From the NCBI RefSeq assembly GCF_028368995.1, contig NZ_JAQNDL010000001.1, positions 1,120,001 through 1,184,000 of the forward strand: 64,000 nt of DNA, in the 5' to 3' direction. Source of the DNA: Nannocystis bainbridge. Its GTDB lineage: Bacteria; Myxococcota_A; Polyangia; Nannocystales; Nannocystaceae. Shown one piece after another: positions 1 through 64,000 of this stretch. A model generated the notes under the pieces. It saw nothing but the letters and a program-made list of their open reading frames with translations, was not told the DNA's origin and did no database searches. The position numbers and the translations under genes are program-made. Numbering within the stretch: the stretch's first letter is position 1; every line of letters starts with the position of its first letter.

Positions 1-1566
1 GAGCTCCACCGGGTCGGCGAAGAAGCCCCGCCCCTCGCCGCCGGCGACGAGGACGCGGCTCTCGCTCTGCATCACCCTGACGAGCTCGGGGATCCGGTCG
101 CCGTCCATGTCCGCGAGTTGCACGCCCGGGTCGCCGAGGCGCATGCCGGCGGGCGGCGGCGGGACCGCCTCGGCCTCGAGGTAGCCCGGCTGGTCACGGT
201 GGCGCAGCCAGATCCAGCCGTCCGCGTCGTCATGCCGCAGGACGTCGATGCGACCGTCGAGGTTGAGGTCGACGACGGCGACCTGCGGATCAGCGAGCTC
301 GAAGCTGACGTCGAGCGTGATCGGCGTGACCTCGCCGAAGGGCGCGCCGCTCGTCGTCGTGTACGCCCACACCTCGTCAGCATTGGGCTGCGCGAGCAAG
401 TCCTCGATGCCGTCGCCGGTGAGATCGGCGAACCGCGCGGACTTCGTGAGCGCGAGCGCCGGCGAGGGGATGTCCGTCCAGGTCGCGGCGAGTGAGTCGC
501 CGCGACCCTTGCGGTAGCGCCACGCGCCTGGCGACGCGTCGAGGAGATCGGGGAGCGCGTCGCCGTCGATGTCGACCCACGCTCGGCCGTCGGCGGTCGG
601 ATCGAGCGCCGGCGCCCCGGCGAAGACTGCGACGCGCGCCTCGTCGGCGGCGCCCGTGTAGTCCAGGTGCCAGGATGGGAGCGCGGCTCCGTCGCTCGCA
701 ACAGTGCGGATGGTGATCAACCTGCTGGAGGGGATCCACGCGTCGCTCGAGTAGTCGAGGGTCGTGGTCCGCAAGACAGCGCCGTCGAACTCGGTGGCGA
801 TCGTGCGCAGACGGTGCCGCAGCTCCGTCGTGAAGCCGGGGGCGCGCGAGCGGACGATGTCGGGCCGCGCCTCGTACTCAAGCCGCACGACAGCGCGACC
901 GTCGTCGTATCGGATCGCGGCCAAGAGCGGCGGGGACCCTTCGAGGCGGACGTACTCGAAGTCGAGGCGGTTGCCGTGAGGATCTGTGACCGCGGAGAGT
1001 TCGAGGCGGTAGACGTTGCCGTTCTCCTCGAGGCGGGCCTCGGGCTCGATCCCGAAGAGGTAGCCCGTCCCATCCGTCGTGACGGCCGACATGGCGCCTC
1101 CCGCCAGCGCGCGGACGACCACCGGCGTGCCCTGCTCGATGCGTTCGCGGTAGACGCCATCCTCGACCTCGACGAGGTCCTCGCCACCTCCGAGGCCGCG
1201 GAGCTTCCAGCGGTCGGTGCCGTCGTAACGCGGGAGCCCTCCATGAAGGGAGCGCTCGATGGCGGGCTGCTCCAACGACCAGCCGAGGCCGACAGGACCC
1301 GAGCCGCTACCCGCATCGTACTGAAGTGCGATTTGGGGCTCGAGGCCGGCTCGCCCCGGGGGCACCTCAAGCGCGTAGCGAATCGACGGAAGCCCGCTCG
1401 CCGCGCTCACGTCGTACCCTTGACCGTGCCCCTCGATGGTCGCTGGACCCTTGGGGAGATTGATCGCGGTCGCGAGCGTCGCGCTGGTGTCGGCGTGGAC
1501 GAGCGTCGGGGCGAGCCAGGCGCCGAGTGCCAGCACGCCGATGAGGGAAGACAGCGATGCACGCAT
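1..1566 (-). CDS. Secreted SpvB/TcB-type N-terminal domain + FG-GAP repeat protein (probable TcB/RHS-YD toxin shell), partial at left edge
   Basis: Not in ORF track (no stop in window). Hand translation from ATG 1566 (AAGGA RBS): signal peptide MRASLSSLIGVLALGAWLAPTLVHA, then YALEVPPGRAGLEPQIALQYDAGSGSGPVGLGWSL..PAIERS...GLPRYDG (SpvB/TcdB N-terminal motif), VTDPHGNRLDFEY and FG-GAP-like repeats such as ADMDGDRIPELV; same frame reached at base 1. Confidence 0.85.
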   Translation of the reverse strand, partial: MRASLSSLIGVLALGAWLAPTLVHADTSATLATAINLPKGPATIEGHGQGYDVSAASGLPSIRYALEVPPGRAGLEPQIALQYDAGSGSGPVGLGWSLEQPAIERSLHGGLPRYDGTDRWKLRGLGGGEDLVEVEDGVYRERIEQGTPVVVRALAGGAMSAVTTDGTGYLFGIEPEARLEENGNVYRLELSAVTDPHGNRLDFEYVRLEGSPPLLAAIRYDDGRAVVRLEYEARPDIVRSRAPGFTTELRHRLRTIATEFDGAVLRTTTLDYSSDAWIPSSRLITIRTVASDGAALPSWHLDYTGAADEARVAVFAGAPALDPTADGRAWVDIDGDALPDLLDASPGAWRYRKGRGDSLAATWTDIPSPALALTKSARFADLTGDGIEDLLAQPNADEVWAYTTTSGAPFGEVTPITLDVSFELADPQVAVVDLNLDGRIDVLRHDDADGWIWLRHRDQPGYLEAEAVPPPPAGMRLGDPGVQLADMDGDRIPELVRVMQSESRVLVAGGEGRGFFADPVEL

Positions 1567-1602
1567 GACGGTCCTTTCGAGAGCGGCGACGTGGAGCCGT
1601 GG

Positions 1603-2109
1603 TTAGAAGCGCAGAGATAGCCCGAGAAACAGACCGCCTCGGCTGGGTCGTAGCAATGGGGTGAGTCGAGGCGGCGTGCGAGAGAGGTGACGCTGACGAT
1701 CCTGCTCGTCGAGCCACTGGCGATAGCGGTCGCGCCTGCGCGTGCCCTTCACCAGCAGCGGAATACCAACGGCTATCGAGACGACGCCGGGCACGACGAG
1801 ATAGTTGGCCACGCCGAGGAGGACATCGGCCACCGGGAGGTCGTCCCGGCCGAAGCCGACCGCGAGGAACGGAATCCCGAAGGCGAGCGCCCCGCCGCCG
1901 AGGGCAGTCAATGCGATGCCGGCCCTGCGCAGGCCCACACCGTCGTCCTCGGTGTAGGCGGCGCCGAATTGCTGCTCGAGCGCGGCGTAACGGGCCCTCA
2001 CGCTCGCGGCGGCCGAGGCCGTTCGAGGACTCCCGCCCTCGGCAGGAGTCGAGACGAGGAGGAGCGCGAGCGCCACAATCGGGGCGAGAAATGAATGGTT
2101 CGTGGGCAT
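1603..2109 (-). CDS. Hypothetical membrane protein (signal peptide + two hydrophobic segments)
   Basis: 168 aa, N-terminal hydrophobic signal, two TM-like stretches, C-terminal FLGLSLRF; co-oriented with neighbours. Confidence 0.6.
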   Translation of the reverse strand: MPTNHSFLAPIVALALLLVSTPAEGGSPRTASAAASVRARYAALEQQFGAAYTEDDGVGLRRAGIALTALGGGALAFGIPFLAVGFGRDDLPVADVLLGVANYLVVPGVVSIAVGIPLLVKGTRRRDRYRQWLDEQDRQRHLSRTPPRLTPLLRPSRGGLFLGLSLRF

Positions 2110-2142
2110 CGTGAATCCCTTGATGAACTTCAGGCCAGGCGC

Positions 2143-2910
2143 TCACGCGAAGTACGAGGAGTGTTCCTCGCTCGGTGAGGCTCGACTGCCCGGCTGGGCG
2201 CGAACCGACCTCGCTAGGACCGCCAGGCGCTCCGGGCTCACCAGCACGAGGAAGCGGCCCTCGCGGCGGACGACGCCCTTCGCTTCCAGCTGCCGAAGCT
2301 CGAGCGCGGCGGTCTCACGCGTCATGCAAGCGAACGCGGCGATCTCCTGTTGGGGCAGTCGCCACGGGAGCCGACACCCCTCCTCCGTGGTGATGCCGTG
2401 CACCGCAAACTCGAGGAGCACCGCGGCGACCTTCGACCTCGCGCTGTTCGTGAGCGCGGAGCACAGCCGCCCGGCAGAGCACGCCTGGCGCTCGATCAGC
2501 CGGGCATAGAGGGTCCGTTCCAGGTCGACGCGCGCGTCGAGCAAGCGGCGGAAGTCGTCCCGCGACAACTCGGAATAGACCACCGGAGTCGCGGCGAGCG
2601 CCATCGTGTCGCGCACCCGCGGTGTCCAGCAGCATTCCTCGCCGAACAGGTCCCCGCGGTGATGATGGGCGAGGCCGATCGCACCGCCGCCCGCGTCGAC
2701 GTGAAGCTCGTTGACGCGGCCGTCGTGGACGAGAAACACCTGACTGGCGACGTCTCCGGTGAGATACAGGACGTGCCGGCGCCGAACCGACCGGAGATGT
2801 CCTCGCTCCACGAGGGCTTGAAGCTGGATCTCTCCGATCCCCGCGAGGATGGGCTGAGACTGAAGGAGTTCGAAGTGCCGATCGATGGCCACGCGGACCT
2901 GACCTTTCAT
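2143..2910 (-). CDS. Crp/Fnr family transcriptional regulator
   Basis: LYLTGD..SQVFLVHDGRV, GDLFGEE (cNMP-binding fold), HTH LPQQEIAAFACMTRETAALELRQL; start chosen at ATG 2910 within ORF 2143..3156. Confidence 0.88.
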   Translation of the reverse strand: MKGQVRVAIDRHFELLQSQPILAGIGEIQLQALVERGHLRSVRRRHVLYLTGDVASQVFLVHDGRVNELHVDAGGGAIGLAHHHRGDLFGEECCWTPRVRDTMALAATPVVYSELSRDDFRRLLDARVDLERTLYARLIERQACSAGRLCSALTNSARSKVAAVLLEFAVHGITTEEGCRLPWRLPQQEIAAFACMTRETAALELRQLEAKGVVRREGRFLVLVSPERLAVLARSVRAQPGSRASPSEEHSSYFA

Positions 2911-2984
2911 GCAGGAACGAAAAGGAAGGCCGCTGCCCGCACGGGAGGGGGACGATGCGTGCGGGCAGCGACCCGGAGGGAACT

Positions 2985-5900
2985 TCAGCCGCAGCCCGGG
3001 GTGAACAGCCCTTGCCCTTGCGGCGCGAGCGTGCCGGCACGGTGGCGGAGGCGCAGGACGACGTCGCTGATGCGGCGGACTTCGAGGTCGCGGTTCGCCG
3101 GCGCTCGGTCCGCGGCGGGGATCGTGAGCGTCCACTGCTCCCCGTGGACCGGCCACGCCGCGAACCCCCAGTTCGCGCCGGCCGTGCCCCAGTCGTTCAC
3201 GCCCGCCTGGACCACGAGCTCGTCGCGCTCGAAGCTGTACGGGACGTACGCGTCCCAGTCGGGCAGCTCAGCGCCGTCGCAGCGACGAACGCCGGCGAGC
3301 CCCTGGCGGGTGAGGATGACCTCGCCCTCGGCGTCGCCGAGGTAATCGCCGACGAGCTTCACCTCGATCTGCTCGAGGCGGTCGTCGCAGAGCGACGCCG
3401 AGAACAACGCGTGCTCGAAGGCGCTGAGCGTGAACGGCAGGTGGACCGAGCCGTCCGGCGCGCGGTGCAGTGGATCCGTGAGAAGCGCCGAGAATTGCTC
3501 GGCCGGCGTCGCCGGTGAGCCGTCGACGTCTGGGATGTCGGAGGCCATGCCGAAGATGTCGGCACGCAAGCTGACCTCCGTGACGTAGGCCTGCGGGGCG
3601 CCCTGCTCGAGCCGATAGTCCTCCGCGATCGTGTCGAGGCAGGCGAGGAGGTCCACGAAGTCCGCGGGCGCTCGCGCTGCAGCGAGCGAGTTGCGGAGTG
3701 TCGGGAACTCCTGGTTGATGTGGTACTCGAGCGCCCGGAGGGCCAGGTAGACCCGGCGCAGGGTTTGTTCGCGCGTCCGCAGGACGCGGCCTGCCGCGGC
3801 GAGGCGCGCCGCGAGGAAGTTCGGACGCTTGAGCGGGTTGTCGGGGCTGTCGTCCACCAGCAGGCCGACCGCGTTCGCCTGATCGATGAGCAGCGCGCCC
3901 ACCTCCTGAAACGCGCTCGACATCGCGGTCATCGCGGTGTCCCGCGCGAGCTCGGCTTCCTTCACCTCGATCTGCAGGAGCAGCGCCTCGGAGCGCAGGT
4001 TCTTGACGCGCGCCTCCGACTCGGCGCGGCGGACGTTGAGCTCGCCGGCGCGGATGATGGCGTCCATCTCGGCGTTGATCATGCGCAGCTCGAGATCCTC
4101 GTTGCGGCTGAGCTCGTCCATCTCGCCCGCGAGATCGGCGTTGGCCATGAGGCTCTCGCACTGGTTGTCCGTCGCGGCGACGTGCGCCGCCTTCTGGGCC
4201 TCGCACTGGTCTCTCGCCAGCACCAGACCCCGCCAGTCGGGCGTCGAGAAGCCGAAGACGCCGGGCCCGGAGAGCAACGCCTGCTGCGTCTGTTGCTTGC
4301 ACCCGGCGATGAGGGACTGGTACTCCGCGTTGGCGCTGGCGCGCACGCGGGTGCATTCGGCGATCGCAGCGGCCTGCTCCGCGGCCGACCGCGCCGTGCC
4401 GTAAGCGGTGACGACATTGATGATCTTCCCCTGGGCGTCGGCCACTGCCTGCTCGAGCTCCGCGTGCGCCGCGAGCTCCGCCGCGAACCGCTGCTCCTCC
4501 ACCTCGACCGCGTCGAGGTTGTTCTGCACCGCCTGCGCGGCGTGGTTGATGCGCAGCGTCGTCGCCTCGATGTTTGCCTGCAGCTCCGCGATCTGCCCGC
4601 CGTGGTCCCCGCAGGTCGCCAGATCCGGGCCATTCTCGCCGGGGCGGCTGCCGCAGTAGCCGCGGAGCTTGCCGCCGTATTCGTCCTGGATCCGCAGCGC
4701 GGTGGCCTGGAGGTCGTGGGACTTCGTCTCGTAGTCGCGGATCGCCTGCCAGGCCTCCGCCGCGACCTGCTCGAACATCTCGAGGTCCCCCGTCGCCATC
4801 GCTTTGACGGCCTCGAAATTCGTCCGGCCCTCGGTAATGGAAGCCTGATCCAGGGCGAGCGGCACATACGCCGCCGGGTAGCCGAACCAGCTCCTGCCTT
4901 CGGCGAGCTCCGTGTGTACGCCGGCGAGCGTGTCGAGCACGCTGCCGAGCGCCTGGAGCCCCGGAGCGGCGTCCGCATCATCAGCGAGGCGCTCCGCCAG
5001 CTCGGCGCTCGCCGCGTGCGCGGCGATCATCGCCAGGCGAACGGCCGTGCGGAGATCCGCCGCCTCTTGACCGGCGCGATGGCCGAGCCGGGCCCACGCA
5101 GCGGTCGCCCTGGCGTACTGGGCCAGCAGCTCGAGCGAGATGGTGCGCGCACGCGCCAGGGAGTCGTAGTCCGCGTTGTTCGCGAGCCACTCGAGGCTGA
5201 CGGGGTAGACCGGCGCCAGCGTCGGTGCCAGCGCGGCCGCGAGGCGCGTGCGGCTGGCCTCGAGCAGCTTCAGCTCTCGCGCGAGCGCGTCCGCGACGGG
5301 CTCCCCGAGGGAGTCCTTGAACGACAATGCGACATCGACCTCCGACTCGAGCGCCAGCAGCATGGCCGCCCGGCCCTCGTCCGCCGCGAACGTCGCCGCA
5401 AGGCGGATGAAGGCTTCGCCCCAGGGTCCGGGCGTCTGCGCCGCACCGGCACGGAAGAGCGCGTTGGCGCAGCGCAGCCCGTCGACGTCGAGGCAGGTTC
5501 GGCCGTCGTCCCCGTATTCGGGCGTCTCCGCCGTGCAGTCAGTCCAGGTGTCGCTGCCGGCGGGCGGGCTCACGTCCAGGTCTCCCTGAAGCGGGGCGAG
5601 GACCGCGTCGATGTTGAACGTCGCCTCGCGGAGGGCCTCGGCGCACTCGAGCCGGTCCGCGGCCGTGCATCCACCGGTCGCACAGGCGCTGCAGGCGGCG
5701 CTCGGCTCGACCAGGGCCTCATCGGTGCCGAAGGACTCTCCAAGCAGCACGCAGGCCTCGAAGTCGAGGCTCGGCGGCGCGAGCCACGTCGGCGCGGTCG
5801 CATCCTCGGGCACGTACGCCGCCGGGAGCACGAGGCCTCCGAGGGGTCCACGACGCCGCAGTACGAACGACCCCGCGAGCTCGACAGGCGTGGGGCGCAT

Positions 5901-6815
5901 GCCCGTGAGGGTCTCGTGGACCGAACCCGCGATCTGGTCCGCCGTGTGCTTGCCGCTCAGGACGAATTCGCGGCCGAGCTCGCGGGCGATGGGGCTGTGT
6001 CGCCAGTCCTCGGCGGGGAGCCGATCCCGCAGCACGACCGCCACGTCGCCGCCCGAGGTCCACGTCCCCGTGACGACCACCGGAAGCGGCCACAAGGGGC
6101 TCGCGTCGCCGCGGACACGACCCGCGATCGTCCCGCCGTCCCTGAAATCGAGCTCCAGCGCCAGCGCGGCGCTACCCAGGCCGACGTCGCCCGCCTCATG
6201 CTGCAGTGCCCCCTCGAAGTAGCCGGACTGTGGCAGGCCCTCCACTTCGATCGACCAAAGCAGCGTGCCCCCGCCGGCGACGATCTGGACCGGCAGCACG
6301 CGATGATCCGGCGAGATCTGGGCCCAGTCGAGGGCGACGACCAGCTCGACCTCCTCACCGGCTCCGAGCTCGGAAGGCGCCGGATCGAACGACAGCGCCG
6401 AGCTTCCGGCCGCGAGGCGGTACATGAGGGGGTGCGGGCTGTCGTTGCTGAGGACGGTGGTCGCGGCAGGGTCGCCAGGACGTACGATCGTCGTGCGGGA
6501 CGCCAGCACGGGCACCGCGGAGATCACGAGCGGCGCCTGCTCGTCGCCGACGCAGCGCCCGTGCGCGTCACACGTGCCCCCGCCGCAGACGGCATCACTC
6601 GGGCAGCCATCGACGCATACGCGCAGCTCGCAGTAGCGGCCCGCGCCACAGTCCGCGTCGAGCAAGCACACCGTGCCGGGCGGTCTGGTGGCCGCGGGCT
6701 GGAGAATGTCGAATGTTGTGTCCGACGACGTACCCGGTGCGTGGGCAACATCCGTATGACAGGCCAGAAGACAAGAGAGCGCCCATGGGGCCATCCGGAG
6801 GTAACGCGTACTCAT
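2985..6815 (-). CDS. Large lipoprotein: Cys-rich head, long coiled coil, Tc-toxin A-subunit-like C-terminal region
   Basis: 1276 aa; lipobox LLAC; Cys-rich CLLDADC..CELRVCVDGC..C; heptad coiled coil; C-terminal VTEVSL, RLEQIEV, QWTLTIP, ISDVVLRLRH motifs in the order expected for the TcA TcB-binding domain. Confidence 0.7.
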   Translation of the reverse strand: MSTRYLRMAPWALSCLLACHTDVAHAPGTSSDTTFDILQPAATRPPGTVCLLDADCGAGRYCELRVCVDGCPSDAVCGGGTCDAHGRCVGDEQAPLVISAVPVLASRTTIVRPGDPAATTVLSNDSPHPLMYRLAAGSSALSFDPAPSELGAGEEVELVVALDWAQISPDHRVLPVQIVAGGGTLLWSIEVEGLPQSGYFEGALQHEAGDVGLGSAALALELDFRDGGTIAGRVRGDASPLWPLPVVVTGTWTSGGDVAVVLRDRLPAEDWRHSPIARELGREFVLSGKHTADQIAGSVHETLTGMRPTPVELAGSFVLRRRGPLGGLVLPAAYVPEDATAPTWLAPPSLDFEACVLLGESFGTDEALVEPSAACSACATGGCTAADRLECAEALREATFNIDAVLAPLQGDLDVSPPAGSDTWTDCTAETPEYGDDGRTCLDVDGLRCANALFRAGAAQTPGPWGEAFIRLAATFAADEGRAAMLLALESEVDVALSFKDSLGEPVADALARELKLLEASRTRLAAALAPTLAPVYPVSLEWLANNADYDSLARARTISLELLAQYARATAAWARLGHRAGQEAADLRTAVRLAMIAAHAASAELAERLADDADAAPGLQALGSVLDTLAGVHTELAEGRSWFGYPAAYVPLALDQASITEGRTNFEAVKAMATGDLEMFEQVAAEAWQAIRDYETKSHDLQATALRIQDEYGGKLRGYCGSRPGENGPDLATCGDHGGQIAELQANIEATTLRINHAAQAVQNNLDAVEVEEQRFAAELAAHAELEQAVADAQGKIINVVTAYGTARSAAEQAAAIAECTRVRASANAEYQSLIAGCKQQTQQALLSGPGVFGFSTPDWRGLVLARDQCEAQKAAHVAATDNQCESLMANADLAGEMDELSRNEDLELRMINAEMDAIIRAGELNVRRAESEARVKNLRSEALLLQIEVKEAELARDTAMTAMSSAFQEVGALLIDQANAVGLLVDDSPDNPLKRPNFLAARLAAAGRVLRTREQTLRRVYLALRALEYHINQEFPTLRNSLAAARAPADFVDLLACLDTIAEDYRLEQGAPQAYVTEVSLRADIFGMASDIPDVDGSPATPAEQFSALLTDPLHRAPDGSVHLPFTLSAFEHALFSASLCDDRLEQIEVKLVGDYLGDAEGEVILTRQGLAGVRRCDGAELPDWDAYVPYSFERDELVVQAGVNDWGTAGANWGFAAWPVHGEQWTLTIPAADRAPANRDLEVRRISDVVLRLRHRAGTLAPQGQGLFTPGCG

Positions 6816-6962
6816 GACACACCTTTCCCGTGACGCCTGAAGCGGCGCGATCGAGCGAACGAACTCGGCGGCGGCAGCCGTCGTCGGGCGCCCGGAGCGG
6901 GCGCGGAGTAGATCAGGAGGCGTGCGCCTCAGGGTTGAAGAGAAATGGAGTCCCGCTTGATC

Positions 6963-7697
6963 TCATCGCCCACCTCGTCTCACTCGGCGGCGAGCGGGCG
7001 GGGACGGCTCCGTATCCGCGTCGTCGCTCGTCAAGGCCCGCAATCCCACGATATCGCGGAGGACGATGGCCTCGTCTGCTCTTACAATGAAGCCCTCGAG
7101 CTCAAGGCGCTGAAGTTCGACAGCAATCGTCTCTCGCGTCGCACCGACAAGCGCGGCGAGCTCTCGCTGGCGCAGACGCACGCGCCGCTGCTGCCCTCGC
7201 CCGTCCTGATCTCCCATATCGAGCAGCACCGCGGCGAGACGAGCGCGGACACTGCGGTTCAATACCGCGAAGGTACGACGCAAGGCGGCATCCCGATGCG
7301 CGATGGCCTGCTCCATCAGCGCTCGTTCAACGCCCGGATGTTCGTCGAGAAACAGCCGGAAGCAGGCGCGAGTGAACGTCGTCGCCCAAACAGGAGCGAC
7401 CACGACAGCGTCATCCTCCCAAATCGCCGTTTGCCAGAGACAGCCTTCGCCTACGACGTCGCCCGAGCGGCGGATATCAATTGTGACCACTCGATGCGGG
7501 CTCGCACGTCGGCCGATTGCGATGCGCCCCGAGTGGATGAGGTAGACGTGCTCGGCGGGATCGCCAGACGAGTGAATGCTGCTCCCAGCAGGGTGCTCGC
7601 GGGTAACCGCGGATTCGACAAGCACCGCGAGGCTCGACGGCGGCAGCACCCCGACAGGGAGCCGCCGAAAAAAGTCGTGGACGGTTCTGACGTGCAT
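6963..7697 (-). CDS. Crp/Fnr family transcriptional regulator
   Basis: SSGDPAEHVYLIHSGRI, GDVVGE, HTH LRQRELAALVGATRETIAVELQRL. Confidence 0.88.
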   Translation of the reverse strand: MHVRTVHDFFRRLPVGVLPPSSLAVLVESAVTREHPAGSSIHSSGDPAEHVYLIHSGRIAIGRRASPHRVVTIDIRRSGDVVGEGCLWQTAIWEDDAVVVAPVWATTFTRACFRLFLDEHPGVERALMEQAIAHRDAALRRTFAVLNRSVRARLAAVLLDMGDQDGRGQQRRVRLRQRELAALVGATRETIAVELQRLELEGFIVRADEAIVLRDIVGLRALTSDDADTEPSPPARRRVRRGGR

Positions 7698-7721
7698 GCG
7701 CCGGTCTCCACCTGCCGGCAG

Positions 7722-8051
7722 TCAGTGCGGTCCACCCGTCGAGCCAGGGCCCGGAGGCCACGCCAGTCGACGCGAGCCGAAGTGCCGGTCGACCAGCGCC
7801 GCGAGTTCACGAGATACCAGACGGACCCCGGAGCGGCCCACAAGCTCCGCGTCTCGCGGCAGCTCGTCGCCGTCAGGCTGGAGTAGAAGAGGCGCATCGG
7901 GTGCGCACAGCAGCCACTGGGCTCCTGTCGCGTCCACATACCAGACCCGCGTCCGGTTCATGTAGAAGCCCGGTTTTAGCCGCCGAACTTCATGGATCGT
8001 GACCTCGAACTCGTGTTCGTCTGTGCTCGAAGATCGCTCGGAATCGCTCAT
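7722..8051 (-). CDS. Hypothetical protein
   Basis: 109-aa ATG-started ORF co-oriented upstream of the Crp gene; no recognisable motif. Confidence 0.4.
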   Translation of the reverse strand: MSDSERSSSTDEHEFEVTIHEVRRLKPGFYMNRTRVWYVDATGAQWLLCAPDAPLLLQPDGDELPRDAELVGRSGVRLVSRELAALVDRHFGSRRLAWPPGPGSTGGPH

Positions 8052-8106
8052 CGAGAGAGTATCTCCGTGAAAACCTACGAAAAGCTAAAGTCATTTACAG
8101 ATATAT

Positions 8107-8121
8107 GCAAGATTAACTTGC
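8107..8121. promoter_or_regulatory. Inverted repeat GCAAG-ATTAA-CTTGC in an AT-rich divergent intergenic region (candidate operator)
   Basis: 5-bp arms with 5-bp spacer inside AT-rich stretch 8069-8133 between divergent ORFs. Confidence 0.4.
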
Positions 8122-8155
8122 TGGAAAATTAAGAGGATGTACCCTCGTCGAAGTC

Positions 8156-8635
8156 ATGGAACGCGTCCAGTCTGGGGCCACCGGACCCCTTCCATCTCCC
8201 GGGACCGTCCGGGACAAGGCCCTCGACGCACCGAGGGCACCACGCTTCGCCACTCCCTCGGAGCTCACCGAGGCGCTCGGCGCAGGGGACGTGTTCGCGG
8301 TCCGCGAGGCCTTCCCCAACATCTACGCGACGACAGACCAAGTCGCAGGCGCCGGTGAAATCGAGCGCGGAACGGTCGGTGATTGGGTGCGCGCCGGCCT
8401 CCTGCCGGCGCCAGGAGGCAGCGGCGGGCGTGGCAACAAGGCCAGGTTCCCGCTGTTCGCGGTCACCCTCGCCAAGTTCATCCGGGAGCAACGAAAGCAG
8501 GGATTCGGCCTCCCGGACCTGCGACCTATCATGGTGGCCACTTTTTGCCCGCGGATCCTTGAACTACTTGCACCCCCGCGCGAGTCACGTTCCGAACTCG
8601 CCAAGCGAAAGCAGCAAGAGCGCTCGCAGGAATGA
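8156..8635 (+). CDS. MerR/excisionase-like HTH DNA-binding protein
   Basis: TTDQVAGAGEIERGTVGDWVRAGLLPAP..GGRGNKARFP...QGFGLPDLR; paralogue of 22787..23089. Confidence 0.65.
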   Translation: MERVQSGATGPLPSPGTVRDKALDAPRAPRFATPSELTEALGAGDVFAVREAFPNIYATTDQVAGAGEIERGTVGDWVRAGLLPAPGGSGGRGNKARFPLFAVTLAKFIREQRKQGFGLPDLRPIMVATFCPRILELLAPPRESRSELAKRKQQERSQE

Positions 8636-9006
8636 TGTTGCCGTTGTTCGGGCTCGCTGCCGATGACGATCTCGCTATTGATGCGCCCGGCTCGCTGTCG
8701 TTTTTCCGGAGGAGAAGGATGCCGATCGAAACTTGCCTCGTCGCCCTAAGTTTGGTTGCAGCCGGGGTCTACTACGACGACCCCCGTCTGCTCTTTGGTG
8801 GGCTCTTCATCGTGGTGGGCGCTGCGACGTACTGGGCAGCCACGCTGATTTTGCAAGTCGGTGAGCTCTTGGAGGACAAGCGCCGCCTCGAGGCGCAGAT
8901 ACAGGACACTGTGAAAGCGCTCGCGCTGGCGCTGCAGGAACGCGACGCGGCACTGCAGGCCGTTGCCTCGATCCGGATCGAGGTGGAAGGTTGCGAGGAT
9001 GCCTGA
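8632..9006 (+). CDS. Small membrane protein with C-terminal coiled coil
   Basis: Two hydrophobic segments then LEDKRRLEAQIQD..LQERDAALQ; ATGA overlap with upstream gene. Confidence 0.55.
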   Translation: MMLPLFGLAADDDLAIDAPGSLSFFRRRRMPIETCLVALSLVAAGVYYDDPRLLFGGLFIVVGAATYWAATLILQVGELLEDKRRLEAQIQDTVKALALALQERDAALQAVASIRIEVEGCEDA

Positions 9007-9459
9007 TCTTCACCCAGCCGTGACATGGACGACCCGGAACTTGTTCGACTCCCGCGCGAAAGGCGGGGGAAGTGCGATACGCTTGACCGTGGAGCAGGTT
9101 GGAGGCGACACCTGGGCGGACGTGGAACGTCGGACAGGAACTTTTGCACATTGGCGAGAGCGGCGTCTACTCCTGCGACCTTACGGATGCGCTGGCGCCT
9201 GATCACCTTTCGGATGTGCTCGAAGAGGTCTCGGTGCGGCGCGATGAGGCCGGCCGCCACGGTCCGAGCCGAGCTGAGTCACGGCGCCATCGCCTCGCCT
9301 TGGCCTGTCGGCGGTACTCATCGACGGCGGCGTCCAACTCGGCGAGCCCTCGTCGCTGATGTTCTGCGCGGCTGACCAGGCGGCCAGCCTTGGGCCACTG
9401 CAGGAGCTCGCAGACATGCTACCCGCCGCCACTGCGAGCCGACGGCGACCGGGTGTGCT

Positions 9460-12400
9460 TCAAGCGACGGTGTCGGCGGGACCCCGTAGGTCCCGGAGGA
9501 AGGTAGCTAGCAAGTCGTCAGCTGCGAGCCCGCCGGCCCCGCTCAAAGGGACGAGCTTCGCTCCATGGCGGCCGTAGAAGCCGTCAATCCCAGGCGCTGG
9601 AACATACGGCTCCCGCAGCGGCTGGTAATGGCCGTCAGCCAGGAACAGGGCGCCGGAGCGGTGACGGAAGATCGTCGCTGCCAGTTCGCATGCGTCGACG
9701 CGCCAAATCTGCACCCACGCGCCTGAACCACAGGCAAGGTGGCGGGCGTCGGGCGAGAAGACCACGGGTCCTTGATCGAGGCCGGTGGACAACGCACCGA
9801 GGAGCTCGCCGTCGCTACGCCGGCGGAGCTCGAGCACACCCCAAGCGGAAACGGCGAAAAGATCGCGGGCGGCGGAGAACGCGCAATGGGTCGCGCCCTT
9901 CGCTCCCTCGTGCTGCCAAACGCACGGGAGGTCCTCGGGGGCGAGGTCGTGTCGGCTATCGACCAACTGTGCGCGCACTCTCCCGCAGAGCGCAGCGAGA
10001 TCAGGGCGGACGACCGCCCCGCTGTGCGCGTCGATGCCGACGAGGTCCTCCGCGTCTGGCGCAGCGCAGACCCTGGTGTGGAGCTCGACCCTGAGCAGAG
10101 CCCGGCGGGGGGCGTCGAACAGGATCAGTGAGCCAGGGTGACCGCCGAATACCCACATCCCGTCGCCGTTCAGGACGATGAACGCGCCGCCGTCCGGCGC
10201 GAGGAAGTGCAGCCGATGCCTGCCTGTCCGGGTGCACCAGATGTCAGTCCGCGTTTCGTTCAGACGGTGCGGCTGCTGGATCAGCACATGTTCGCCGTCC
10301 GGTGTGAACCACCAACGCGACTCGCCGTCGTACTCGGCCCGGACGGGTGGCATCGGTACCTCGTCGAGGACGATCAGCCGCTTCTGTTCGTCGCACTCAA
10401 TGACGAACACACCGTCGCGTCGGTACACGCGCTGTCGCGCGGCCGCGTCTTCCCCTGGGTTGTGGTCGCACGGGTCGTGTTCGACCTGGCGATAACGGGA
10501 AATGCGGGTGCCGGCCTCGAGATCTAGCTCCTCGATGAATTGCCGACTCCGCAGAAGCAAGCCCCGGGACGTCCATTCAATGTGCTGCGGTGATTGCTCA
10601 GCGGGGAGAGGGTATTGGGGCGAGTGCGAACAGGTGGTGTCGAGGTCGAGCACCCGGACGCCGCCTTGGAGGACGAGGGCAAGCCGACGGCCGCGCGGCG
10701 AGACGAGCAGGGCTTCGGCGCGCGTGGCGAACGGGAGGGGGAAAGAACGCAGGGCGAACTCTCCAGTATCAATGCAGACGACTGTGCCGAGGGAATGCCC
10801 CGACAGGAACAGGAACAGCGAGCCGTCGTGGGACCAGCCAGTGCGGGGGAGGTCGCCGAACGGGTGGGCCCGGAAGCGAGGACTCAGGAGCTCGCGCGCC
10901 GGCGTCGTGGTCGGCTCGTCGATGGCGCGGAGCATTACTTTGTGGTCGGTGACGACGATCAGCGAGCGGCCGCTTGGCGCGAGCGAGGTCAGCCCGAGGA
11001 CGCCGCCGGCGTGTTCGGCCGTGAGCCGCTGCGAGGCGCGGTCATAAACCGTGAGCCGCGGTTGACGATGGGGAAGAGTCGGGGGGATTGAGCCGGCGAC
11101 GGTGACGAGCGCGCGGCCCCCGTCGACCAACCGTCCCTCGAAGCAGCGCGGCACCCAGGCCAGGACCTCCAGGAGGATGCCGTCGGCGGGGCACCAGCGG
11201 CGTGGGTGCTCGGAGAATGTCCACAGGGTGTCACTGTCCTCCCACCACAGCCCGGTAATCGGCGGAGCCGGATGCGTCAGCGCGACGGACCGGGACAGAT
11301 CGGTCAGGCTCCACACGGAGACGACCGGGTCGTCGCCAGCGACCGCGAGCCTATCGCCCATGGGCGAGAAGGACAGGGCTCGGACGGACGAAGACTGATC
11401 GCGCCAGCGCATCATGCAACGCAACGGCCCGACGGACCATACCTCGACGAGGCCGCTCGCGTACCCGACCGCAAGCCTGTGACCGTCGGGTGACCAGGCG
11501 AGCGCCGATACCTGGCGCTGGGGCGGCGGGGCGAGCGTGAGCTCGTCGTAAGCGATCGCGCTCGCGTCGGTGTGTTCGGACGCCCAGGCGACGTCGACTA
11601 TGCGAAGGCCCTCGGTAACGGCGCCCTCGAGATCGGGCGCCGTGGTGGCCGCACGGGTGCGGCTGAGGTCGGCGCCGCGGAGATCGGTGGCGCGGAACAC
11701 GACGCGATCGAGCTCCGCGCCGGAGAAGTCGGCGTCCACGGCGACGGCGTCGGTGAAGTCGGCACCGGTGAGGTCGCAGTCGTGTAGGTCGGCGCCACTG
11801 AGATCGGCGCCACAGAACAAGCTGTTGCGCAGGTAACAGCCGCACAGACGGGCGCCCGTGAGGTCGGCGTGGTGTAGGCGCAGGCAATCGATATGGACCG
11901 CGCGTAGATCGGCCCCGGGTAGCTTCCAGGGTCGCTCGCGCGTCGACCCGATGCTCGGGTCGGCGGCGACGAGCAAGAGCGCATTCGCGGCCTGAGTCGG
12001 CGACAGGCCGGTGCATAGGAGGTCGACCAAGCGCGCCTGCGCCTGCGGCCAGGCGCTGAGCCGCACGGCGTGGTGGACTGCATGGTTATAGAGCGGGAGA
12101 ATCTCGAGAACCGCGGCGTCGCCCCCAACCAGTGCGCGGACGATATGCCGGGCGAGCAGGTACTCGGCCGCGGGGTCCCAGGCGAGCGTGTAGAATGTGG
12201 GTGGCCCAGGCGAGACGAACGGGTCGTCGCGGATCAGGCTGCCACGCATGGCGAGCTGCATGGAAAGCCAATCATGCACCTCGCTCGCGTCGCCGGGCTG
12301 CGGGCTGGCCTGGGCTGAAGCGACCAGGGACTGCGTCAACGTCGCCAGCCCGTCCAGGCGCGGCCAATAACCCTCCTGGCTGCTCCGTTCTGCGTGCGTA

Positions 12401-15087
12401 CGGACAAATCGCTCGATAGGGACCCAGCCCGCCGAATGCGTGCTCGTGCGCGGGAACGGGGTCCACATCGCAAACGCGAGGTGCTCGAGCGAGCGGATGA
12501 ACGCCTCCGGTGCCACCGGGTCGATCAGGCGCGCGTGACGATCGAGGTAGAATTCGAGCGCCTCGGCCGGCGGCTCGGGCGATTCGCCCTGCGGAAGCGC
12601 GATGAAGCCGCGCGGAGTGCCAGCCGCCGGCCTGTCCTTCGGCCCGTATTGGCGGATCAGCACGGCCTGCTCATGCTTGCCGGCGGGGAGTAGCTCGATC
12701 ACAGTCGCGCCGGCGAGGGTCTCCTGCCGGCAGGTCACGAGCATGATGCGGCTCGCGTCGCTCACGTGCGGCGCGAGCCGCATGCGCGTGCCCCGGAGCG
12801 CACGGTGGTCGAGTCCGTCGAGCACGAGCAGGCAGTTGCCCGATCGAACAGCTAGCCGCACGGCGGCCCGCTCCACGGGATCGAGGTCGGCGAGGAGGTC
12901 GTGGAAACCTAACTCGGAGGACCGCGCGCAGTCGTGATAGAAGACCGGAGCGCCATCGCTGATCAGCGCCTGTTGAGCCAGGCGCGCCAGCCAAGCGCGC
13001 ACGAGGGTGGTCCGGCCGTCGAACAGCCGGCCGCGAAGGACGGCGGTCTCACCCCCGTGCGTGTGCCAGCGGTCGAGCGCCGCGAGCCCGGACATGTCTT
13101 CGCCAGACATGTGACAGGCGGGATCCACGAACCGGAGCCCGACCGGGCTGTAGACGAAGTCGGACAGCTCGCGCAGCCGTGGCGCGAGAGCAGCGAGTTG
13201 CTGGATCGCACGGTCGAGAGGCACGACGTCGTGGTCGAGGATGCGGGTGATCTGCGAGCCCTCGCCGCTCAGCAGCACGACCGGAAGCAGGTGACAAGCG
13301 ACGGTGCGGGCCTCGCGGAGGTCGCTCGCGTCCGGGAGCACCGGGGTGACGAAGACGACGTGGTGCGGCGGCACGACGAGGACGGGGACGCCGCCTGGAG
13401 ACCATCCAACCCATGCCGGGCAGGAACGCCGTAGCGCAAGGAAGGTGGCAGCGATCTCGAGGTCGTCGCGCGAGCCGACCAACGCGCCCAGGTCGCGCTC
13501 CGGCGCCTCAGAGTTTGCTGTGGTCGCGCGAGCCGTCAGCAGCGCGCGCGCCGGCCACAACCGGAAGCCGCGCCGTTCGAGGTTCGTGGGTGGCGGCCTC
13601 TCGGCCGCCCAGGCGTCGACCTCGCCGTTGGCGTCGATCGCCGGGCGCGACAGGGTTGGCGCGGGCTCCTCAAAGAGTGTCGATGTCACGGCGGCAGCAA
13701 TGCGATCGTTCGGGTCGGGCTCGAGCGTCCAGCGGCGCTGTGAGCACGCGTGCTGGAGCTCGTCGCGGGCACGCTCGATCGCCATGCGCTCGTCCGCGTC
13801 CACTCCGACACGATCGACGAACCGGCGCAGCGTGTGGAGCACGCCGAGTGCCAGCTGGCGCTCCATGTCGTCCGCAGACGAGACCGTGTCCGGGAGCCAG
13901 ACATCGCGCGCCAGCATGCGCAACCGGGCAAGTCCATGCTCCCCCTGCGCGCCCTTGGCGAGGATCCGCCAGCGCTGGGCGACCTGCGGGACTGTAGTGT
14001 AGCGCTTGCAAGCGAGGGCGAGCTCGGCCTGCTGGCGCTCGCGCTCGTCATGGAAGGCGAACACGTTGGGGGTCGCCAGTAGCGACCGGGCGACACTCGC
14101 AAGCTGGCGATCGCCGGCCTCCGGCAGGATTAGCGAGTACGTGACGAGCTCGCTCGGGACATGGCTGAGGTAGGTGTTCGGACGAGTCGCGGCGGGATGC
14201 TCGAGGGACAGGTCGACGACGCACACTGCCTCAGTCTCGGCCGGCATCGGGCTGAGCCGGCTCCCGGGTAGCAGCGAGCGGCCGTCGCCAGCGCCGAAGC
14301 AGAACACGTTAGTTCCGCCGAGGCTGGCGTGGTTGGCGTACGCGACCGGCCGGTGGAAATGGCGGTAGATGTCGTCGGCGTTGTGGGCGAACAGCGGGGC
14401 GGTGTCCTTCGAGGTATACGAGGGGACGGCAATCAGGTCGCAGTCGTACAGCTTCTGGTGCTTCTCTGCCGCTGCGTCGTCGCGGTGGCGGAGGAAGTCG
14501 ATGCAGATCGCTACGCCGACCGTCATGCTGTCGCCTCCGCGCAAGGGAACCACACACGGGCGAATTTCTGAGCCCGTGTCGAGCACGGTCTCCCACTGAC
14601 TCCGCCACAGCTTGTCTTGGTATTGGACGTGGCCTTGGGGCTTGATGAATGGAGCGATCGCGCGGTTGGTCGGGGGTACGTCGGCGAAGCACTCGCGGTA
14701 AGCTGGGTCGCGCAGCAACTGTGCCGTGACGAGGTGGGTGCCGGCAACCAGTGTGCATCTGGCCGCTTGCGCCAGAGTCACAAGCCGCGGCATCAATTGC
14801 CCAGGGATGACGTACTCGGAGAAGACGATGAGGTCGACGTCCAAGGCACCGCAGAACTCGACGACGGCTTTGAGCTTGGGGAGGAGCGCGTCGCAGTAGG
14901 CGCGCGTCACGTCGCGCTGCAGACGGGCGAGAGGCCCGAGCAGCGTCGAGTCTGGCGACAGCCGCTCGCACATCTCGCCGAGGATGCAGCGGTCGATTGG
15001 TTCACTCAGGAAGTCGTGCCCGGGGGCCTCGAACGCCAGACGACCCGCGAGTTGGACGACAGCGACTCGCGCCTTCCGTTCACGCAT
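9460..15087 (-). CDS. NLR-like protein: nitrilase (C-N hydrolase) + NACHT-like NTPase + pentapeptide repeats + WD40 repeats
   Basis: VAVVQL..VDLIVFSEY (E), YQDKL (K), VAICIDFL (C) triad; GRLFDGRTT and LLVLDGLDH Walker-like motifs; ADLSGADL repeats; LAWSPDGHRLAVG and LSFSPMGDRLAVAG WD40 repeats; start ATG 15087 (ORF extends to 15168). Confidence 0.85.
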   Translation of the reverse strand: MRERKARVAVVQLAGRLAFEAPGHDFLSEPIDRCILGEMCERLSPDSTLLGPLARLQRDVTRAYCDALLPKLKAVVEFCGALDVDLIVFSEYVIPGQLMPRLVTLAQAARCTLVAGTHLVTAQLLRDPAYRECFADVPPTNRAIAPFIKPQGHVQYQDKLWRSQWETVLDTGSEIRPCVVPLRGGDSMTVGVAICIDFLRHRDDAAAEKHQKLYDCDLIAVPSYTSKDTAPLFAHNADDIYRHFHRPVAYANHASLGGTNVFCFGAGDGRSLLPGSRLSPMPAETEAVCVVDLSLEHPAATRPNTYLSHVPSELVTYSLILPEAGDRQLASVARSLLATPNVFAFHDERERQQAELALACKRYTTVPQVAQRWRILAKGAQGEHGLARLRMLARDVWLPDTVSSADDMERQLALGVLHTLRRFVDRVGVDADERMAIERARDELQHACSQRRWTLEPDPNDRIAAAVTSTLFEEPAPTLSRPAIDANGEVDAWAAERPPPTNLERRGFRLWPARALLTARATTANSEAPERDLGALVGSRDDLEIAATFLALRRSCPAWVGWSPGGVPVLVVPPHHVVFVTPVLPDASDLREARTVACHLLPVVLLSGEGSQITRILDHDVVPLDRAIQQLAALAPRLRELSDFVYSPVGLRFVDPACHMSGEDMSGLAALDRWHTHGGETAVLRGRLFDGRTTLVRAWLARLAQQALISDGAPVFYHDCARSSELGFHDLLADLDPVERAAVRLAVRSGNCLLVLDGLDHRALRGTRMRLAPHVSDASRIMLVTCRQETLAGATVIELLPAGKHEQAVLIRQYGPKDRPAAGTPRGFIALPQGESPEPPAEALEFYLDRHARLIDPVAPEAFIRSLEHLAFAMWTPFPRTSTHSAGWVPIERFVRTHAERSSQEGYWPRLDGLATLTQSLVASAQASPQPGDASEVHDWLSMQLAMRGSLIRDDPFVSPGPPTFYTLAWDPAAEYLLARHIVRALVGGDAAVLEILPLYNHAVHHAVRLSAWPQAQARLVDLLCTGLSPTQAANALLLVAADPSIGSTRERPWKLPGADLRAVHIDCLRLHHADLTGARLCGCYLRNSLFCGADLSGADLHDCDLTGADFTDAVAVDADFSGAELDRVVFRATDLRGADLSRTRAATTAPDLEGAVTEGLRIVDVAWASEHTDASAIAYDELTLAPPPQRQVSALAWSPDGHRLAVGYASGLVEVWSVGPLRCMMRWRDQSSSVRALSFSPMGDRLAVAGDDPVVSVWSLTDLSRSVALTHPAPPITGLWWEDSDTLWTFSEHPRRWCPADGILLEVLAWVPRCFEGRLVDGGRALVTVAGSIPPTLPHRQPRLTVYDRASQRLTAEHAGGVLGLTSLAPSGRSLIVVTDHKVMLRAIDEPTTTPARELLSPRFRAHPFGDLPRTGWSHDGSLFLFLSGHSLGTVVCIDTGEFALRSFPLPFATRAEALLVSPRGRRLALVLQGGVRVLDLDTTCSHSPQYPLPAEQSPQHIEWTSRGLLLRSRQFIEELDLEAGTRISRYRQVEHDPCDHNPGEDAAARQRVYRRDGVFVIECDEQKRLIVLDEVPMPPVRAEYDGESRWWFTPDGEHVLIQQPHRLNETRTDIWCTRTGRHRLHFLAPDGGAFIVLNGDGMWVFGGHPGSLILFDAPRRALLRVELHTRVCAAPDAEDLVGIDAHSGAVVRPDLAALCGRVRAQLVDSRHDLAPEDLPCVWQHEGAKGATHCAFSAARDLFAVSAWGVLELRRRSDGELLGALSTGLDQGPVVFSPDARHLACGSGAWVQIWRVDACELAATIFRHRSGALFLADGHYQPLREPYVPAPGIDGFYGRHGAKLVPLSGAGGLAADDLLATFLRDLRGPADTVA

Positions 15088-15292
15088 GGCTAGCACGGTA
15101 ACACGATGCCGCGCCTGCGACCTAGGCTCCATCCCCTGGGAAGGAACCCTTGTACCGCCTGTCGCCACGTCGGGTCTTTCGTCACACCTCTCCGCCGGCG
15201 AGCTTCCAGCTCATGAAGCGGCCAAGATCGGTCTCTTGGGCTACGTAAGGGGTCCGGACGGATACAGTTTCTTCCTCGGGTCTGAAGGTCTG

Positions 15293-16181
15293 TTAGCGGG
15301 CCGACCGGGCGCAGCGGATGCCGTACTTGAAGTCGCTGCTCGTCGGTTCGCCGGCATTGCGCGCCGAGACGCGCTCCCAGCCGAGCATCGGCAGGTAATA
15401 GTCGACGCCGCGGATCGCTCGTTTGCGGCCGAGCGGCGCGCCGGTCGGGTTGCGCTGCACCGAGGGCGAGTAGCCGCGGATGTTGGCGAGGCGGTCCTCC
15501 TCGACCCAGTCGTGGACGTGTTCGGCGAGGTTGCCGATCATGTCGAGCGCGCCGTACGGGGAGGCGCCCGCGGGGTAGGCCGACCGGCGCGAGTCCCTCG
15601 TGCCCGTCGTCCCACGCGACGGGCGGGAACTTCGGCCAGGCCGGAGAGCAGCGCGCGTCGCAGAGGTTGGCGTGGGTCGGGCCCGGCGGGTCGTTGCCCC
15701 ACGGGTAGATGCGGGCGTCGGTGCCGCGCGCGGCCTTCTCCCACTCGGCTTCGCTCGGCAGCCGCCTGCCGGCCCATGCGCAATATGCGGCTGCGTCGAG
15801 CCACCGAACGCAATTGATCGGGAGATCGGGGCGATCGGTCTTGCCCCACAAGCAGTATTCATGGGTCATGTGCTCGGTCCTGCAGGCGCCGTCGGCAACG
15901 CAGCGGCGGTAGTCGGCGAGCGTCACCTCGAGTCTGTCAATGTCGAAAGTGTCGAGCCAGACCTCATGCTGCGGTCGCTCGGCGTCTCGGCAGGCGGCGT
16001 CGTGGGAGGCGCAGCCCATCATGAACGCGCCCTCGGGGACGCGGACCATCCCCGCCGGGATCGCGGGCGGAGGGGCGGGAACAGACGGAGGGACGGGAGC
16101 GGACGGTTCGGCGACGTCCGGACGCGGTGGGACGGCGGTGCAGGCCGAGAGCAACGAGACGAGCCACGGAAGAGTGCGCAC
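15293..16181 (-). pseudogene. FGE-sulfatase (SUMF1) domain lipoprotein, frameshifted near 15580 (may be a sequencing error)
   Basis: Lipobox LSAC, FMMGC..ERPQHEV, RRLPSEAEWEKAARG..YPWG in one frame; YPAGASPYGALDMIGNLAEHV..YGIRCA in another. Confidence 0.85.
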
Positions 16182-16509
16182 AACGGGGAGTGTAGAATAG
16201 TTTGTCGTCAGTTGGGCGTCGCGCAGGCGGGGGCGTCGGCGGCGAGTATGGCGGCAAGCTCGAGGGCGGCCCGCGCCCGCCTCAGCGCCCGGTCGGAAGG
16301 ACCTGTGCCGTTGTTCCAGGCGCGGAGAGCCAGCGGCGGGCCGGGGCCGGCTCGCCGGCTACCTTCGTTGCCGCACGACATGCGGTGCAGCTACACACGC
16401 TCGCCCTCGCGGCACAGCAGGTTGCTGTGCCTCGTCCCATCCTTGCCCAAGAGCCGCGCCCTCAAGCTCGCCCCCGCCATTCGGTAGCAGGCATTCGAGT
16501 AACCATCGA

Positions 16510-16762
16510 GAAGAGCGGCCACGGGAGGCAATCGAGTAGGCTGGACGAGAGCGCGTCGAGGTCGTTGGGCACCGATACGACGAGTCCGCAACGGTATAGT
16601 CCCCTTGAAATTCTTGCTGCACCGATGACATCGTGTGCGAGCGGCAGGAGCGCCGTCCACAAGCGCGGCAACGGGGAGCAATCGAGCAGACCGGGCGAGA
16701 GCGTGTCGAGCACCGATGCGACGAGTCCGCAACATTTAGTCCCGTCGAAATTCTTGCTGCAC
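16510..16762. repeat. Two imperfect non-coding direct repeats of about 100 bp
   Basis: Copies ~16510-16622 and ~16661-16762 share GCAATCGAG, GAGAGCG.GTCGAG, CACCGAT.CGACGAGTCCGCAAC and GAAATTCTTGCTGCAC. Confidence 0.8.
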
Positions 16763-16779
16763 GTGGGGCGGTGCTTTTC

Positions 16780-18355
16780 GAGATTTAAGAGCCTCCGAGG
16801 GTGGAGCTCGGGGCGGGATCGGGCGAATAAGCGGAGGCATGGATCCGATGGCGACTCAAGCACGAGAGCCCGACCCCGAGACCGCCGAGAAGGCGACCGG
16901 CCGCAGCTTCACGGCCGCGTACAAGCGGAAGATCCTCGCCCTGACCGATCACGCCAGGGGCAGATCGGCGCCATCCTGCGGCGGGAGGGCCTGTACAGTT
17001 CGTTGCTGTCGACCTGGAGGCGACAGCGGGACGAGGGTACGCTGGGGGCGTTGAAGCCGAAGAAGCGCGGACCGAAGCCGAAGCAGGACCGGGAGATGGA
17101 GCGCTTGCGCCGCAAGGTGGCGCAGCTCGAGCAGAAGCTCGAGACGGCGGAGCTGATCATCGACGTCCAAAAAAAAGTCTCGCAATTGCTCGGGATCCCG
17201 CTAGCGACGCTCGAGCCGTCCGAGAAGCTCTGATCGCGCAGGCGGGCGAGCTGTCCGAGAGGACAGGTCTTCCACGGGCATGCGAGGCGCTCGGGGTCTC
17301 GCGGGCGACGGTGTACCGCCGTCGCCACCCCGCGCCGGCGAGGCCGCCCAGGCCACGGCGGTCTCCGCGGGCGCTGAGCCCGGACGAGCGCCAGGAGGCG
17401 CTGGCGCTTCTGCACAGTGAGCGCTTCATCGACAAGGTGCCCGAGGTGATCGTGCCGACCCTGCTCGACGAGCAGCGCTGGGTGTGCAGCGCGCGGACGA
17501 TGTATCGCCTGCTCGCCGCCGAGGGCGAGCTCCGCGAGCGGCGGCGCCAGCGGCGACACCGAGTACAAGCGCCCCGAGCTGCTGGCGACCGCGCCGAACC
17601 AGGTGTGGTCGTGGGACGTGACCTGGCTGCGAGGACCGACGAAGGGCCAATACTACTACCTGTACGTCCTGCTCGACATCTACAGCCGCTGTGTCGTCCG
17701 CGTGACCCTCGCGCGCCGCGAGACCGCCGACATCGCCGCGCGCCTCATTCGCGCCGCCTGCGACAAACAGAACATCCAACCTGACCAATTGACCATCCAC
17801 GCCGATCGCGGCGCCGTCCCGACGTCCCGCGAGCTCGCCGACCTCTACGACGCCCTCGGCGCCCGCCGCTCGCACAGCCGGCCCCACGTCAGAGACGACA
17901 ACCCGTACTCGGAAGCCCACTTCAAGACCCTCAAGTACACCCACGACTACCCCGCCCGCTTCGCCTCCTACGACGACGCCCACGCCTTCTGCGCCCGCTT
18001 CGTCGACGGCTACAACCATCACCACCGTCACTCCGGCATCGCCTTCCTGGCGCCCGCCGACGTGCATTACGGCCGCACCGAGGCCATCCTGTCCGTCAGG
18101 ACTGCCGCCCTCCACGCCGCCTACGAGGCCCACCCGGAGCGCTTCGTCCGCGGACGGTCCACGCCGCGACGACCCCCCTCCGCGGTCTATATCAACCCAC
18201 CGCGCCGCTTCGACAGCGGCCTTCGCGAGTACGACATCCATGTCCTTACGGACAGGTGCATCGCTGCCGAGGCATCCCAGGACTGCCACGCCGGTGGATT
18301 CTCACACTCACTAAACCTGGCCAGCACCGTGTCTCAAAATCATTGACAGGCTCCG
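16780..18355 (+). mobile_element. IS3-family element, degenerate (orfA 16839-17233 and orfB ~17230-18346 both frameshifted)
   Basis: RSFTAAYKRKIL / GAILRREGLYSSLLSTWRRQ (orfA); APNQVWSWDVT, IHADRG, NPYSEAHFKT DDE core; end-like GTGTCTCAAAATCATTGACA at 18329-18348; left end uncertain. Confidence 0.88.
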
Positions 18356-18497
18356 CTTCGAGCTGCACCTCCGCAAGGTCTTCAAGGTCGATGAGGCTCT
18401 GAGCTGGATGCTCGGGACCACCTCCTTGGAGGGAGAGCTACGCGCTCGGGCTCGCCGAAGGGTGCGGGCCGCTTCACTGCGCCGAAGTCGGAGTGAG

Positions 18498-19217
18498 TCA
18501 AAGGAGAAAGTTCCAATCGGGCTCCACTTTTTCAAATGCCCAATCGATCTCGATGGAAGGGTCTAGCTCTCTAAGAGCTTCTAGCGCATCACGTACGTGC
18601 TTTATCGGGTCCATCTTTGTTGCCTGATCGATCGGCTGGACCTTGAAATCTTTCGGATCAAGCTGAGGCCCGATCGTGGACTTATGCGGCTTATCGTGAA
18701 CTAGTCGATCTCGGATTCTGAAAAGGCTAACGATACCATTCATCGCGGTCGTGCCCGGCTTCAGCTTTTTTCCGCATCGAAGCAACGGAAATAGTTGCCA
18801 CTTTGCCGCATTGCTTCTGTCTAATGCATCGAAAAGATCTGTGTCGAGTTGACTGCCATAGTGATTAATGAACGACTCGAGCGTGAGCGCCGAAAAAATC
18901 ACCGCGACGGCAGCAAAGCGTTGTCTCTGCTCGTAGGAAGATTTTCTCATCGAGTCCGGATCCGGGTGGGTTCCGGCCGGCCAGACCATCTCCCTCTCCT
19001 GGACCTTCCCGAGCTGCGAAAAGCTTGCGCGGGCGATACGAAAAAACGTCTCGTACTGGGAAATAGAGAGGGTGATAGCCCAGTCGTTGGGCGCGACCGA
19101 GGTCGCCGGCGACACCGAAGGGCTCTCGGGCGACAGTGGATTCGCCGGCTGCTTTGCAGCTGGAGCGCTGTTGCGATCCTGACGCCGTCCTCTCCGGCTC
19201 TTGGACTCCTTGCCCAT
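18498..19217 (-). CDS. HEPN-like protein (putative RNase/defence)
   Basis: Lower GC than flanks; AVIFSALTLESFINH helix and RDRLVH (Rx4H) motif. Confidence 0.6.
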   Translation of the reverse strand: MGKESKSRRGRRQDRNSAPAAKQPANPLSPESPSVSPATSVAPNDWAITLSISQYETFFRIARASFSQLGKVQEREMVWPAGTHPDPDSMRKSSYEQRQRFAAVAVIFSALTLESFINHYGSQLDTDLFDALDRSNAAKWQLFPLLRCGKKLKPGTTAMNGIVSLFRIRDRLVHDKPHKSTIGPQLDPKDFKVQPIDQATKMDPIKHVRDALEALRELDPSIEIDWAFEKVEPDWNFLL

Positions 19218-19299
19218 GAATCCGAGTTTACTTCAAGACAGGCACTCTTGCGCGCAGGGGATAAGGGGAAACATGCGCACACCACGCAGCCCGCTCCGG

Positions 19300-19545
19300 C
19301 TCCGCGGCCATGTCGAGGCCGACGTGCTCGGGCGAGTGCTCGACGTGTCGGAGGGGCGACGATGATCCCGGCGTCCGTGCGGAATCACTTGCCGCTCAAT
19401 CGGCAGCGCCAGCAGATGGCGCGCGAGGGCCTCGAGATCTCGATCAGCGTGCGTCGACCGAGAAGTGCTCGCTGCTCATCAGACCGGCGGCCTTCGCCTG
19501 GCCCACGACCAGCGCGAAGAACTCGCGGGCGACGCGCGACCTTGG
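19300..19545. mobile_element. Patchwork of IS66 (tnpA end, tnpB start, tnpC piece) and IS5 transposase scraps
   Basis: MIPASVR and NHLPLNRQRQQMAREGLEIS on +; 19440-19535 closely matches 26021-26118 of the IS5 transposase. Confidence 0.75.
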
Positions 19546-20221
19546 ATGCAGTATCGCAGGAGCAGGATCAATTCGCCGATTTCATGACTGTCATCAATGC
19601 GGCGCTGATCCTGCGGGTGTTCCATGATGTCCAGATCGATAGCTGACGCCCAGGGCGCCTCGTCTCGCTCGCTTCTGCTCGCCGGCGGCGATCGACGCCG
19701 AGGCGCGCTATCTCCGCCCCCATCCCCTGCAGCGCCGCCGGATCACCGCGAAGCCGCCTGTGTTGGCGAGCATCTCGGGCCCGGCGAGCCCGCGCTCAAT
19801 CGTTTGTGCGGATCGCCGAGGACCTCGCCGACCCGTCGACTGTGAAGCTCGCCGAGCCGCCGGAGCGGGTCAACTCGAACAGGCAGTTCTGCGGTGACCG
19901 CCGCACGCCACGGAGCAGGCGTCACGCGGCCTCGAGCGAGGGGTTGATCAGCCGCGATGTGTTGGGCGGTGCTGGCGCGGTGAAGCGACGAGCGCGTGGG
20001 TGGACGCGGAGCGGTTTCGAGCTGACACGGACCCCAGCCGGGGTGAGGCTTGCAGGGTGACCCGCGCACCGATCCTCGCTGCGCTGGTCCTCGCCGGATG
20101 CGGGGACACGGTCCGGGCGTAGCCGCGTCAGCGGGCAGCGCTCACCGGCGCCGAAGAGGCGTGGACGCAGTGGCCACGTCGCCACTTGCGCGCCGCGATG
20201 CGAGGCACAAGATGGAGCGCA

Positions 20222-20644
20222 ATGGCGCCTCTTCCGCTTCGAATCGCAAACGACCTCCCCTCGAATCCCATCCAGTTTATCGCCGAGCGGATACGCAGTC
20301 ACAAAAAAACCGATGTCTGGCTCTGGGCCGACACCCGCGCAGCTTGTTTCGAACTCCTCCTGCAACTACGCGACGAGCTGGGCGGCGAGGCTGATAGGGT
20401 CGTCAAGACGCACCATACCCTCTACCTTCGAAGTGGCGGCCGCGTCCAGGGGATGAGCCCCAAGGACCGCCCAGACGGCGAGAAGAGAATCGCGGTCTGG
20501 ATGGCGACTTCGCAGATCCCGAACGAGTACATGAGTCGCCTCATGCACCTCGGCCAGTGCGAGGAGTTCTGGGCACGACCTGGACTTGTTCCGTTGTGGC
20601 CAGACGGCTCCGACTGGCGGAAGGGCTCTGTCGAGGCAACATAG
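20222..20644 (+). CDS. Hypothetical protein
   Basis: ~140 aa from ATG 20222 with GGAG upstream; globular composition. Confidence 0.55.
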   Translation: MAPLPLRIANDLPSNPIQFIAERIRSHKKTDVWLWADTRAACFELLLQLRDELGGEADRVVKTHHTLYLRSGGRVQGMSPKDRPDGEKRIAVWMATSQIPNEYMSRLMHLGQCEEFWARPGLVPLWPDGSDWRKGSVEAT

Positions 20645-20709
20645 CGCCGCCCGTCGAGCGGGAGCCTTAGCCTCCAGGACCTCCTGGCGCTCCCGACCTG
20701 TCCGAAGGG

Positions 20710-21230
20710 TCATTCGCGGACGGTAACCGGAACAGCGCCTGGTGCAGCCGCTTGCACAGCAAGCAGTAGCCGTTCTTGTCCCACCACAGCACCTTGAGGC
20801 GGTTCGAGCGCCGGTTCGTGAACATGAACAGCGCGCCGCTCCGCGGGTCTTCGCCGAGCATCTGCTTCGCCGCCGCGGCGAGTCCATCGAAGCTGCGCCG
20901 CATGTCGAGGGGCTGCGTGCAGACGAAGATCCGCACCGACGTCGGGATCATCGGCGCGCCTCCAGCACGTCGAGCACGCGCGAGCGCGAGCGCCTCGGCC
21001 TCCACGCGACCTCGTACCTGGACGTGCACGCCGCCGACGTCGAGCTCGATCACGCCGGCGTCGGCAGCCGGCGCTGCGAGCTGCTCCGTCGCGCCCGCGC
21101 TCGCCAGCTTCGACTTCCACCACGTCAGCGTCCGCTGGTTGACGCCGGCCTTCGCCGCGTAGGCCCTGCTCGACAGGCCGCTCGACTTCCACGCGTCCAC
21201 GTGGGCTCGCCAGCGCTCTTGCGTCGTCAT
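20710..21230 (-). mobile_element. tnpB: IS66-family remnant (tnpA + truncated tnpB, no tnpC)
   Basis: WRAHVDAWKSSGLSSRAYA (TnpA); IFVCTQPLDMRRSFDGL..LFMFTNRRSNRLKVLWWDKNGYCLLCKRL (IS66 TnpB). Confidence 0.9.
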
Positions 21231-21490
21231 AGGCCCCACTTCCTGCGCCAGAGCTCCACCCGCTCGCGGATCCTCCTCGGCCTGAAGTCGAGCCGCACCG
21301 TATCGCCGACCTCGGTGACATCGAGCCAGAACGAATCCGAGACCAGCAGCGTGAACCTACCGCGCCTCGGCATCTCCGGCCCCACAAGCAGCACCCCGCG
21401 ATTCTTGCTCGGCTTGAACCGAGCGGGGCTCTTGACGGGGCCCTCGTCGTCGAGGATTCCGGCGACGACCGCGCCCATATCGGGCGGCAT
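21227..21490 (-). CDS. Hypothetical protein (start uncertain), with a paralogous fragment at ~52200
   Basis: RGVLLVGPEMPRRGRFT recurs at 52212-52262 with mostly synonymous changes. Confidence 0.45.
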   Translation of the reverse strand: MPPDMGAVVAGILDDEGPVKSPARFKPSKNRGVLLVGPEMPRRGRFTLLVSDSFWLDVTEVGDTVRLDFRPRRIRERVELWRRKWGL

Positions 21491-21898
21491 GCCGGTCGCG
21501 GGTGCCCGCGAGAACAAGAAGCTCTTGGCGGAACTACTTGGTGGTGAGGATGCTGCTGACTTGGTGGGAATCTTCGCCAGGTCGTTCTTGTCGACCCTGA
21601 AAGGGGGAAAGTGAATCCATGAAAGACAATGACCTCGAAAATGCAATCCATGAGATCGGGAATACCATGCGCTCTTTTCCGGTGCGCACTGATGGAGCAG
21701 ACCTCCAAGAGCCACGATCCCGAAAAGCCCCTCTCTCTCGAGGATTGCGGGCGCGCGCTTAGGGACCTGGGGCAGATCCAGGATGCATGCTTTCACTTGG
21801 AGTTCGTGCGACACCAGATGCTCCGCGCGATCGAGGAGGATAAACGATAGGGCCGCGGTAGACCCTTGAAGGATTCCCAACGGAATCCGTAGGAAATG

Positions 21899-21931
21899 CA
21901 AAGCCCCCAGGTTGATCCCCGGGGGCTTTGT
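21899..21931. terminator. Hairpin, probable bidirectional intrinsic terminator
   Basis: CAAAGCCCCC-N13-GGGGGCTTTG between convergent ORFs. Confidence 0.65.
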
Positions 21932-21950
21932 CGTTCGCGCATGTGTACGG

Positions 21951-22286
21951 CTACGCGAGTTTGAGGAAACCGGACTCGCGCGGGCTCTCGAAGACCATGA
22001 CCCGGGCTTCCTCGAGCGGAATAATCCAGACGATGATCTGTCCGGCCTCGTAGCCCTCGCGCAGACGATCTGGGTCGCAGCAGGCCGGGAGCCAGCCGAG
22101 AAAGGGCGGCAGGTGTTCGGCCACTTGGTTCGAGATGTGGTAGATCCCGCGGAAGTCCCTCGCGGCCGCGTCCAGCACGGTCGCGTCGGTGGTCTTGAGG
22201 GCGAGGCTCAAGCGCTCGAAGAAGTCCACGGGGGACCCTACAGGGCGCGGCGGCATGTCCTCGACGTCCATGTCGACCGCGATCAC
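21951..22286 (-). CDS. Hypothetical protein (mobile-element type)
   Basis: 111 aa; GTGA overlap with upstream ORF. Confidence 0.55.
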   Translation of the reverse strand: MIAVDMDVEDMPPRPVGSPVDFFERLSLALKTTDATVLDAAARDFRGIYHISNQVAEHLPPFLGWLPACCDPDRLREGYEAGQIIVWIIPLEEARVMVFESPRESGFLKLA

Positions 22287-22732
22287 AAGTGCCCCCGGGT
22301 CTCGAACTCCTGCAGGTCTCGCAGGAGAGCGACGAGGTGTTCGGCGGTCTCGAGCTCGAGGATCACAAGGCCGACGCCGACGCGGGCCTCGATGCCGAGA
22401 TCGCCGAGCTGCTGGGTCACGAACTGCAGGCGCCTGGGCCGATCCTCATCGTCGAGAGGGTCGCGGACCGGGAACAGCAGGGGGGTGTTGGTGGACCGGG
22501 CGATCGCTCGCAGCTTGGCCACGGAGACGCCGGTGAGCTGTGCGCACTCCTCGACGTTTCGGGTCCGGGCCAGGGCTTGGCGAAGGAGCGCGCCAAGCGC
22601 CGAGGACATGCTCGTGTCCTCGCGCAACAGGAGGATGCGGCCGTCTGGCAGGGGCTGGCGCGGGTTCTGGGCTTCCTGGGGGTGTTGGTCATGATGGTTC
22701 CTCAGCGCGTCGACAAGGTATTGATGACGCAC
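22283..22732 (-). CDS. Hypothetical protein with possible HTH
   Basis: NVEECAQLTGVSVAKLRAIA; divergent from the HTH gene at 22787. Confidence 0.5.
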   Translation of the reverse strand: MRHQYLVDALRNHHDQHPQEAQNPRQPLPDGRILLLREDTSMSSALGALLRQALARTRNVEECAQLTGVSVAKLRAIARSTNTPLLFPVRDPLDDEDRPRRLQFVTQQLGDLGIEARVGVGLVILELETAEHLVALLRDLQEFETRGHL

Positions 22733-22786
22733 GAGTCACCCTCGAGGGCCCGGAAATCACAAGCTCCGCGCAGCTAAACTTGGGGC

Positions 22787-23089
22787 GTGTCGGACGACAC
22801 TTCAGGCGCGTCGGGGAGGCCGTGGCGGACGACCGCCGAGATCGCTGAAGCGGTCGGTGTAGATGCATCGACGATCACGAGGTGGGGACGCGAGGGCGTC
22901 ATGCCCAAGTCCACGATCGTTCATGGCGGTCGGAGGGGTCGGAGCGCTCGGTGGCCCCTCCACTCGGTCTCCCAAGCCGCGTGGGTTCAGTCTCTTCTCG
23001 AGAACGGCTTCAGCTTCGAGGAGATCCGTTCCAAGCTCGCCGCCGGAGAGTTCAAGCCATCCTCAGATGGGGGCCAAAAGACAGGCTGA
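22787..23089 (+). CDS. MerR/excisionase-like HTH protein
   Basis: TTAEIAEAVGVDASTITRWGREGVMP..GGRRGRSARWP..NGFSFEEIR. Confidence 0.75.
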   Translation: MSDDTSGASGRPWRTTAEIAEAVGVDASTITRWGREGVMPKSTIVHGGRRGRSARWPLHSVSQAAWVQSLLENGFSFEEIRSKLAAGEFKPSSDGGQKTG

Positions 23090-23100
23090 AGGAGTACGCC

Positions 23101-24048
23101 GTGGCTTTGTTAGACACACTCGAGCGAAAGAAAGCACGTGGACTGATCGTGGAACCCCTTTCACCATTCGATCTCGCCGCACGCACCGCGGTGGTGTTCT
23201 CCATCCGTCGCGCTTTCAAGGAACTTGAGCTGTTCCAAGAGTACGAAGACATTGTCGAGGATATTCGGCTCGACATCGTGGAGCACGTGTTCCATGGAGA
23301 GCATCCACCCGGGCCCAACATTGACAAGTTTAGGCGGCAGATCGAGGCGGACCGCCCACCTCGTGGAATAGCGAATACCCTCGCATATATCCTCGATGCC
23401 AAAGAGGATCTTGCCGCGCTTGACGCCACAGCGGTCGTGCTCCGCCACATGGTTCGGATTGTGGAAGATGGGCGTGGCTCTCAAGCATTGAATGAACGGT
23501 TTGCAACCGGAATCTCCAACGTCAACGGCCATCTGGCGGAGCGAAATATTGGCTACCAGTTCGACGGAGGCGAGCTGATCCGGTCCTCGGAGCCGGTCTT
23601 GTTCAAAGATGTGATGGAGCCATGCCTTCATGTCTTAATTCGTTACGAGATCTTCCGAGACACCGAGCGGGAATTTCGCAAGGCCCTCAATTCTTGGAAG
23701 AAGAAGGACTACAAGCAGGCCGTGCATCACTCTGCCGAAGCCCTTGAAGGGATGCTTCGAGTCCTGGTCAAGGAGATCTTGCCCGCAAAGCACTCCGCTT
23801 CTCTTCAGACCAATGCGAGCGTGGACATCCTCAACCAGAAGAAACTCTGGGCGCCGCAGCACGGGGAGATCATGAAGAAGCTCCATGCGCTTCGAGGCGA
23901 TCGTGGGGCGCACAGCGAGGCCACCAAGCCGGAAGAGGGGCGCGCGACTGAGAAGGACGCAGAGGCCACGGTGTATCTCTCCGCGAGCCTGCTGGTGCTG
24001 ATCGCCCGTGCTTACGAAGATCACGTTTGGAAGGGGGCGGCCTCGTAG
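23101..24048 (+). CDS. Abortive-infection-type protein with C-terminal HEPN-like domain (AbiJ-like)
   Basis: GAAGGAG RBS before GTG 23101; IGYQFDGGELIR, EFRKAL..KDYKQAVHHSAEALEGML, LRGDRGAH (Rx5H). Confidence 0.65.
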   Translation: MALLDTLERKKARGLIVEPLSPFDLAARTAVVFSIRRAFKELELFQEYEDIVEDIRLDIVEHVFHGEHPPGPNIDKFRRQIEADRPPRGIANTLAYILDAKEDLAALDATAVVLRHMVRIVEDGRGSQALNERFATGISNVNGHLAERNIGYQFDGGELIRSSEPVLFKDVMEPCLHVLIRYEIFRDTEREFRKALNSWKKKDYKQAVHHSAEALEGMLRVLVKEILPAKHSASLQTNASVDILNQKKLWAPQHGEIMKKLHALRGDRGAHSEATKPEEGRATEKDAEATVYLSASLLVLIARAYEDHVWKGAAS

Positions 24049-24167
24049 TGATCCTATTCACCTCCAGGATCGACCTCGTCCTCGTGGCCTTCCTGGCCCT
24101 CTACGGGGGTCAAGCGACCGACCCTTGCGTGACGGAAAACTCAACCTGAGCCGGAAATCCATCGGGC

Positions 24168-24974
24168 ATGAATGACGACATTCGCCAGACCAAGGCTGCG
24201 ATCCAGATCGTCGACGCTGCGTCGTCGCTAAGCCCCCTCAAATTCATCGAGGGTGTGGCGACGTTCTTCGGCCTCGAAGGCAACGCATCGCGGATGGAGA
24301 AGCTATGCGCCCACGAGTACGAGGAGTTCGTGTTCGAGGAGATTTTGTTCGCCAAGAACAATGTAGCTCGGGTGGCCAACCGAGTCTCCGCCATGGAGCC
24401 CAGGATCCATCGTCACGAATGGACCCTGGAGGAGATCCAGAAGGCGCTCCAGGACTCTGACCGTCGAACAGCGAAGCTCCAGGCCACCCTCGAAGAGTGG
24501 CAAACCCGACTCGGGCACCTTGGGGCGAGTCCAAGCGACCTTGTTGCGCTGTTCCGGGCCGGGTTCGACGTCTGGCGGCAGAGCTCGGACGCGAAGAAGC
24601 GCAAGCTCCTGGGCAACGCTCTGCGGAACGCCTTTGACCCCAAACAGTATGAGGAGGGGTTGACACTGCGGCTCTTGGGCATTCTGTCGGAGCTTACGTA
24701 TGGGGACATCCGGACTTTAATAGACATGGGCCCCAATCTCGAGTTCCGCAAGCAACCGTATCGATTTAGGAGCGAGAACATGCCTCCGGTGAACATGGGG
24801 TTGCCCGATAGCCTGGAACACGATCATGCCGTTCGCTTGATCTCTCGTCGCCTTGCCATCGAAACCGACTTCGGCATATCCGATACCCGAGGCAGGTGTA
24901 TCCCCACACAACTCGGCCTTCGGCTCCTCGCTCTCGTTGAAGCGCAGGCCGAGGCCGAAGAACCGGTTACGTGA
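24168..24974 (+). CDS. Abi-alpha/DUF4393-like protein
   Basis: Coiled coil, then KRKLLGNALRNAF..LLGILSELTYGDIRTL and wHTH-like end PTQLGLRLL. Confidence 0.5.
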   Translation: MNDDIRQTKAAIQIVDAASSLSPLKFIEGVATFFGLEGNASRMEKLCAHEYEEFVFEEILFAKNNVARVANRVSAMEPRIHRHEWTLEEIQKALQDSDRRTAKLQATLEEWQTRLGHLGASPSDLVALFRAGFDVWRQSSDAKKRKLLGNALRNAFDPKQYEEGLTLRLLGILSELTYGDIRTLIDMGPNLEFRKQPYRFRSENMPPVNMGLPDSLEHDHAVRLISRRLAIETDFGISDTRGRCIPTQLGLRLLALVEAQAEAEEPVT

Positions 24975-24999
24975 GCTGGGACGAAGCTCGACACCACGA

Positions 25000-25036
25000 A
25001 GCCCGCCTCCGGACTACCGAAGGCGGGCTCCTGTTT
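25000..25036 (+). terminator. Intrinsic terminator-like hairpin
   Basis: AGCCCGCCT-N12-AGGCGGGCT followed by CCTGTTT. Confidence 0.5.
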
Positions 25037-25222
25037 GTCCAGCCAGATTTACTTAACCAAAACTTAACCCGAACCGGGGTTCGGAGGGTCACCTGGGGGC
25101 ATGTGGAGGCAAGACCCCATCCTCTCGGAACCCCTCGGAGAGCAGGTTCTCGATCGTTCTGAGTTTGGCTTGGATTTCGAGAGGGTGGCCGGCGGGTCAG
25201 AACTTGTTCCACTCAATACTAG

Positions 25223-26560
25223 CAGGACGCTGAAGAAAGACTCGAGCGCTCGAATCTGAGCCGGTCGCCGCGTCCAACACGCCTGTCCGAGAAGACTTGT
25301 TGGGCCGGCCGCCTCCCCGCGGGAGGCCTGCCGCCCTCTGCGGGCCCGGGGTTCGACCCCGGACCCGCGGGGCCTCACGCGATTGGCAGCAGCAGCTTCG
25401 CCATCCGGAGCAGGTTGTAGGCGGCGCCGACGAGGAGCGACGCCATCTCGTTCCGCTGCTTGCCGCGGAATCGGGTCTTGCGGAAGTTAGCGACCGTCTT
25501 TTCCCAGCCGAAGACTTCTTCGATTCGCTTCCGGAAGCGCTGACTGTTCAGGTAACCGTCGTGACGCGAGGTGCGGCCATCGATCGCCGACCCACCACTG
25601 CGGCCCGTGTTCATGGCGACGTGCGGCGTCACGCCGATCCTGCGGCAGCCCTCGACGAAGTCGCGCGTGTCGTAGCCCTTGTCGGCGGCGACGGTGCGCC
25701 GGCTTCGCGTCGGATCGTTGCGCTCGAGCATCATGTACGCGGCCTCGACCTCGGCGCGGCCATGGGCGTGGGTGATGCACATGTCGACGATGAGCCCGTT
25801 GCGGTTCTCCATCAGCACGTGCTGGGCATACGACAGCTTGGCCTCCTTGCCGTTGCCCTTGCGCGCCAGCCTGGCCTCCGGGTCGGTCGTCGACGCGTGC
25901 GTCTCGTTGCCCCGCTTCTCGCCATGGAAGTCGATCGTGGGGTTCTTCGCGTCGCCGACAGGCGGCTTCTCCTCGACAGGCTCGTCCTTGCGCTTGAAGC
26001 TCTTGAGCGAGGCCCACGCCTCGATCAGCGTGCCGTCGACCGAGAAATGCTCGCTGCTCATCAGACCGGCGGCCTTGGCCTGGCCGACGACCAGCGCGAA
26101 GAACTGACGGGCGGCGTCGTGGTCCATGAGACGCTCGCGGTTCTTCGTGAACGTCGTCGGATGGAACGCGTCCTCGGTCATGTCCATGTCGAGGAACCAG
26201 CGGAACAGGATGTTGTAGTCGAGCTGCTCGCAGAACATCCGATCACTTCGCACGGAGTACAGGGCCATGAGCAGCGTCGCCTTGAGCAGCGACTCCGGCG
26301 GGATCGACGGCCGTCCGATCTTCGCGTACATGCCCTCGAACACAGGCACGAGGTCCTTCAGCGCCGCGTCGACGAGCTTCTTCACTGCGCGCAGCGGGTG
26401 CCGCTCAGGGATCCTCGACTCGGTCGAGATCAAGCAGATCATGCTGGACTGAGGGGCCTTGGTGCCGCGCATACGACCAATGTACGAAATCGCGCACGCA
26501 AGGCAACGCCCTCAGTTCCGTCCCGCGCGTGTGGTTACGCCGTCCTTTTTCAGCACCCTG
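25223..26560 (-). mobile_element. IS5-family insertion sequence, apparently intact, CTAG target duplication
   Basis: Imperfect IRs CAGGACGCTGAAGAAAG / CAGGGTGCTGAAAAAGG; CTAG at 25219-25222 and 26561-26564. Confidence 0.92.
25375..26472 (-). CDS. IS5-family DDE transposase
   Basis: GRPSIPPE, FSVDGTLIEA, VAADKGYD, RKRIEEVFGW. Confidence 0.95.
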   Translation of the reverse strand: MRGTKAPQSSMICLISTESRIPERHPLRAVKKLVDAALKDLVPVFEGMYAKIGRPSIPPESLLKATLLMALYSVRSDRMFCEQLDYNILFRWFLDMDMTEDAFHPTTFTKNRERLMDHDAARQFFALVVGQAKAAGLMSSEHFSVDGTLIEAWASLKSFKRKDEPVEEKPPVGDAKNPTIDFHGEKRGNETHASTTDPEARLARKGNGKEAKLSYAQHVLMENRNGLIVDMCITHAHGRAEVEAAYMMLERNDPTRSRRTVAADKGYDTRDFVEGCRRIGVTPHVAMNTGRSGGSAIDGRTSRHDGYLNSQRFRKRIEEVFGWEKTVANFRKTRFRGKQRNEMASLLVGAAYNLLRMAKLLLPIA

Positions 26561-26900
26561 CTAGTTCTCTCGCGGCCTGTCGCGGCGCTCTCGCCTGCCC
26601 GGCAACGACCTGAAGCGGCGTGGAGGCGATGGCGCGGCCGAGCTCTGCCACGCTGGCAGCGCGGCGGTGAGCTACGCCCATGACGGCCTGAGCCTGATCG
26701 GTACCGTCGTCGCGGCTCCGATGAGTGAGGTGTGCGGGCAGAAGCTCGTCGTCGTGGTCACCTTCGCCGCCGACGCACCCGACTTCGCATTCGTCAGCCT
26801 CAGATCCGGGCGACACCAGCACCGGTCCGTGACCGGTACTGCGCCGAGCATGACGAGCGCAGGGCTGATGACGATTCGCCGCAGCATGGTCGGCGAGCGC

Positions 26901-28148
26901 TCAGGGCTCGTCTTCGCCGGTCTCGCTGTCGACGCCGCGCATGGAGAGCAGCCACGCCTCCCGGCGTGCGCGGGCGCCGTCGCGCGAGTCCTTGGAGCTC
27001 GGGCGGGGTTCGACCCATCCGCGTCGCTCGAGGGTCTCGGCGCGGCCGGGTCGACAGAGGGCCTCGTTCGGACCGCAGAGGAGGCGGACGTGGATGTGGC
27101 CCTTGTGGCCGCGCGCGTGCTGGATGATGGACTCCCACTTCTTGCCCTTGCGCGGCCAGTGGATGATGGGCGCCAGCTCGTCGGGGGTCTTGCCGTCCCA
27201 GCGCGCGGCCCAGTAGAGGTGCTCTTGCAGGCGCTCGTCGAGGAAGATGACCGAGACCTGGCCGGTGTCGAGGAAGGCCTTGATCAGCTCCCAGAGGGCC
27301 GGCCAGTCGACGGCCTCGGCGGTCGGGTAGGTCTCGAGCGGGATGGTCGGCAACAGCGGCAGACGAACGTCGATGTCGAGGCCGGTGCGGTGCGATTTGT
27401 GCGGCCTGAATTTGCCGCCCTTGCGGCGGCTGACGGTGCCGACGAAGACCTCGCCGTCGTAGCCGCTGTCGACCCGGAGGCGCGTGAAAGCCTCGATCAT
27501 CGTCGCTAGGGTGTGCGAGCTGGCCCACATCTCGTCCTTCTTGCCGCGCTTCCACAGCGGCGAGAGCGGGACGAGGATCCCGCGGATCAGCCGTCCGCCC
27601 GACGGATAGCCGCGACTCACGGCGTCCTTGCGAAATTCGAGCGGCGGCGGGGGCTCGCCGCGGCGACAATGGACAGTCCGCGGGGCGCCGGGATCGATCC
27701 AGATCGCCAGGGTCATCCCGGGCTCGAGCGTGTCGGTCTTCTTCCAATTCCAGGCCCGGAGGTCGTCGAGGTTGACGCGGTGACGGATCGCCACCTCGCC
27801 CCAGTCATCACCCGGCTCGGCGGTGTACATGATCCGCTCCCGCGGCGGCGGCACCCGGTCGGTGAGCACCTTAAGCCGATTGCCCGAGCGCACGCGGGCC
27901 CGCACGCCCTCGAGCTCGTTCCACTCGACCAGCGCCTCACGGGTCACGCCGTAGCGGACGCCGATCTGCCACAGGGTCTCGCGCGGCCGGACGACATGGT
28001 CGATCCACTCGGGCTCCTCAAGGAACCTGGTCTGCTCGAGCAAGCGGACGCACGCCGGATCGCCGGCGACCGTGGCGGTCACGGGCGCGTCCGGATTGGC
28101 GCCCCCGACCACGATGAGGGCCAGCAGGGCGGTGAGAGCCCCCGACAT
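26901..28148 (-). CDS. LysM-domain penicillin-insensitive murein endopeptidase (MepA-like)
   Basis: Signal peptide, two LysM repeats (HVVRPRETLWQIGVRYGV; YTAEPGDDWGEVAIRH), HKSHRTGLDID and HKGHIHVR Zn motifs. Confidence 0.88.
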   Translation of the reverse strand: MSGALTALLALIVVGGANPDAPVTATVAGDPACVRLLEQTRFLEEPEWIDHVVRPRETLWQIGVRYGVTREALVEWNELEGVRARVRSGNRLKVLTDRVPPPRERIMYTAEPGDDWGEVAIRHRVNLDDLRAWNWKKTDTLEPGMTLAIWIDPGAPRTVHCRRGEPPPPLEFRKDAVSRGYPSGGRLIRGILVPLSPLWKRGKKDEMWASSHTLATMIEAFTRLRVDSGYDGEVFVGTVSRRKGGKFRPHKSHRTGLDIDVRLPLLPTIPLETYPTAEAVDWPALWELIKAFLDTGQVSVIFLDERLQEHLYWAARWDGKTPDELAPIIHWPRKGKKWESIIQHARGHKGHIHVRLLCGPNEALCRPGRAETLERRGWVEPRPSSKDSRDGARARREAWLLSMRGVDSETGEDEP

Positions 28149-28314
28149 TCCAGACGGCACGTTAGCCCCGATCGCGGCGCGCAGCAAAATTTGTGCGGCG
28201 CCGCGGCGGACGCCGCGAACGACTCACGATCGCAGGCGAGGAGCGGCGCGCGCGGCTGTCGGTCACCGGCGGCGGTACGTTCCGGCACCCTCGACGCGTC
28301 GGTAAGCGCAGCGA

Positions 28315-28465
28315 CTGGCGCACCGCGATCGATGCCGCACGTGGTCGATCCGCCAGCGGCGACGTCCGTCCGCCCGGCGTTCTTGCCGACGCGGACCGGT
28401 TCGTCTCGATCCGTGGTCGTTCCGTCGCCGAGTTGGCGCAGGCCGCACGCGTCCCAGCGGCTCAC
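28315..28465 (-). pseudogene. RCC1-repeat fragment
   Basis: QLGDGTTTDRDEPVRV..DVAAGGSTTCGI with no flanking gene. Confidence 0.65.
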
Positions 28466-29315
28466 CTCGATCGCGCTCCAGTCGCGGCGCGGATTGGCGA
28501 GTTGCGGGGCGGCGGTCGGCTCGCCTGTCGAACGCAGCCGATGTTCGAGGTCGGGGCGACGGGAAGCCGATCAATCCCAAGGAGGCCGCGCCGCGACCGT
28601 TCGTCACGCCCGGGATGCACAAGCTAGCCAGAGGCCCACGCTCACGGACAGCTCACAGCAATTACAAGCTGGCGCCGTTCGGCTGGAATGTGGTCACCAT
28701 CGGCGCCCGCGAAGACGAGGCCGAGACGCCGGCAGCGTCGCCCGCGACGGTGAGCGGCCCGAACGCCCACATTCCGCCCTATGCGCATTATCCGGGTGCG
28801 GCTGCACCTCAGGAGCTGAGCGGCAGATGGGGTCCTCGACGATCGTGATTGCCCCGAAAAAGTGACCAGTCCTCGTATGAAGAGGCGTCCTCCGAGCGGT
28901 GCGGTCATCGCCTTGCGCGCCGTACTGGACGAGGCCGAGCGCGTGACGGCGGGACAGCGAGGTGACCCCTCCCGTGAGTGAGTCGACACATGCGTGAGTG
29001 GCGAGCGGGTCTATCCGTTTGCTCGAACGACCCTCCGACAGGAAGCCTGCACCATTGCGCAGTCGGAGGCCGAGCTACCTGCTTGGTGCGGTGGATCGGG
29101 GGCTCAATCTACTCCGTTGCGTGATCGGAAGACGAAGCTCGGACAACATCTGCGCGCAGTTTGTGCTGGACGGCGAGACGTTTTAGTAACTGGGTCTCCT
29201 CGCGCTTATTTCACGGCGCGGTCGTGATCAGCTGATCGCTCCCATGCCGGAGTCCTGCGCGCCAGGGGACGCCGTGTCGATTGCGGCCCCTGCGCAATGG
29301 CCAGAGTCCCGCGCT

Positions 29316-30350
29316 TCAATGCACGCGCAACAGCCTGGCCCTGGCCTGGATCTCGATCCGCGCCCCCTGAAACAGGCCACCGTTCGCCGTCACAGATGCG
29401 ACCAACTGGTTGCCGGCGCCAGAGAACTGGAAGGAGTAACCGTTGAGGCGTTGATACTCCAACTCGAGCTTCTTCGCCGATGCCGCATCTCCGGCGCCGT
29501 GGGCGAGCGAGATTGCCGCGTCGAACCTGGGGCCGAAATCAGCGCTGGAGATGGTGACAGGGCCATTCGTCGAACTGACCGACGCGCTGCCGCGACCGTT
29601 CTTGTTCTGAAGGACGTCATAAGCCGTCTCGATGATGATCCAGCCCGAGTTAACATTGGCCCACGAGCAGGTCCGGGTCACGCCGGAGTTGAACGTTCCA
29701 GCGCCTTGATGGGCCATGACCCGGCACGCGTCGACCCACATCGTGGCGCCGATCGAGGAGGCATCGGACACGCCGGCCTGGTCCAGGTAGGCTCGGGCCG
29801 CCGGGTCAAGGTTCGACCCCGAGGTGTCGACGTCCCACCGGGGATCGAGCGGGGAATTCGGCGGCAGCGGGTCATCGGGCAGGTCGACGGGTTCGACTTC
29901 CATACGGGAAGCCGGGTCGAGCCCGGCCGGGGGCAGCGGGTCGTCGGGCAGGTCGACGGGTTCGACTTCCATACGGGAAGCCGGGTCGAGCCCGGCCGGG
30001 GGCAGCGGGTCGTCGGGCCGGTCGGTGGGTTCGGCTTCCATCCGGGAAGCCGGGTCGAGCCCGGCCGGGGGCAGCGGGACGTCGGGCTGGCCGGCGGGTT
30101 CGGCTTCCATCCGGGAAGCCGGGTCGAGCCCAGCCGGTTCGAGCTCGGCCGCATCTTCACCCTCGGCCGCATCTTCATCGAGCTCCTCGGCGTCGAGGTT
30201 ACGCGCTGCCCCGGACGTCTCGCGCTCGAGCTCGCTCGACTCTTCGACGTCCTCGCCGAGCATCGCCGCCGGAGGCAGGTCACAGGCAAGCGCCGCCGAA
30301 CCGGCGGTCATGAGCGCGAAGCTGACGAGGATGGAAGTGTTGCACAACAT
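29316..30350 (-). CDS. Lipoprotein with acidic/proline tandem-repeat stalk and unknown C-terminal domain
   Basis: ATG 30350 with GGAG RBS; lipobox ALAC; four 23-aa repeats; beta-rich C-terminus. Confidence 0.8.
   Translation of the reverse strand: MLCNTSILVSFALMTAGSAALACDLPPAAMLGEDVEESSELERETSGAARNLDAEELDEDAAEGEDAAELEPAGLDPASRMEAEPAGQPDVPLPPAGLDPASRMEAEPTDRPDDPLPPAGLDPASRMEVEPVDLPDDPLPPAGLDPASRMEVEPVDLPDDPLPPNSPLDPRWDVDTSGSNLDPAARAYLDQAGVSDASSIGATMWVDACRVMAHQGAGTFNSGVTRTCSWANVNSGWIIIETAYDVLQNKNGRGSASVSSTNGPVTISSADFGPRFDAAISLAHGAGDAASAKKLELEYQRLNGYSFQFSGAGNQLVASVTANGGLFQGARIEIQARARLLRVH
29855..30138 (-). repeat. Four tandem 69-bp coding repeats (LDPASRMExEPxxxPDxPLPPAG)
   Basis: GGGAAGCCGGGTCGAGCC recurs at 69-bp spacing. 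Confidence 0.9.
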
Positions 30351-30716
30351 GTCTATCTCTCCTGGTTTGGTGGAAGACGAGCGCCACGCATCGGCATCGA
30401 TCCGCCGGGATCTCCGTCTCTCGAGACGTCGATCCGGCGTTCGGGCCTCGTCCCCGACATTGGGGAGCGTCGGCCGTCTGTATGGATGTGACGGAGCGGG
30501 TGCGTCCGGATGGTCCGATCTGCAGAAAAATATCGGCGGGCATGCCGCTCGACCGTGCATCCGACAAACTCTCCGGCGAAGCGCGCGCGGGGCGTAGCCC
30601 GCAACGAATGCACGGAACGAGCCGTCGCCCGCCGCGCCTGGGCGCGACACGGTGATGACATTCGTTTGCCCCGCGCAAAGACTCGAGCTTAGAAGCAAGG
30701 TCAGCAGGAGTTCGGC

Positions 30717-31331
30717 ATGCGGTCCAACCTGGACGATTCACCCGCCATCGATCCCGACGATTTCGCGCTCGCCCGGGCGTGCGCCGGAGGAGATCTCGAC
30801 GCTCGCCGCCGAATGGTGCGGGAGTACCATCCTCACTTGATACGCTTTCTCGGCAACAAGGTCCCGCGGCAGCACGTGGAGGACCTGGTCAATGACACCT
30901 TCATCCGGCTGTTCGAGCGAGGTCTCGGCGCCTACGGCGGACAGGGACGCTTGCGCAGCTTCGTGTTGGCGGTCGCGTATCGACGTGCCCTTGAGCACTT
31001 TCGCGGTGGCGCCCGCGTCGCCCATCGCGACTCGTGGGAGGGCGACCCCAGCGCTCCCGGGCCGTCTCCCAGCCGCGTAGTCGCCCAGAAGGGGCGTCGA
31101 CAGACCTTCTGCGCTGAGCTCCGGCGCCTGCCTGCGGAGCTGCAGGAGGTGCTCGAATTTCACTACTGGAACGGCCTGACGACCACCGAGATCGCCGGGA
31201 TTGTGGGGCGCCCGGTCGGTACCGTGCGCTGGCAGCTCCGGCAGGCGCGGGAGCGGCTCAAGGACCGATTGCTCGCTAGCGGGTTCGACGCCGGCGAGTG
31301 GATCGAGCTGACTACCGCGAGCACCCGTTGA
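30717..31331 (+). CDS. ECF sigma factor
   Basis: VEDLVNDTFIRL; LPAELQEVLEFHYWNGLTTTEIAGIVGRPVGTVRWQLRQAR. Confidence 0.92.
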   Translation: MRSNLDDSPAIDPDDFALARACAGGDLDARRRMVREYHPHLIRFLGNKVPRQHVEDLVNDTFIRLFERGLGAYGGQGRLRSFVLAVAYRRALEHFRGGARVAHRDSWEGDPSAPGPSPSRVVAQKGRRQTFCAELRRLPAELQEVLEFHYWNGLTTTEIAGIVGRPVGTVRWQLRQARERLKDRLLASGFDAGEWIELTTASTR

Positions 31332-31339
31332 GATCCGAG

Positions 31340-34300
31340 ATGCGCGAAGATTCGCTGTTCGGCTCTATCCGCGGCCCGTATTCGACGGACCCGTGCGGAC
31401 TGGAGCTCGCGCTCGTCGAGTCGCGCCTGATCGACCCGGACAGCGCCCCGCGGCTAGGACGCTTCATTCTCCTCGAGCCCGTCGGCCGCGGTGGCATGGG
31501 CACCGTCTTCGCCGCGTTCGATCCGCAGCTCGAGCGCAAGGTCGCCGTGAAGATCCTGCACGCACAGCACTCCAGCGACCGCCTCCTCCAGGAAGCCAAG
31601 GCGCTCGCCAAGGTCGACGATCACAACATTTTGACCATCTACGAGGTCGGCGAGCATCAGGGACGGGCGTACATCGCCATGGAGCTGCTCGACGGCCACT
31701 CGCTCGGCGAGCTGGAGCGCCGACAGCGGGTTCCCTGGCGTCGGTGGATCCAACTGTACAGCGCCGCCGGCCGCGGACTCGATAGCGCCCACCGTGCCGG
31801 CCTGGTTCACCGGGACTTCAAGCCAGACAATGTCCTCGTGGCGCGAGACGGCCGGGTCGTCGTCGCCGACTTCGGGCTGGCGAGCGAGGCACCGACCCTG
31901 CGAGACAGCAGCCTTGGCCATCGTCCCCACCTGGAGGAAAGCGTCGCTCCTCCACGGCAGCAACCCGGAACCGTGCTCTACATGGCCCCGGAGCAGCTCT
32001 CAGGCGGCATCTGCGACGCCCGGAGCGATCAATACAGCTTTTGTCTGGCCCTGTGGCAGGCCATGCACGGCGAGGTACCGCTCGCACCGAAGTGGCGCCA
32101 CGACCTCCGCGCGTGGCAGGCCCTCGGGCTCAAGCGACAGAGGACCCCGCTCTGGCTGCGACGCATCCTGCTCCGCGGTCTCCACCCGGACCCGAACGAG
32201 CGGTGGCCATCGATGCAGGCGCTCGTCGAGCAGCTCCAGCGCGATCCCGGCCGGCAAGTCCGGCGGGCCGCGCTCGTCGTCATGAGCGGGCTGCTGATCG
32301 TCGCGGTCGCATGCACCGTCTTTCGGTTGCAGATCGGCTGGGCCCGCGCGGAGGAGGAAGCACAGCGTGCGGAGGAGGAAGCACAGCGTGCGGAGGAGGA
32401 AGCACAGCGCGCCGAGGCCGACGCCCGGAAGAAGGCTCGAGCGCTCGCGGCCACCGAGAGCGAGCTCTTCGACGCCTCATGCACGCTGGGCGCTATACGC
32501 GAGCGGGACCCGACGATCGCCGCGTCGCTCCTCGCGGCTGTCCGAGACATCAGTACGCCACAGTGGCGCAACGTAGCGCTCAACAAGCTGCTGCGCCCGC
32601 TCAGTTGGACGATCTTGCGGGGTCATACCGAGGAGCTGCGCGGAGTGGCCTTCTCACCCGGTGGTGAACATGTCGTCACCGCCAGCCTCGACAATACGAT
32701 CCGCCAATGGCGAACGGACGGCACCGGCGAACCCCGGGTGCTGGCGGGTCACACCGGTGATGTGCATATCGTGCAGTTCAGTCGGGACGGCCGCGTCATT
32801 GCCTCGGCTTCGCGGGACGGGACCGTGAGGGTCTGGGACGCCTCCGATCCGGAGGTCTCGCGGGTGCTCACAGGGCACACGGGACCTGTGTGGTTCGTCG
32901 ATTTCAGCCCGGACGGCGACCAGCTCGTCTCGGGTGGCGACCACGGCGAAATCTTCCTATGGGAGAGGCGCAAAGACGCTGCCGCTCTGGATTTCGAGCG
33001 GGTCAAGGATGCGAGATTCGACGGACATCGGGGCGACGTGTTCCACGTCGAGGTCAGCGCCGACGGCCGTCTGCTCGTTTCGGCCGGCGCCGATGGCACG
33101 GCGCGGATCTGGTCGCTCGAGCGACCAGCGCTCTTGCAAACGCTTCGTCACGGCAAAGGAAGGGTGCTCCGCGCCCACTTCAGCCTGGACGGCGCCCGGG
33201 TCGTCACCGCACCTTCGTCCGGGCCAGCGCACATGTGGGCGGTCGCAGGAGGCACGCTGCTGCATGTCCTCGGACCCGAGCGATTCGGCGTTCAGGACGC
33301 GCGCTTCGACGGGACAGGTCGGTACATCGCCACCGCGGGCAACGACGGAGACGTCAAGCTGTGGTCCGCCGACAGGGGCCACATGCTGTATCAGCGGAAG
33401 CTCGACGCCGCGATTAGCGCGATCGCCTTCACCCCCTCCGGAGACCTGCTGGCGGCGGCCTCCGCGAGCGGCCTGATCCGAGTGTGGCCGACCCAAGGAC
33501 ATGGAGGATCGTATGATTTGGAGGGCCACCGCGGCGGCGTGTTCCAGCTCGAATTCTCGCGTGACGGCAGCGAACTGGTGTCGACGTCGCATGATATGAC
33601 CGCGCGGGTATGGGATATGACGGAGCTCCAGGCGCGCGTGCCTCGGCGCCTGATCGACGATCCGTCGCGCTGGTCCCGGATCGCAATGGGAGCGCGACAG
33701 GTCGCGCTGTCGACGGGCTCGGCCATTCACGTCCATGATCTCGGCACCGGCCGACAGACTCACACCTTGCGGTTGTGGCGCCAGGCGGCGCGAGTGATGG
33801 AACTCGCTCCCGACGGCCGCGCCCTGGTGGTGCTCACCGAAGACGGCGCGGTGTATCGGTGGAACCTCGCCTCGCGCAAGCGAGAGCGCCGCTTGACCAC
33901 GGGGGCGACAATGTTGCGAGTTCTTCCCGACGGGAAGGTGCTCGTCGGATATGGCGACGGCCAGGTTTCATTGTACGGCGCGGACGGAGCCCGAGTCGCG
34001 CGGGTCGAGGCGCACGGCGCGGAGGTGACAGGGCTCTCCGAGCTCCTCGGCGGCCGCTACGTCGCCTCGACGGGGCTGGACGGCAGGCTGGTGCGCCTGG
34101 ATGTCTCGCAGAAACTCGCGCTCACGGAGCTCCAACCCGCCACCGGGATGCGGCTTCTGGGCGGCTCCGGATGTCCTGACGGGCGGGTCTTGGTATGGGA
34201 CACGAGACATGCAAGGGTCGTCATCTGGGATGCCCTGGGCGCCGTCGTCACCAGGAGCTTCGAACTCGGCTCGGGCCGTGTCTCGCTGGCCGCGCTGGAC

Positions 34301-34948
34301 TGCCGCAGTGGTCTCCTCGCGGTGAGGACGCGAAGCGGGAATCTGCGCGTGCAAACCGCGGACGGCCGCGAGGTCGCGCATGGCGAAGGATCTCTCGGGA
34401 GCGGGGCGTGGCACCTCTTCATGCAGGCTCGACCGGCTCTCGTCGCCCTGGACGACCCGCACGCGGGCCTGCGCCTGTTCGAGGCGAGCTCCCTGGATGA
34501 GTTCGCCTCGCTCGAGGGCCAGGGCCCCGGGACGCAAGTCTTTGCCAGGGACGATGAATTGTGGATCGCCCGCGAGGAGCACGGCGTCACCCGAATGGAC
34601 ATCACGTCGCTGTTGCGCTCCACCTCTGAACTGAAGCGCGAGCTGGAGCGCCGGACGACCGCCTGCCCCGACCTGGCGACCTGGCGCACTGTGTCTCTCG
34701 ACGACGAGAGGGCGCGTTCGGCCGTCGCGCATTGCAACCTCCGGCACCGCCGCGGCCTAGCCTTCGACGAGTATCGTGAGCCGGTGGTACGGGCCGCGCA
34801 CGGGACGACGCTCGGGAAGTTTGAGCCAACCCGTCGCAGCCCGTATGTGACGGCCTCTCGCCCGACCGCGGCCCAAGAGTACAGGTGCGGGCCCATGACC
34901 GGAGACGCGGGGATCGACTGGTCCGTGGGCCAGGCGAAGAGCCCATGA
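31340..34948 (+). CDS. Ser/Thr protein kinase with TM segment and WD40 repeats
   Basis: GRGGMGTV, VAVK, HRDFKPDN, DFG, YMAPE; LRGHTEELRGVAFSP-type repeats; 21-bp AEEEAQR repeat at ~32348-32410; start may be 31298. Confidence 0.92.
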   Translation: MREDSLFGSIRGPYSTDPCGLELALVESRLIDPDSAPRLGRFILLEPVGRGGMGTVFAAFDPQLERKVAVKILHAQHSSDRLLQEAKALAKVDDHNILTIYEVGEHQGRAYIAMELLDGHSLGELERRQRVPWRRWIQLYSAAGRGLDSAHRAGLVHRDFKPDNVLVARDGRVVVADFGLASEAPTLRDSSLGHRPHLEESVAPPRQQPGTVLYMAPEQLSGGICDARSDQYSFCLALWQAMHGEVPLAPKWRHDLRAWQALGLKRQRTPLWLRRILLRGLHPDPNERWPSMQALVEQLQRDPGRQVRRAALVVMSGLLIVAVACTVFRLQIGWARAEEEAQRAEEEAQRAEEEAQRAEADARKKARALAATESELFDASCTLGAIRERDPTIAASLLAAVRDISTPQWRNVALNKLLRPLSWTILRGHTEELRGVAFSPGGEHVVTASLDNTIRQWRTDGTGEPRVLAGHTGDVHIVQFSRDGRVIASASRDGTVRVWDASDPEVSRVLTGHTGPVWFVDFSPDGDQLVSGGDHGEIFLWERRKDAAALDFERVKDARFDGHRGDVFHVEVSADGRLLVSAGADGTARIWSLERPALLQTLRHGKGRVLRAHFSLDGARVVTAPSSGPAHMWAVAGGTLLHVLGPERFGVQDARFDGTGRYIATAGNDGDVKLWSADRGHMLYQRKLDAAISAIAFTPSGDLLAAASASGLIRVWPTQGHGGSYDLEGHRGGVFQLEFSRDGSELVSTSHDMTARVWDMTELQARVPRRLIDDPSRWSRIAMGARQVALSTGSAIHVHDLGTGRQTHTLRLWRQAARVMELAPDGRALVVLTEDGAVYRWNLASRKRERRLTTGATMLRVLPDGKVLVGYGDGQVSLYGADGARVARVEAHGAEVTGLSELLGGRYVASTGLDGRLVRLDVSQKLALTELQPATGMRLLGGSGCPDGRVLVWDTRHARVVIWDALGAVVTRSFELGSGRVSLAALDCRSGLLAVRTRSGNLRVQTADGREVAHGEGSLGSGAWHLFMQARPALVALDDPHAGLRLFEASSLDEFASLEGQGPGTQVFARDDELWIAREEHGVTRMDITSLLRSTSELKRELERRTTACPDLATWRTVSLDDERARSAVAHCNLRHRRGLAFDEYREPVVRAAHGTTLGKFEPTRRSPYVTASRPTAAQEYRCGPMTGDAGIDWSVGQAKSP

Positions 34949-35246
34949 TTGAAATCCCACAGGCCATCGGGTTATGCTAGAGATCGCTCGCAGCGAGGGT
35001 TGGACGCGGGGCGGCGCCTTGCCGATGCGGCGATCGGTCCGGGCATGAGCGGCTCGGACAGGCTATCATCGATCGCCCGCGCACGCTCCGAGCGCAAGCG
35101 CGTGGCTCGGATGGGCCCGGCCACCAGTGACCGTGGCGCCAGGACCATCATGGCCGTGAGCAGCGACCGGATGGGTGGCGGCGAACGCGACGTGTCCGAG
35201 CCCGTCGCTCGATGAGCGGCCCGTCGTACTCAGGATCAGGCGCATT

Positions 35247-36125
35247 TCAACGAACCATGGAGAGCTGCAGCGTGCGCAAGCGCGAGCGATCGCGGATGCC
35301 GATGGCGATGAGGGTCGCCGACAGGACGAGGGCGAAGGTGCCGGCGATTGCGCTGGCCACCATGCACGTCTCGGTCGTCCGCTCGAAGGCGCGCAGCTCC
35401 GAGAGGTACTGCGGCGACGCCCCCGCGGGCTGCAGTGCGATCCGCTCCTGGGCGAGCGAGTGCCAGGACACCGTGCGGGCAAACAGCGCGGCGCTGGCAA
35501 GGACGACGCCGCCCATCACGCCGCCCGTGATCAGCTCGGCGCGGCTCCTGCGGCGGGCCTGAAACGCGGCCCGCGACTCGTCGAGTTCTCGCTGGGTGCT
35601 CAGGACACGATCGTGCAGTTCCTCCGGGCCCTCGGGCCGAGTTGCCGGGTGATCGCCGAAGGTCGCGCCCGTCAGTTGCTCGTCTTGCAGCTCGACGAGG
35701 AGCGATTGCGCCTGCTCGAGGTGCTGGGGTTGCTCCTGGAGCACGGCGAGCGAGATGAGCATCCGCGACGCGTTCAGCTTCTGTTCGCGTCCCTGGAGCT
35801 TTTCGAAGTCGCGCGCAACACCGAGGTAATCGCGGGCCAACAGCTTGTTCGCTGTGCGCGTCAGGCCGCTGTTCTCGCGGGTGAGGATGCGATTCGCCTG
35901 CCTCTCTCCGTCGAGCTGGCGCTCGAGAAGCTCGACCTGAGCCTTCAACTCCTGGCTGGTCGGACCCTTCATGCGGGGCCGCGGACGTGGCGCTCTCCCG
36001 GCCGTCGCCGCCGCCTGGGTCTGTGTCGCTGGAGAGCCGTTGTTCCGGGCGAGGACCGGAGCCGGCAGCAGGGACAGGGCGAGGCTGACGCCGAGGATGA
36101 CTCGACAGGGGCGCGCGAATGACAC
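35247..36125 (-). CDS. Hypothetical exported coiled-coil protein with two C-terminal TM segments
   Basis: Signal peptide, heptad-rich middle, two hydrophobic segments. Confidence 0.65.
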   Translation of the reverse strand: MSFARPCRVILGVSLALSLLPAPVLARNNGSPATQTQAAATAGRAPRPRPRMKGPTSQELKAQVELLERQLDGERQANRILTRENSGLTRTANKLLARDYLGVARDFEKLQGREQKLNASRMLISLAVLQEQPQHLEQAQSLLVELQDEQLTGATFGDHPATRPEGPEELHDRVLSTQRELDESRAAFQARRRSRAELITGGVMGGVVLASAALFARTVSWHSLAQERIALQPAGASPQYLSELRAFERTTETCMVASAIAGTFALVLSATLIAIGIRDRSRLRTLQLSMVR

Positions 36126-36304
36126 ACCGGGAGCGTGGTCCAGGCTGCGCCCATTTCAAGTTGCGCAGATCGACGTACGGACGGACTGTGAGGGACGCTA
36201 CTCGCAGCACTCGACTCAACTTCGCCGCGGATCCCATCACGCGGCGGGTCGGCTGTGAAGCCCGACACTGGCAAGCTGATTTGCCTACCCCCTATTTCGA
36301 GCCC

Positions 36305-38155
36305 ATGCGCTCAAGCCATCGTTTCGCTACTACGCTCCCCGCCCTGTTGCTCCTTGCAGGGTGCCCTCCATGGCCTCCAGAGAAGACACCCACCGACAGC
36401 GAGGGCGCAGAGCCCACGAGCTCGTCGGACCCCACGGGCACGCCCACCGGCGAGTCCGGGACGGGCGCGACGACTGACGATCCCACGACCGGCGCGGCCG
36501 AGACCGGGCTGATCGAGGACTGTGCGGTGCTGCGCGAGGCGTCGCGGGACTTCCTGAAGACCTACTGTGACACATGCCATGGCGTCGAACCGGGCAATGG
36601 GGGGCTGCACAACATCTCCGACCTCGACACCATGATCGAGCAGAAACGGATCGTCGGCGGCAACCCCGACGCCTCCAAGCTGTACGCGCGCGTCGAGAAC
36701 GGGGAGATGCCTCCGAAGGAGGCGGTGCCCGCGTCCTCGCTGGAGGAGTTCGGGCAGTATATCAGCAAGTGCGTCACGGCCCCCGCTGGGGATCCGTTGG
36801 TGCCGCCGAAGTGCGCTCCGGCGGACCCCATCGAGCCGCATGAGATGGTCGACCTCATCCACCAGGATCTGGGCCAGGTGGACGGCGACGACCGGCCGTT
36901 CATGCGTTACTACTCGTTGGTCCATCTCCGCAACCTCGGCCTTTGCCCGGCACAGCTCAAGACGTACGAGCAGGCGCTGTCCAAGGCTCTCAACAGCCTG
37001 TCGACGACGAAATTCATTCACCCGCCCGTTGCCGTCGACGGCTCCGGCAGGACCCTCTTCCGCTACGACCTCCGTCATTACGGGTGGTCGGCGCTCCAGT
37101 ACGAGTCGGTCGTGTGTGAGGTCCCGTTCGCGGTCGAGTACTTCGACGGCGGATTTATGACCAACGCGAACGCGGTCAAGCAGGACACGAAGACGAAGGT
37201 GTTCGTGCTCCCGGGCGACGCGCTCCTGCACTCCACGACGCGGCCGCCGCTCTATCACCAGCTCCTTGGGATCCCCGGCACGCTGGCGGACCTCGAGGGC
37301 AAGCTCGGCATCGACCTTGCCGCGGATACGGCCTTCGAGGCCGCGAACGACCAGGAGGTCACGACGTGGGCCGGCTTCAAGAAGTCGAACGTCGGGTTCT
37401 TCAACCGCGTCATCCAGCGGTTCCTCCTGTCCGCGGAGGACTACTTCTGGATCAGCCGCGACTTCAACAGCAACAACGGCTTCTCAGACATCAAGGCTCA
37501 CCCCATCGACTTCAAGGCGGCCGGCGGGGAGATCATCTATTCGCTAGAGAATAGGCTCCAGGGCTACATGATCGTCGATGCCGCTGGGAACCGCCTGGAT
37601 AAGGCGCCGACGGATGTGGTCGTCAACGTCGAAGACGGGGGAGCTCCGGTCGTCAACGGCATCTCATGCATGGGGTGCCACGCGCGAGGGATCCGGGTCA
37701 AGTCCGACGAGGTCCTGAAGCACGTCCAGTCCAACCAGAACCTGTTCGACGCCGCGACGAAGGAGGCCGTCAAGAACATCTACGGGCCCGCGGACGAGTT
37801 CAGCGAATGGCAAGCCAGCGACAAGGATCGCTTCCTAGCCGCGGTGAACGAGTGCGAAGCCCCCCACATGGTGCCGACGAGCCAGGGCGACCGCGAGCCG
37901 ATCTTTTTGATCGATATCGCATTCGAGCAGCAGCTCGAGCTCACCCAGGTGGCCGCAGAGCTGGGCGTGCCGGACTCGCAGGTGCTCCAGTTGAGCAACG
38001 AGCCGCAGTTCAGCGACTTCGCGGAGCTCGACGACGACGGCGGAACGATCACGCGCGACGAGTTCGCGGCCGTCTTCGGGGCGGCGTTCGAGGCGCTCCA
38101 GCTCGGCGACGGCAACCCGCTCTCATCGTGCTCTGCGTCGAAGCCGCTGCCTTGA
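36305..38155 (+). CDS. Di-heme c-type cytochrome lipoprotein
   Basis: Lipobox LAGC; CDTCH with GGNPDASKLY..EMPP (planctomycete cytochrome c-like) and CMGCH. Confidence 0.82.
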   Translation: MRSSHRFATTLPALLLLAGCPPWPPEKTPTDSEGAEPTSSSDPTGTPTGESGTGATTDDPTTGAAETGLIEDCAVLREASRDFLKTYCDTCHGVEPGNGGLHNISDLDTMIEQKRIVGGNPDASKLYARVENGEMPPKEAVPASSLEEFGQYISKCVTAPAGDPLVPPKCAPADPIEPHEMVDLIHQDLGQVDGDDRPFMRYYSLVHLRNLGLCPAQLKTYEQALSKALNSLSTTKFIHPPVAVDGSGRTLFRYDLRHYGWSALQYESVVCEVPFAVEYFDGGFMTNANAVKQDTKTKVFVLPGDALLHSTTRPPLYHQLLGIPGTLADLEGKLGIDLAADTAFEAANDQEVTTWAGFKKSNVGFFNRVIQRFLLSAEDYFWISRDFNSNNGFSDIKAHPIDFKAAGGEIIYSLENRLQGYMIVDAAGNRLDKAPTDVVVNVEDGGAPVVNGISCMGCHARGIRVKSDEVLKHVQSNQNLFDAATKEAVKNIYGPADEFSEWQASDKDRFLAAVNECEAPHMVPTSQGDREPIFLIDIAFEQQLELTQVAAELGVPDSQVLQLSNEPQFSDFAELDDDGGTITRDEFAAVFGAAFEALQLGDGNPLSSCSASKPLP

Positions 38156-38382
38156 GCACGCCCACGCCGGTGACCGCTCGCGCATCGCAGGAGTTCCTGT
38201 CACAATGTGGCCCAGGGCGCTCGGGAGCGTCACCGTCCTTCGTGTGCCGGTGGTGCACCTGGGGCGGCGCGTCGGTGCAAACTCGGGCAAGCTCGGCAGG
38301 CTTGCGACGAGGCGCGCCTGCCGCGTTCCTCGTATAGCACTGACGTTCGTGGGGTCGCCGATCCGCTTGGCCGTCCCGAGCC

Positions 38383-38570
38383 GGAAGAGCTCGACCGAGA
38401 TGCACTCGCTGGTCCTCGGATAGACGATGTGCAGCTTGTTGCCCGAGTAGTCGACGAAGGCCTTGTCGCCGGCCACGTGGTCGATCCGCATCGTCCAGCC
38501 CGCGCTGCTTCAGCCAGGTTCGGTACAGCTCGCAGAATTGCGTGTAGCGGTACCCGTCCCGGTTCTTCTC
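38383..38570 (-). mobile_element. istA: IS21 transposase fragment
   Basis: GYRYTQFCELYRTW..MRIDHVAGDKAFVDYSG. Confidence 0.8.
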
Positions 38571-39005
38571 GAGGAGGACGTGCAGCCCGAGCTCGACTAC
38601 GAGAAGGAGGAAGAGCGCTTTCTCGAGGTGCTCGCCCCCTTCGTGAGCGACGGCCGGGCGCTGGTGCGTGTGGTCGAGGACGGTACGCTCCAGGACCTCG
38701 AACGGGCGCTACTGGTAGACACTTACGACGTCGTGCATCTCACCGGCCACGGGTGATGACCCCGCAGGGCCACGCGGCTGGTCATGGAGGACGACGTTGG
38801 CATGCGCGGCCGCCTACCGGACGGCACGCCTGCCGACGTCTCGCCCGTGGAGTTGATCGCCGTGCTCCGGCGTGCCGCATCGATGCCCCCGATCGTCGTG
38901 CTCTCGAACTGCCACAGCGCCGAATCGCACGACGCCACGCCGAGCTTCGCCGTCGAGCTGGTCGCTGCAGGCGTGCCCGTTGCACTCGGCTGGACGCGGC
39001 CGTGG
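38570..39005 (+). pseudogene. CHAT (caspase-like protease) domain fragment
   Basis: LDYEKEE, YDVVHLTGHG then stop/frameshift, IVVLSNCHS, VAAGVPVALGW. Confidence 0.75.
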
Positions 39006-39070
39006 AGGCATCGTGCCCGCGCAGCTCCCGCGTTGGAGCGGCCTGTGCTATGGAGACGTCGTCCTGGGAA

Positions 39071-39466
39071 CTATCTCAGGAGCTCTTTGAGGTAGGTCGG
39101 AGGGATCGGATGTTGGAAGAGTGGATGGGCTCGGTCGTTGATGCCGAGGAACTCCGCCCGCAGCTCTTGATCTTCTGGCAGCTCAAGGTCTCTCTCGACA
39201 TTCTGGTCCACCTCCGGTGGCAAGTACCCAAGGGATTTCGAGCCATCATAGGCGCTGGGGATCAGCTTCCCAGTGCCAGCCGCTGGATACCATCCGGTGT
39301 ACGAAATGAACTGCGTCTCGCTGAGGAGAACCTTCTCGCGGCAATATGCAGTGGCATCCGCGCTAACGCATACTCGATGTCGCTCCCACTCCTCCTGAGG
39401 GACATGCATGACCTTGGGCAGGGCGCGGAGGGCGACGAGGAGGGCTTCTTGGATCTTGGCGTCCAT
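39071..39466 (-). CDS. Hypothetical protein
   Basis: ~131 aa from ATG, lower GC, globular composition. Confidence 0.45.
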   Translation of the reverse strand: MDAKIQEALLVALRALPKVMHVPQEEWERHRVCVSADATAYCREKVLLSETQFISYTGWYPAAGTGKLIPSAYDGSKSLGYLPPEVDQNVERDLELPEDQELRAEFLGINDRAHPLFQHPIPPTYLKELLR

Positions 39467-40209
39467 CGGACGAGGATGCCAGGGAAGAAGCAAGCACTCC
39501 AGGCCTTAGGAACGTCGTCCTGAAGCGCTTTCCAAGATCCGCTTGCCGCCCCCCCCAAGACGTGCTGATCTGGCGGCCAAATGTCCGGACCCCCCCCGAC
39601 AACGAGCCTTGTACAGCGGGCCGATCATGAAGCTGGCCACTTCACCGCCGCTCACGCTCAAGGCCTGATCACGCGCCTCGAATGGGTGACGATCAGGCAG
39701 CGAGGTTTCGACGTCGATGCCAACGAGCCGGACGGCCCGCTTTACTTGAGCGCATCGCCTCGCGCGTGGCTCGCACTTCCAGCCGAGCCTCAGTGCGTCA
39801 CGTGGGAATGTCCCGGCGTGCCCCTCGCTCTGCTAATTGACGAGAACAGCCAGATTGAAAATCCTGACTGCAACGCCCGCGCTTTTTCTAACTCAGCAAG
39901 GTAGTGATCAGGCTACGCCGGAATGTTGAGTGCAGGATGCTTCCCTAACGCATGTTCAAGCGCGGAAACCGAGCGAACCACATCACAAGCTGCTTGACGA
40001 GGCTCGGCTCGAGCGTATCGTCGAGACGTCCGAACACTCGCCTCGCCGGCCATGAGCGCGACACGGGAACCCATCAAAAGCTGACATCGCGTATGGGCGA
40101 CAACAGATTCGCCCATACATCTCCCTTCTTCGCCCCACGAAATTTATGCGCGCCCGGGGGCTTACAACCTTCTCCTATCGTCATCAACCTCCACGCCTAT
40201 TGGAGTATC

Positions 40210-43200
40210 ATGAAAGCAATCCACGACCTGCTCCACCTCCTCAACAACCTGCGCGAGCGCATAGGCGGCGATAGCCTGGGTCGCGTCGCCTTGGACAAGC
40301 GCGAGGAGCGTGAGCTACACGCAGGCGTCTCGCGCGGGTTCGAGCTCGGGCTGTCAAGACTCGACGCTGCCAGCCGCAAGCGTTGGGGCGCCGCCGCCCT
40401 GCTGCTCGGCGCCAGGGCGCTCCGCGCCGCCGCCGAGGGCCCCTTTTCCTACGACCGGATCTCCGCCCATGTATCACTGTGGCCGAGGCACCTGGACCAG
40501 CCCCAATACAACGCGCTCGAGGACGGAGCCAAGCTCTGGGGCATCGAGATCATGCGAGTCGTCACCGCGCGCGGGCCCCAGCGGCGCTTCCTCGGCACGC
40601 TGATCCGCCAATCCGGAGCGGGCTGGGTGCTGCTCGAGAAGCTCGCCGCCCTCGTCGCGCGCCAGCAACTCTGGGACTGGATCGTCAGCACCGAGCTCGA
40701 GACTATCGCGGCCTGGATCGACCTCCACGCGCGGCGCACTCTCGGCGAGCGGGTCGAGCGCGCCCTCGATGAAGAGACCCGCGAAGCCCTCGCCGCGAGG
40801 CTCCAGGACCTCGCCAACGTACGCGCTTTGCTCGGCCAGAACGCCACCCCGGAAGCCGCGCTGCAGACCTTCGGCGCAAACGAACTGGCCGCCGCGCTCG
40901 ACGCCCCCAGCACCGACGCCACCCGACGCATGCTCGAGCACCTGTGCCCCTCATCCGACGACGAGGCCTGCGGCGCCCCGCGCTGGCAATGGCACCTCGA
41001 CGGGCGGGGTTACGAGCGCGCCGTCATCGCCCTCCCGCAGCGGCTCCGCCCGCCCGACGACCTGCCGCTCGAGGTCCACGAGTTCCGCGTGCAGCTACTC
41101 GACGATCTGCAGCCCCGCAGCGCCCTGTACGTCCGCGTTCACGGCCGGGACGGCAGGCGCGACCTCTTCGAGCACCGCGAGGGGCCGCGGATCCGCCTCC
41201 CCCGCAACCTCCAGGCCCAGCTCCTCGCCCAGTTCAGGGACGGGCGGGACACGGGCGAGGTCGTCGTCGCCGAGCTGGCCGTCCCGACCGCCCCGATCGC
41301 CGTCTTCGACGCCGAGCGCGGACGGCTGCTCCGTCATCCGCGCGCAGGCACCCGCGTCGCCCTCGTGCTCGCCCCCGGCTGGCGCCTGCACGCCCCGGCG
41401 GGCTTCCTCCCCGGCGGCAAGGAGCCCCTCGAGGCCTGGATCGGGACCATGTCCGACCACGACCTCGCGTGCGAGCTCTCCGGCCCGGACGACGAGACCC
41501 AGTCGTGGACATTGTCCGCGACCCCGCCCCCGCTCGAGCTCACCCTGACGAACGCGGTCCCCGGGCTCCGGCTCGCCCACGCGCCGGTCGTCTGCGGCGC
41601 CCCCGAGTTCCGCAGCAACATCATGCGCGGCAAGGGCACCTGTACCGTACGCCGCAATGGCGAGAGCCTCGGTTCGCTGCAGGTGGTCGTCCGCGGCGGT
41701 CGCCTCAAGCTCTCGTCGGCTTCCCCCTCGACCCTCGATTGGCCGCAGACCGGCGTTTTCTCCCTCGACTTCTCGCTCCGGAGTCACACCTGCACCGAGC
41801 GCGTCGCCGTGCTCCCGGCCGACACGAGGGCGGAGGTCCTCGGCGGCCCGGGCGGCACCACCGCGGCCCTCTCCGGCCCCACTCTGCACGCAAGACTGCG
41901 CACCCTCTCGCCCGATCTACCGACCCAGGAGGGCAAGGGCCGCCTCACGCTCTCGCCGGTCGTCCGCGGCCAGGTCGTGCTCCACTGCGAGCTCGCCGGC
42001 ACCCCGTGGCTCGGCGTGTGGCGGCTATTCGCCCGCCCGCAGATCATGGAGGTCGTCGACACCGAAGGCGCCGTCCGCGACGGCGAGGACGACCTCTCGG
42101 CACTACGCTCCGGCGGCGGACTGCGCGTATACGGCGAGCCCCGCACGATCGTCCAGCTCCAGATCGAAGACGAGCGCTGGTCGCTACGCCTCTCGCCAAA
42201 CGGCGAGCGCGTGTTCCCATTCCGCGAGATCCCGTCGGCCATGCTCCAGCGGATGGCCGAGCAGAAGCAGGTCGAGCAGCTGCGCATCCACGTCCGCTGG
42301 CCCGACCACAGCGAGCAGAAGCGGGCCTTTGCCATCCCCCACAACAAAAAACCCCTGGTGCGGATCGTCCCCGGCGAAGACGGCGCCCCTCCGCGGCTGC
42401 GCGTCGCCTGGTCGCGGCGACCGCCCGGCGAGGTGCACATCGAGGCAGTCCGCGCCTGGCAGCCGTGGGCCCCGAGCGTCTCCTTGCCGGCCCAAGCCGC
42501 GACCTGGCCGGATTTGGACGGCAAGGCGGGCTACGAGGCAGAGGCTCCCCTGGAGCCCGGCAGCTATCAGGTCGCGCTGTTCAGCGGTGAGCGGCAGCTC
42601 TCCGGCGCCACCCTGGTGTTCTGCCCCGACGGCACCCTGCCTCCGCCGCCTCCCCACTTCTCCCGCCTCGAAGCCGAGCTGTGGGACAACCCGGACATCC
42701 GCAAGCTCCCACCGCTTCTGGACCAGTGGAGCGAGGAGGGCAAGGACGAGATGTACCTCCCCGGCCTGCTCCGCAACCTGACGCGTGTCGGCATAAAATG
42801 GTTCCGCATCGCCGAAATTTTGCCCGAGATCACCGGCTCCTGGCGCCTCGAGACCCTGCTGCGCGAAGATCCCAGCGCGCTCGACAGCCTCATCACCGAT
42901 TACTACGAGCAGACCGGACTCGCGTGGATGTTCGTCCGTGATCGCGACCTCGAATGCGTCGCCGGCCGCCTGTATATGCACGGCTCCGGCGCCGCCAACA
43001 AGCTGCTCGCTTGCGTCGCTGAACTCGACGCCGGCCTGCTCTGCGCGGCTGCTCGCGCCTGGGGTCACCTGCTGTCATTCGAGGGCCAGCACCGAGACCA
43101 GACGATCGAGCTCCAACGCCAGCTCAACGCTTACAAAGAGCCGCGACGCATCAGCCCTGACGAGCGCGCGTGGCTCACCGAGCCCGATCTCGAGCCCGAC

Positions 43201-43551
43201 CCGAACAAGCTGTGCGTCCCCCGCCTGCTCGGCCTGCAGCAGCTCAACAGGCACGCGGCGGCGTTGAGCGCCGGGCTCGGCGAACTGGACATCCCCACGA
43301 ATGAGCGACGCTCGACACCTCCCCGGTTCGACCCCGCCTGGTTCGATAGACTCCCCGAACGCCTGCAGGAGCTCGAACGAGCTGCCGCCACCTGGGCCTG
43401 GGCCGTCCATCTCTGGCGCCGGGGCGAGACCATGACCTACAGAACCATGCGCGCGCTCAGCCGCATCGAGCCGCTCGCCCGCAGGAGCTTCGACTACTGG
43501 CTCAATTCCTGGGACCGTATCGACCCCCAAAAATCCGGAGACCACCGATGA
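40210..43551 (+). CDS. druH: Druantia type III DruH-like protein
   Basis: ~1113 aa from ATG 40210 (GGAG RBS); ATGA-coupled to the DruE-like helicase; size and position fit DruH; N-terminal GAKLWG..RRFLGTL and late RAWQPW..LEPGSY segments. Confidence 0.6.
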   Translation: MKAIHDLLHLLNNLRERIGGDSLGRVALDKREERELHAGVSRGFELGLSRLDAASRKRWGAAALLLGARALRAAAEGPFSYDRISAHVSLWPRHLDQPQYNALEDGAKLWGIEIMRVVTARGPQRRFLGTLIRQSGAGWVLLEKLAALVARQQLWDWIVSTELETIAAWIDLHARRTLGERVERALDEETREALAARLQDLANVRALLGQNATPEAALQTFGANELAAALDAPSTDATRRMLEHLCPSSDDEACGAPRWQWHLDGRGYERAVIALPQRLRPPDDLPLEVHEFRVQLLDDLQPRSALYVRVHGRDGRRDLFEHREGPRIRLPRNLQAQLLAQFRDGRDTGEVVVAELAVPTAPIAVFDAERGRLLRHPRAGTRVALVLAPGWRLHAPAGFLPGGKEPLEAWIGTMSDHDLACELSGPDDETQSWTLSATPPPLELTLTNAVPGLRLAHAPVVCGAPEFRSNIMRGKGTCTVRRNGESLGSLQVVVRGGRLKLSSASPSTLDWPQTGVFSLDFSLRSHTCTERVAVLPADTRAEVLGGPGGTTAALSGPTLHARLRTLSPDLPTQEGKGRLTLSPVVRGQVVLHCELAGTPWLGVWRLFARPQIMEVVDTEGAVRDGEDDLSALRSGGGLRVYGEPRTIVQLQIEDERWSLRLSPNGERVFPFREIPSAMLQRMAEQKQVEQLRIHVRWPDHSEQKRAFAIPHNKKPLVRIVPGEDGAPPRLRVAWSRRPPGEVHIEAVRAWQPWAPSVSLPAQAATWPDLDGKAGYEAEAPLEPGSYQVALFSGERQLSGATLVFCPDGTLPPPPPHFSRLEAELWDNPDIRKLPPLLDQWSEEGKDEMYLPGLLRNLTRVGIKWFRIAEILPEITGSWRLETLLREDPSALDSLITDYYEQTGLAWMFVRDRDLECVAGRLYMHGSGAANKLLACVAELDAGLLCAAARAWGHLLSFEGQHRDQTIELQRQLNAYKEPRRISPDERAWLTEPDLEPDPNKLCVPRLLGLQQLNRHAAALSAGLGELDIPTNERRSTPPRFDPAWFDRLPERLQELERAAATWAWAVHLWRRGETMTYRTMRALSRIEPLARRSFDYWLNSWDRIDPQKSGDHR

Positions 43552-46500
43552 ACTCGTCCGCGACACGACCACACTACCAGTTCGACGCATTCGGCGCCCA
43601 GCGCAAGCTACGCGAGCGGCTGGCCGATTTCTTGCTCGACAGCTTCAACGTCCGGGACCCCGAGCTCGCCCACCGCCTGCACCGCGACTGGGCCACCTCG
43701 ACGCGGCAATCTGACCGCCTGTTCGCGCCGATGCTCGTGCAGGGGGCCTTCCCCTTCCCGCCCGACAAGACCCCCGTCGACCTCCAGTCTCCCAGCCTCA
43801 GCGCGCGAGACCCCGAGCGCCCGCTCCACCCGCGCACCATCAAGCTCCTGGCCGCCGCCGGCATCGATTACCCCCTCTATAAGCACCAGGTCGAGACGAT
43901 CCGGCACGCCGCCGCCGGCAAGACCGTCATCCTCTCCGCGGGCACGGGCAGCGGAAAGACCGAGTCGTTCTTGATCCCCGTGATCGACCGCCTGTTCTGG
44001 GACCACGAGCTCGGGCTCGATGACATCTCTCAGCCCGGAATCCGCGCGATGATTATCTACCCGCTCAACGCCCTGGTCAACAACCAGGTCGAACGGATCC
44101 TCGAGCTCCTCCGCGACGAGGCCGACCTCACCTTCGCGTTCTACACCAGCCGCTTGAAGGAGTCGCGGACCGCCGCCGAGCGGCAATATCACAACCTCGG
44201 GCGCGAGGTGCCCCCCGATTGTCAGATCATCGACCGCAAGTCCCTGCGGGGCCTCGGCGACGCCGGCAAGTCGCGGCAGGGCCCGCCGCACATCCTCGTC
44301 ACCAACTTCTCGATGCTCGAGTACATGCTGATCCGGCCCCTGGATCACAGCATCTTTCGCCACATCATGTACGATGGGCGGCCGCGCCTGCGGGCGATCG
44401 TCCTCGACGAGGCCCACGTGTACGCCGGCGCCCAGGCCGCCGAGATCCACATGCTCCTGCGCCGCGCCGCGCTGCGCTTCGGCACCCACCTCGAAGACAT
44501 CCAGGGCTACGCGACGTCCGCGACCCTCGGCGGCGACGACGAGGGCAAGACCCTGCACAAATTGGCGGCCGACATGTTCTCGAGCCCGCGCGAGCGGGTC
44601 GCGTCCATCGTCGGCCACCGCTACCTGCCCTCGGAAGGCAGCCCCGTCCGAACCGACCTCGGCCCCCTGCAGATCCCCGACGCCCCGCCCGACGCCCCCC
44701 CGCTGGTGCCCGAAGACCTCCAGACCGTCCATTTCGACGCGAAGGGTAACCCCGACGATTTGGTCCGCGACGACGCCGCCGCGCACAAGGCCGCAAGAGC
44801 CTGCGTCGAGCTCGGCCTCGCTACAGCCGACGAGATTCCCGGACTCGTGGCGAAGTCGGAGTCCCGTCCCGCACTCTTGCTGCACCACGTCCTCTCGCGC
44901 CACCCGGGCCTCGTCGAGTTGCGCCGCTGGCTGTTCGAGGGCGACGGCGGCGGCGAAAAGCATGAGACCCGCTATCTGCACGAGGTCGTCCACAAGCTCT
45001 TCCCCACCGCCAGCGCCAGCGCAGGCGCCGAGCGGGCCACCTACGCGCTGCTGCAGCTCGGCTCCCTCGCCCGGCTCACCGCCAAGAGGCACCCGTACAT
45101 CCCTGCGCGCATGCACCTGTTCGTCCGCACCCCTGCCGGCGTGTGGGTCAAGCCCAAGCGCGACGGCGCGGACTCACCGACCTGGCCGTGGGGCTCGCTG
45201 ACGACCCAGCCCCCCGCCGAGATTGCCGAGGATGACCCATGGCTCCGGCTGTACCTCTGCCGGAGCTGCGGCTGCCCCATGCTGCGCGTGTGGGAGAAGG
45301 CCGGCGCGGTCCAGGCCCCACTGCTGTTCGCTACCCCGGCCTCGCAGGGGACCGTGAAGATGGCTCACTTTAGCTCCGACACCTCGCGTCGGCTCCCCGA
45401 CTCGTGGGGCGGACAGCCCGTCGACCTGGTGCCAGTGATCGCCGGCGACGACGATCGCTACGAATCGCTGGCGCTCGACCGCTGCCCACATTGCAAGATC
45501 GAAAAGGCCGAGCTCGAAGACCTCCAGCTCCCCGCCCGCGCCGCGCTGCCGGCTCTGGTCGACGGGATCTATCCGAGCCTCGGCGAGATCCCGCAATCCT
45601 CCGATACTCTCCCAGGCGGAGGCCGGCGCATGCTCGCCTTCTCGGACAGTCGGCAGGGCGCCGCACGCCTCGCCGTCGAGATCGAGCGCACGCACGACAT
45701 CGGCGTCAATCGCCAGCTCCTGTGGCGACTCCTGGCCACGCTCGGCCCTGAGAGCGACGACGGGCAGGTCAAGTTCAGCGACCTCCACGCGGCCCTCGTG
45801 GCCGACCCCTCACTACGCCAGCGCGCCGAGGCGAGCGCAGTCGAGGACGCCCCCGACGACGATTTCCTGCACAACCTCGCCACCGTCTCGATCTTCGAGG
45901 AATTGTCGACCCCCCCGGTGACCCGCGGCAACACGCTCGAGCTCCTCGGATTGGTGGAGGTGTCCTACCCGGGGCTCCGTCAGCTCAAGCTCCCGACCGA
46001 GCTGCGCGGCGCCCTGTCCGAGGCGGCCTGGCACGATCTGCTGGCGACCGTCCTCGACTACGCCCGCTCTCGCGGCGCCGTCAAGCGAGAGAGCCTCCGC
46101 TCCGAGTTCTCCGGCAAGTCCGACTCGCTGTATGACCTCCTGCCCCTGCCGCATAAGGACCGATTTATCGTCCTCGCCAGCAAGCAGCAGGGCGTCCAGC
46201 GCCAGCGCACCGCGGCCCCGCCCTCCGATGAATCGGACCGGACCATCCCGCTCCATTCGACGCAAGGCCGGCTCCTCAACTTCGCGCGACGACTGCACGA
46301 GCGCCATCCGCTCCCCGTCGACGCCGAAGCGCTCCTGCGCGCCGTCTGGGACGCCCTGCTGGCCGGGGCGGAGAACCCGGTCTGCAAGCGCTGGCTGAAA
46401 AAAAGCGCCGCCGGGCCGGGCACCGGCAGTGAGACGGGCTTGCAGATCGATCTGAAGCACCTGCAGTTCAAGGCCCACCTCGACGGACCTCCCTTCATCG

Positions 46501-49500
46501 AGCCGGTCACTGGCCGGCTGCAATTCCGCAGCGTCCTCGGCGTCAGCCCTCAGCCGGACAACCCTCACCCGCTGCGCCCGCTCGACGACGAGGAGCGCCA
46601 GCGCTGGGCCAGCCGTCACGCCGTCCGCCGCGTCCGCGATCACCAGCTCCTCGGCCTGTGGAGCGTCGAGCACACCGCCCAGCTCGAGGTCGACGAGCTC
46701 GAGGAGCAGGAGCGCAAGTTCCGCGAGGGCAAGCGCAACTTCATGTCGTCGTCGACGACGATGGAGATGGGCATCGACCTCGGCGGCCTCACCCTGGTCC
46801 TGCTCGCCAACGTCCCGCCGGGCCCCGCCAACTACTGGCAGCGAGGCGGCCGCGCCGGGCGCCGCACCGACGGCTCTTCTCTCGTCCTGACGCTCGCCCA
46901 ACCTCGCCCCCATGACCAGCGCGTGTTCGCCGAGCCCCGCGCCTTCCTCGAGCGGCCGATCGTGCCCCCGCAGGTGCGCCTCGACTCCCGCGCGCTCCTC
47001 CTGCGACACGTCAACGCGTTCCTACTCGCCGAATTCTTCCGCGCCGTCGTTGTCCCTCAGGGCGGCGGCAACCCACTGCGCGCTTTCGGCTACGTCGGAG
47101 AATTCATCCTCGATCCGGCCCCCCACCACGCCGTCGCGGCCGCGCTCCGCGACCGACTGGCAATCGACAAGGATGAGACGCTCGCGGACGTCTTCCTACG
47201 CTGGCTCGATCTCCTGCCGGCCGACGAGCCCCTTATGCAGGTGGTCTGCGAGCGCCTCATCGTCGGGACCTGCCTCGCCAACGAACCCCTCGAGGCCCTC
47301 GTGCGCGTCTGCGCCGCCGCGTTCACCCACGCCCGCGACCGCGCCCGCCGGGAGGAGTCGGTGCTCAAGCAGCAAGAGCAGCGCGAACGCGATCTCGGCG
47401 AGGGCAAGCGCGACGACAAGTACCTGCGCCTGCTGGAGCGGCAGAAGAAGCACCTCGCGCGCGAGCCGCTGCTGTCTTACCTGGTCCGCAACGACTTCTT
47501 GCCGCGCTTCGGCTTCCCGATCGAGGTCGTCCGCCTCGATACGACCTACAAGGTCTCCTGGCGCGACGACGATGATGTCCACCCGGACGAGGACGGCGCC
47601 GCGCTGCGGATGGAGCGAAGCCTCGACCTCGCGCTGTCCGAGTACGCCCCAGGCGGGGAAGTCATCGCCAAGAAGCGGGTCCACCGCGTCGCCGGCCTCG
47701 TGCCGAACTGGCTCGCCGAGGAAGCGGGCCCGGCCACTCGCCGCTACTTCAGCGAATGCTCGCAGTGCCACTTCGTCACGTTCGAGGACAATACGCAGCC
47801 GCAGCAGTGTGAAGTCTGCGAGCACAAAACCGAGTCCTTCCTGGAATTCCTCGACCGCAGCGCGCGCATGAGCAGCAAGAAGGCCGCCAAGGAGCGCGCC
47901 GACGCCGGCGACGAGGAGGCGGACGGCACGCCGCAACCGAGCCCGGTCCGTAGCTACCTCGTGCCGGCCGGCTTCGCCGTGAAGTTCGGCAAGGGCCCCC
48001 GCCGGCTAGCGGGCAGCGTCAAGCGCATGCCGGCTCCCAAGGCGACGATCGGGCCCAGCCACAGCCCGCCGTCCGAGATCATCGCCGGCGCCCTCGCCAT
48101 GGGCTTCACGCCGAAGTCCTCGCTGTTCATCCGCTCCGAGGGGCAGGTCGCGTACACCTCCCGGTCGGTCGGCACCCGCTACGGCTTCGGATACCGCATC
48201 TGCCAGGCATGCGGGCTCGCGGCCCCGGAGAAGGACTGGGACAAGCAGCCTCCGGGCGAATACCGTGGCCATGAGTTGCTGCGGTGGACGCGGAAGTGCG
48301 AGCACGGAGACCGATCCTGGGTTCACGAGGTGCTCGGGATCCAGCAGAGCGTCGACGCCTACCGCGTGCGCCTCCTCGGCGACCTCGCGCCGCCCACCAG
48401 CGGGTTCAGCGACGCAGAGAAGTTCTTCTTGTCGCTGGCGGTCTGCATGCAGCAAGCAGCCGCCGAAAAGCTCGCGGTCGACCCCCGCGTGCTGCAACCG
48501 ACGATAGCGACGTATCGCGACGACCTCGGTCAAGCGGGGACGGAGGCGGTGATCTATGACAGCTCCGGCTCGGGGCTCCTCGCGCACCTCGACGAAGAGC
48601 CCCTGGGCCTGATCCAAAAGGTCTGCGAATTGCTCGATACCCGCGATTTCGCGGCGTTCGTCCAGTTCGACAATCAGTTCCTCGTCGAGCAGGGACGGCT
48701 CGACATCCACTGGCTGCGCCGCCACCTGATCGAGGACGAGGGCCGACGCGTGCGGCTGATGAAGGGCAGCGCGATGTTTGAGCGGGAGGGCGCCGCCCCG
48801 CTGCGGGGCATGACGCCGCGCATGGCAGCCCAGAACCTCATCGACGACGACGCCCTCACAGTGTCTCTCCAGGCCGCCGAGCTCGACGAGTCCGCGTTCG
48901 AGCCCGGCCAGGTCCTGCGCGCCGTGTGGGCCCGCGCCGTCCGTGGCTCGCAGCGAGCGGGGCGTGTGCGGCTCCAGATCGGCCGACTCCCTGAACTGCG
49001 CGGCGACCCCGGGCAACTGCTCCTGGCGAGCCGTCTGGCCCAGCTTGTCGAGCTCGGCGTCGAGCTCGCCCACGTCTCTTCCACCGCGCTCCCACCGCTG
49101 GAAGAGGACTGCTGGAACGTCCTCGCCCGCTCGCCTCGCGGCGTTCGTGTGCTCGGGGGTATGAGCACCAGCGGCGACACGCTGGGCGCGTGGAAGGGCC
49201 CGGCCTTCGGCCGCGCCTGGCTCAAGGACGGCTTCGCCGTCGAGAGTGCGCAGGAGCTCGCGGCCAAGCTGGCGTGGGAGCAGTTCGAGGAGCGCTGGAG
49301 CCGCGCGAGCCTCGTGTCCGCCGACGCCCTCCGCCCGGGCCCGGAGCAGCGCCAGTGGGTGCTCGTGATCCCCGGCGGGGACACCTCCCCCGAGGCCACG
49401 AACATCTCCGCGATCCTCGAAGACCGCACCGGATTGGGCCGCCTCGCCGAGCTCGGCGAGGTTACGTCCGTGACCTACCGCGACCGCTACATCGAACGCA

Positions 49501-49940
49501 GCGCGGTTGCGATGTGGACGCTGGATCGCCTCCTGAACCTGTTCCGCTACGCAGACGGGGCGCGAGGAGAAGTTCACTGCTTGGAGCCCAACCGCGCTGG
49601 AGGGCTCACCACCTCGGTGGACCAGGTCCTGGGCGCACGGACGCCCCCAGACGACCTGGATCGCGCCACCGCCATGAAGTTTCGGGAGTGGTGCGAGCAA
49701 AGGAGCCAAGGGCGGAAGTTGCAGCTGAAGTTCAGGCACCGGCGAGCCGCCCACGAAATCGGACATCAGCGGAAACTAGAGGTCGCGTTCAAGCCCGGCG
49801 GCCAGCTGTCCCGCATCGTGGCTCTGTTCGATCATGGCCTGGATTGGGTCCGCCCCATTGATGGCCGGAATACTCAGCCCTGGACCAGGCAACCCATGAG
49901 AGCAGAGGCCTCGCACATCGTCGTCCTAGCGCTCCCATAG
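43548..49940 (+). CDS. druE: DEAH-box SF2 helicase with DUF1998-like region, Druantia DruE-like
   Basis: 2130 aa; GTGSGKTESF, YPLNAL, DEAH, SAT, LPGGGRRMLAFSDSRQGAAR, STTMEMGIDLG, YWQRGGRAGRR, several CxxC, C-terminal YRDRY..HQRKLEV..DHGL. Confidence 0.8.
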   Translation: MNSSATRPHYQFDAFGAQRKLRERLADFLLDSFNVRDPELAHRLHRDWATSTRQSDRLFAPMLVQGAFPFPPDKTPVDLQSPSLSARDPERPLHPRTIKLLAAAGIDYPLYKHQVETIRHAAAGKTVILSAGTGSGKTESFLIPVIDRLFWDHELGLDDISQPGIRAMIIYPLNALVNNQVERILELLRDEADLTFAFYTSRLKESRTAAERQYHNLGREVPPDCQIIDRKSLRGLGDAGKSRQGPPHILVTNFSMLEYMLIRPLDHSIFRHIMYDGRPRLRAIVLDEAHVYAGAQAAEIHMLLRRAALRFGTHLEDIQGYATSATLGGDDEGKTLHKLAADMFSSPRERVASIVGHRYLPSEGSPVRTDLGPLQIPDAPPDAPPLVPEDLQTVHFDAKGNPDDLVRDDAAAHKAARACVELGLATADEIPGLVAKSESRPALLLHHVLSRHPGLVELRRWLFEGDGGGEKHETRYLHEVVHKLFPTASASAGAERATYALLQLGSLARLTAKRHPYIPARMHLFVRTPAGVWVKPKRDGADSPTWPWGSLTTQPPAEIAEDDPWLRLYLCRSCGCPMLRVWEKAGAVQAPLLFATPASQGTVKMAHFSSDTSRRLPDSWGGQPVDLVPVIAGDDDRYESLALDRCPHCKIEKAELEDLQLPARAALPALVDGIYPSLGEIPQSSDTLPGGGRRMLAFSDSRQGAARLAVEIERTHDIGVNRQLLWRLLATLGPESDDGQVKFSDLHAALVADPSLRQRAEASAVEDAPDDDFLHNLATVSIFEELSTPPVTRGNTLELLGLVEVSYPGLRQLKLPTELRGALSEAAWHDLLATVLDYARSRGAVKRESLRSEFSGKSDSLYDLLPLPHKDRFIVLASKQQGVQRQRTAAPPSDESDRTIPLHSTQGRLLNFARRLHERHPLPVDAEALLRAVWDALLAGAENPVCKRWLKKSAAGPGTGSETGLQIDLKHLQFKAHLDGPPFIEPVTGRLQFRSVLGVSPQPDNPHPLRPLDDEERQRWASRHAVRRVRDHQLLGLWSVEHTAQLEVDELEEQERKFREGKRNFMSSSTTMEMGIDLGGLTLVLLANVPPGPANYWQRGGRAGRRTDGSSLVLTLAQPRPHDQRVFAEPRAFLERPIVPPQVRLDSRALLLRHVNAFLLAEFFRAVVVPQGGGNPLRAFGYVGEFILDPAPHHAVAAALRDRLAIDKDETLADVFLRWLDLLPADEPLMQVVCERLIVGTCLANEPLEALVRVCAAAFTHARDRARREESVLKQQEQRERDLGEGKRDDKYLRLLERQKKHLAREPLLSYLVRNDFLPRFGFPIEVVRLDTTYKVSWRDDDDVHPDEDGAALRMERSLDLALSEYAPGGEVIAKKRVHRVAGLVPNWLAEEAGPATRRYFSECSQCHFVTFEDNTQPQQCEVCEHKTESFLEFLDRSARMSSKKAAKERADAGDEEADGTPQPSPVRSYLVPAGFAVKFGKGPRRLAGSVKRMPAPKATIGPSHSPPSEIIAGALAMGFTPKSSLFIRSEGQVAYTSRSVGTRYGFGYRICQACGLAAPEKDWDKQPPGEYRGHELLRWTRKCEHGDRSWVHEVLGIQQSVDAYRVRLLGDLAPPTSGFSDAEKFFLSLAVCMQQAAAEKLAVDPRVLQPTIATYRDDLGQAGTEAVIYDSSGSGLLAHLDEEPLGLIQKVCELLDTRDFAAFVQFDNQFLVEQGRLDIHWLRRHLIEDEGRRVRLMKGSAMFEREGAAPLRGMTPRMAAQNLIDDDALTVSLQAAELDESAFEPGQVLRAVWARAVRGSQRAGRVRLQIGRLPELRGDPGQLLLASRLAQLVELGVELAHVSSTALPPLEEDCWNVLARSPRGVRVLGGMSTSGDTLGAWKGPAFGRAWLKDGFAVESAQELAAKLAWEQFEERWSRASLVSADALRPGPEQRQWVLVIPGGDTSPEATNISAILEDRTGLGRLAELGEVTSVTYRDRYIERSAVAMWTLDRLLNLFRYADGARGEVHCLEPNRAGGLTTSVDQVLGARTPPDDLDRATAMKFREWCEQRSQGRKLQLKFRHRRAAHEIGHQRKLEVAFKPGGQLSRIVALFDHGLDWVRPIDGRNTQPWTRQPMRAEASHIVVLALP

Positions 49941-50059
49941 CACAGCGTGGGCGAGAACGAGTTCGCGGAGAAGCCAATGCACTCCAGGGCGACGAGACCA
50001 CGAGAGCCAGAAGCAGGCACGCGCTCAAGACTGAACCCGGGCCCGCGCCCGCACCGACG

Positions 50060-50458
50060 CCGTCGACGCGGTGTGCCGCCTCGCCGAGGTCTCGAGGCCG
50101 GCGGCGCGCAGTTGTGCGCGCACCTGCTGCCGAGCGCGCGGGGCCTGGCCGACCTGCCCGGCGAGCTGTCGGCGTCGCTGTCGGCTCCCGACGCGCCGGG
50201 ACTCGACGACTGGGCCGCCGCGCACCAGGTCTCGCCAGCGACCGCGTGGCGGTGGTTCCACGCGCTCTACGCCGTCGCGCTGGCCCGCTACCGCGTCGGG
50301 TCGTCGAGGGCGACGAACCGCTGGCGACGATCGCCGCGACCGCCGGCTTCGCCGACCAGGCGCACATGACCCGCGACATCCGGGCGCTGACCGGCCGCAC
50401 GCCGGGCGAATGGCGGCGCGTCGGGATGCAACTTTCGTTCGAGACCGCCGCCGGGTGA
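50060..50458 (+). pseudogene. AraC-family regulator C-terminal fragment
   Basis: LATIAATAGFADQAHMTRDIRALTGRTPGEWR; upstream part broken across frames. Confidence 0.7.
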
Positions 50459-50477
50459 GCGTGCACTGTGCCGGGCA

Positions 50478-50815
50478 TGACCGCCTCTCGTGCCCCACCC
50501 GCGTTCCTCGCGTTCTCCGGCCTGCGTCTGCGCTTGTGGCCGCTCATCCTGGCCGCGCTGATCATGCAGCTGTGCCTGGTGCCCGCCCGCGAGCTGGTGC
50601 GCTGGCTGTTCCTCGAGGTCGGCCCGGGCGGGTGGGCCGATGACGCCGGGATGCTCTTATTCACGGCGATCATGCTGCAGGGCCTGTGCGGCCTGCTCAA
50701 CATCGCCGTGATGGGCCGCCTGCTGCCGCGGGCCGACCTGCACTGGCCGCCGGGCCTAAGCATGGTTGGCCTCGCCGCGGCGATCGGCGTGGTCATGGGG
50801 CTGGAGTTGCTCTTC
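50478..50815 (+). pseudogene. Membrane protein N-terminal fragment
   Basis: Three hydrophobic segments, then abrupt loss of coding character. Confidence 0.4.
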
Positions 50816-51044
50816 GAAAGGCCTTTGTGGCACGGATTTCGCGCATCACCGCATCACCGCCGAACATCGGCAGGCCGTGGAAACCACAAATCAGCCACGG
50901 CAGTTTTGTAGCTTTGCCAAATTTTTGCCAAAACCCGGGCCACTCCGGGTCACACCGGTCCGCACCGGTAAATACAGAACCCCTCAGAACGCCCGAATTC
51001 GTGGGATTGCGACCCGGTCGGGGTCTGGGCGGGCGGCCTGAGGG

Positions 51045-51833
51045 GCCCAGGGCGAGTTCCTCTCCTATTATTTGCAGGCCATGGCCGACGCCGAGGCGCA
51101 GGAGGGGCACCGCATCGTCGACGTGCTCGACCTCCACTGGTACACCGAGGTCTACGCCGACGGCCAGCGCATCACCGGCGACGACAACTCGCCCGCCTCC
51201 GTCGAAGCCCGCGTGCAGGCCCCGCGCTCGCTGTGGGACGACACCTTCCACGAGGACAGCTGGATCGCCAACGACGTCCTCCAGGGCCCCGTGCGCCTGC
51301 TGCCGTGGCTCAGGGAGCGCATCGACGAGCACTACCCCGGCACCGGCCTCGGCTTCACAGAGTACAACTACGGCGGCGGCGGCCACATCTCCGGCGCCAT
51401 CGCCCAGGCCGACGTGCTCGGCATCTTCGGCCGCGAGGCCGTGACGATGGCCGCCTACTGGGCCCTGACCGATCAGACCTCGATGATCTGGGCCGCCTTC
51501 CGCGCCTTTACCAGCTACGACGGCCAGGGCGGCAAGTTCGGCGACACCTCGATCCACGCCGCGACCTCCGACGTCGCCGCCACCAGCGTCTACGCCAGCA
51601 CCGACGTCGCCGACCCCGCGCGCACCGTGATCGTCGCCATCAACAAGACCGCGGGCCCGCTGACCGCCGCGGTCAGCCTGGCCGCCTACGCCGACTACTC
51701 GAAGGTCGCCGTGTGGCAGCTGACCGGCCCGCAGCCCGAGCTGGTCGCCGGGGCGGATGTCTCGCTGGCCGCCACCAACGCGTTCCTCTACGCGATGCCG
51801 GCTTACAGCGTCAGCGTGCTCGTCCCGCAGTGA
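51045..51833 (+). pseudogene. Glycoside hydrolase family 44 C-terminal part, 5'-truncated
   Basis: EFLSYYLQAM..VDVLDLHWY, RVQAPRSLWD, GFTEYNYGGGGHISGAIAQADVLGIFGRE; in-frame stop just upstream. Confidence 0.85.
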
Positions 51834-52574
51834 ACGAGCGTCGAGGCACGACCGACGACCTCGTCGCCGGTCACGCCGCACGCTGTGGCACCACCAGCGG
51901 CAGATTCACCGGGGTGATGTACGTGACGGACGACTGCTCCTGGCATACCGAGTCCCTCAGCGAGGCGCCGGAGGAGCCGACACAAGGGCCGTAGCGGAGC
52001 GCGGCGGCCGGCCGTCGAAGAACTCCACGTCGTTGCCCACCACGGACGCTCATCACGCGAGCCGGAGCCCCCCGGGACTCGCAGTCGCGCGGCCTGCGGC
52101 GTGATGGTGATCGGTCAGTGTGCGACGAACCGCGTCGTGACCAGCTCGACCTCGAGGAGCTACCAAGCGTCTCGGAGGTTAGAGGTGGACGACGACGAGA
52201 ATTTCGAAGAGCGGGGAGCGCTGCTCGTGGGCCCGGAAGTGCCGAGACGCGGCAGGTTCACGCGGCGACGTCGCGTCCTACCTCACCACCGGGGCCGAAT
52301 CCGCGTTCGTGTGGTATTGGCCCAAGCGCGGCGACTGGGAGGCCAAGGAGTGCGTTGCCCGGCTCGCCGCCGCCTCGCTGCCACGCACGACGCCCGCCGA
52401 CGAGGTCGTGGCCGGCCTGCGCGCCCGCGGCCTCGACGAACGCGAAGCCCAGGCGGTCCAGCGCTGGCTCGGCCCCGACACGACGCTCCTGCTGCCGGCC
52501 TGATCGCAGCGCCGTCGAACCAGCACACGCCGGCGAGGACGCGAAGGCAGGGCGATTTGGTACAGTCCGCGCCC

Positions 52575-53108
52575 ATGTCGTTCGTGGTCCGTCCCTTCGC
52601 CGCCTGCCTCGCCGCGTTCGAGGCCCTCGAGCCTCTCAAGACCAGGGCCAAGAAGCATCGCCCCGTCACCCGACAGGATGCCGCGCACTACGCGTCGAGC
52701 GGCGCGTGGTCGCGCCACGATCTCTCCAAGTTCCCGAAGTCGGGGCCGCAGGAGTCGCTCCACCAGTTCGCGGACCTCGAGTTCTCCGGCATCACGGAGC
52801 TCGATGACGGACCTCGCTTCGTCCAGTGGGCGAACTTCGGCAACGCCGTCGGCACCTGGAACGCGGTCGACGACGACGGCTCGTGGCAATGCGTCCCCGG
52901 CGCGTGGATCGTGGCGCTCTGCGAGCTCGGGCGCGACGACGACGACTTCGGGAACACCCTCGACGTCGCCTTCGCGTGCTGGCGCGTCGAGGACGGCTAT
53001 GCGGTGATGATCACGCCGTACGGCGGCGCCGCGACCCGTATCCCTGCGGTCTCGGGCATCCCCTGGCCCGAGGCGTTCAAGGAGTCGCGGCTCTGGTACG
53101 GTGAGTAG
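52575..53108 (+). CDS. Hypothetical protein
   Basis: 177 aa from ATG 52575, strong GC3 bias. Confidence 0.65.
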   Translation: MSFVVRPFAACLAAFEALEPLKTRAKKHRPVTRQDAAHYASSGAWSRHDLSKFPKSGPQESLHQFADLEFSGITELDDGPRFVQWANFGNAVGTWNAVDDDGSWQCVPGAWIVALCELGRDDDDFGNTLDVAFACWRVEDGYAVMITPYGGAATRIPAVSGIPWPEAFKESRLWYGE

Positions 53109-53177
53109 TGCGCCGGGTGCTGCGATGCGGTCGCGGATCGCCGCGCGCACCCATGCACGGGCGCTGGCGGGGCCCGC

Positions 53178-55703
53178 TCAGCTGAGGCGGGCGATCGAGG
53201 CCGGGTCGACGAAGAACATGATCTTCCACGGCTGGGAGCCGGGGTCGATCGGCTTGACGCCGTTGGCCGGCTGGCGGGCGTAGTCGCTGAAGCACATCAC
53301 CTCCTGCGCCCAGCGGGCGTCGGCCGGCATGAAGTACAGCCGGAAGGTGTAGGCGCACACCTGGCCGGGCCGGGTGGCCTGCGGGAAGTTCTCGATCGAC
53401 GCCGAGATCCCCCATCCCTCCGTGCGCTCGGAGTTCCGGCGATAGCCGCCGCCGACGCCGATCGACACCCCGGCCTCGAGGTACGACTTGAGCTCGAGCC
53501 CGGCCACGTTGACGAGGTTGTCCCAGGTGAGGGCGGCATAGAATTCGCTGTCGACGGTGGTGCCCCACTCCTGGAAGTCGAAGCTGCTCATGTCGACGCG
53601 GGTCTCGTTGACGCCGTCGTTGGTGACCGCGAACTCGAGGTAGTTGCGACCGCCGGGGCCGATCCGCAGGGCGCGCCGCTGGACCACGCGCTCGAAGTAA
53701 TTCTCGTAGTCCGCGCCGAACGGATCGTCGGCGCCGGGGTTGGCGGCCTGCCAGGCGCGGTAGGCGGCGGCCATGCGCTGGTCGACGCTCGCCGGCGCAT
53801 AGCTGGCGAGGTCGCCGGGGGTGAAGGCGTAGTTCGCGGTGTAGTTGGCCGCCAGCGCGACCATGTCCTCGGGCATGAAGGTGACCATGCTCGGGCGGGC
53901 GGGCAGGACCCCGGGGCGCTGCGGGTCTTCGAAGACGAGGGCGAGGCAGACGATCGCCAGCGCCGAGCCGGAGACATAGCCCTGGTCGCTCAGGACCGGC
54001 GGCGCGTCCTCGCTGGGGGCGCCGCTCGGCAGCACGCGGGTGAGGCCGATGACGTTGGCGACGTTGGCCTGCGCGGTCCCGCTGCGCCAGATGTGATCGT
54101 AGGCGAACTCGACCGAGAGCGAGGTCTTGATCCCGACCATCTCGGTCAGCTTCTCCAGCGTCTTCGACACCTCGACCTCGACGCCGAGCGAGAAGCCCGC
54201 CTCCGCGTCCCACTCGTCGTCGATGCCGCCGGCGATGCTGAAGCTGGTGTTGACGCCAAACGAGCCCTTGACGGTGATCTCGTGCGTCTTGGTGTCCTGC
54301 TCGGTCGTGCCGTAGGTGACGCGGCCGATCGGCTTGTAGAGGTCCCACGAGGTCACGGTGCCGCCCTGGCTCATCATCGCCAGGTTCTCGGCCGGGACCG
54401 GCAGCGGACCGTCGACGACGCCCTTCATCGCCAGCGCCTGCTGACGCGCGTCCGGGTTGGCGCGGTCGTCGACGTAGAGCTCGTTCACGGTGGTGACGAT
54501 GTGCCGCGTGCCGTAGAACTGGATGCACACCAGGACCGAGCCGCTGGCGGTGCGGTTGGTGAAGGTCATGCGATAGAGGTCGGTGGCCACGGTGTCGAGC
54601 ACCGTCGCGCCGGGGTCGGCCGAGGTGGCGAGCTGGGCCTGCCGCGGCGAACCGGCGGCGTAGACCACCTGCGGCGCGTACTTCGAGGGCACGGGGGTGC
54701 CGTCGGCCTCGACCACCGTGAGCGCGCCGACCTGATAGCTGCCGTCGGCCTGCATGAGCGGCGCTCGCTGGAGCTGCGAGGCGGTGTTGCTCGAGTAGAC
54801 GTACATCGTGTTCGACGCGTCGAGGTCGAGCATCGGCAGCAGCTCCGTGCTGGGGAGGGTCGCCGAGCCGGTGTAGGAGGTCGTGGTCGGCACGCCGGAG
54901 GTGATGTCGAGGAACCACGTGCAGAGCATGCGGGCGGAGGTCCAGTCGACGGCGACGAACACCACCGGGGCGGAGCTGTTGGTGCCCCGGCCGGTCATGC
55001 CGATCGGCGCGCCCTGGGCGTCGACGACGCACGGCAGCACGGTCCAGGCGGCGGACAGCGAGGCCTGGCCGGTGACCGCGAGCGGGAGCTCCAGGGTGTA
55101 GGAGGGGTTCGCCAGCTCGCCGGGCCACACCTGGCCGCTGCCGCTGGCGGCCGGCGCGATCGCGTCCGGCGCGAAGCTGTTGAAGTAGAGGTTGCAATCG
55201 TGATCGACGTTGCTCATCCAGCCGAGCACGATCCTGTCCTTGAAGACATATCCGGTCACGGCGTGGGCGACGCCCGTGGCGACGCTGGCCCCGGCGATCC
55301 GGAAGGCCGGCTCCCACAGGTCCTCGCCGGCCGAGCGGGTGCCCAGCAGCGCGCCCGTGGCGTCGACCCAGAACAGGTAGATCCGCGGGCCGACGGTCAA
55401 TGCGAACAGGCCCTGGGCGCCGAGGATCGGGTCGCCCGCGGGGGTCTCGCCGGCGGCGACCGCCTCGCGGTAGCCGGCCAGGCTCGGCACCGTGACCTCG
55501 ATCGGCGCGGCCCAGGCGTCGGGGTTGGTGAACGCCTCGGCGTCGACGAACGTGGCGTCGAAGGTGGTCCGCCACACGACCACGGTGGCGTCGCTGCCGC
55601 TCCGCGGGCCGCGATAGAAGTACCAGATCTTGCCCGGGAGCGCCGTCGCGGCGCCTGTCTCCAATTGAGTCGCACCCGACAATTGATAGGCTGCGTCGTA
55701 CAT
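53178..55703 (-). CDS. Hypothetical beta-rich protein, possible beta-pore-forming toxin
   Basis: 841 aa, GAGGAG RBS, no signal peptide; propeller-like N-half; two Ser/Thr/Gly-rich alternating segments in the C-half. Confidence 0.75.
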   Translation of the reverse strand: MYDAAYQLSGATQLETGAATALPGKIWYFYRGPRSGSDATVVVWRTTFDATFVDAEAFTNPDAWAAPIEVTVPSLAGYREAVAAGETPAGDPILGAQGLFALTVGPRIYLFWVDATGALLGTRSAGEDLWEPAFRIAGASVATGVAHAVTGYVFKDRIVLGWMSNVDHDCNLYFNSFAPDAIAPAASGSGQVWPGELANPSYTLELPLAVTGQASLSAAWTVLPCVVDAQGAPIGMTGRGTNSSAPVVFVAVDWTSARMLCTWFLDITSGVPTTTSYTGSATLPSTELLPMLDLDASNTMYVYSSNTASQLQRAPLMQADGSYQVGALTVVEADGTPVPSKYAPQVVYAAGSPRQAQLATSADPGATVLDTVATDLYRMTFTNRTASGSVLVCIQFYGTRHIVTTVNELYVDDRANPDARQQALAMKGVVDGPLPVPAENLAMMSQGGTVTSWDLYKPIGRVTYGTTEQDTKTHEITVKGSFGVNTSFSIAGGIDDEWDAEAGFSLGVEVEVSKTLEKLTEMVGIKTSLSVEFAYDHIWRSGTAQANVANVIGLTRVLPSGAPSEDAPPVLSDQGYVSGSALAIVCLALVFEDPQRPGVLPARPSMVTFMPEDMVALAANYTANYAFTPGDLASYAPASVDQRMAAAYRAWQAANPGADDPFGADYENYFERVVQRRALRIGPGGRNYLEFAVTNDGVNETRVDMSSFDFQEWGTTVDSEFYAALTWDNLVNVAGLELKSYLEAGVSIGVGGGYRRNSERTEGWGISASIENFPQATRPGQVCAYTFRLYFMPADARWAQEVMCFSDYARQPANGVKPIDPGSQPWKIMFFVDPASIARLS

Positions 55704-55811
55704 CGTCTCATCTCCTCACTGTCACGATTCACACGTCCACACCGCCGCGACGCGGCGCCGGCGAACACCGCCGGGCGCCCGCGCGGCGCGGTCACACCAT
55801 TCGATTCAGAA

Positions 55812-56825
55812 TCAGCGGATGCCGCTGTTGATCAAGCAGAACCAGGTCGCGTCGTCGATCCGGGCGTCGTCGGCGAGCCCGAGGCCGCGCTTGAACTGGC
55901 GCAGCGCGGCCTCCGTCTGCGCGCCGAAGTAGCCGTCGGGCCGCCCGGTGGTCCGCGACACCAGCCCGTCGGGCCCGAAACCGAGGGCCAGCAAGCAGCC
56001 CTGGACGCGCGCGGTGTACGGGTGGCTGGCGCCGGCGAGCGTCGAGAGGTCGACGGGGGGCGGCCAGGGTTGGGTCGGCAGGGTCGCGGCCGGCGGCGTC
56101 GCGGCGGCCAGCGCCGACAGCAATGATTCGTCGCCCATCAAGCGATCGATGTCGACATCGCCGTCGACGCCGGGGACCCGGCCGTAATAGGCGAACTCGC
56201 CGCCGCCGCTCCATTGCCAGATCGCGGCGGGCCAGGGGGCGCGCGCCGGATCGCTGGGGATCCGCGGCGGCGTCGCGGCCGGGTCGGCGCCGCGCGACGT
56301 GTAGCCGACCTGCCACAGCGGCACGCCGGCGCTGGCGAAGCGGTCGGTGTCCCCGGCCTGGTAGCGCCACACGTTGGCGCCGGTGTAGATCATCCCGCGG
56401 CGGCCGGTCTCGGCCACGAGGACGCCGAGGAAGCCGTCGATCCACTCGCTGTGATCGGCGGTGCCGCAGCTCTCGTCGTCGCAGTACTTCTCGAAGTCGA
56501 GCGCGGGCTCGAGGTAGCCGCTCGTCAGCGAGAGGCCGCACTCCGCGGCGGCCGCGGCGAGGACGCGCGAGAACTGGCCGGCCTCGTCCTCGCCGCCGCT
56601 GCGCCCGGGGTGATTGTCGGGGCGCGCGAAGTGGTAGGCGCCGGCGTAGAACGGCAGGCCCCCGGGCGGCAGCGCGGCCACGGCGGCGAGGGTGCGGCGG
56701 AATGCGCAGTCCTCGTAATCGACCCCCTCGGTCGCCTTGGCGACGCAGAAGCGGAAGCCCGCGGCGCGCACCGCCGCGACGTCGATCGGGCCCTGGTTGT
56801 GACTGACATCGATGCCCTGGATCAT
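55812..56825 (-). CDS. GH25 lysozyme with C-terminal peptidoglycan-binding domain
   Basis: IQGIDVSHNQG, KATEG, GAYHFARP, ALDFE, WQWS, VDID; DGYFGAQTEAALRQFKR..GL. Confidence 0.92.
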   Translation of the reverse strand: MIQGIDVSHNQGPIDVAAVRAAGFRFCVAKATEGVDYEDCAFRRTLAAVAALPPGGLPFYAGAYHFARPDNHPGRSGGEDEAGQFSRVLAAAAAECGLSLTSGYLEPALDFEKYCDDESCGTADHSEWIDGFLGVLVAETGRRGMIYTGANVWRYQAGDTDRFASAGVPLWQVGYTSRGADPAATPPRIPSDPARAPWPAAIWQWSGGGEFAYYGRVPGVDGDVDIDRLMGDESLLSALAAATPPAATLPTQPWPPPVDLSTLAGASHPYTARVQGCLLALGFGPDGLVSRTTGRPDGYFGAQTEAALRQFKRGLGLADDARIDDATWFCLINSGIR

Positions 56826-56862
56826 GGTCCCGCTCGGGGAGTCGCGGCGATCGTCGGCTTGA

Positions 56863-59629
56863 TCAGCGGCGTGGACGATTTTTTTTCGCGCCGTCACCGA
56901 CGCTCGCGCGCGCGAGGGCGACGAGCCGGGCGTCGAGCTCCGCCAGCGCCTCCGCGCCGCCGGGCCCGCGGGCCGCGGTGGCGCGGGCGTCGAGGAGCGC
57001 GGCGCGGGCCTCGTCGGGCCGCTGCAACGCCTGCAGCGCCGCGCCCTTGCCGGCGAGCACGAGGCCGAGCAGCTCGTGGTCGGGCGTGGGCGCGGCGCGG
57101 GCGATCGACTCGGCGGCGGTGAAGGCCGCGAGCGCCTCGGCGTGGCGGCCCAGGGCCAGCAGGCTCTCGCCGGTGTTGTTGGCCGTGAAGGCGCGGTGGA
57201 GGTGGCCCGCAGGCAGGATCCGCTCCTGCAGCGCCGCGGCCTCGCGGTAGGCCGCGAGCGCGGCCTCGTGGTCGCCGCGCCAGAAGGCCGATCACGCCGA
57301 GATTGAGGAGGGCCGCCGGCAGGTCTTCGTGGTCGGCCGGCAGCAGGCGGCGGAACAGCGCCAGGGCGCGGCGGCCGTGGTGCTCGGCGCGTCCGAGCGC
57401 GCCGGCCTGGACCGCCTCGTGCGCGAGCGCGGTGTGGACGCGGGCGGCCTCGAGGCTGGCGGCGCCGTGGGTCTCGCTCCAGATCGCCAGCGCCGTCGCC
57501 AGCAGGGTCCGGGCCCGCTCGCCCTCGCCCTGGCGGACCAGCAGCGTCGCCATGTCGTGGGCCACGCGGGCGTACTGCGGGTGGCGCGGGCCGTACTGCG
57601 CGGCGGCGGCGGCCAGGGCGGCCTCGAAGGTGGCGCGGGCCTCGTCCTCGCGGGCCAGCGCCTCGAGGGCGTTGGCGAGGCTCTGCTGGGCCTGGACCCG
57701 TCCCGGCTGCGGGCCCGGATGGGCGTCGAACCACGCCAGCGCGTCGCGCTGGCGGCGGGCCGCCTCGTCGTGCTGCTCGGCCCGGGCTGCCGCGACCCCG
57801 AGCGCGAAGAGCAGCGCGGCCCGGCGCGGACCCTCGTCGTCGACGCGGTCGAGCGCGGCCGCGGCCCGGCGCGCCCACAGCCGTGCGCGCTCCGGCGCCA
57901 GCTGCTGGCGGGCCGCGAGGGTCGTCAGCGCCAGCCAGCCGCTCGCGGCCAGGTCGTCCTCGCGGGCCGCCTCGGCGAGGTCGACCGCGTCGAGGAGGCT
58001 GGCCTCGGCCGGCTCGATCTCGCCCCGCTCCGCCTGCAGCTCGCCGACGGCGAGGAGCGCGTCCGCGCGCGCGGCCGGATCGGCGAGGGTCCGCGCGTGC
58101 GCCAGCGCGCCCTCGGCGAGGCCGCGCGCGCCGGCGTGGTCGCCGGTGGCCGCGTGGGCGCGCGCGACCGCGAGGGTCTGCCGCAGCGCGTCGCCCTCGT
58201 CGCGGGCCGCGGCGGCGAGGGTGCTCGCGGTCGCGCCGGCGCAGGCCGCCAGCGACGGCAGGACGGCCACCGCGGCGACCGAGCGCTCGACCGCGACGCG
58301 CTCGCCCGCGGCGAGCCGGTCGACCAGGGCCGCCACCGCGTGCGCGCTGCGCTCGAGGCAGCGCCGCCGGGCGTCGAGGAGCGCCGGGGAGTGCAGCCCG
58401 CTGGTCTCGCACAGGCCCCGCCGGGCGGTCTGCCACGCCGCCACGTAGGCGCCGAGGGCCGCGTCGACCCGGTCCCAGGCCGCCGGGGCCAGCGGCAGCC
58501 CGGAGCCGCGGAAGGCGGCCGCGAGGGCGGCCCGACGCGCCGGGTTCCACGCCTCGTCGAGGCCGCGCTCGACCGCGGCGCAGGCGTCGGGGGCGGGCGA
58601 GCGCGGCAACCAGGCCCCCGCCAGGCCGCCGAGCGCCAGCAGGACCCCCGCGAGGCCCAGGCGCCGCCGCCGTCGCCCGGGGTCGCGCTCCAGCGCGGCG
58701 CACAGCGCTTCGAGCGAGGGGTGGCGGTCCTCGGCGGCGGCGGTGCCCCGCGCGAGCTCGCGGTCGAGCCAGCGCGGGTGCGCCGGCGGGCGGCGGGGCG
58801 GCGGGGCGTCGCGGCCCGGCAGCCAGCCGTGGAGCGCCTCGAACAGCGAGACGCAGAGGCTGTAGATGTCGCTGCGGAAGTCGGGGGCGCGCCCGGCGAG
58901 CTGCTCGGGCGCGACGTAGCCGACGGTCCCGCCGCCGCCGGCGGTGGCCGACGCGCCGGCCGGGGACGGAGCGGCGTCGGCGAGCGTCGCCGTCACCGCC
59001 CGCCCGGCCGCGCGCGCCAGCCCGAAGTCGACCACGTACACGTGCTCGTCGGCGTCGACGAGCACGTTGTCGGGCTTGAAGTCGCAGTGGACCAGCCCGG
59101 CCGCGTGGGCGGCCGCCAGCCCGCGCGCCGCCGCCACGTAGAGCCGCACCGTGGCCCGCCACGGCCGCGGCGCCTCGCGCTGCCAGACGCGCAGCGTGCA
59201 GCCGCGGATCAGCGCCATCGCCAGGTAGACGTGGTCGTCGACCGCCCCGACCTCGTGGATCTGGACCACGTGCGGGTGCGAGAGCCGGGCCAGCAGGCGG
59301 GCCTCGCGGAGCAGACGGGCCTCCTCGTCAGGGCCGGAGCGGTCGGCGCGGGTCAGCTTGAGCGCCACCTCGCGGCCCAGCACCGGGTCGAACGCGGCGT
59401 ACACCTCGCCCATCCCGCCGGCGCCGAGGCGACGTCGCAGCTCGTAGCGACCGACGCGCGGCCGCACGGGCGCCTCGTCGAACAGCGCCGCGGCCACGGC
59501 CGCCTTGCCGCGCGCGTACTCGCGGTCGTGGGCCAGCGTCGGTGGGGCCAGCGCCGCGGCCAACGCCTCCGGACCTCGGTCGCTCGGCGGCGCGGAGGTC
59601 TCGCTCGGTCTCACCGCGCTCCCCGTCAC
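56863..59629 (-). CDS. Ser/Thr protein kinase with TPR repeats (one frameshift at ~57288, possibly artefactual)
   Basis: GAGGMGEV, VALK, HCDFKPDN, DFG, YVAPE; TM segment; YGPRHPQYA-type TPRs continue in another frame to 56863. Confidence 0.88.
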
Positions 59630-60249
59630 ACGCTGGGGTCGCGCCGCTCGCGGAGCTGCTGCGCCCAGCGCTCGAGGTTCGCCTGCGTCGACGCCAGGCG
59701 CGCGGGCGCCTCGCCCAGCCGCTGCAGCGCCTCTTCAAGCAGCTCGTGGGCGCGGCGCAGGCGGCTGCGGGCCGTCGGGTGCGGCGCGCCCACGACCTCG
59801 GCGATCTCCGCGGTCGTCATCGACTCCCAGTATCGCAGCTCGAGGATGAGCTGATAGTTGAGGGGGATCCGTCGCAGCGCCTCGAGCAGCAGCCGCTGCT
59901 CCTCGGCCTCGGCGTGCAGCGTGCTGACGCCCGGCGACAGGTCCTGCAGCGTCGACTCCTCGCCGATGTCGACGGTCTCGCCGACCCGCTGCCGGCGGCG
60001 AAAGTGGTCGCGCAGGACGTTGTGGGCGATCGCGAACAGGTACGGGCGGAAGCTCGCGGCGGAGCGCAGGCGGTCGCTGCCGGCGACGCACGCGGCGAAC
60101 ACCTCCTGCACGAGATCGTCGCTGCCGTGATCGATCTTGCTGCGGAAGAAGCGGACCACCGAATCGTAGTAGCGCTCGAACAGCAGCTTGCCCGCGCCGC
60201 GATCGCCGGCCCGCCACGCCGAGAGGAGCGCACCGTCGTCCGTCGTCAA
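59626..60249 (-). CDS. ECF sigma factor
   Basis: DDGALLSAWRAGD, DDLVQEVF, LELRYWESMTTAEIAEVVG; GTGA-coupled to the kinase; start inferred at TTG 60249. Confidence 0.92.
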   Translation of the reverse strand: MTTDDGALLSAWRAGDRGAGKLLFERYYDSVVRFFRSKIDHGSDDLVQEVFAACVAGSDRLRSAASFRPYLFAIAHNVLRDHFRRRQRVGETVDIGEESTLQDLSPGVSTLHAEAEEQRLLLEALRRIPLNYQLILELRYWESMTTAEIAEVVGAPHPTARSRLRRAHELLEEALQRLGEAPARLASTQANLERWAQQLRERRDPSV

Positions 60250-60395
60250 GCAATGGCCTGGGTAACACGCGCCGCGACGCCGCGGCAAGCGACGTCGGCG
60301 TCGGGGCAGGACCGCGCCGCGCTCGCGCGGTCCTGCCCCGGGCCACCGATGCCGACCCTGCCTGCGGACTGCGGTTTCTGCATACACTGCCGCCG

Positions 60396-60800
60396 ATGTC
60401 CCTCTACGATTCGTATGTCCCGGTATCGATGCAGGTCCAGCGCGACGGCGCGAGCTACGCGCTCCACCTGCTCTCGAGCGCGACGGGCGGGAGCCCGCCG
60501 CTGACCGCCGCCGACAGCGTGCGCGCGACGACGACCGACCCCGCAGTCGGCGTCAGCGTCAGTCCGGGCGACCCCACGGTCACGATCGACAGCGTCGTCA
60601 CGACCTCCGTCCGCGACGCGCCGGCGAGCAGCCCGTGGGTCGACACCGACGGCACGTTCACCGCCGAGCTGCCCGCGCCGGTCGAAGAGAATACGCAATG
60701 GATGTGGGACCTGGTCGTGACGGCCACGGTGGGCCCGCCCGAAGACCGCTACGTCGTCCGGCTCGACCCGAAGATGATCGTGCGCAAGACCCATGCCTAG
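60396..60800 (+). CDS. Hypothetical beta-rich protein divergent from the ECF
   Basis: 134 aa, strong GC3 bias, ends VRLDPKMIVRK. Confidence 0.65.
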   Translation: MSLYDSYVPVSMQVQRDGASYALHLLSSATGGSPPLTAADSVRATTTDPAVGVSVSPGDPTVTIDSVVTTSVRDAPASSPWVDTDGTFTAELPAPVEENTQWMWDLVVTATVGPPEDRYVVRLDPKMIVRKTHA

Positions 60801-61177
60801 AGCGACTTAGGACCTGTCCTTAATAACACATTCTGGCGCTCGAGGCCGCACCCGGCGGACCGGGCCCGGAGACGGTCGCGCGTCGTTCGCTCCGACGGCG
60901 CTTGAAGCGGCGCGCCGCTTCATCGTCCTGTCGCAGGGCTCCGCGCCGGAGCCGATGACTGCCAGCCCGCACGCGCGAGAGCCTGCTGAGCGAGCTGTCG
61001 CGCAGCGTTACCGAGGACACCCTCGCTGGCGTGCCCGAGCTCGCGGTCGTGCAAGGCGTGTGCGACCGGCTGGTCGCCGGCGAGGGCGCGCCCCCTCGGC
61101 GGGCGTTCACGTGTGTGCGGTATCCGCTCGGCGACGACTTCGAGGACGCAACGTCTGCACGAGCCGCGCCAGCGCGC

Positions 61178-61414
61178 TCACGCGTAGGAAATTTCGAGGA
61201 CCGTGTAGATGCGTGCGCCGGCCGGCATCATCACCTTCACCTCGTCGCCAACCCCATGGCCGATCAGCGCGCGCGCCAGGGGCGAGGCCACAGAGATCGT
61301 GCCGTGCTTGATGTCGGCCTCGTCGGGACCGACGATCTGGACGGTCTGTTCCTCACCAGTGTCGTTATTGCTGAGCTTCACCGTTGCGCCGAACTCGATC
61401 TTACTCCCGGACAT
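61178..61414 (-). pseudogene. greA: GreA/GreB C-terminal domain only
   Basis: IEFGATVKL..QIVGPDEADIKHGTISVASPLARALIG..GDEV; N-terminal coiled coil absent. Confidence 0.8.
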
Positions 61415-61728
61415 GAGCCAGCCTTAGCAGGCTTCGAGCGTCGCCTCAACCCGCCAGCGCTCGCTCTCGGGCGTCGTGCTCCTGGATCTCGCGCCGCTTC
61501 TGCGGGGCGGCGTCGCGCTCGGCCCCGACGTGATCACTCGGGCCGTCCGTCGAGGTCAAAGAACAGACCCGGTGGGACGGCGGGGCGATCGACGCGGCTC
61601 TCCTTTCGTCGGCAGGCGAGATCATATCGAACGGCCGGACCGCGGGGCGGTGGGCACAGCTTCGGGCCCTGCGGCGAGCGTGACCGCGGTACGACCGACC
61701 GCGGCTGAGCGGACGGAATTGCGAGACA

Positions 61729-61766
61729 GGGCGAGTGCGGGCGGAAGCCGGCACTCGCCCTTTTTT
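61729..61766 (+). terminator. Intrinsic terminator
   Basis: GGGCGAGTGC-N12-GCACTCGCCC-TTTTTT. Confidence 0.75.
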
Positions 61767-62361
61767 CGTCGCTATAGAGCGCATAGCGATCGTGCACACG
61801 GGCGAGCTCGGCCCGCTCGTCCGTCGTCAGCGGTCCTCCCGAGGCCGGGCTTTGTCCCGCGAGCTTGTTGAACGACCATGATACGAGCCGACCTGGTGCA
61901 GATCGGCGGCCGCATCGAGGATGGTCGGCAAGTTCGGCCGCCGACAGCGATCCATTGGTGTCGACGTCGGCCTGGGCGCGGAGGCGGCGGCGCTCGGGCG
62001 CCGATACGCGGCGACGCGGCGTGGACGCGGCGATAGTGGTAGGCGCTTCACTCCGAGCACCGCGGCGCGCGCACCCTAGTTCCTGGTCCTCGCTTCGGTC
62101 GTCGGCGACTGCACCGCCAACACCGCCACCTTGCCCTCGTCGACCGCCACGACGAGCAGCATGGGCACGACGGCGAGCCCAACCGGCACCCGTACTGTCC
62201 ATTCAGTCCTGACCACCTTCGGCTCCCGCCGTCACGCTCCCGTCACGCCACCCCGCGTATAGCCACTTTCGCAACGCAAGCATCGCATTGCAATCCCGGA
62301 AAACTCTGACAGATGGCCGGGCATGTCAAACACATGTCCAAAACGAACACGAGAACACGTC

Positions 62362-64000
62362 ATGAACTCCCGTATCATCCTCCCCACAGCCCTCCTCCTT
62401 GCCTTTCCTGCCTGTGACGATCCCGACGCCCTGCAAGCCGAGGAGGCCCTCGAGCTCGACAGCGAAGCGGACGAGGACGGGGCCGAAGCCGGCGTCGGCT
62501 CGACCGGCGGCTTCGACCTCGTCGCCGCCCTGCGGCCGCAGACGATCGTCGGCGGCGATCCGGCCAGCGAGGGCGAGTACCCCTTCATGGTCTCGGTCAA
62601 CCTCACCGGCGTCGGCCACTGGTGCGGCGGCAGCCTGGTCGCGCCGCACTGGGTCTTGACCGCCGCGCATTGCGTCGACGGCCGCGCCCCCGGCAGCATC
62701 ACCACCGTCATCGGCCGTACCGACCTCGCCAACACCGCCACCGGCGAGACCCGCAACGTCAGCCGGATCGTCGTCCACCCGCGCTACAACACCGAGGCCG
62801 GCGACTACGACCACGACCTCGCACTGCTCGAGCTGTCCTCCGCGTCGACGCGCACCCCGATCGAGCTGGCCGCGCCGCACAGCGGCAGCGATCGCGCCTG
62901 GTGGATGCCCAACGCCCTCGCCACAGTGATCGGCTGGGGCGCCCTGTCGGAGGGCGGCCCGGGCACCGACCACCTGCAGGAGGTCGAGGTGCCGGTCCTC
63001 ACCGACGCCTACGCCGCCCAGGCCAGCGTCTACGGCGCGCGCTACAACCCGGCCGTCCACGTTGCCGCCGGTCCAGTCGCCGGCGGCCTGGACTCGTGCC
63101 AGGGCGACAGCGGCGGCCCGCTCCTGACCTGGACCGCCACCGGCCTGCAGCAGTTCGGCGTCGTCAGCTGGGGCGACGGTTGTGCGCGCCCCGACAAACC
63201 CGGCATCTACACCAAGATCGGCGCCCAGCGGCTGCACCGGTGGCTGCGCAGCGTCATCCACGAGTCCCCCGTAGTAGGCGACGTCAACGGCGACGGCCGC
63301 GACGACATTATCACCTTCACCCACGGCGACTCGAGCACTGGCCCGCTCGATGTCTACGTCGCCCTCTCCAATGGCAGCAGCTTCGGCGTCGGCCAGGTGT
63401 GGCAGGGCTGGTGGGCCCACCGCGGCCACACCGCCGGCGTCGGCGACTTCGACGGCGACGGCCGCGACGACATCTGGGCCTTCAGCGAGAGTCAGGTGTG
63501 GGTCGCCCTCTCGCGCGGCTACGACTTCAACGGCGCCATCTACAACAGCAGCGTCGGCACCACCGACATGGACGACATCGGCCGCGTCGCCGACGTCAAC
63601 GGCGACGGCCGCGACGACGCTGTCCTGTTCGCCGCCGACGGCACCGGCGACGTCCACGTCATGCTCTCGACCGGCGCGAGCTTCGGCGCCAAGACCAAAT
63701 GGCACGAGTACTTCGCCCCCGAGGGCGAGACGCCGATGCTCGCCGACGTCAACGCCGACGGCCGCGCCGACCTCATCACCTTCACCCAGAGCTTTCTCGG
63801 CGCCCAGGTCATCGTCGCCCTCTCCAACGGCTCGAGCTTCGGCACCCCCGCCGTGTGGACCTCGTGGTTCGCCCCCGCCGGCGAGGTGCCCGCAGTCGGC
63901 CACTTCAACGCCGACGCGCTCGCCGACATCGCCACTTTCGACCGCAACTACAACGTCTACGTCGGCACCTCCAACGGCACCAACAACTTCGCCTCCGCCC
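62362..64000 (+). CDS. Trypsin-like (S1) serine protease lipoprotein with FG-GAP repeats, partial at right edge
   Basis: Hand translation: MNSRIILPTALLLAFPAC, IVGG, CGGSLV..LTAAHC, DLALL, DSCQGDSGGPL, then GDVNGDGRDDI repeats. Confidence 0.95.
   Translation, partial: MNSRIILPTALLLAFPACDDPDALQAEEALELDSEADEDGAEAGVGSTGGFDLVAALRPQTIVGGDPASEGEYPFMVSVNLTGVGHWCGGSLVAPHWVLTAAHCVDGRAPGSITTVIGRTDLANTATGETRNVSRIVVHPRYNTEAGDYDHDLALLELSSASTRTPIELAAPHSGSDRAWWMPNALATVIGWGALSEGGPGTDHLQEVEVPVLTDAYAAQASVYGARYNPAVHVAAGPVAGGLDSCQGDSGGPLLTWTATGLQQFGVVSWGDGCARPDKPGIYTKIGAQRLHRWLRSVIHESPVVGDVNGDGRDDIITFTHGDSSTGPLDVYVALSNGSSFGVGQVWQGWWAHRGHTAGVGDFDGDGRDDIWAFSESQVWVALSRGYDFNGAIYNSSVGTTDMDDIGRVADVNGDGRDDAVLFAADGTGDVHVMLSTGASFGAKTKWHEYFAPEGETPMLADVNADGRADLITFTQSFLGAQVIVALSNGSSFGTPAVWTSWFAPAGEVPAVGHFNADALADIATFDRNYNVYVGTSNGTNNFASA

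Follow-up and report, generated by a model that had tools for sequence, protein, structure and literature searches.

The window analyzed (the whole stretch of 64,000 nucleotides of Nannocystis bainbridge DNA) carries on its minus strand a single intact coding sequence for a protein of 1875 amino acids, enclosed in a slightly longer ORF that spans 9460..15168 (-). Translation was taken to begin at the ATG at 15087, a start that is common to nine of nine full-length homologs and at which the ESM Atlas record also begins; residues are numbered from this Met. The gene encodes an NLR-like receptor made up of a nitrilase-type domain, a linker, a NACHT-type STAND module, and a sensor of pentapeptide repeats and WD40 elements (Table 1). 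An earlier note on this DNA had given the same extent for the gene, which the single ORF and the shared start confirm. The order nitrilase-NACHT-pentapeptide-WD40 that it proposed also agrees with our Pfam matches (pentapeptide, WD40), profiles and predicted fold, which place an effector and a NACHT-type STAND module ahead of a repeat sensor.

Table 1. Positions of the receptor gene and its features in the window
Feature	Coordinates	Strand	Residues	Basis or remark
Whole CDS	9460..15087	-	1875 aa	ORF, homolog starts, ESM Atlas; stop codon 9460-9462
Nitrilase-superfamily (CN-hydrolase-like) domain	14098..15087	-	1-330	
Catalytic tetrad codons	14815-14817; 14611-14613; 14590-14592; 14503-14505	-	Glu91; Lys159; Glu166; Cys195	
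Helical extension	13528..14097	-	331-520	Helices in structure model
Conserved alpha/beta region before NACHT	13168..13527	-	521-640	Alignment block; modeled strands and helices
NACHT-type nucleotide-binding domain	12688..13167	-	641-800	Profile, fold and motif comparison
Walker A, G686-RLFDGR-T693	13009-13032	-	686-693	Arg692 (13012-13014) replaces Lys
Helical and winged-helix part of STAND module	11938..12687	-	801-1050	Alignment A3, model, fold matches
Pentapeptide-repeat beta-helix	11644..11922	-	~1056-1148	Pfam PF00805, E 3.1e-18, above cutoff; NCBIfam pentapeptide models
WD40 / beta-propeller region	9463..11523	-	~1189-1875	Pfam WD40 38.6 bits, and propeller families

In the WD40 region, degenerate blades come after two clear repeats, and conservation within the protein is lowest here. 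Its internal repeats match the WD40 arrays of relatives, and the C-terminal 575 amino acids are WD40-like by ESM features (0.89-0.94). Between the N-terminal domain and the NACHT domain, the first ~130 residues of the helical extension are common to relatives that retain the P-loop lysine (Lys-type relatives), and an HMM of the region matches L012/P0033 and other relatives. The alpha/beta region that follows carries the motif PAWVGWSP...VLV...HVV...DLR.AR and is 43-51% identical even to distant clade members.

An upstream ORF of the FGE-sulfatase family ends 2 nt before the receptor ATG. An operon of the two genes was considered and rejected, since the upstream ORF is frameshifted: the N-terminal half of its domain lies in the frame of 15090-16181 and the C-terminal half in that of 15293-15862, and when it is read through the shift, its end moves to about 15293. 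The upstream gene begins with a lipoprotein-like signal.

A divergent nitrilase-like domain on many scaffolds

The Pfam model for CN hydrolases (PF00795) did not match the N-terminal domain at E<=10, and searches of this domain with Pfam, NCBIfam and phmmer against the PDB returned nothing; its identity came exclusively from profiles and folds. With PF00795 the distant relative L006 scores 19.3 bits, short of the 23.2 cutoff. Profile search of the PDB gave weak matches, mostly to CN-hydrolases, and in profile alignments the catalytic motifs line up with the FPE of a nitrilase and the GVxICED of NAD synthetase. The domain has the alpha-beta-beta-alpha sandwich fold of the CN-hydrolase superfamily; it is a divergent nitrilase branch, recognized by fold and not by the Pfam model. 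Many nitrilase branches fit the fold to the same degree, so nothing in it points to a substrate.

The complete E-K-C triad that had been read from the sequence is present, together with a second Glu. Of its approximate positions, 14815 and 14503 fall inside the codons of Glu91 (VFSEY) and Cys195 (AICIDF), respectively; the predicted Lys is also there (Lys159, QDKLW), but the base named for it, 14610, sits one below its codon. All four residues are unchanged in 10 of 10 full-length sequences that share 33-79% identity, and distant relatives, at 23-29% identity, also have all four. Gln12, Tyr92, His118 and Asp197 are invariant residues specific to the family. No part of the protein is better conserved than the nitrilase domain, which shows 43-47% identity in distant homologs versus 21-29% for the sensor. 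Judged from the retained tetrad and this conservation, the domain appears to be an enzyme under selection.

Of 154 family sequences in which the four positions are all covered, 138 have the full E-K-E-C tetrad and 6 lack the catalytic Cys, so the nitrilase-like domain can persist without catalysis. It might then serve mainly as a structural module for oligomerization or scaffolding, with the output coming from another protein. In the DRT1 report (PMC13275509), every contact of the DRT1 tetramer is made by the nitrilase domain, which would suit such a role. A candidate for the separate output is a calcineurin-like phosphoesterase (Metallophos), the gene for which lies 3' of the receptor gene in two Lys-type relatives (L014 and L015). 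Retention of the tetrad at the frequencies given above is hard to explain without catalysis, however, and no Metallophos gene adjoins the receptor gene of the window or its full-length homologs in L001 and L002; we consider a mainly structural domain quite unlikely. A two-chain prediction for the nitrilase domain from alignment A2 (score 0.01, mark 0.42) spoke neither for nor against a dimer.

An exhaustive profile search with the N-terminal domain, in which clusters were defined at 50% identity, retrieved representatives of 1542 clusters at E<=1e-3; 724 of these remained at <=1e-10 and 288 at <=1e-30, the last set being taken as the family. In nearly all family matches the domain is N-terminal in a protein of 1000-2800 amino acids. 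Its partners include NACHT with WD40, NACHT with FGE-sulfatase (P0047), NACHT with HEAT (P0059), STAND with TPR (AAA_22/ATPase_2 in L004 and P0153), and a HerA-like module (DUF87/TrwB ATPase in P0151). In one relative, L012, a TIR_2 domain precedes the nitrilase-like domain, NACHT, pentapeptide repeats and WD40. The domain thus appears, from these architectures, to behave as the swappable N-terminal effector module that the earlier note had supposed, being carried on several NTPase and sensor scaffolds and once behind a TIR. Models of nitrilases linked to defense are also reached, namely CARF_nitrilase (E 6.3e-9, L014), RT_UG5-nitrilase (E 1e-4, L004) and RTasNitrilase (E 0.0045, the window protein); the generic CN_hydrolase model of Pfam misses these proteins.

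The domain is sporadically distributed: 5 of 61 related genomes carry it, as do 3 of 301 sampled across the phylum, and it was not found in any of 10 genomes of the same genus. In viral contigs, 14 pattern matches were obtained, none of them a relative.

A NACHT-type module with altered nucleotide-binding motifs

The structure model (pLDDT 83.9) was compared with known folds by Foldseek. NLRC4, NOD2, NLRP3 and NAIP5 were the best matches (E 7e-8 to 1e-4), with CED-4 and Dark lower, and the matches cover about 500 columns of the NACHT modules of NLRs. The A3 profile also matches NOD2 (E 2.5e-4) and NLRP9 (E 3e-3). As modeled, the central module has the NBD-helical-winged-helix fold of NLRs of the NACHT clade. 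With the Pfam NACHT model (PF05729) the protein scores 15.3-17.6 bits, below the gathering cutoff of 26.7 bits, which is passed by relatives with the same N-terminal domain (L015, 32.5; P0047, 48.4; P0059, 47.1 bits).

The nucleotide-binding motifs depart from those of these relatives. In all 14 sequences of the target clade (the window protein, P0002-P0010, P0036, P0042, P0043 and P0048), the Walker A Lys is Arg, at variance with the consensus GxxxxGK[ST]; GK[ST] is present in 51 long relatives. Walker B of the window protein reads LLVLD757-G-L-D760-H761. The clade keeps Asp757 and Asp760, and the Glu that should follow (hhhhDGhDE) is His, Asp, Gly or Ala. The sensor-1 position, T-C786-R in the window protein, is Arg, Gln or Trp across the clade, so Arg is not conserved there, and in alignment A3 Trp970 (AWD) occupies the place of the FAHKSF histidine of the relatives. 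Lys-type relatives L012-L015 retain DGFDEM, S(S/T)RDH and FAHKSF. On these comparisons the ATP-hydrolysis machinery of the target clade is degenerate, and with an Arg in the P-loop and three further nucleotide-contact motifs lost, a switch driven by ATP in the usual way should not be taken for granted. Another 37 long relatives have neither GK[ST] nor GR[ST] between residues 331 and 1000, three of them having no Pfam domain at all.

A degenerate P-loop could signify a switch that is broken rather than re-tuned, in which case the clade would consist of decaying NLRs that no longer signal, present as relics or as non-signaling decoys. The combined loss in one clade of the Walker A Lys, the Walker B Glu, the sensor-1 Arg and the winged-helix His is what decay would leave behind. 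Decay seems very improbable to us all the same, as all 1875 codons stand in one unbroken ORF and all domains and the enzyme tetrad are conserved. Moreover, Asp690, Gly691, Arg692 and Trp970 are invariant in 10 sequences that are no more than 33-37% identical; motif changes that are fixed in such divergent sequences argue for a selected new state, not drift.

Genomic setting and proposed function

The gene lies in a strain-specific, IS-rich block of about 48 kb (window ~8.7-56.8 kb) that has no collinear counterpart in genomes of the same genus. The block also holds a gene for a DruE3-like (Druantia-III-like) helicase (E 9e-211), so the earlier description of the neighborhood as defense-rich has some basis, but this gene is 28 kb from the receptor gene, and the eight nearest ORFs scanned gave no real defense match, none being found within 10 kb. 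A nearby Crp-like regulator was discounted as a PycTIR component because it matches the PycTIR models through its cNMP-binding domain alone. Among seven flanked loci of the family, two have a defense-type gene within 10 kb: in L002 the next gene encodes a SIR2-NACHT protein, and in L014 an adjoining gene encodes a PLD and helicase protein that is DrmC-like (E 7e-13). The L015 locus carries an integrase and a transposase.

We think it probable that the protein is a receptor in immunity or conflict whose oligomerization sets off an amidase. The architecture, folds, motif states and modular spread come directly from the computations; from them we infer the immune role and the oligomerization trigger. 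The pentapeptide beta-helix and the WD40 propellers would form the ligand-binding sensor, the NACHT module the oligomerization hub, and the nitrilase domain with its helical extension the output enzyme. When the sensor binds a foreign protein, autoinhibition would be released, whereupon the NACHT modules would assemble and bring the nitrilase domains together. Nitrilase-superfamily enzymes need homo-oligomers for activity. The thiol of Cys195, with Glu91, Lys159 and Glu166, would then cleave a C-N bond, of an amide or of another kind, in a molecule essential to the cell, and growth of the infected cell would halt. In the target clade, the switch would not depend on NTP hydrolysis and might also dispense with the customary ADP lock, ligand binding alone driving assembly. 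The amidase or deaminase acting on a small metabolite that the earlier note proposed is plausible. Its immune reading is supported by the architecture and the swappable effector and in part by the neighborhood; the few loci with defense genes, the lack of relatives in viral contigs, and the failure of PADLOC Avs or bNACHT models to match all count against it.

WD40-STAND proteins are also common in the non-immune signaling of large, developmentally complex genomes. Here, an endogenous or environmental cue, sensed through the WD40 and pentapeptide parts, might switch on a metabolic amidase in development, stress or nitrogen metabolism, and the protein would resemble the many STAND regulators with WD40 or TPR repeats in large bacterial genomes. 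Consistent with this, the neighbors at L001, L012 and L013 are ordinary metabolic or signaling genes (histidine kinase, sugar-nucleotide enzymes, P450, GNAT), the window also holds an ECF sigma gene with a Ser/Thr-kinase-WD40 gene, and no PADLOC defense model claims the protein. Genomes of one genus usually share housekeeping regulators in synteny, however, whereas this gene is strain-specific and sits in an IS-rich island. Its domain has been shuffled among scaffolds and fused once to a TIR, and sequence change has been quicker in the sensor than in the enzyme. On balance we regard such a regulator as unlikely.

The window protein shares with bNACHT and Avs proteins a single chain with an N-terminal effector, a central STAND NTPase and a repeat sensor at the C-terminus. 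It also has the NACHT fold in common with them, and effectors and sensors are swappable across the relatives. According to PMC13581612, prokaryotic STANDs can have WD40 or FGE-sulfatase sensors. It differs from bNACHT and Avs proteins in its nitrilase-superfamily effector and, in the target clade, in the missing P-loop Lys. With PADLOC-DB v2, just two models matched at E<=1: HEAT-ARM_XIII (over the WD40 stretch, E 1.6e-4) and RTasNitrilase (E 4.5e-3). In the literature covered, the source data of Kaur et al. 2020 and the supplements of the bioRxiv preprints aside, no paper was found that pairs a nitrilase with a STAND or NLR protein, and the word nitrilase is absent from the main text and six supplementary files of PMC13581612 and from the bNACHT preprint as indexed. 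That this is not a characterized system, as first suggested, agrees with these searches. One described system with an inactive STAND, the iSTAND MoxR-vWA ternary system, is defined by linked MoxR ATPase and vWA genes (Kaur et al. 2020; PMC7159879); it was set aside, as Pfam found no MoxR or vWA family in the 34 ORFs scanned in the window.

Nitrilase-superfamily domains with the full tetrad are found in DRT1 and UG5 (DRT11), where they are presumed to be abortive-infection effectors activated by assembly, and the window protein, which has weak HMM similarity to them, may by analogy be likened to these. The nitrilase of DRT1 is an effector that needs oligomeric assembly (PMC13275509) and DRT11 requires its nitrilase domain (PMC13436386); both domains count as proven antiphage effectors, and neither has a reported substrate. 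Their nitrilase domains are C-terminal, however, whereas that of the window protein is N-terminal, and the regulator is protein-primed DNA synthesis in the former and a STAND with a repeat sensor in the latter. No reverse transcriptase family was found among the Pfam matches of the protein or its neighboring ORFs. Furthermore, the similarity of DRT1 to the N-terminal domain in the PDB profile search (E 0.25) was no better than that of metabolic nitrilases. The CARF-nitrilase model (PADLOC PDLC01989) likewise joins a sensor to a nitrilase-like effector and is matched by L014 over the Glu-motif region, but is not reached by the window protein itself. CARF-nitrilase is an ancillary protein of type III CRISPR, and its CARF sensor binds cyclic oligoadenylate.

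The tripartite plan of bacterial STANDs is known; in the literature covered, a nitrilase-superfamily effector on that plan appears to be new, and the catalog of bacterial NLR effectors would gain a putative amidase class. It is possible, and we suggest it tentatively, that STAND-linked nitrilase-like domains form an undescribed class of immune effectors that destroy or modify an essential amide metabolite (such as NAD+ or nicotinamide, a nucleotide, or glutamine), with the target clade a naturally hydrolysis-dead NLR assembled by its ligand. The TIR-nitrilase tandem of L012 hints at an NAD-linked substrate. A ligand-gated oligomerizing receptor offers a second, independent and simpler setting in which to approach the substrate of nitrilase effectors, with hundreds of natural variants, one of them seen fused to a TIR. 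Since sister clades combine the same types of effector and sensor with a P-loop that is canonical in some and has a fixed Lys-to-Arg change in others, they constitute a natural experiment on the NLR switch, and comparing the Lys-type with the Arg-type clades would reveal whether NLRs require the nucleotide switch in order to assemble. If borne out, the hydrolysis-dead clade would be a bacterial counterpart of P-loop-independent NLRs.

Among eukaryotic proteins, Apaf-1 resembles the window protein in having an NBD-HD-WHD module followed by WD40 propellers. The Walker A Lys and the WHD His, present in Apaf-1 and NLRC4-type proteins, are both replaced here. Those proteins recruit caspases via CARD or PYD adaptors, whereas the window protein has its enzyme fused directly to the receptor chain.

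The target gene and its N-terminal domain

The target is a single minus-strand ORF whose start was placed at the ATG at 15087, since all nine full-length homologues start there with M-R/Q and the ESM Atlas entry of the protein likewise begins at this Met. The product is 1875 residues long; the window is about 68% G+C, and the host genome comprises 11.0 Mb in 5 contigs. The intact ORF, together with the domain and fold assignments, confirms the earlier observation that nitrilase, NACHT, pentapeptide and WD40 regions are joined in one gene. The three positions that the earlier note assigned to a catalytic triad lie in or beside the codons of Glu91 (VFSEY), Lys159 (QDKLW) and Cys195 (AICIDF).

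Pfam CN_hydrolase did not match the N-terminal domain (N-domain, residues 1-330) at E<=10, and phmmer found no match in the PDB; among plain sequence methods, only the PADLOC RTasNitrilase model recognized it (E 0.0045). A profile of a nine-sequence N-domain alignment gave weak PDB matches (E 0.025-0.5), the majority to the nitrilase superfamily, including the NAD synthetase glutaminase domain, a nitrilase, carbamoylases and the reverse transcriptase-nitrilase defence system DRT1. In these alignments the Glu and Cys motifs line up with the catalytic motifs of the matched enzymes. With the AlphaFold model (pLDDT 74.7, pTM 0.77), the best Foldseek matches were all nitrilase-superfamily structures, from E 2e-11, as were 50 of the 50 matches listed, with no branch preferred; ESM Atlas neighbours also carry the name carbon-nitrogen hydrolase. 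The identity of the N-domain as a predicted nitrilase-superfamily enzyme is settled by the AlphaFold model.

Glu91, Lys159, Glu166 and Cys195 are unchanged in all ten full-length proteins. Among 154 family sequences spanning all four positions, the E-K-E-C tetrad is complete in 138; the second Glu is replaced by Asp in 7 and by Val or Asn in 3, and 6 lack the catalytic Cys. Four more residues, Gln12, Tyr92, His118 and Asp197, are nearly invariant and characterize the family.

The full-length architecture is rare, but the N-domain family is not. The former was found in 9 proteins of a 5.8-billion-protein collection (the remaining 21 of 30 matches cover repeats only), once among 185,579 species genomes (in a Nannocystis MAG) and at two metagenomic loci; viral contigs yielded no relative. 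An exhaustive N-domain profile search of 1.84 billion cluster representatives gave 1542 matches at E<=1e-3, 724 at <=1e-10 and 288 at <=1e-30, with the domain almost always N-terminal in proteins of 1000-2800 aa. Homologous loci L015 and L013 encode N-domain, NACHT, pentapeptide and WD40 regions (NACHT of L013 was assigned by motifs, being absent among the Pfam rows listed), and L012 has TIR_2 ahead of the same series. L014 combines the N-domain with NACHT-type motifs, likewise assigned by motif, and 13 WD40 repeats. Elsewhere the N-domain is joined to NACHT and FGE-sulfatase (family protein P0047), NACHT and HEAT (P0059), AAA_22/ATPase_2 and TPR (L004, a group of about 1040-1065 aa) or a DUF87/TrwB-type ATPase (P0151); P0061, P0070 and P0101 (about 2300 aa) have no Pfam domain. 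PADLOC defence-linked nitrilase models match some relatives (CARF_nitrilase, E 6.3e-9; RT_UG5-nitrilase, 1e-4). The 2831-aa member P0138 carries a C-terminal IS66 transposase domain (residues 2484-2798), which probably reflects read-through in gene calling or the insertion of an IS into a receptor gene.

The STAND module and sensor

Pfam NACHT scored 15-17.6 bits on the target, below the 26.7 cutoff. A profile of the central region, built with relatives, matched NOD2 (E 2.5e-4), NLRP9 and NLRP5, and the model of residues 335-1075 (pLDDT 83.9) matched NLRC4, NOD2, NLRP3 and NAIP5, with CED-4 and Dark ranking lower (E 7e-8 to 2e-4). These matches assign the centre to the NACHT-type STAND modules; its nucleotide site is degenerate. 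Relatives with the same N-domain and a canonical P-loop (Lys-type) keep the textbook nucleotide motifs, whereas the target clade does not.

Nucleotide-site motifs in the two groups
Motif	Lys-type relatives	Target clade
Walker A	GxFGxGKST	GxxxDGR(T/S)
Walker B	CFDGFDEM	LDG(L/F)D, then His/Asp/Gly/Ala
Sensor 1	(S/T)SRDH	TC(R/Q/W)
Winged helix	FAHKSFLEFF	AWD, Trp970 invariant

Residues 331-1000 were surveyed for Walker A in 102 family sequences of >=900 residues, 53 shorter ones being set aside. GK[ST] occurs in 51, GR[ST] only in 13, both in 1 (the Arg one a chance site) and neither in 37. The Arg-type set of 13 coincides exactly with the orthologous clade of the target (P0002-P0010, P0036, P0042, P0043 and P0048). 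Asp690, Gly691 and Arg692 are invariant in proteins of only 33-37% identity, so the Arg P-loop has been fixed under selection and does not reflect decay. For this clade we infer a switch free of NTP hydrolysis.

After the STAND module come pentapeptide repeats (E 3e-18) and then WD40 repeats, with nothing but degenerate blades in the last 575 residues. Internal repeats of this last stretch match WD40 arrays in relatives, and its ESM features are those of WD40 propeller proteins. Against distant clade members, the nitrilase domain (43-47%) and the pentapeptide part (44-53%) show the highest identity and the C-terminal propeller (21-29%) the lowest, the sequence pattern of a conserved effector and a fast-evolving sensor.

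Proposed function and novelty

The earlier interpretation as an immune receptor is supported in part, and that role is probable though unproven. The best-supported reading is that of an NLR-like conflict receptor with a nitrilase-type enzyme as its output. Ligand would be bound by the propeller and beta-helix, followed by assembly through NACHT; the nitrilase domains, brought together, would become active and hydrolyse a C-N bond of an essential molecule, causing growth arrest. These steps are proposed because of general STAND receptor behaviour and DRT1, where the nitrilase is described as the effector, oligomeric assembly as required and the substrate as still unknown (PMC13275509). DRT11 is also described as requiring its nitrilase domain (PMC13436386).

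No instance of the word nitrilase is present in the main text of Kaur et al. 2020 (PMC7159879) or in the main text and 6 supplementary files of a 2026 survey of prokaryotic STANDs (PMC13581612); the examined text of 10.1101/2024.10.26.620412 mentions it solely as RT-nitrilase. No paper listed in a search for nitrilase with bNACHT, Avs or NLR-like contains it. Within the literature so delimited, the nitrilase-STAND pairing is undescribed, and the target represents a bacterial NLR whose effector class is new and whose P-loop is naturally Arg-substituted.

Genomic setting

The N-domain was found in 5 of 61 related genomes, the target's own included, in none of 10 same-genus genomes examined and in 3 of 301 genomes of a phylum-wide sample.

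Coordinates of features in the window and at homologous loci
Feature	Location	Strand	Remarks
Target ORF	15168-9460	-	
Cassette	1-6815	-	SpvB/FG-GAP protein (partial, window edge), Crp-like cNMP-binding regulator, 1276-aa protein
Collinear segment	1-8628		80-93% identity to one same-genus genome
Uncovered segment	9010-15679		
Split FGE-sulfatase gene	15090-16181; 15293-15862	-	directly upstream of target; frameshift-split
Multi-copy IS	16501-18360		1.4 kb from target start
rve integrase ORF	17603-18346		within IS
LysM / M74 peptidase gene region	26597-28279		98% identical to same-genus genome G005; surroundings unshared
ECF sigma factor and Ser/Thr kinase-WD40 genes	30717-34948	+	overlapping; kinase-WD40 protein 1216 aa
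Druantia type III-like pair	39952-49940	+	1199-aa ORF, then 2130-aa DruE3-like helicase; 4-nt overlap
G+C rise	56000-60000		77-80%
841-aa ORF	57329-59854		93% G+C at first codon positions
SIR2_2 - NACHT - Couple_hipA gene	L002 9693-13490	+	1265 aa; after full-length homologue
Metallophos gene	L014 9065-11161		directly after nitrilase-NACHT gene
Metallophos gene	L015 3152-4810		directly after nitrilase-NACHT gene

In the same-genus DNA comparison, the uncovered segment had no counterpart among the 150 matches listed (120 weaker ones lie beyond). Copies of the IS elsewhere in its own genome, and many in same-genus genomes, share 84-87% identity with it. From 20 to 56.8 kb there were scattered IS-like matches only, plus one 98%-identical gene, and similarity returns at 56836, but to a distant part of the genome that is collinear over 1-8628. 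Because this comparison shows no collinear match, the target is placed in a strain-specific block some 48 kb long, which also contains transposase genes and the DruE3-like helicase (PADLOC E 9e-211). The neighbourhood had been called defence-rich; this holds for the helicase in the same block, but no real defence match was found within 10 kb of the target.

At homologous locus L002 the SIR2-NACHT gene adjoins the homologue, so that two NLR-like genes with different effectors are adjacent. L014 is flanked by a PLD+helicase gene (DrmC-like), Metallophos (calcineurin-like phosphoesterase) and two FGE-sulfatase genes, and L015 by Metallophos, integrase and transposase; L001, L012 and L013 have ordinary neighbours. 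L014 and L015 are Lys-type relatives from different genera, and in L014 the Metallophos gene overlaps the 3' end of the nitrilase-NACHT gene. Metallophos may be a conserved partner; it is absent beside the target clade.

Several further features of the window were observed. The 1199-aa ORF ahead of the helicase, with no Pfam or PADLOC match, may be a divergent DruH. The split FGE-sulfatase gene (profile positions 4-138 in one frame, 168-255 in another; N-terminus resembling a lipoprotein signal, LLSAC) is either a pseudogene or a sequencing error. The 98% identity of the LysM / M74 peptidase region to G005, amid unshared surroundings, suggests recent transfer. The 1276-aa protein has no Pfam domain; its gene and the SpvB/FG-GAP gene have several paralogous copies (66-75% identity) in this and same-genus genomes. 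The kinase domain of the kinase-WD40 protein matches PADLOC kinase models (PD-T4-6, E 1e-55), and the 56000-60000 stretch with its 841-aa ORF is of unusual composition.
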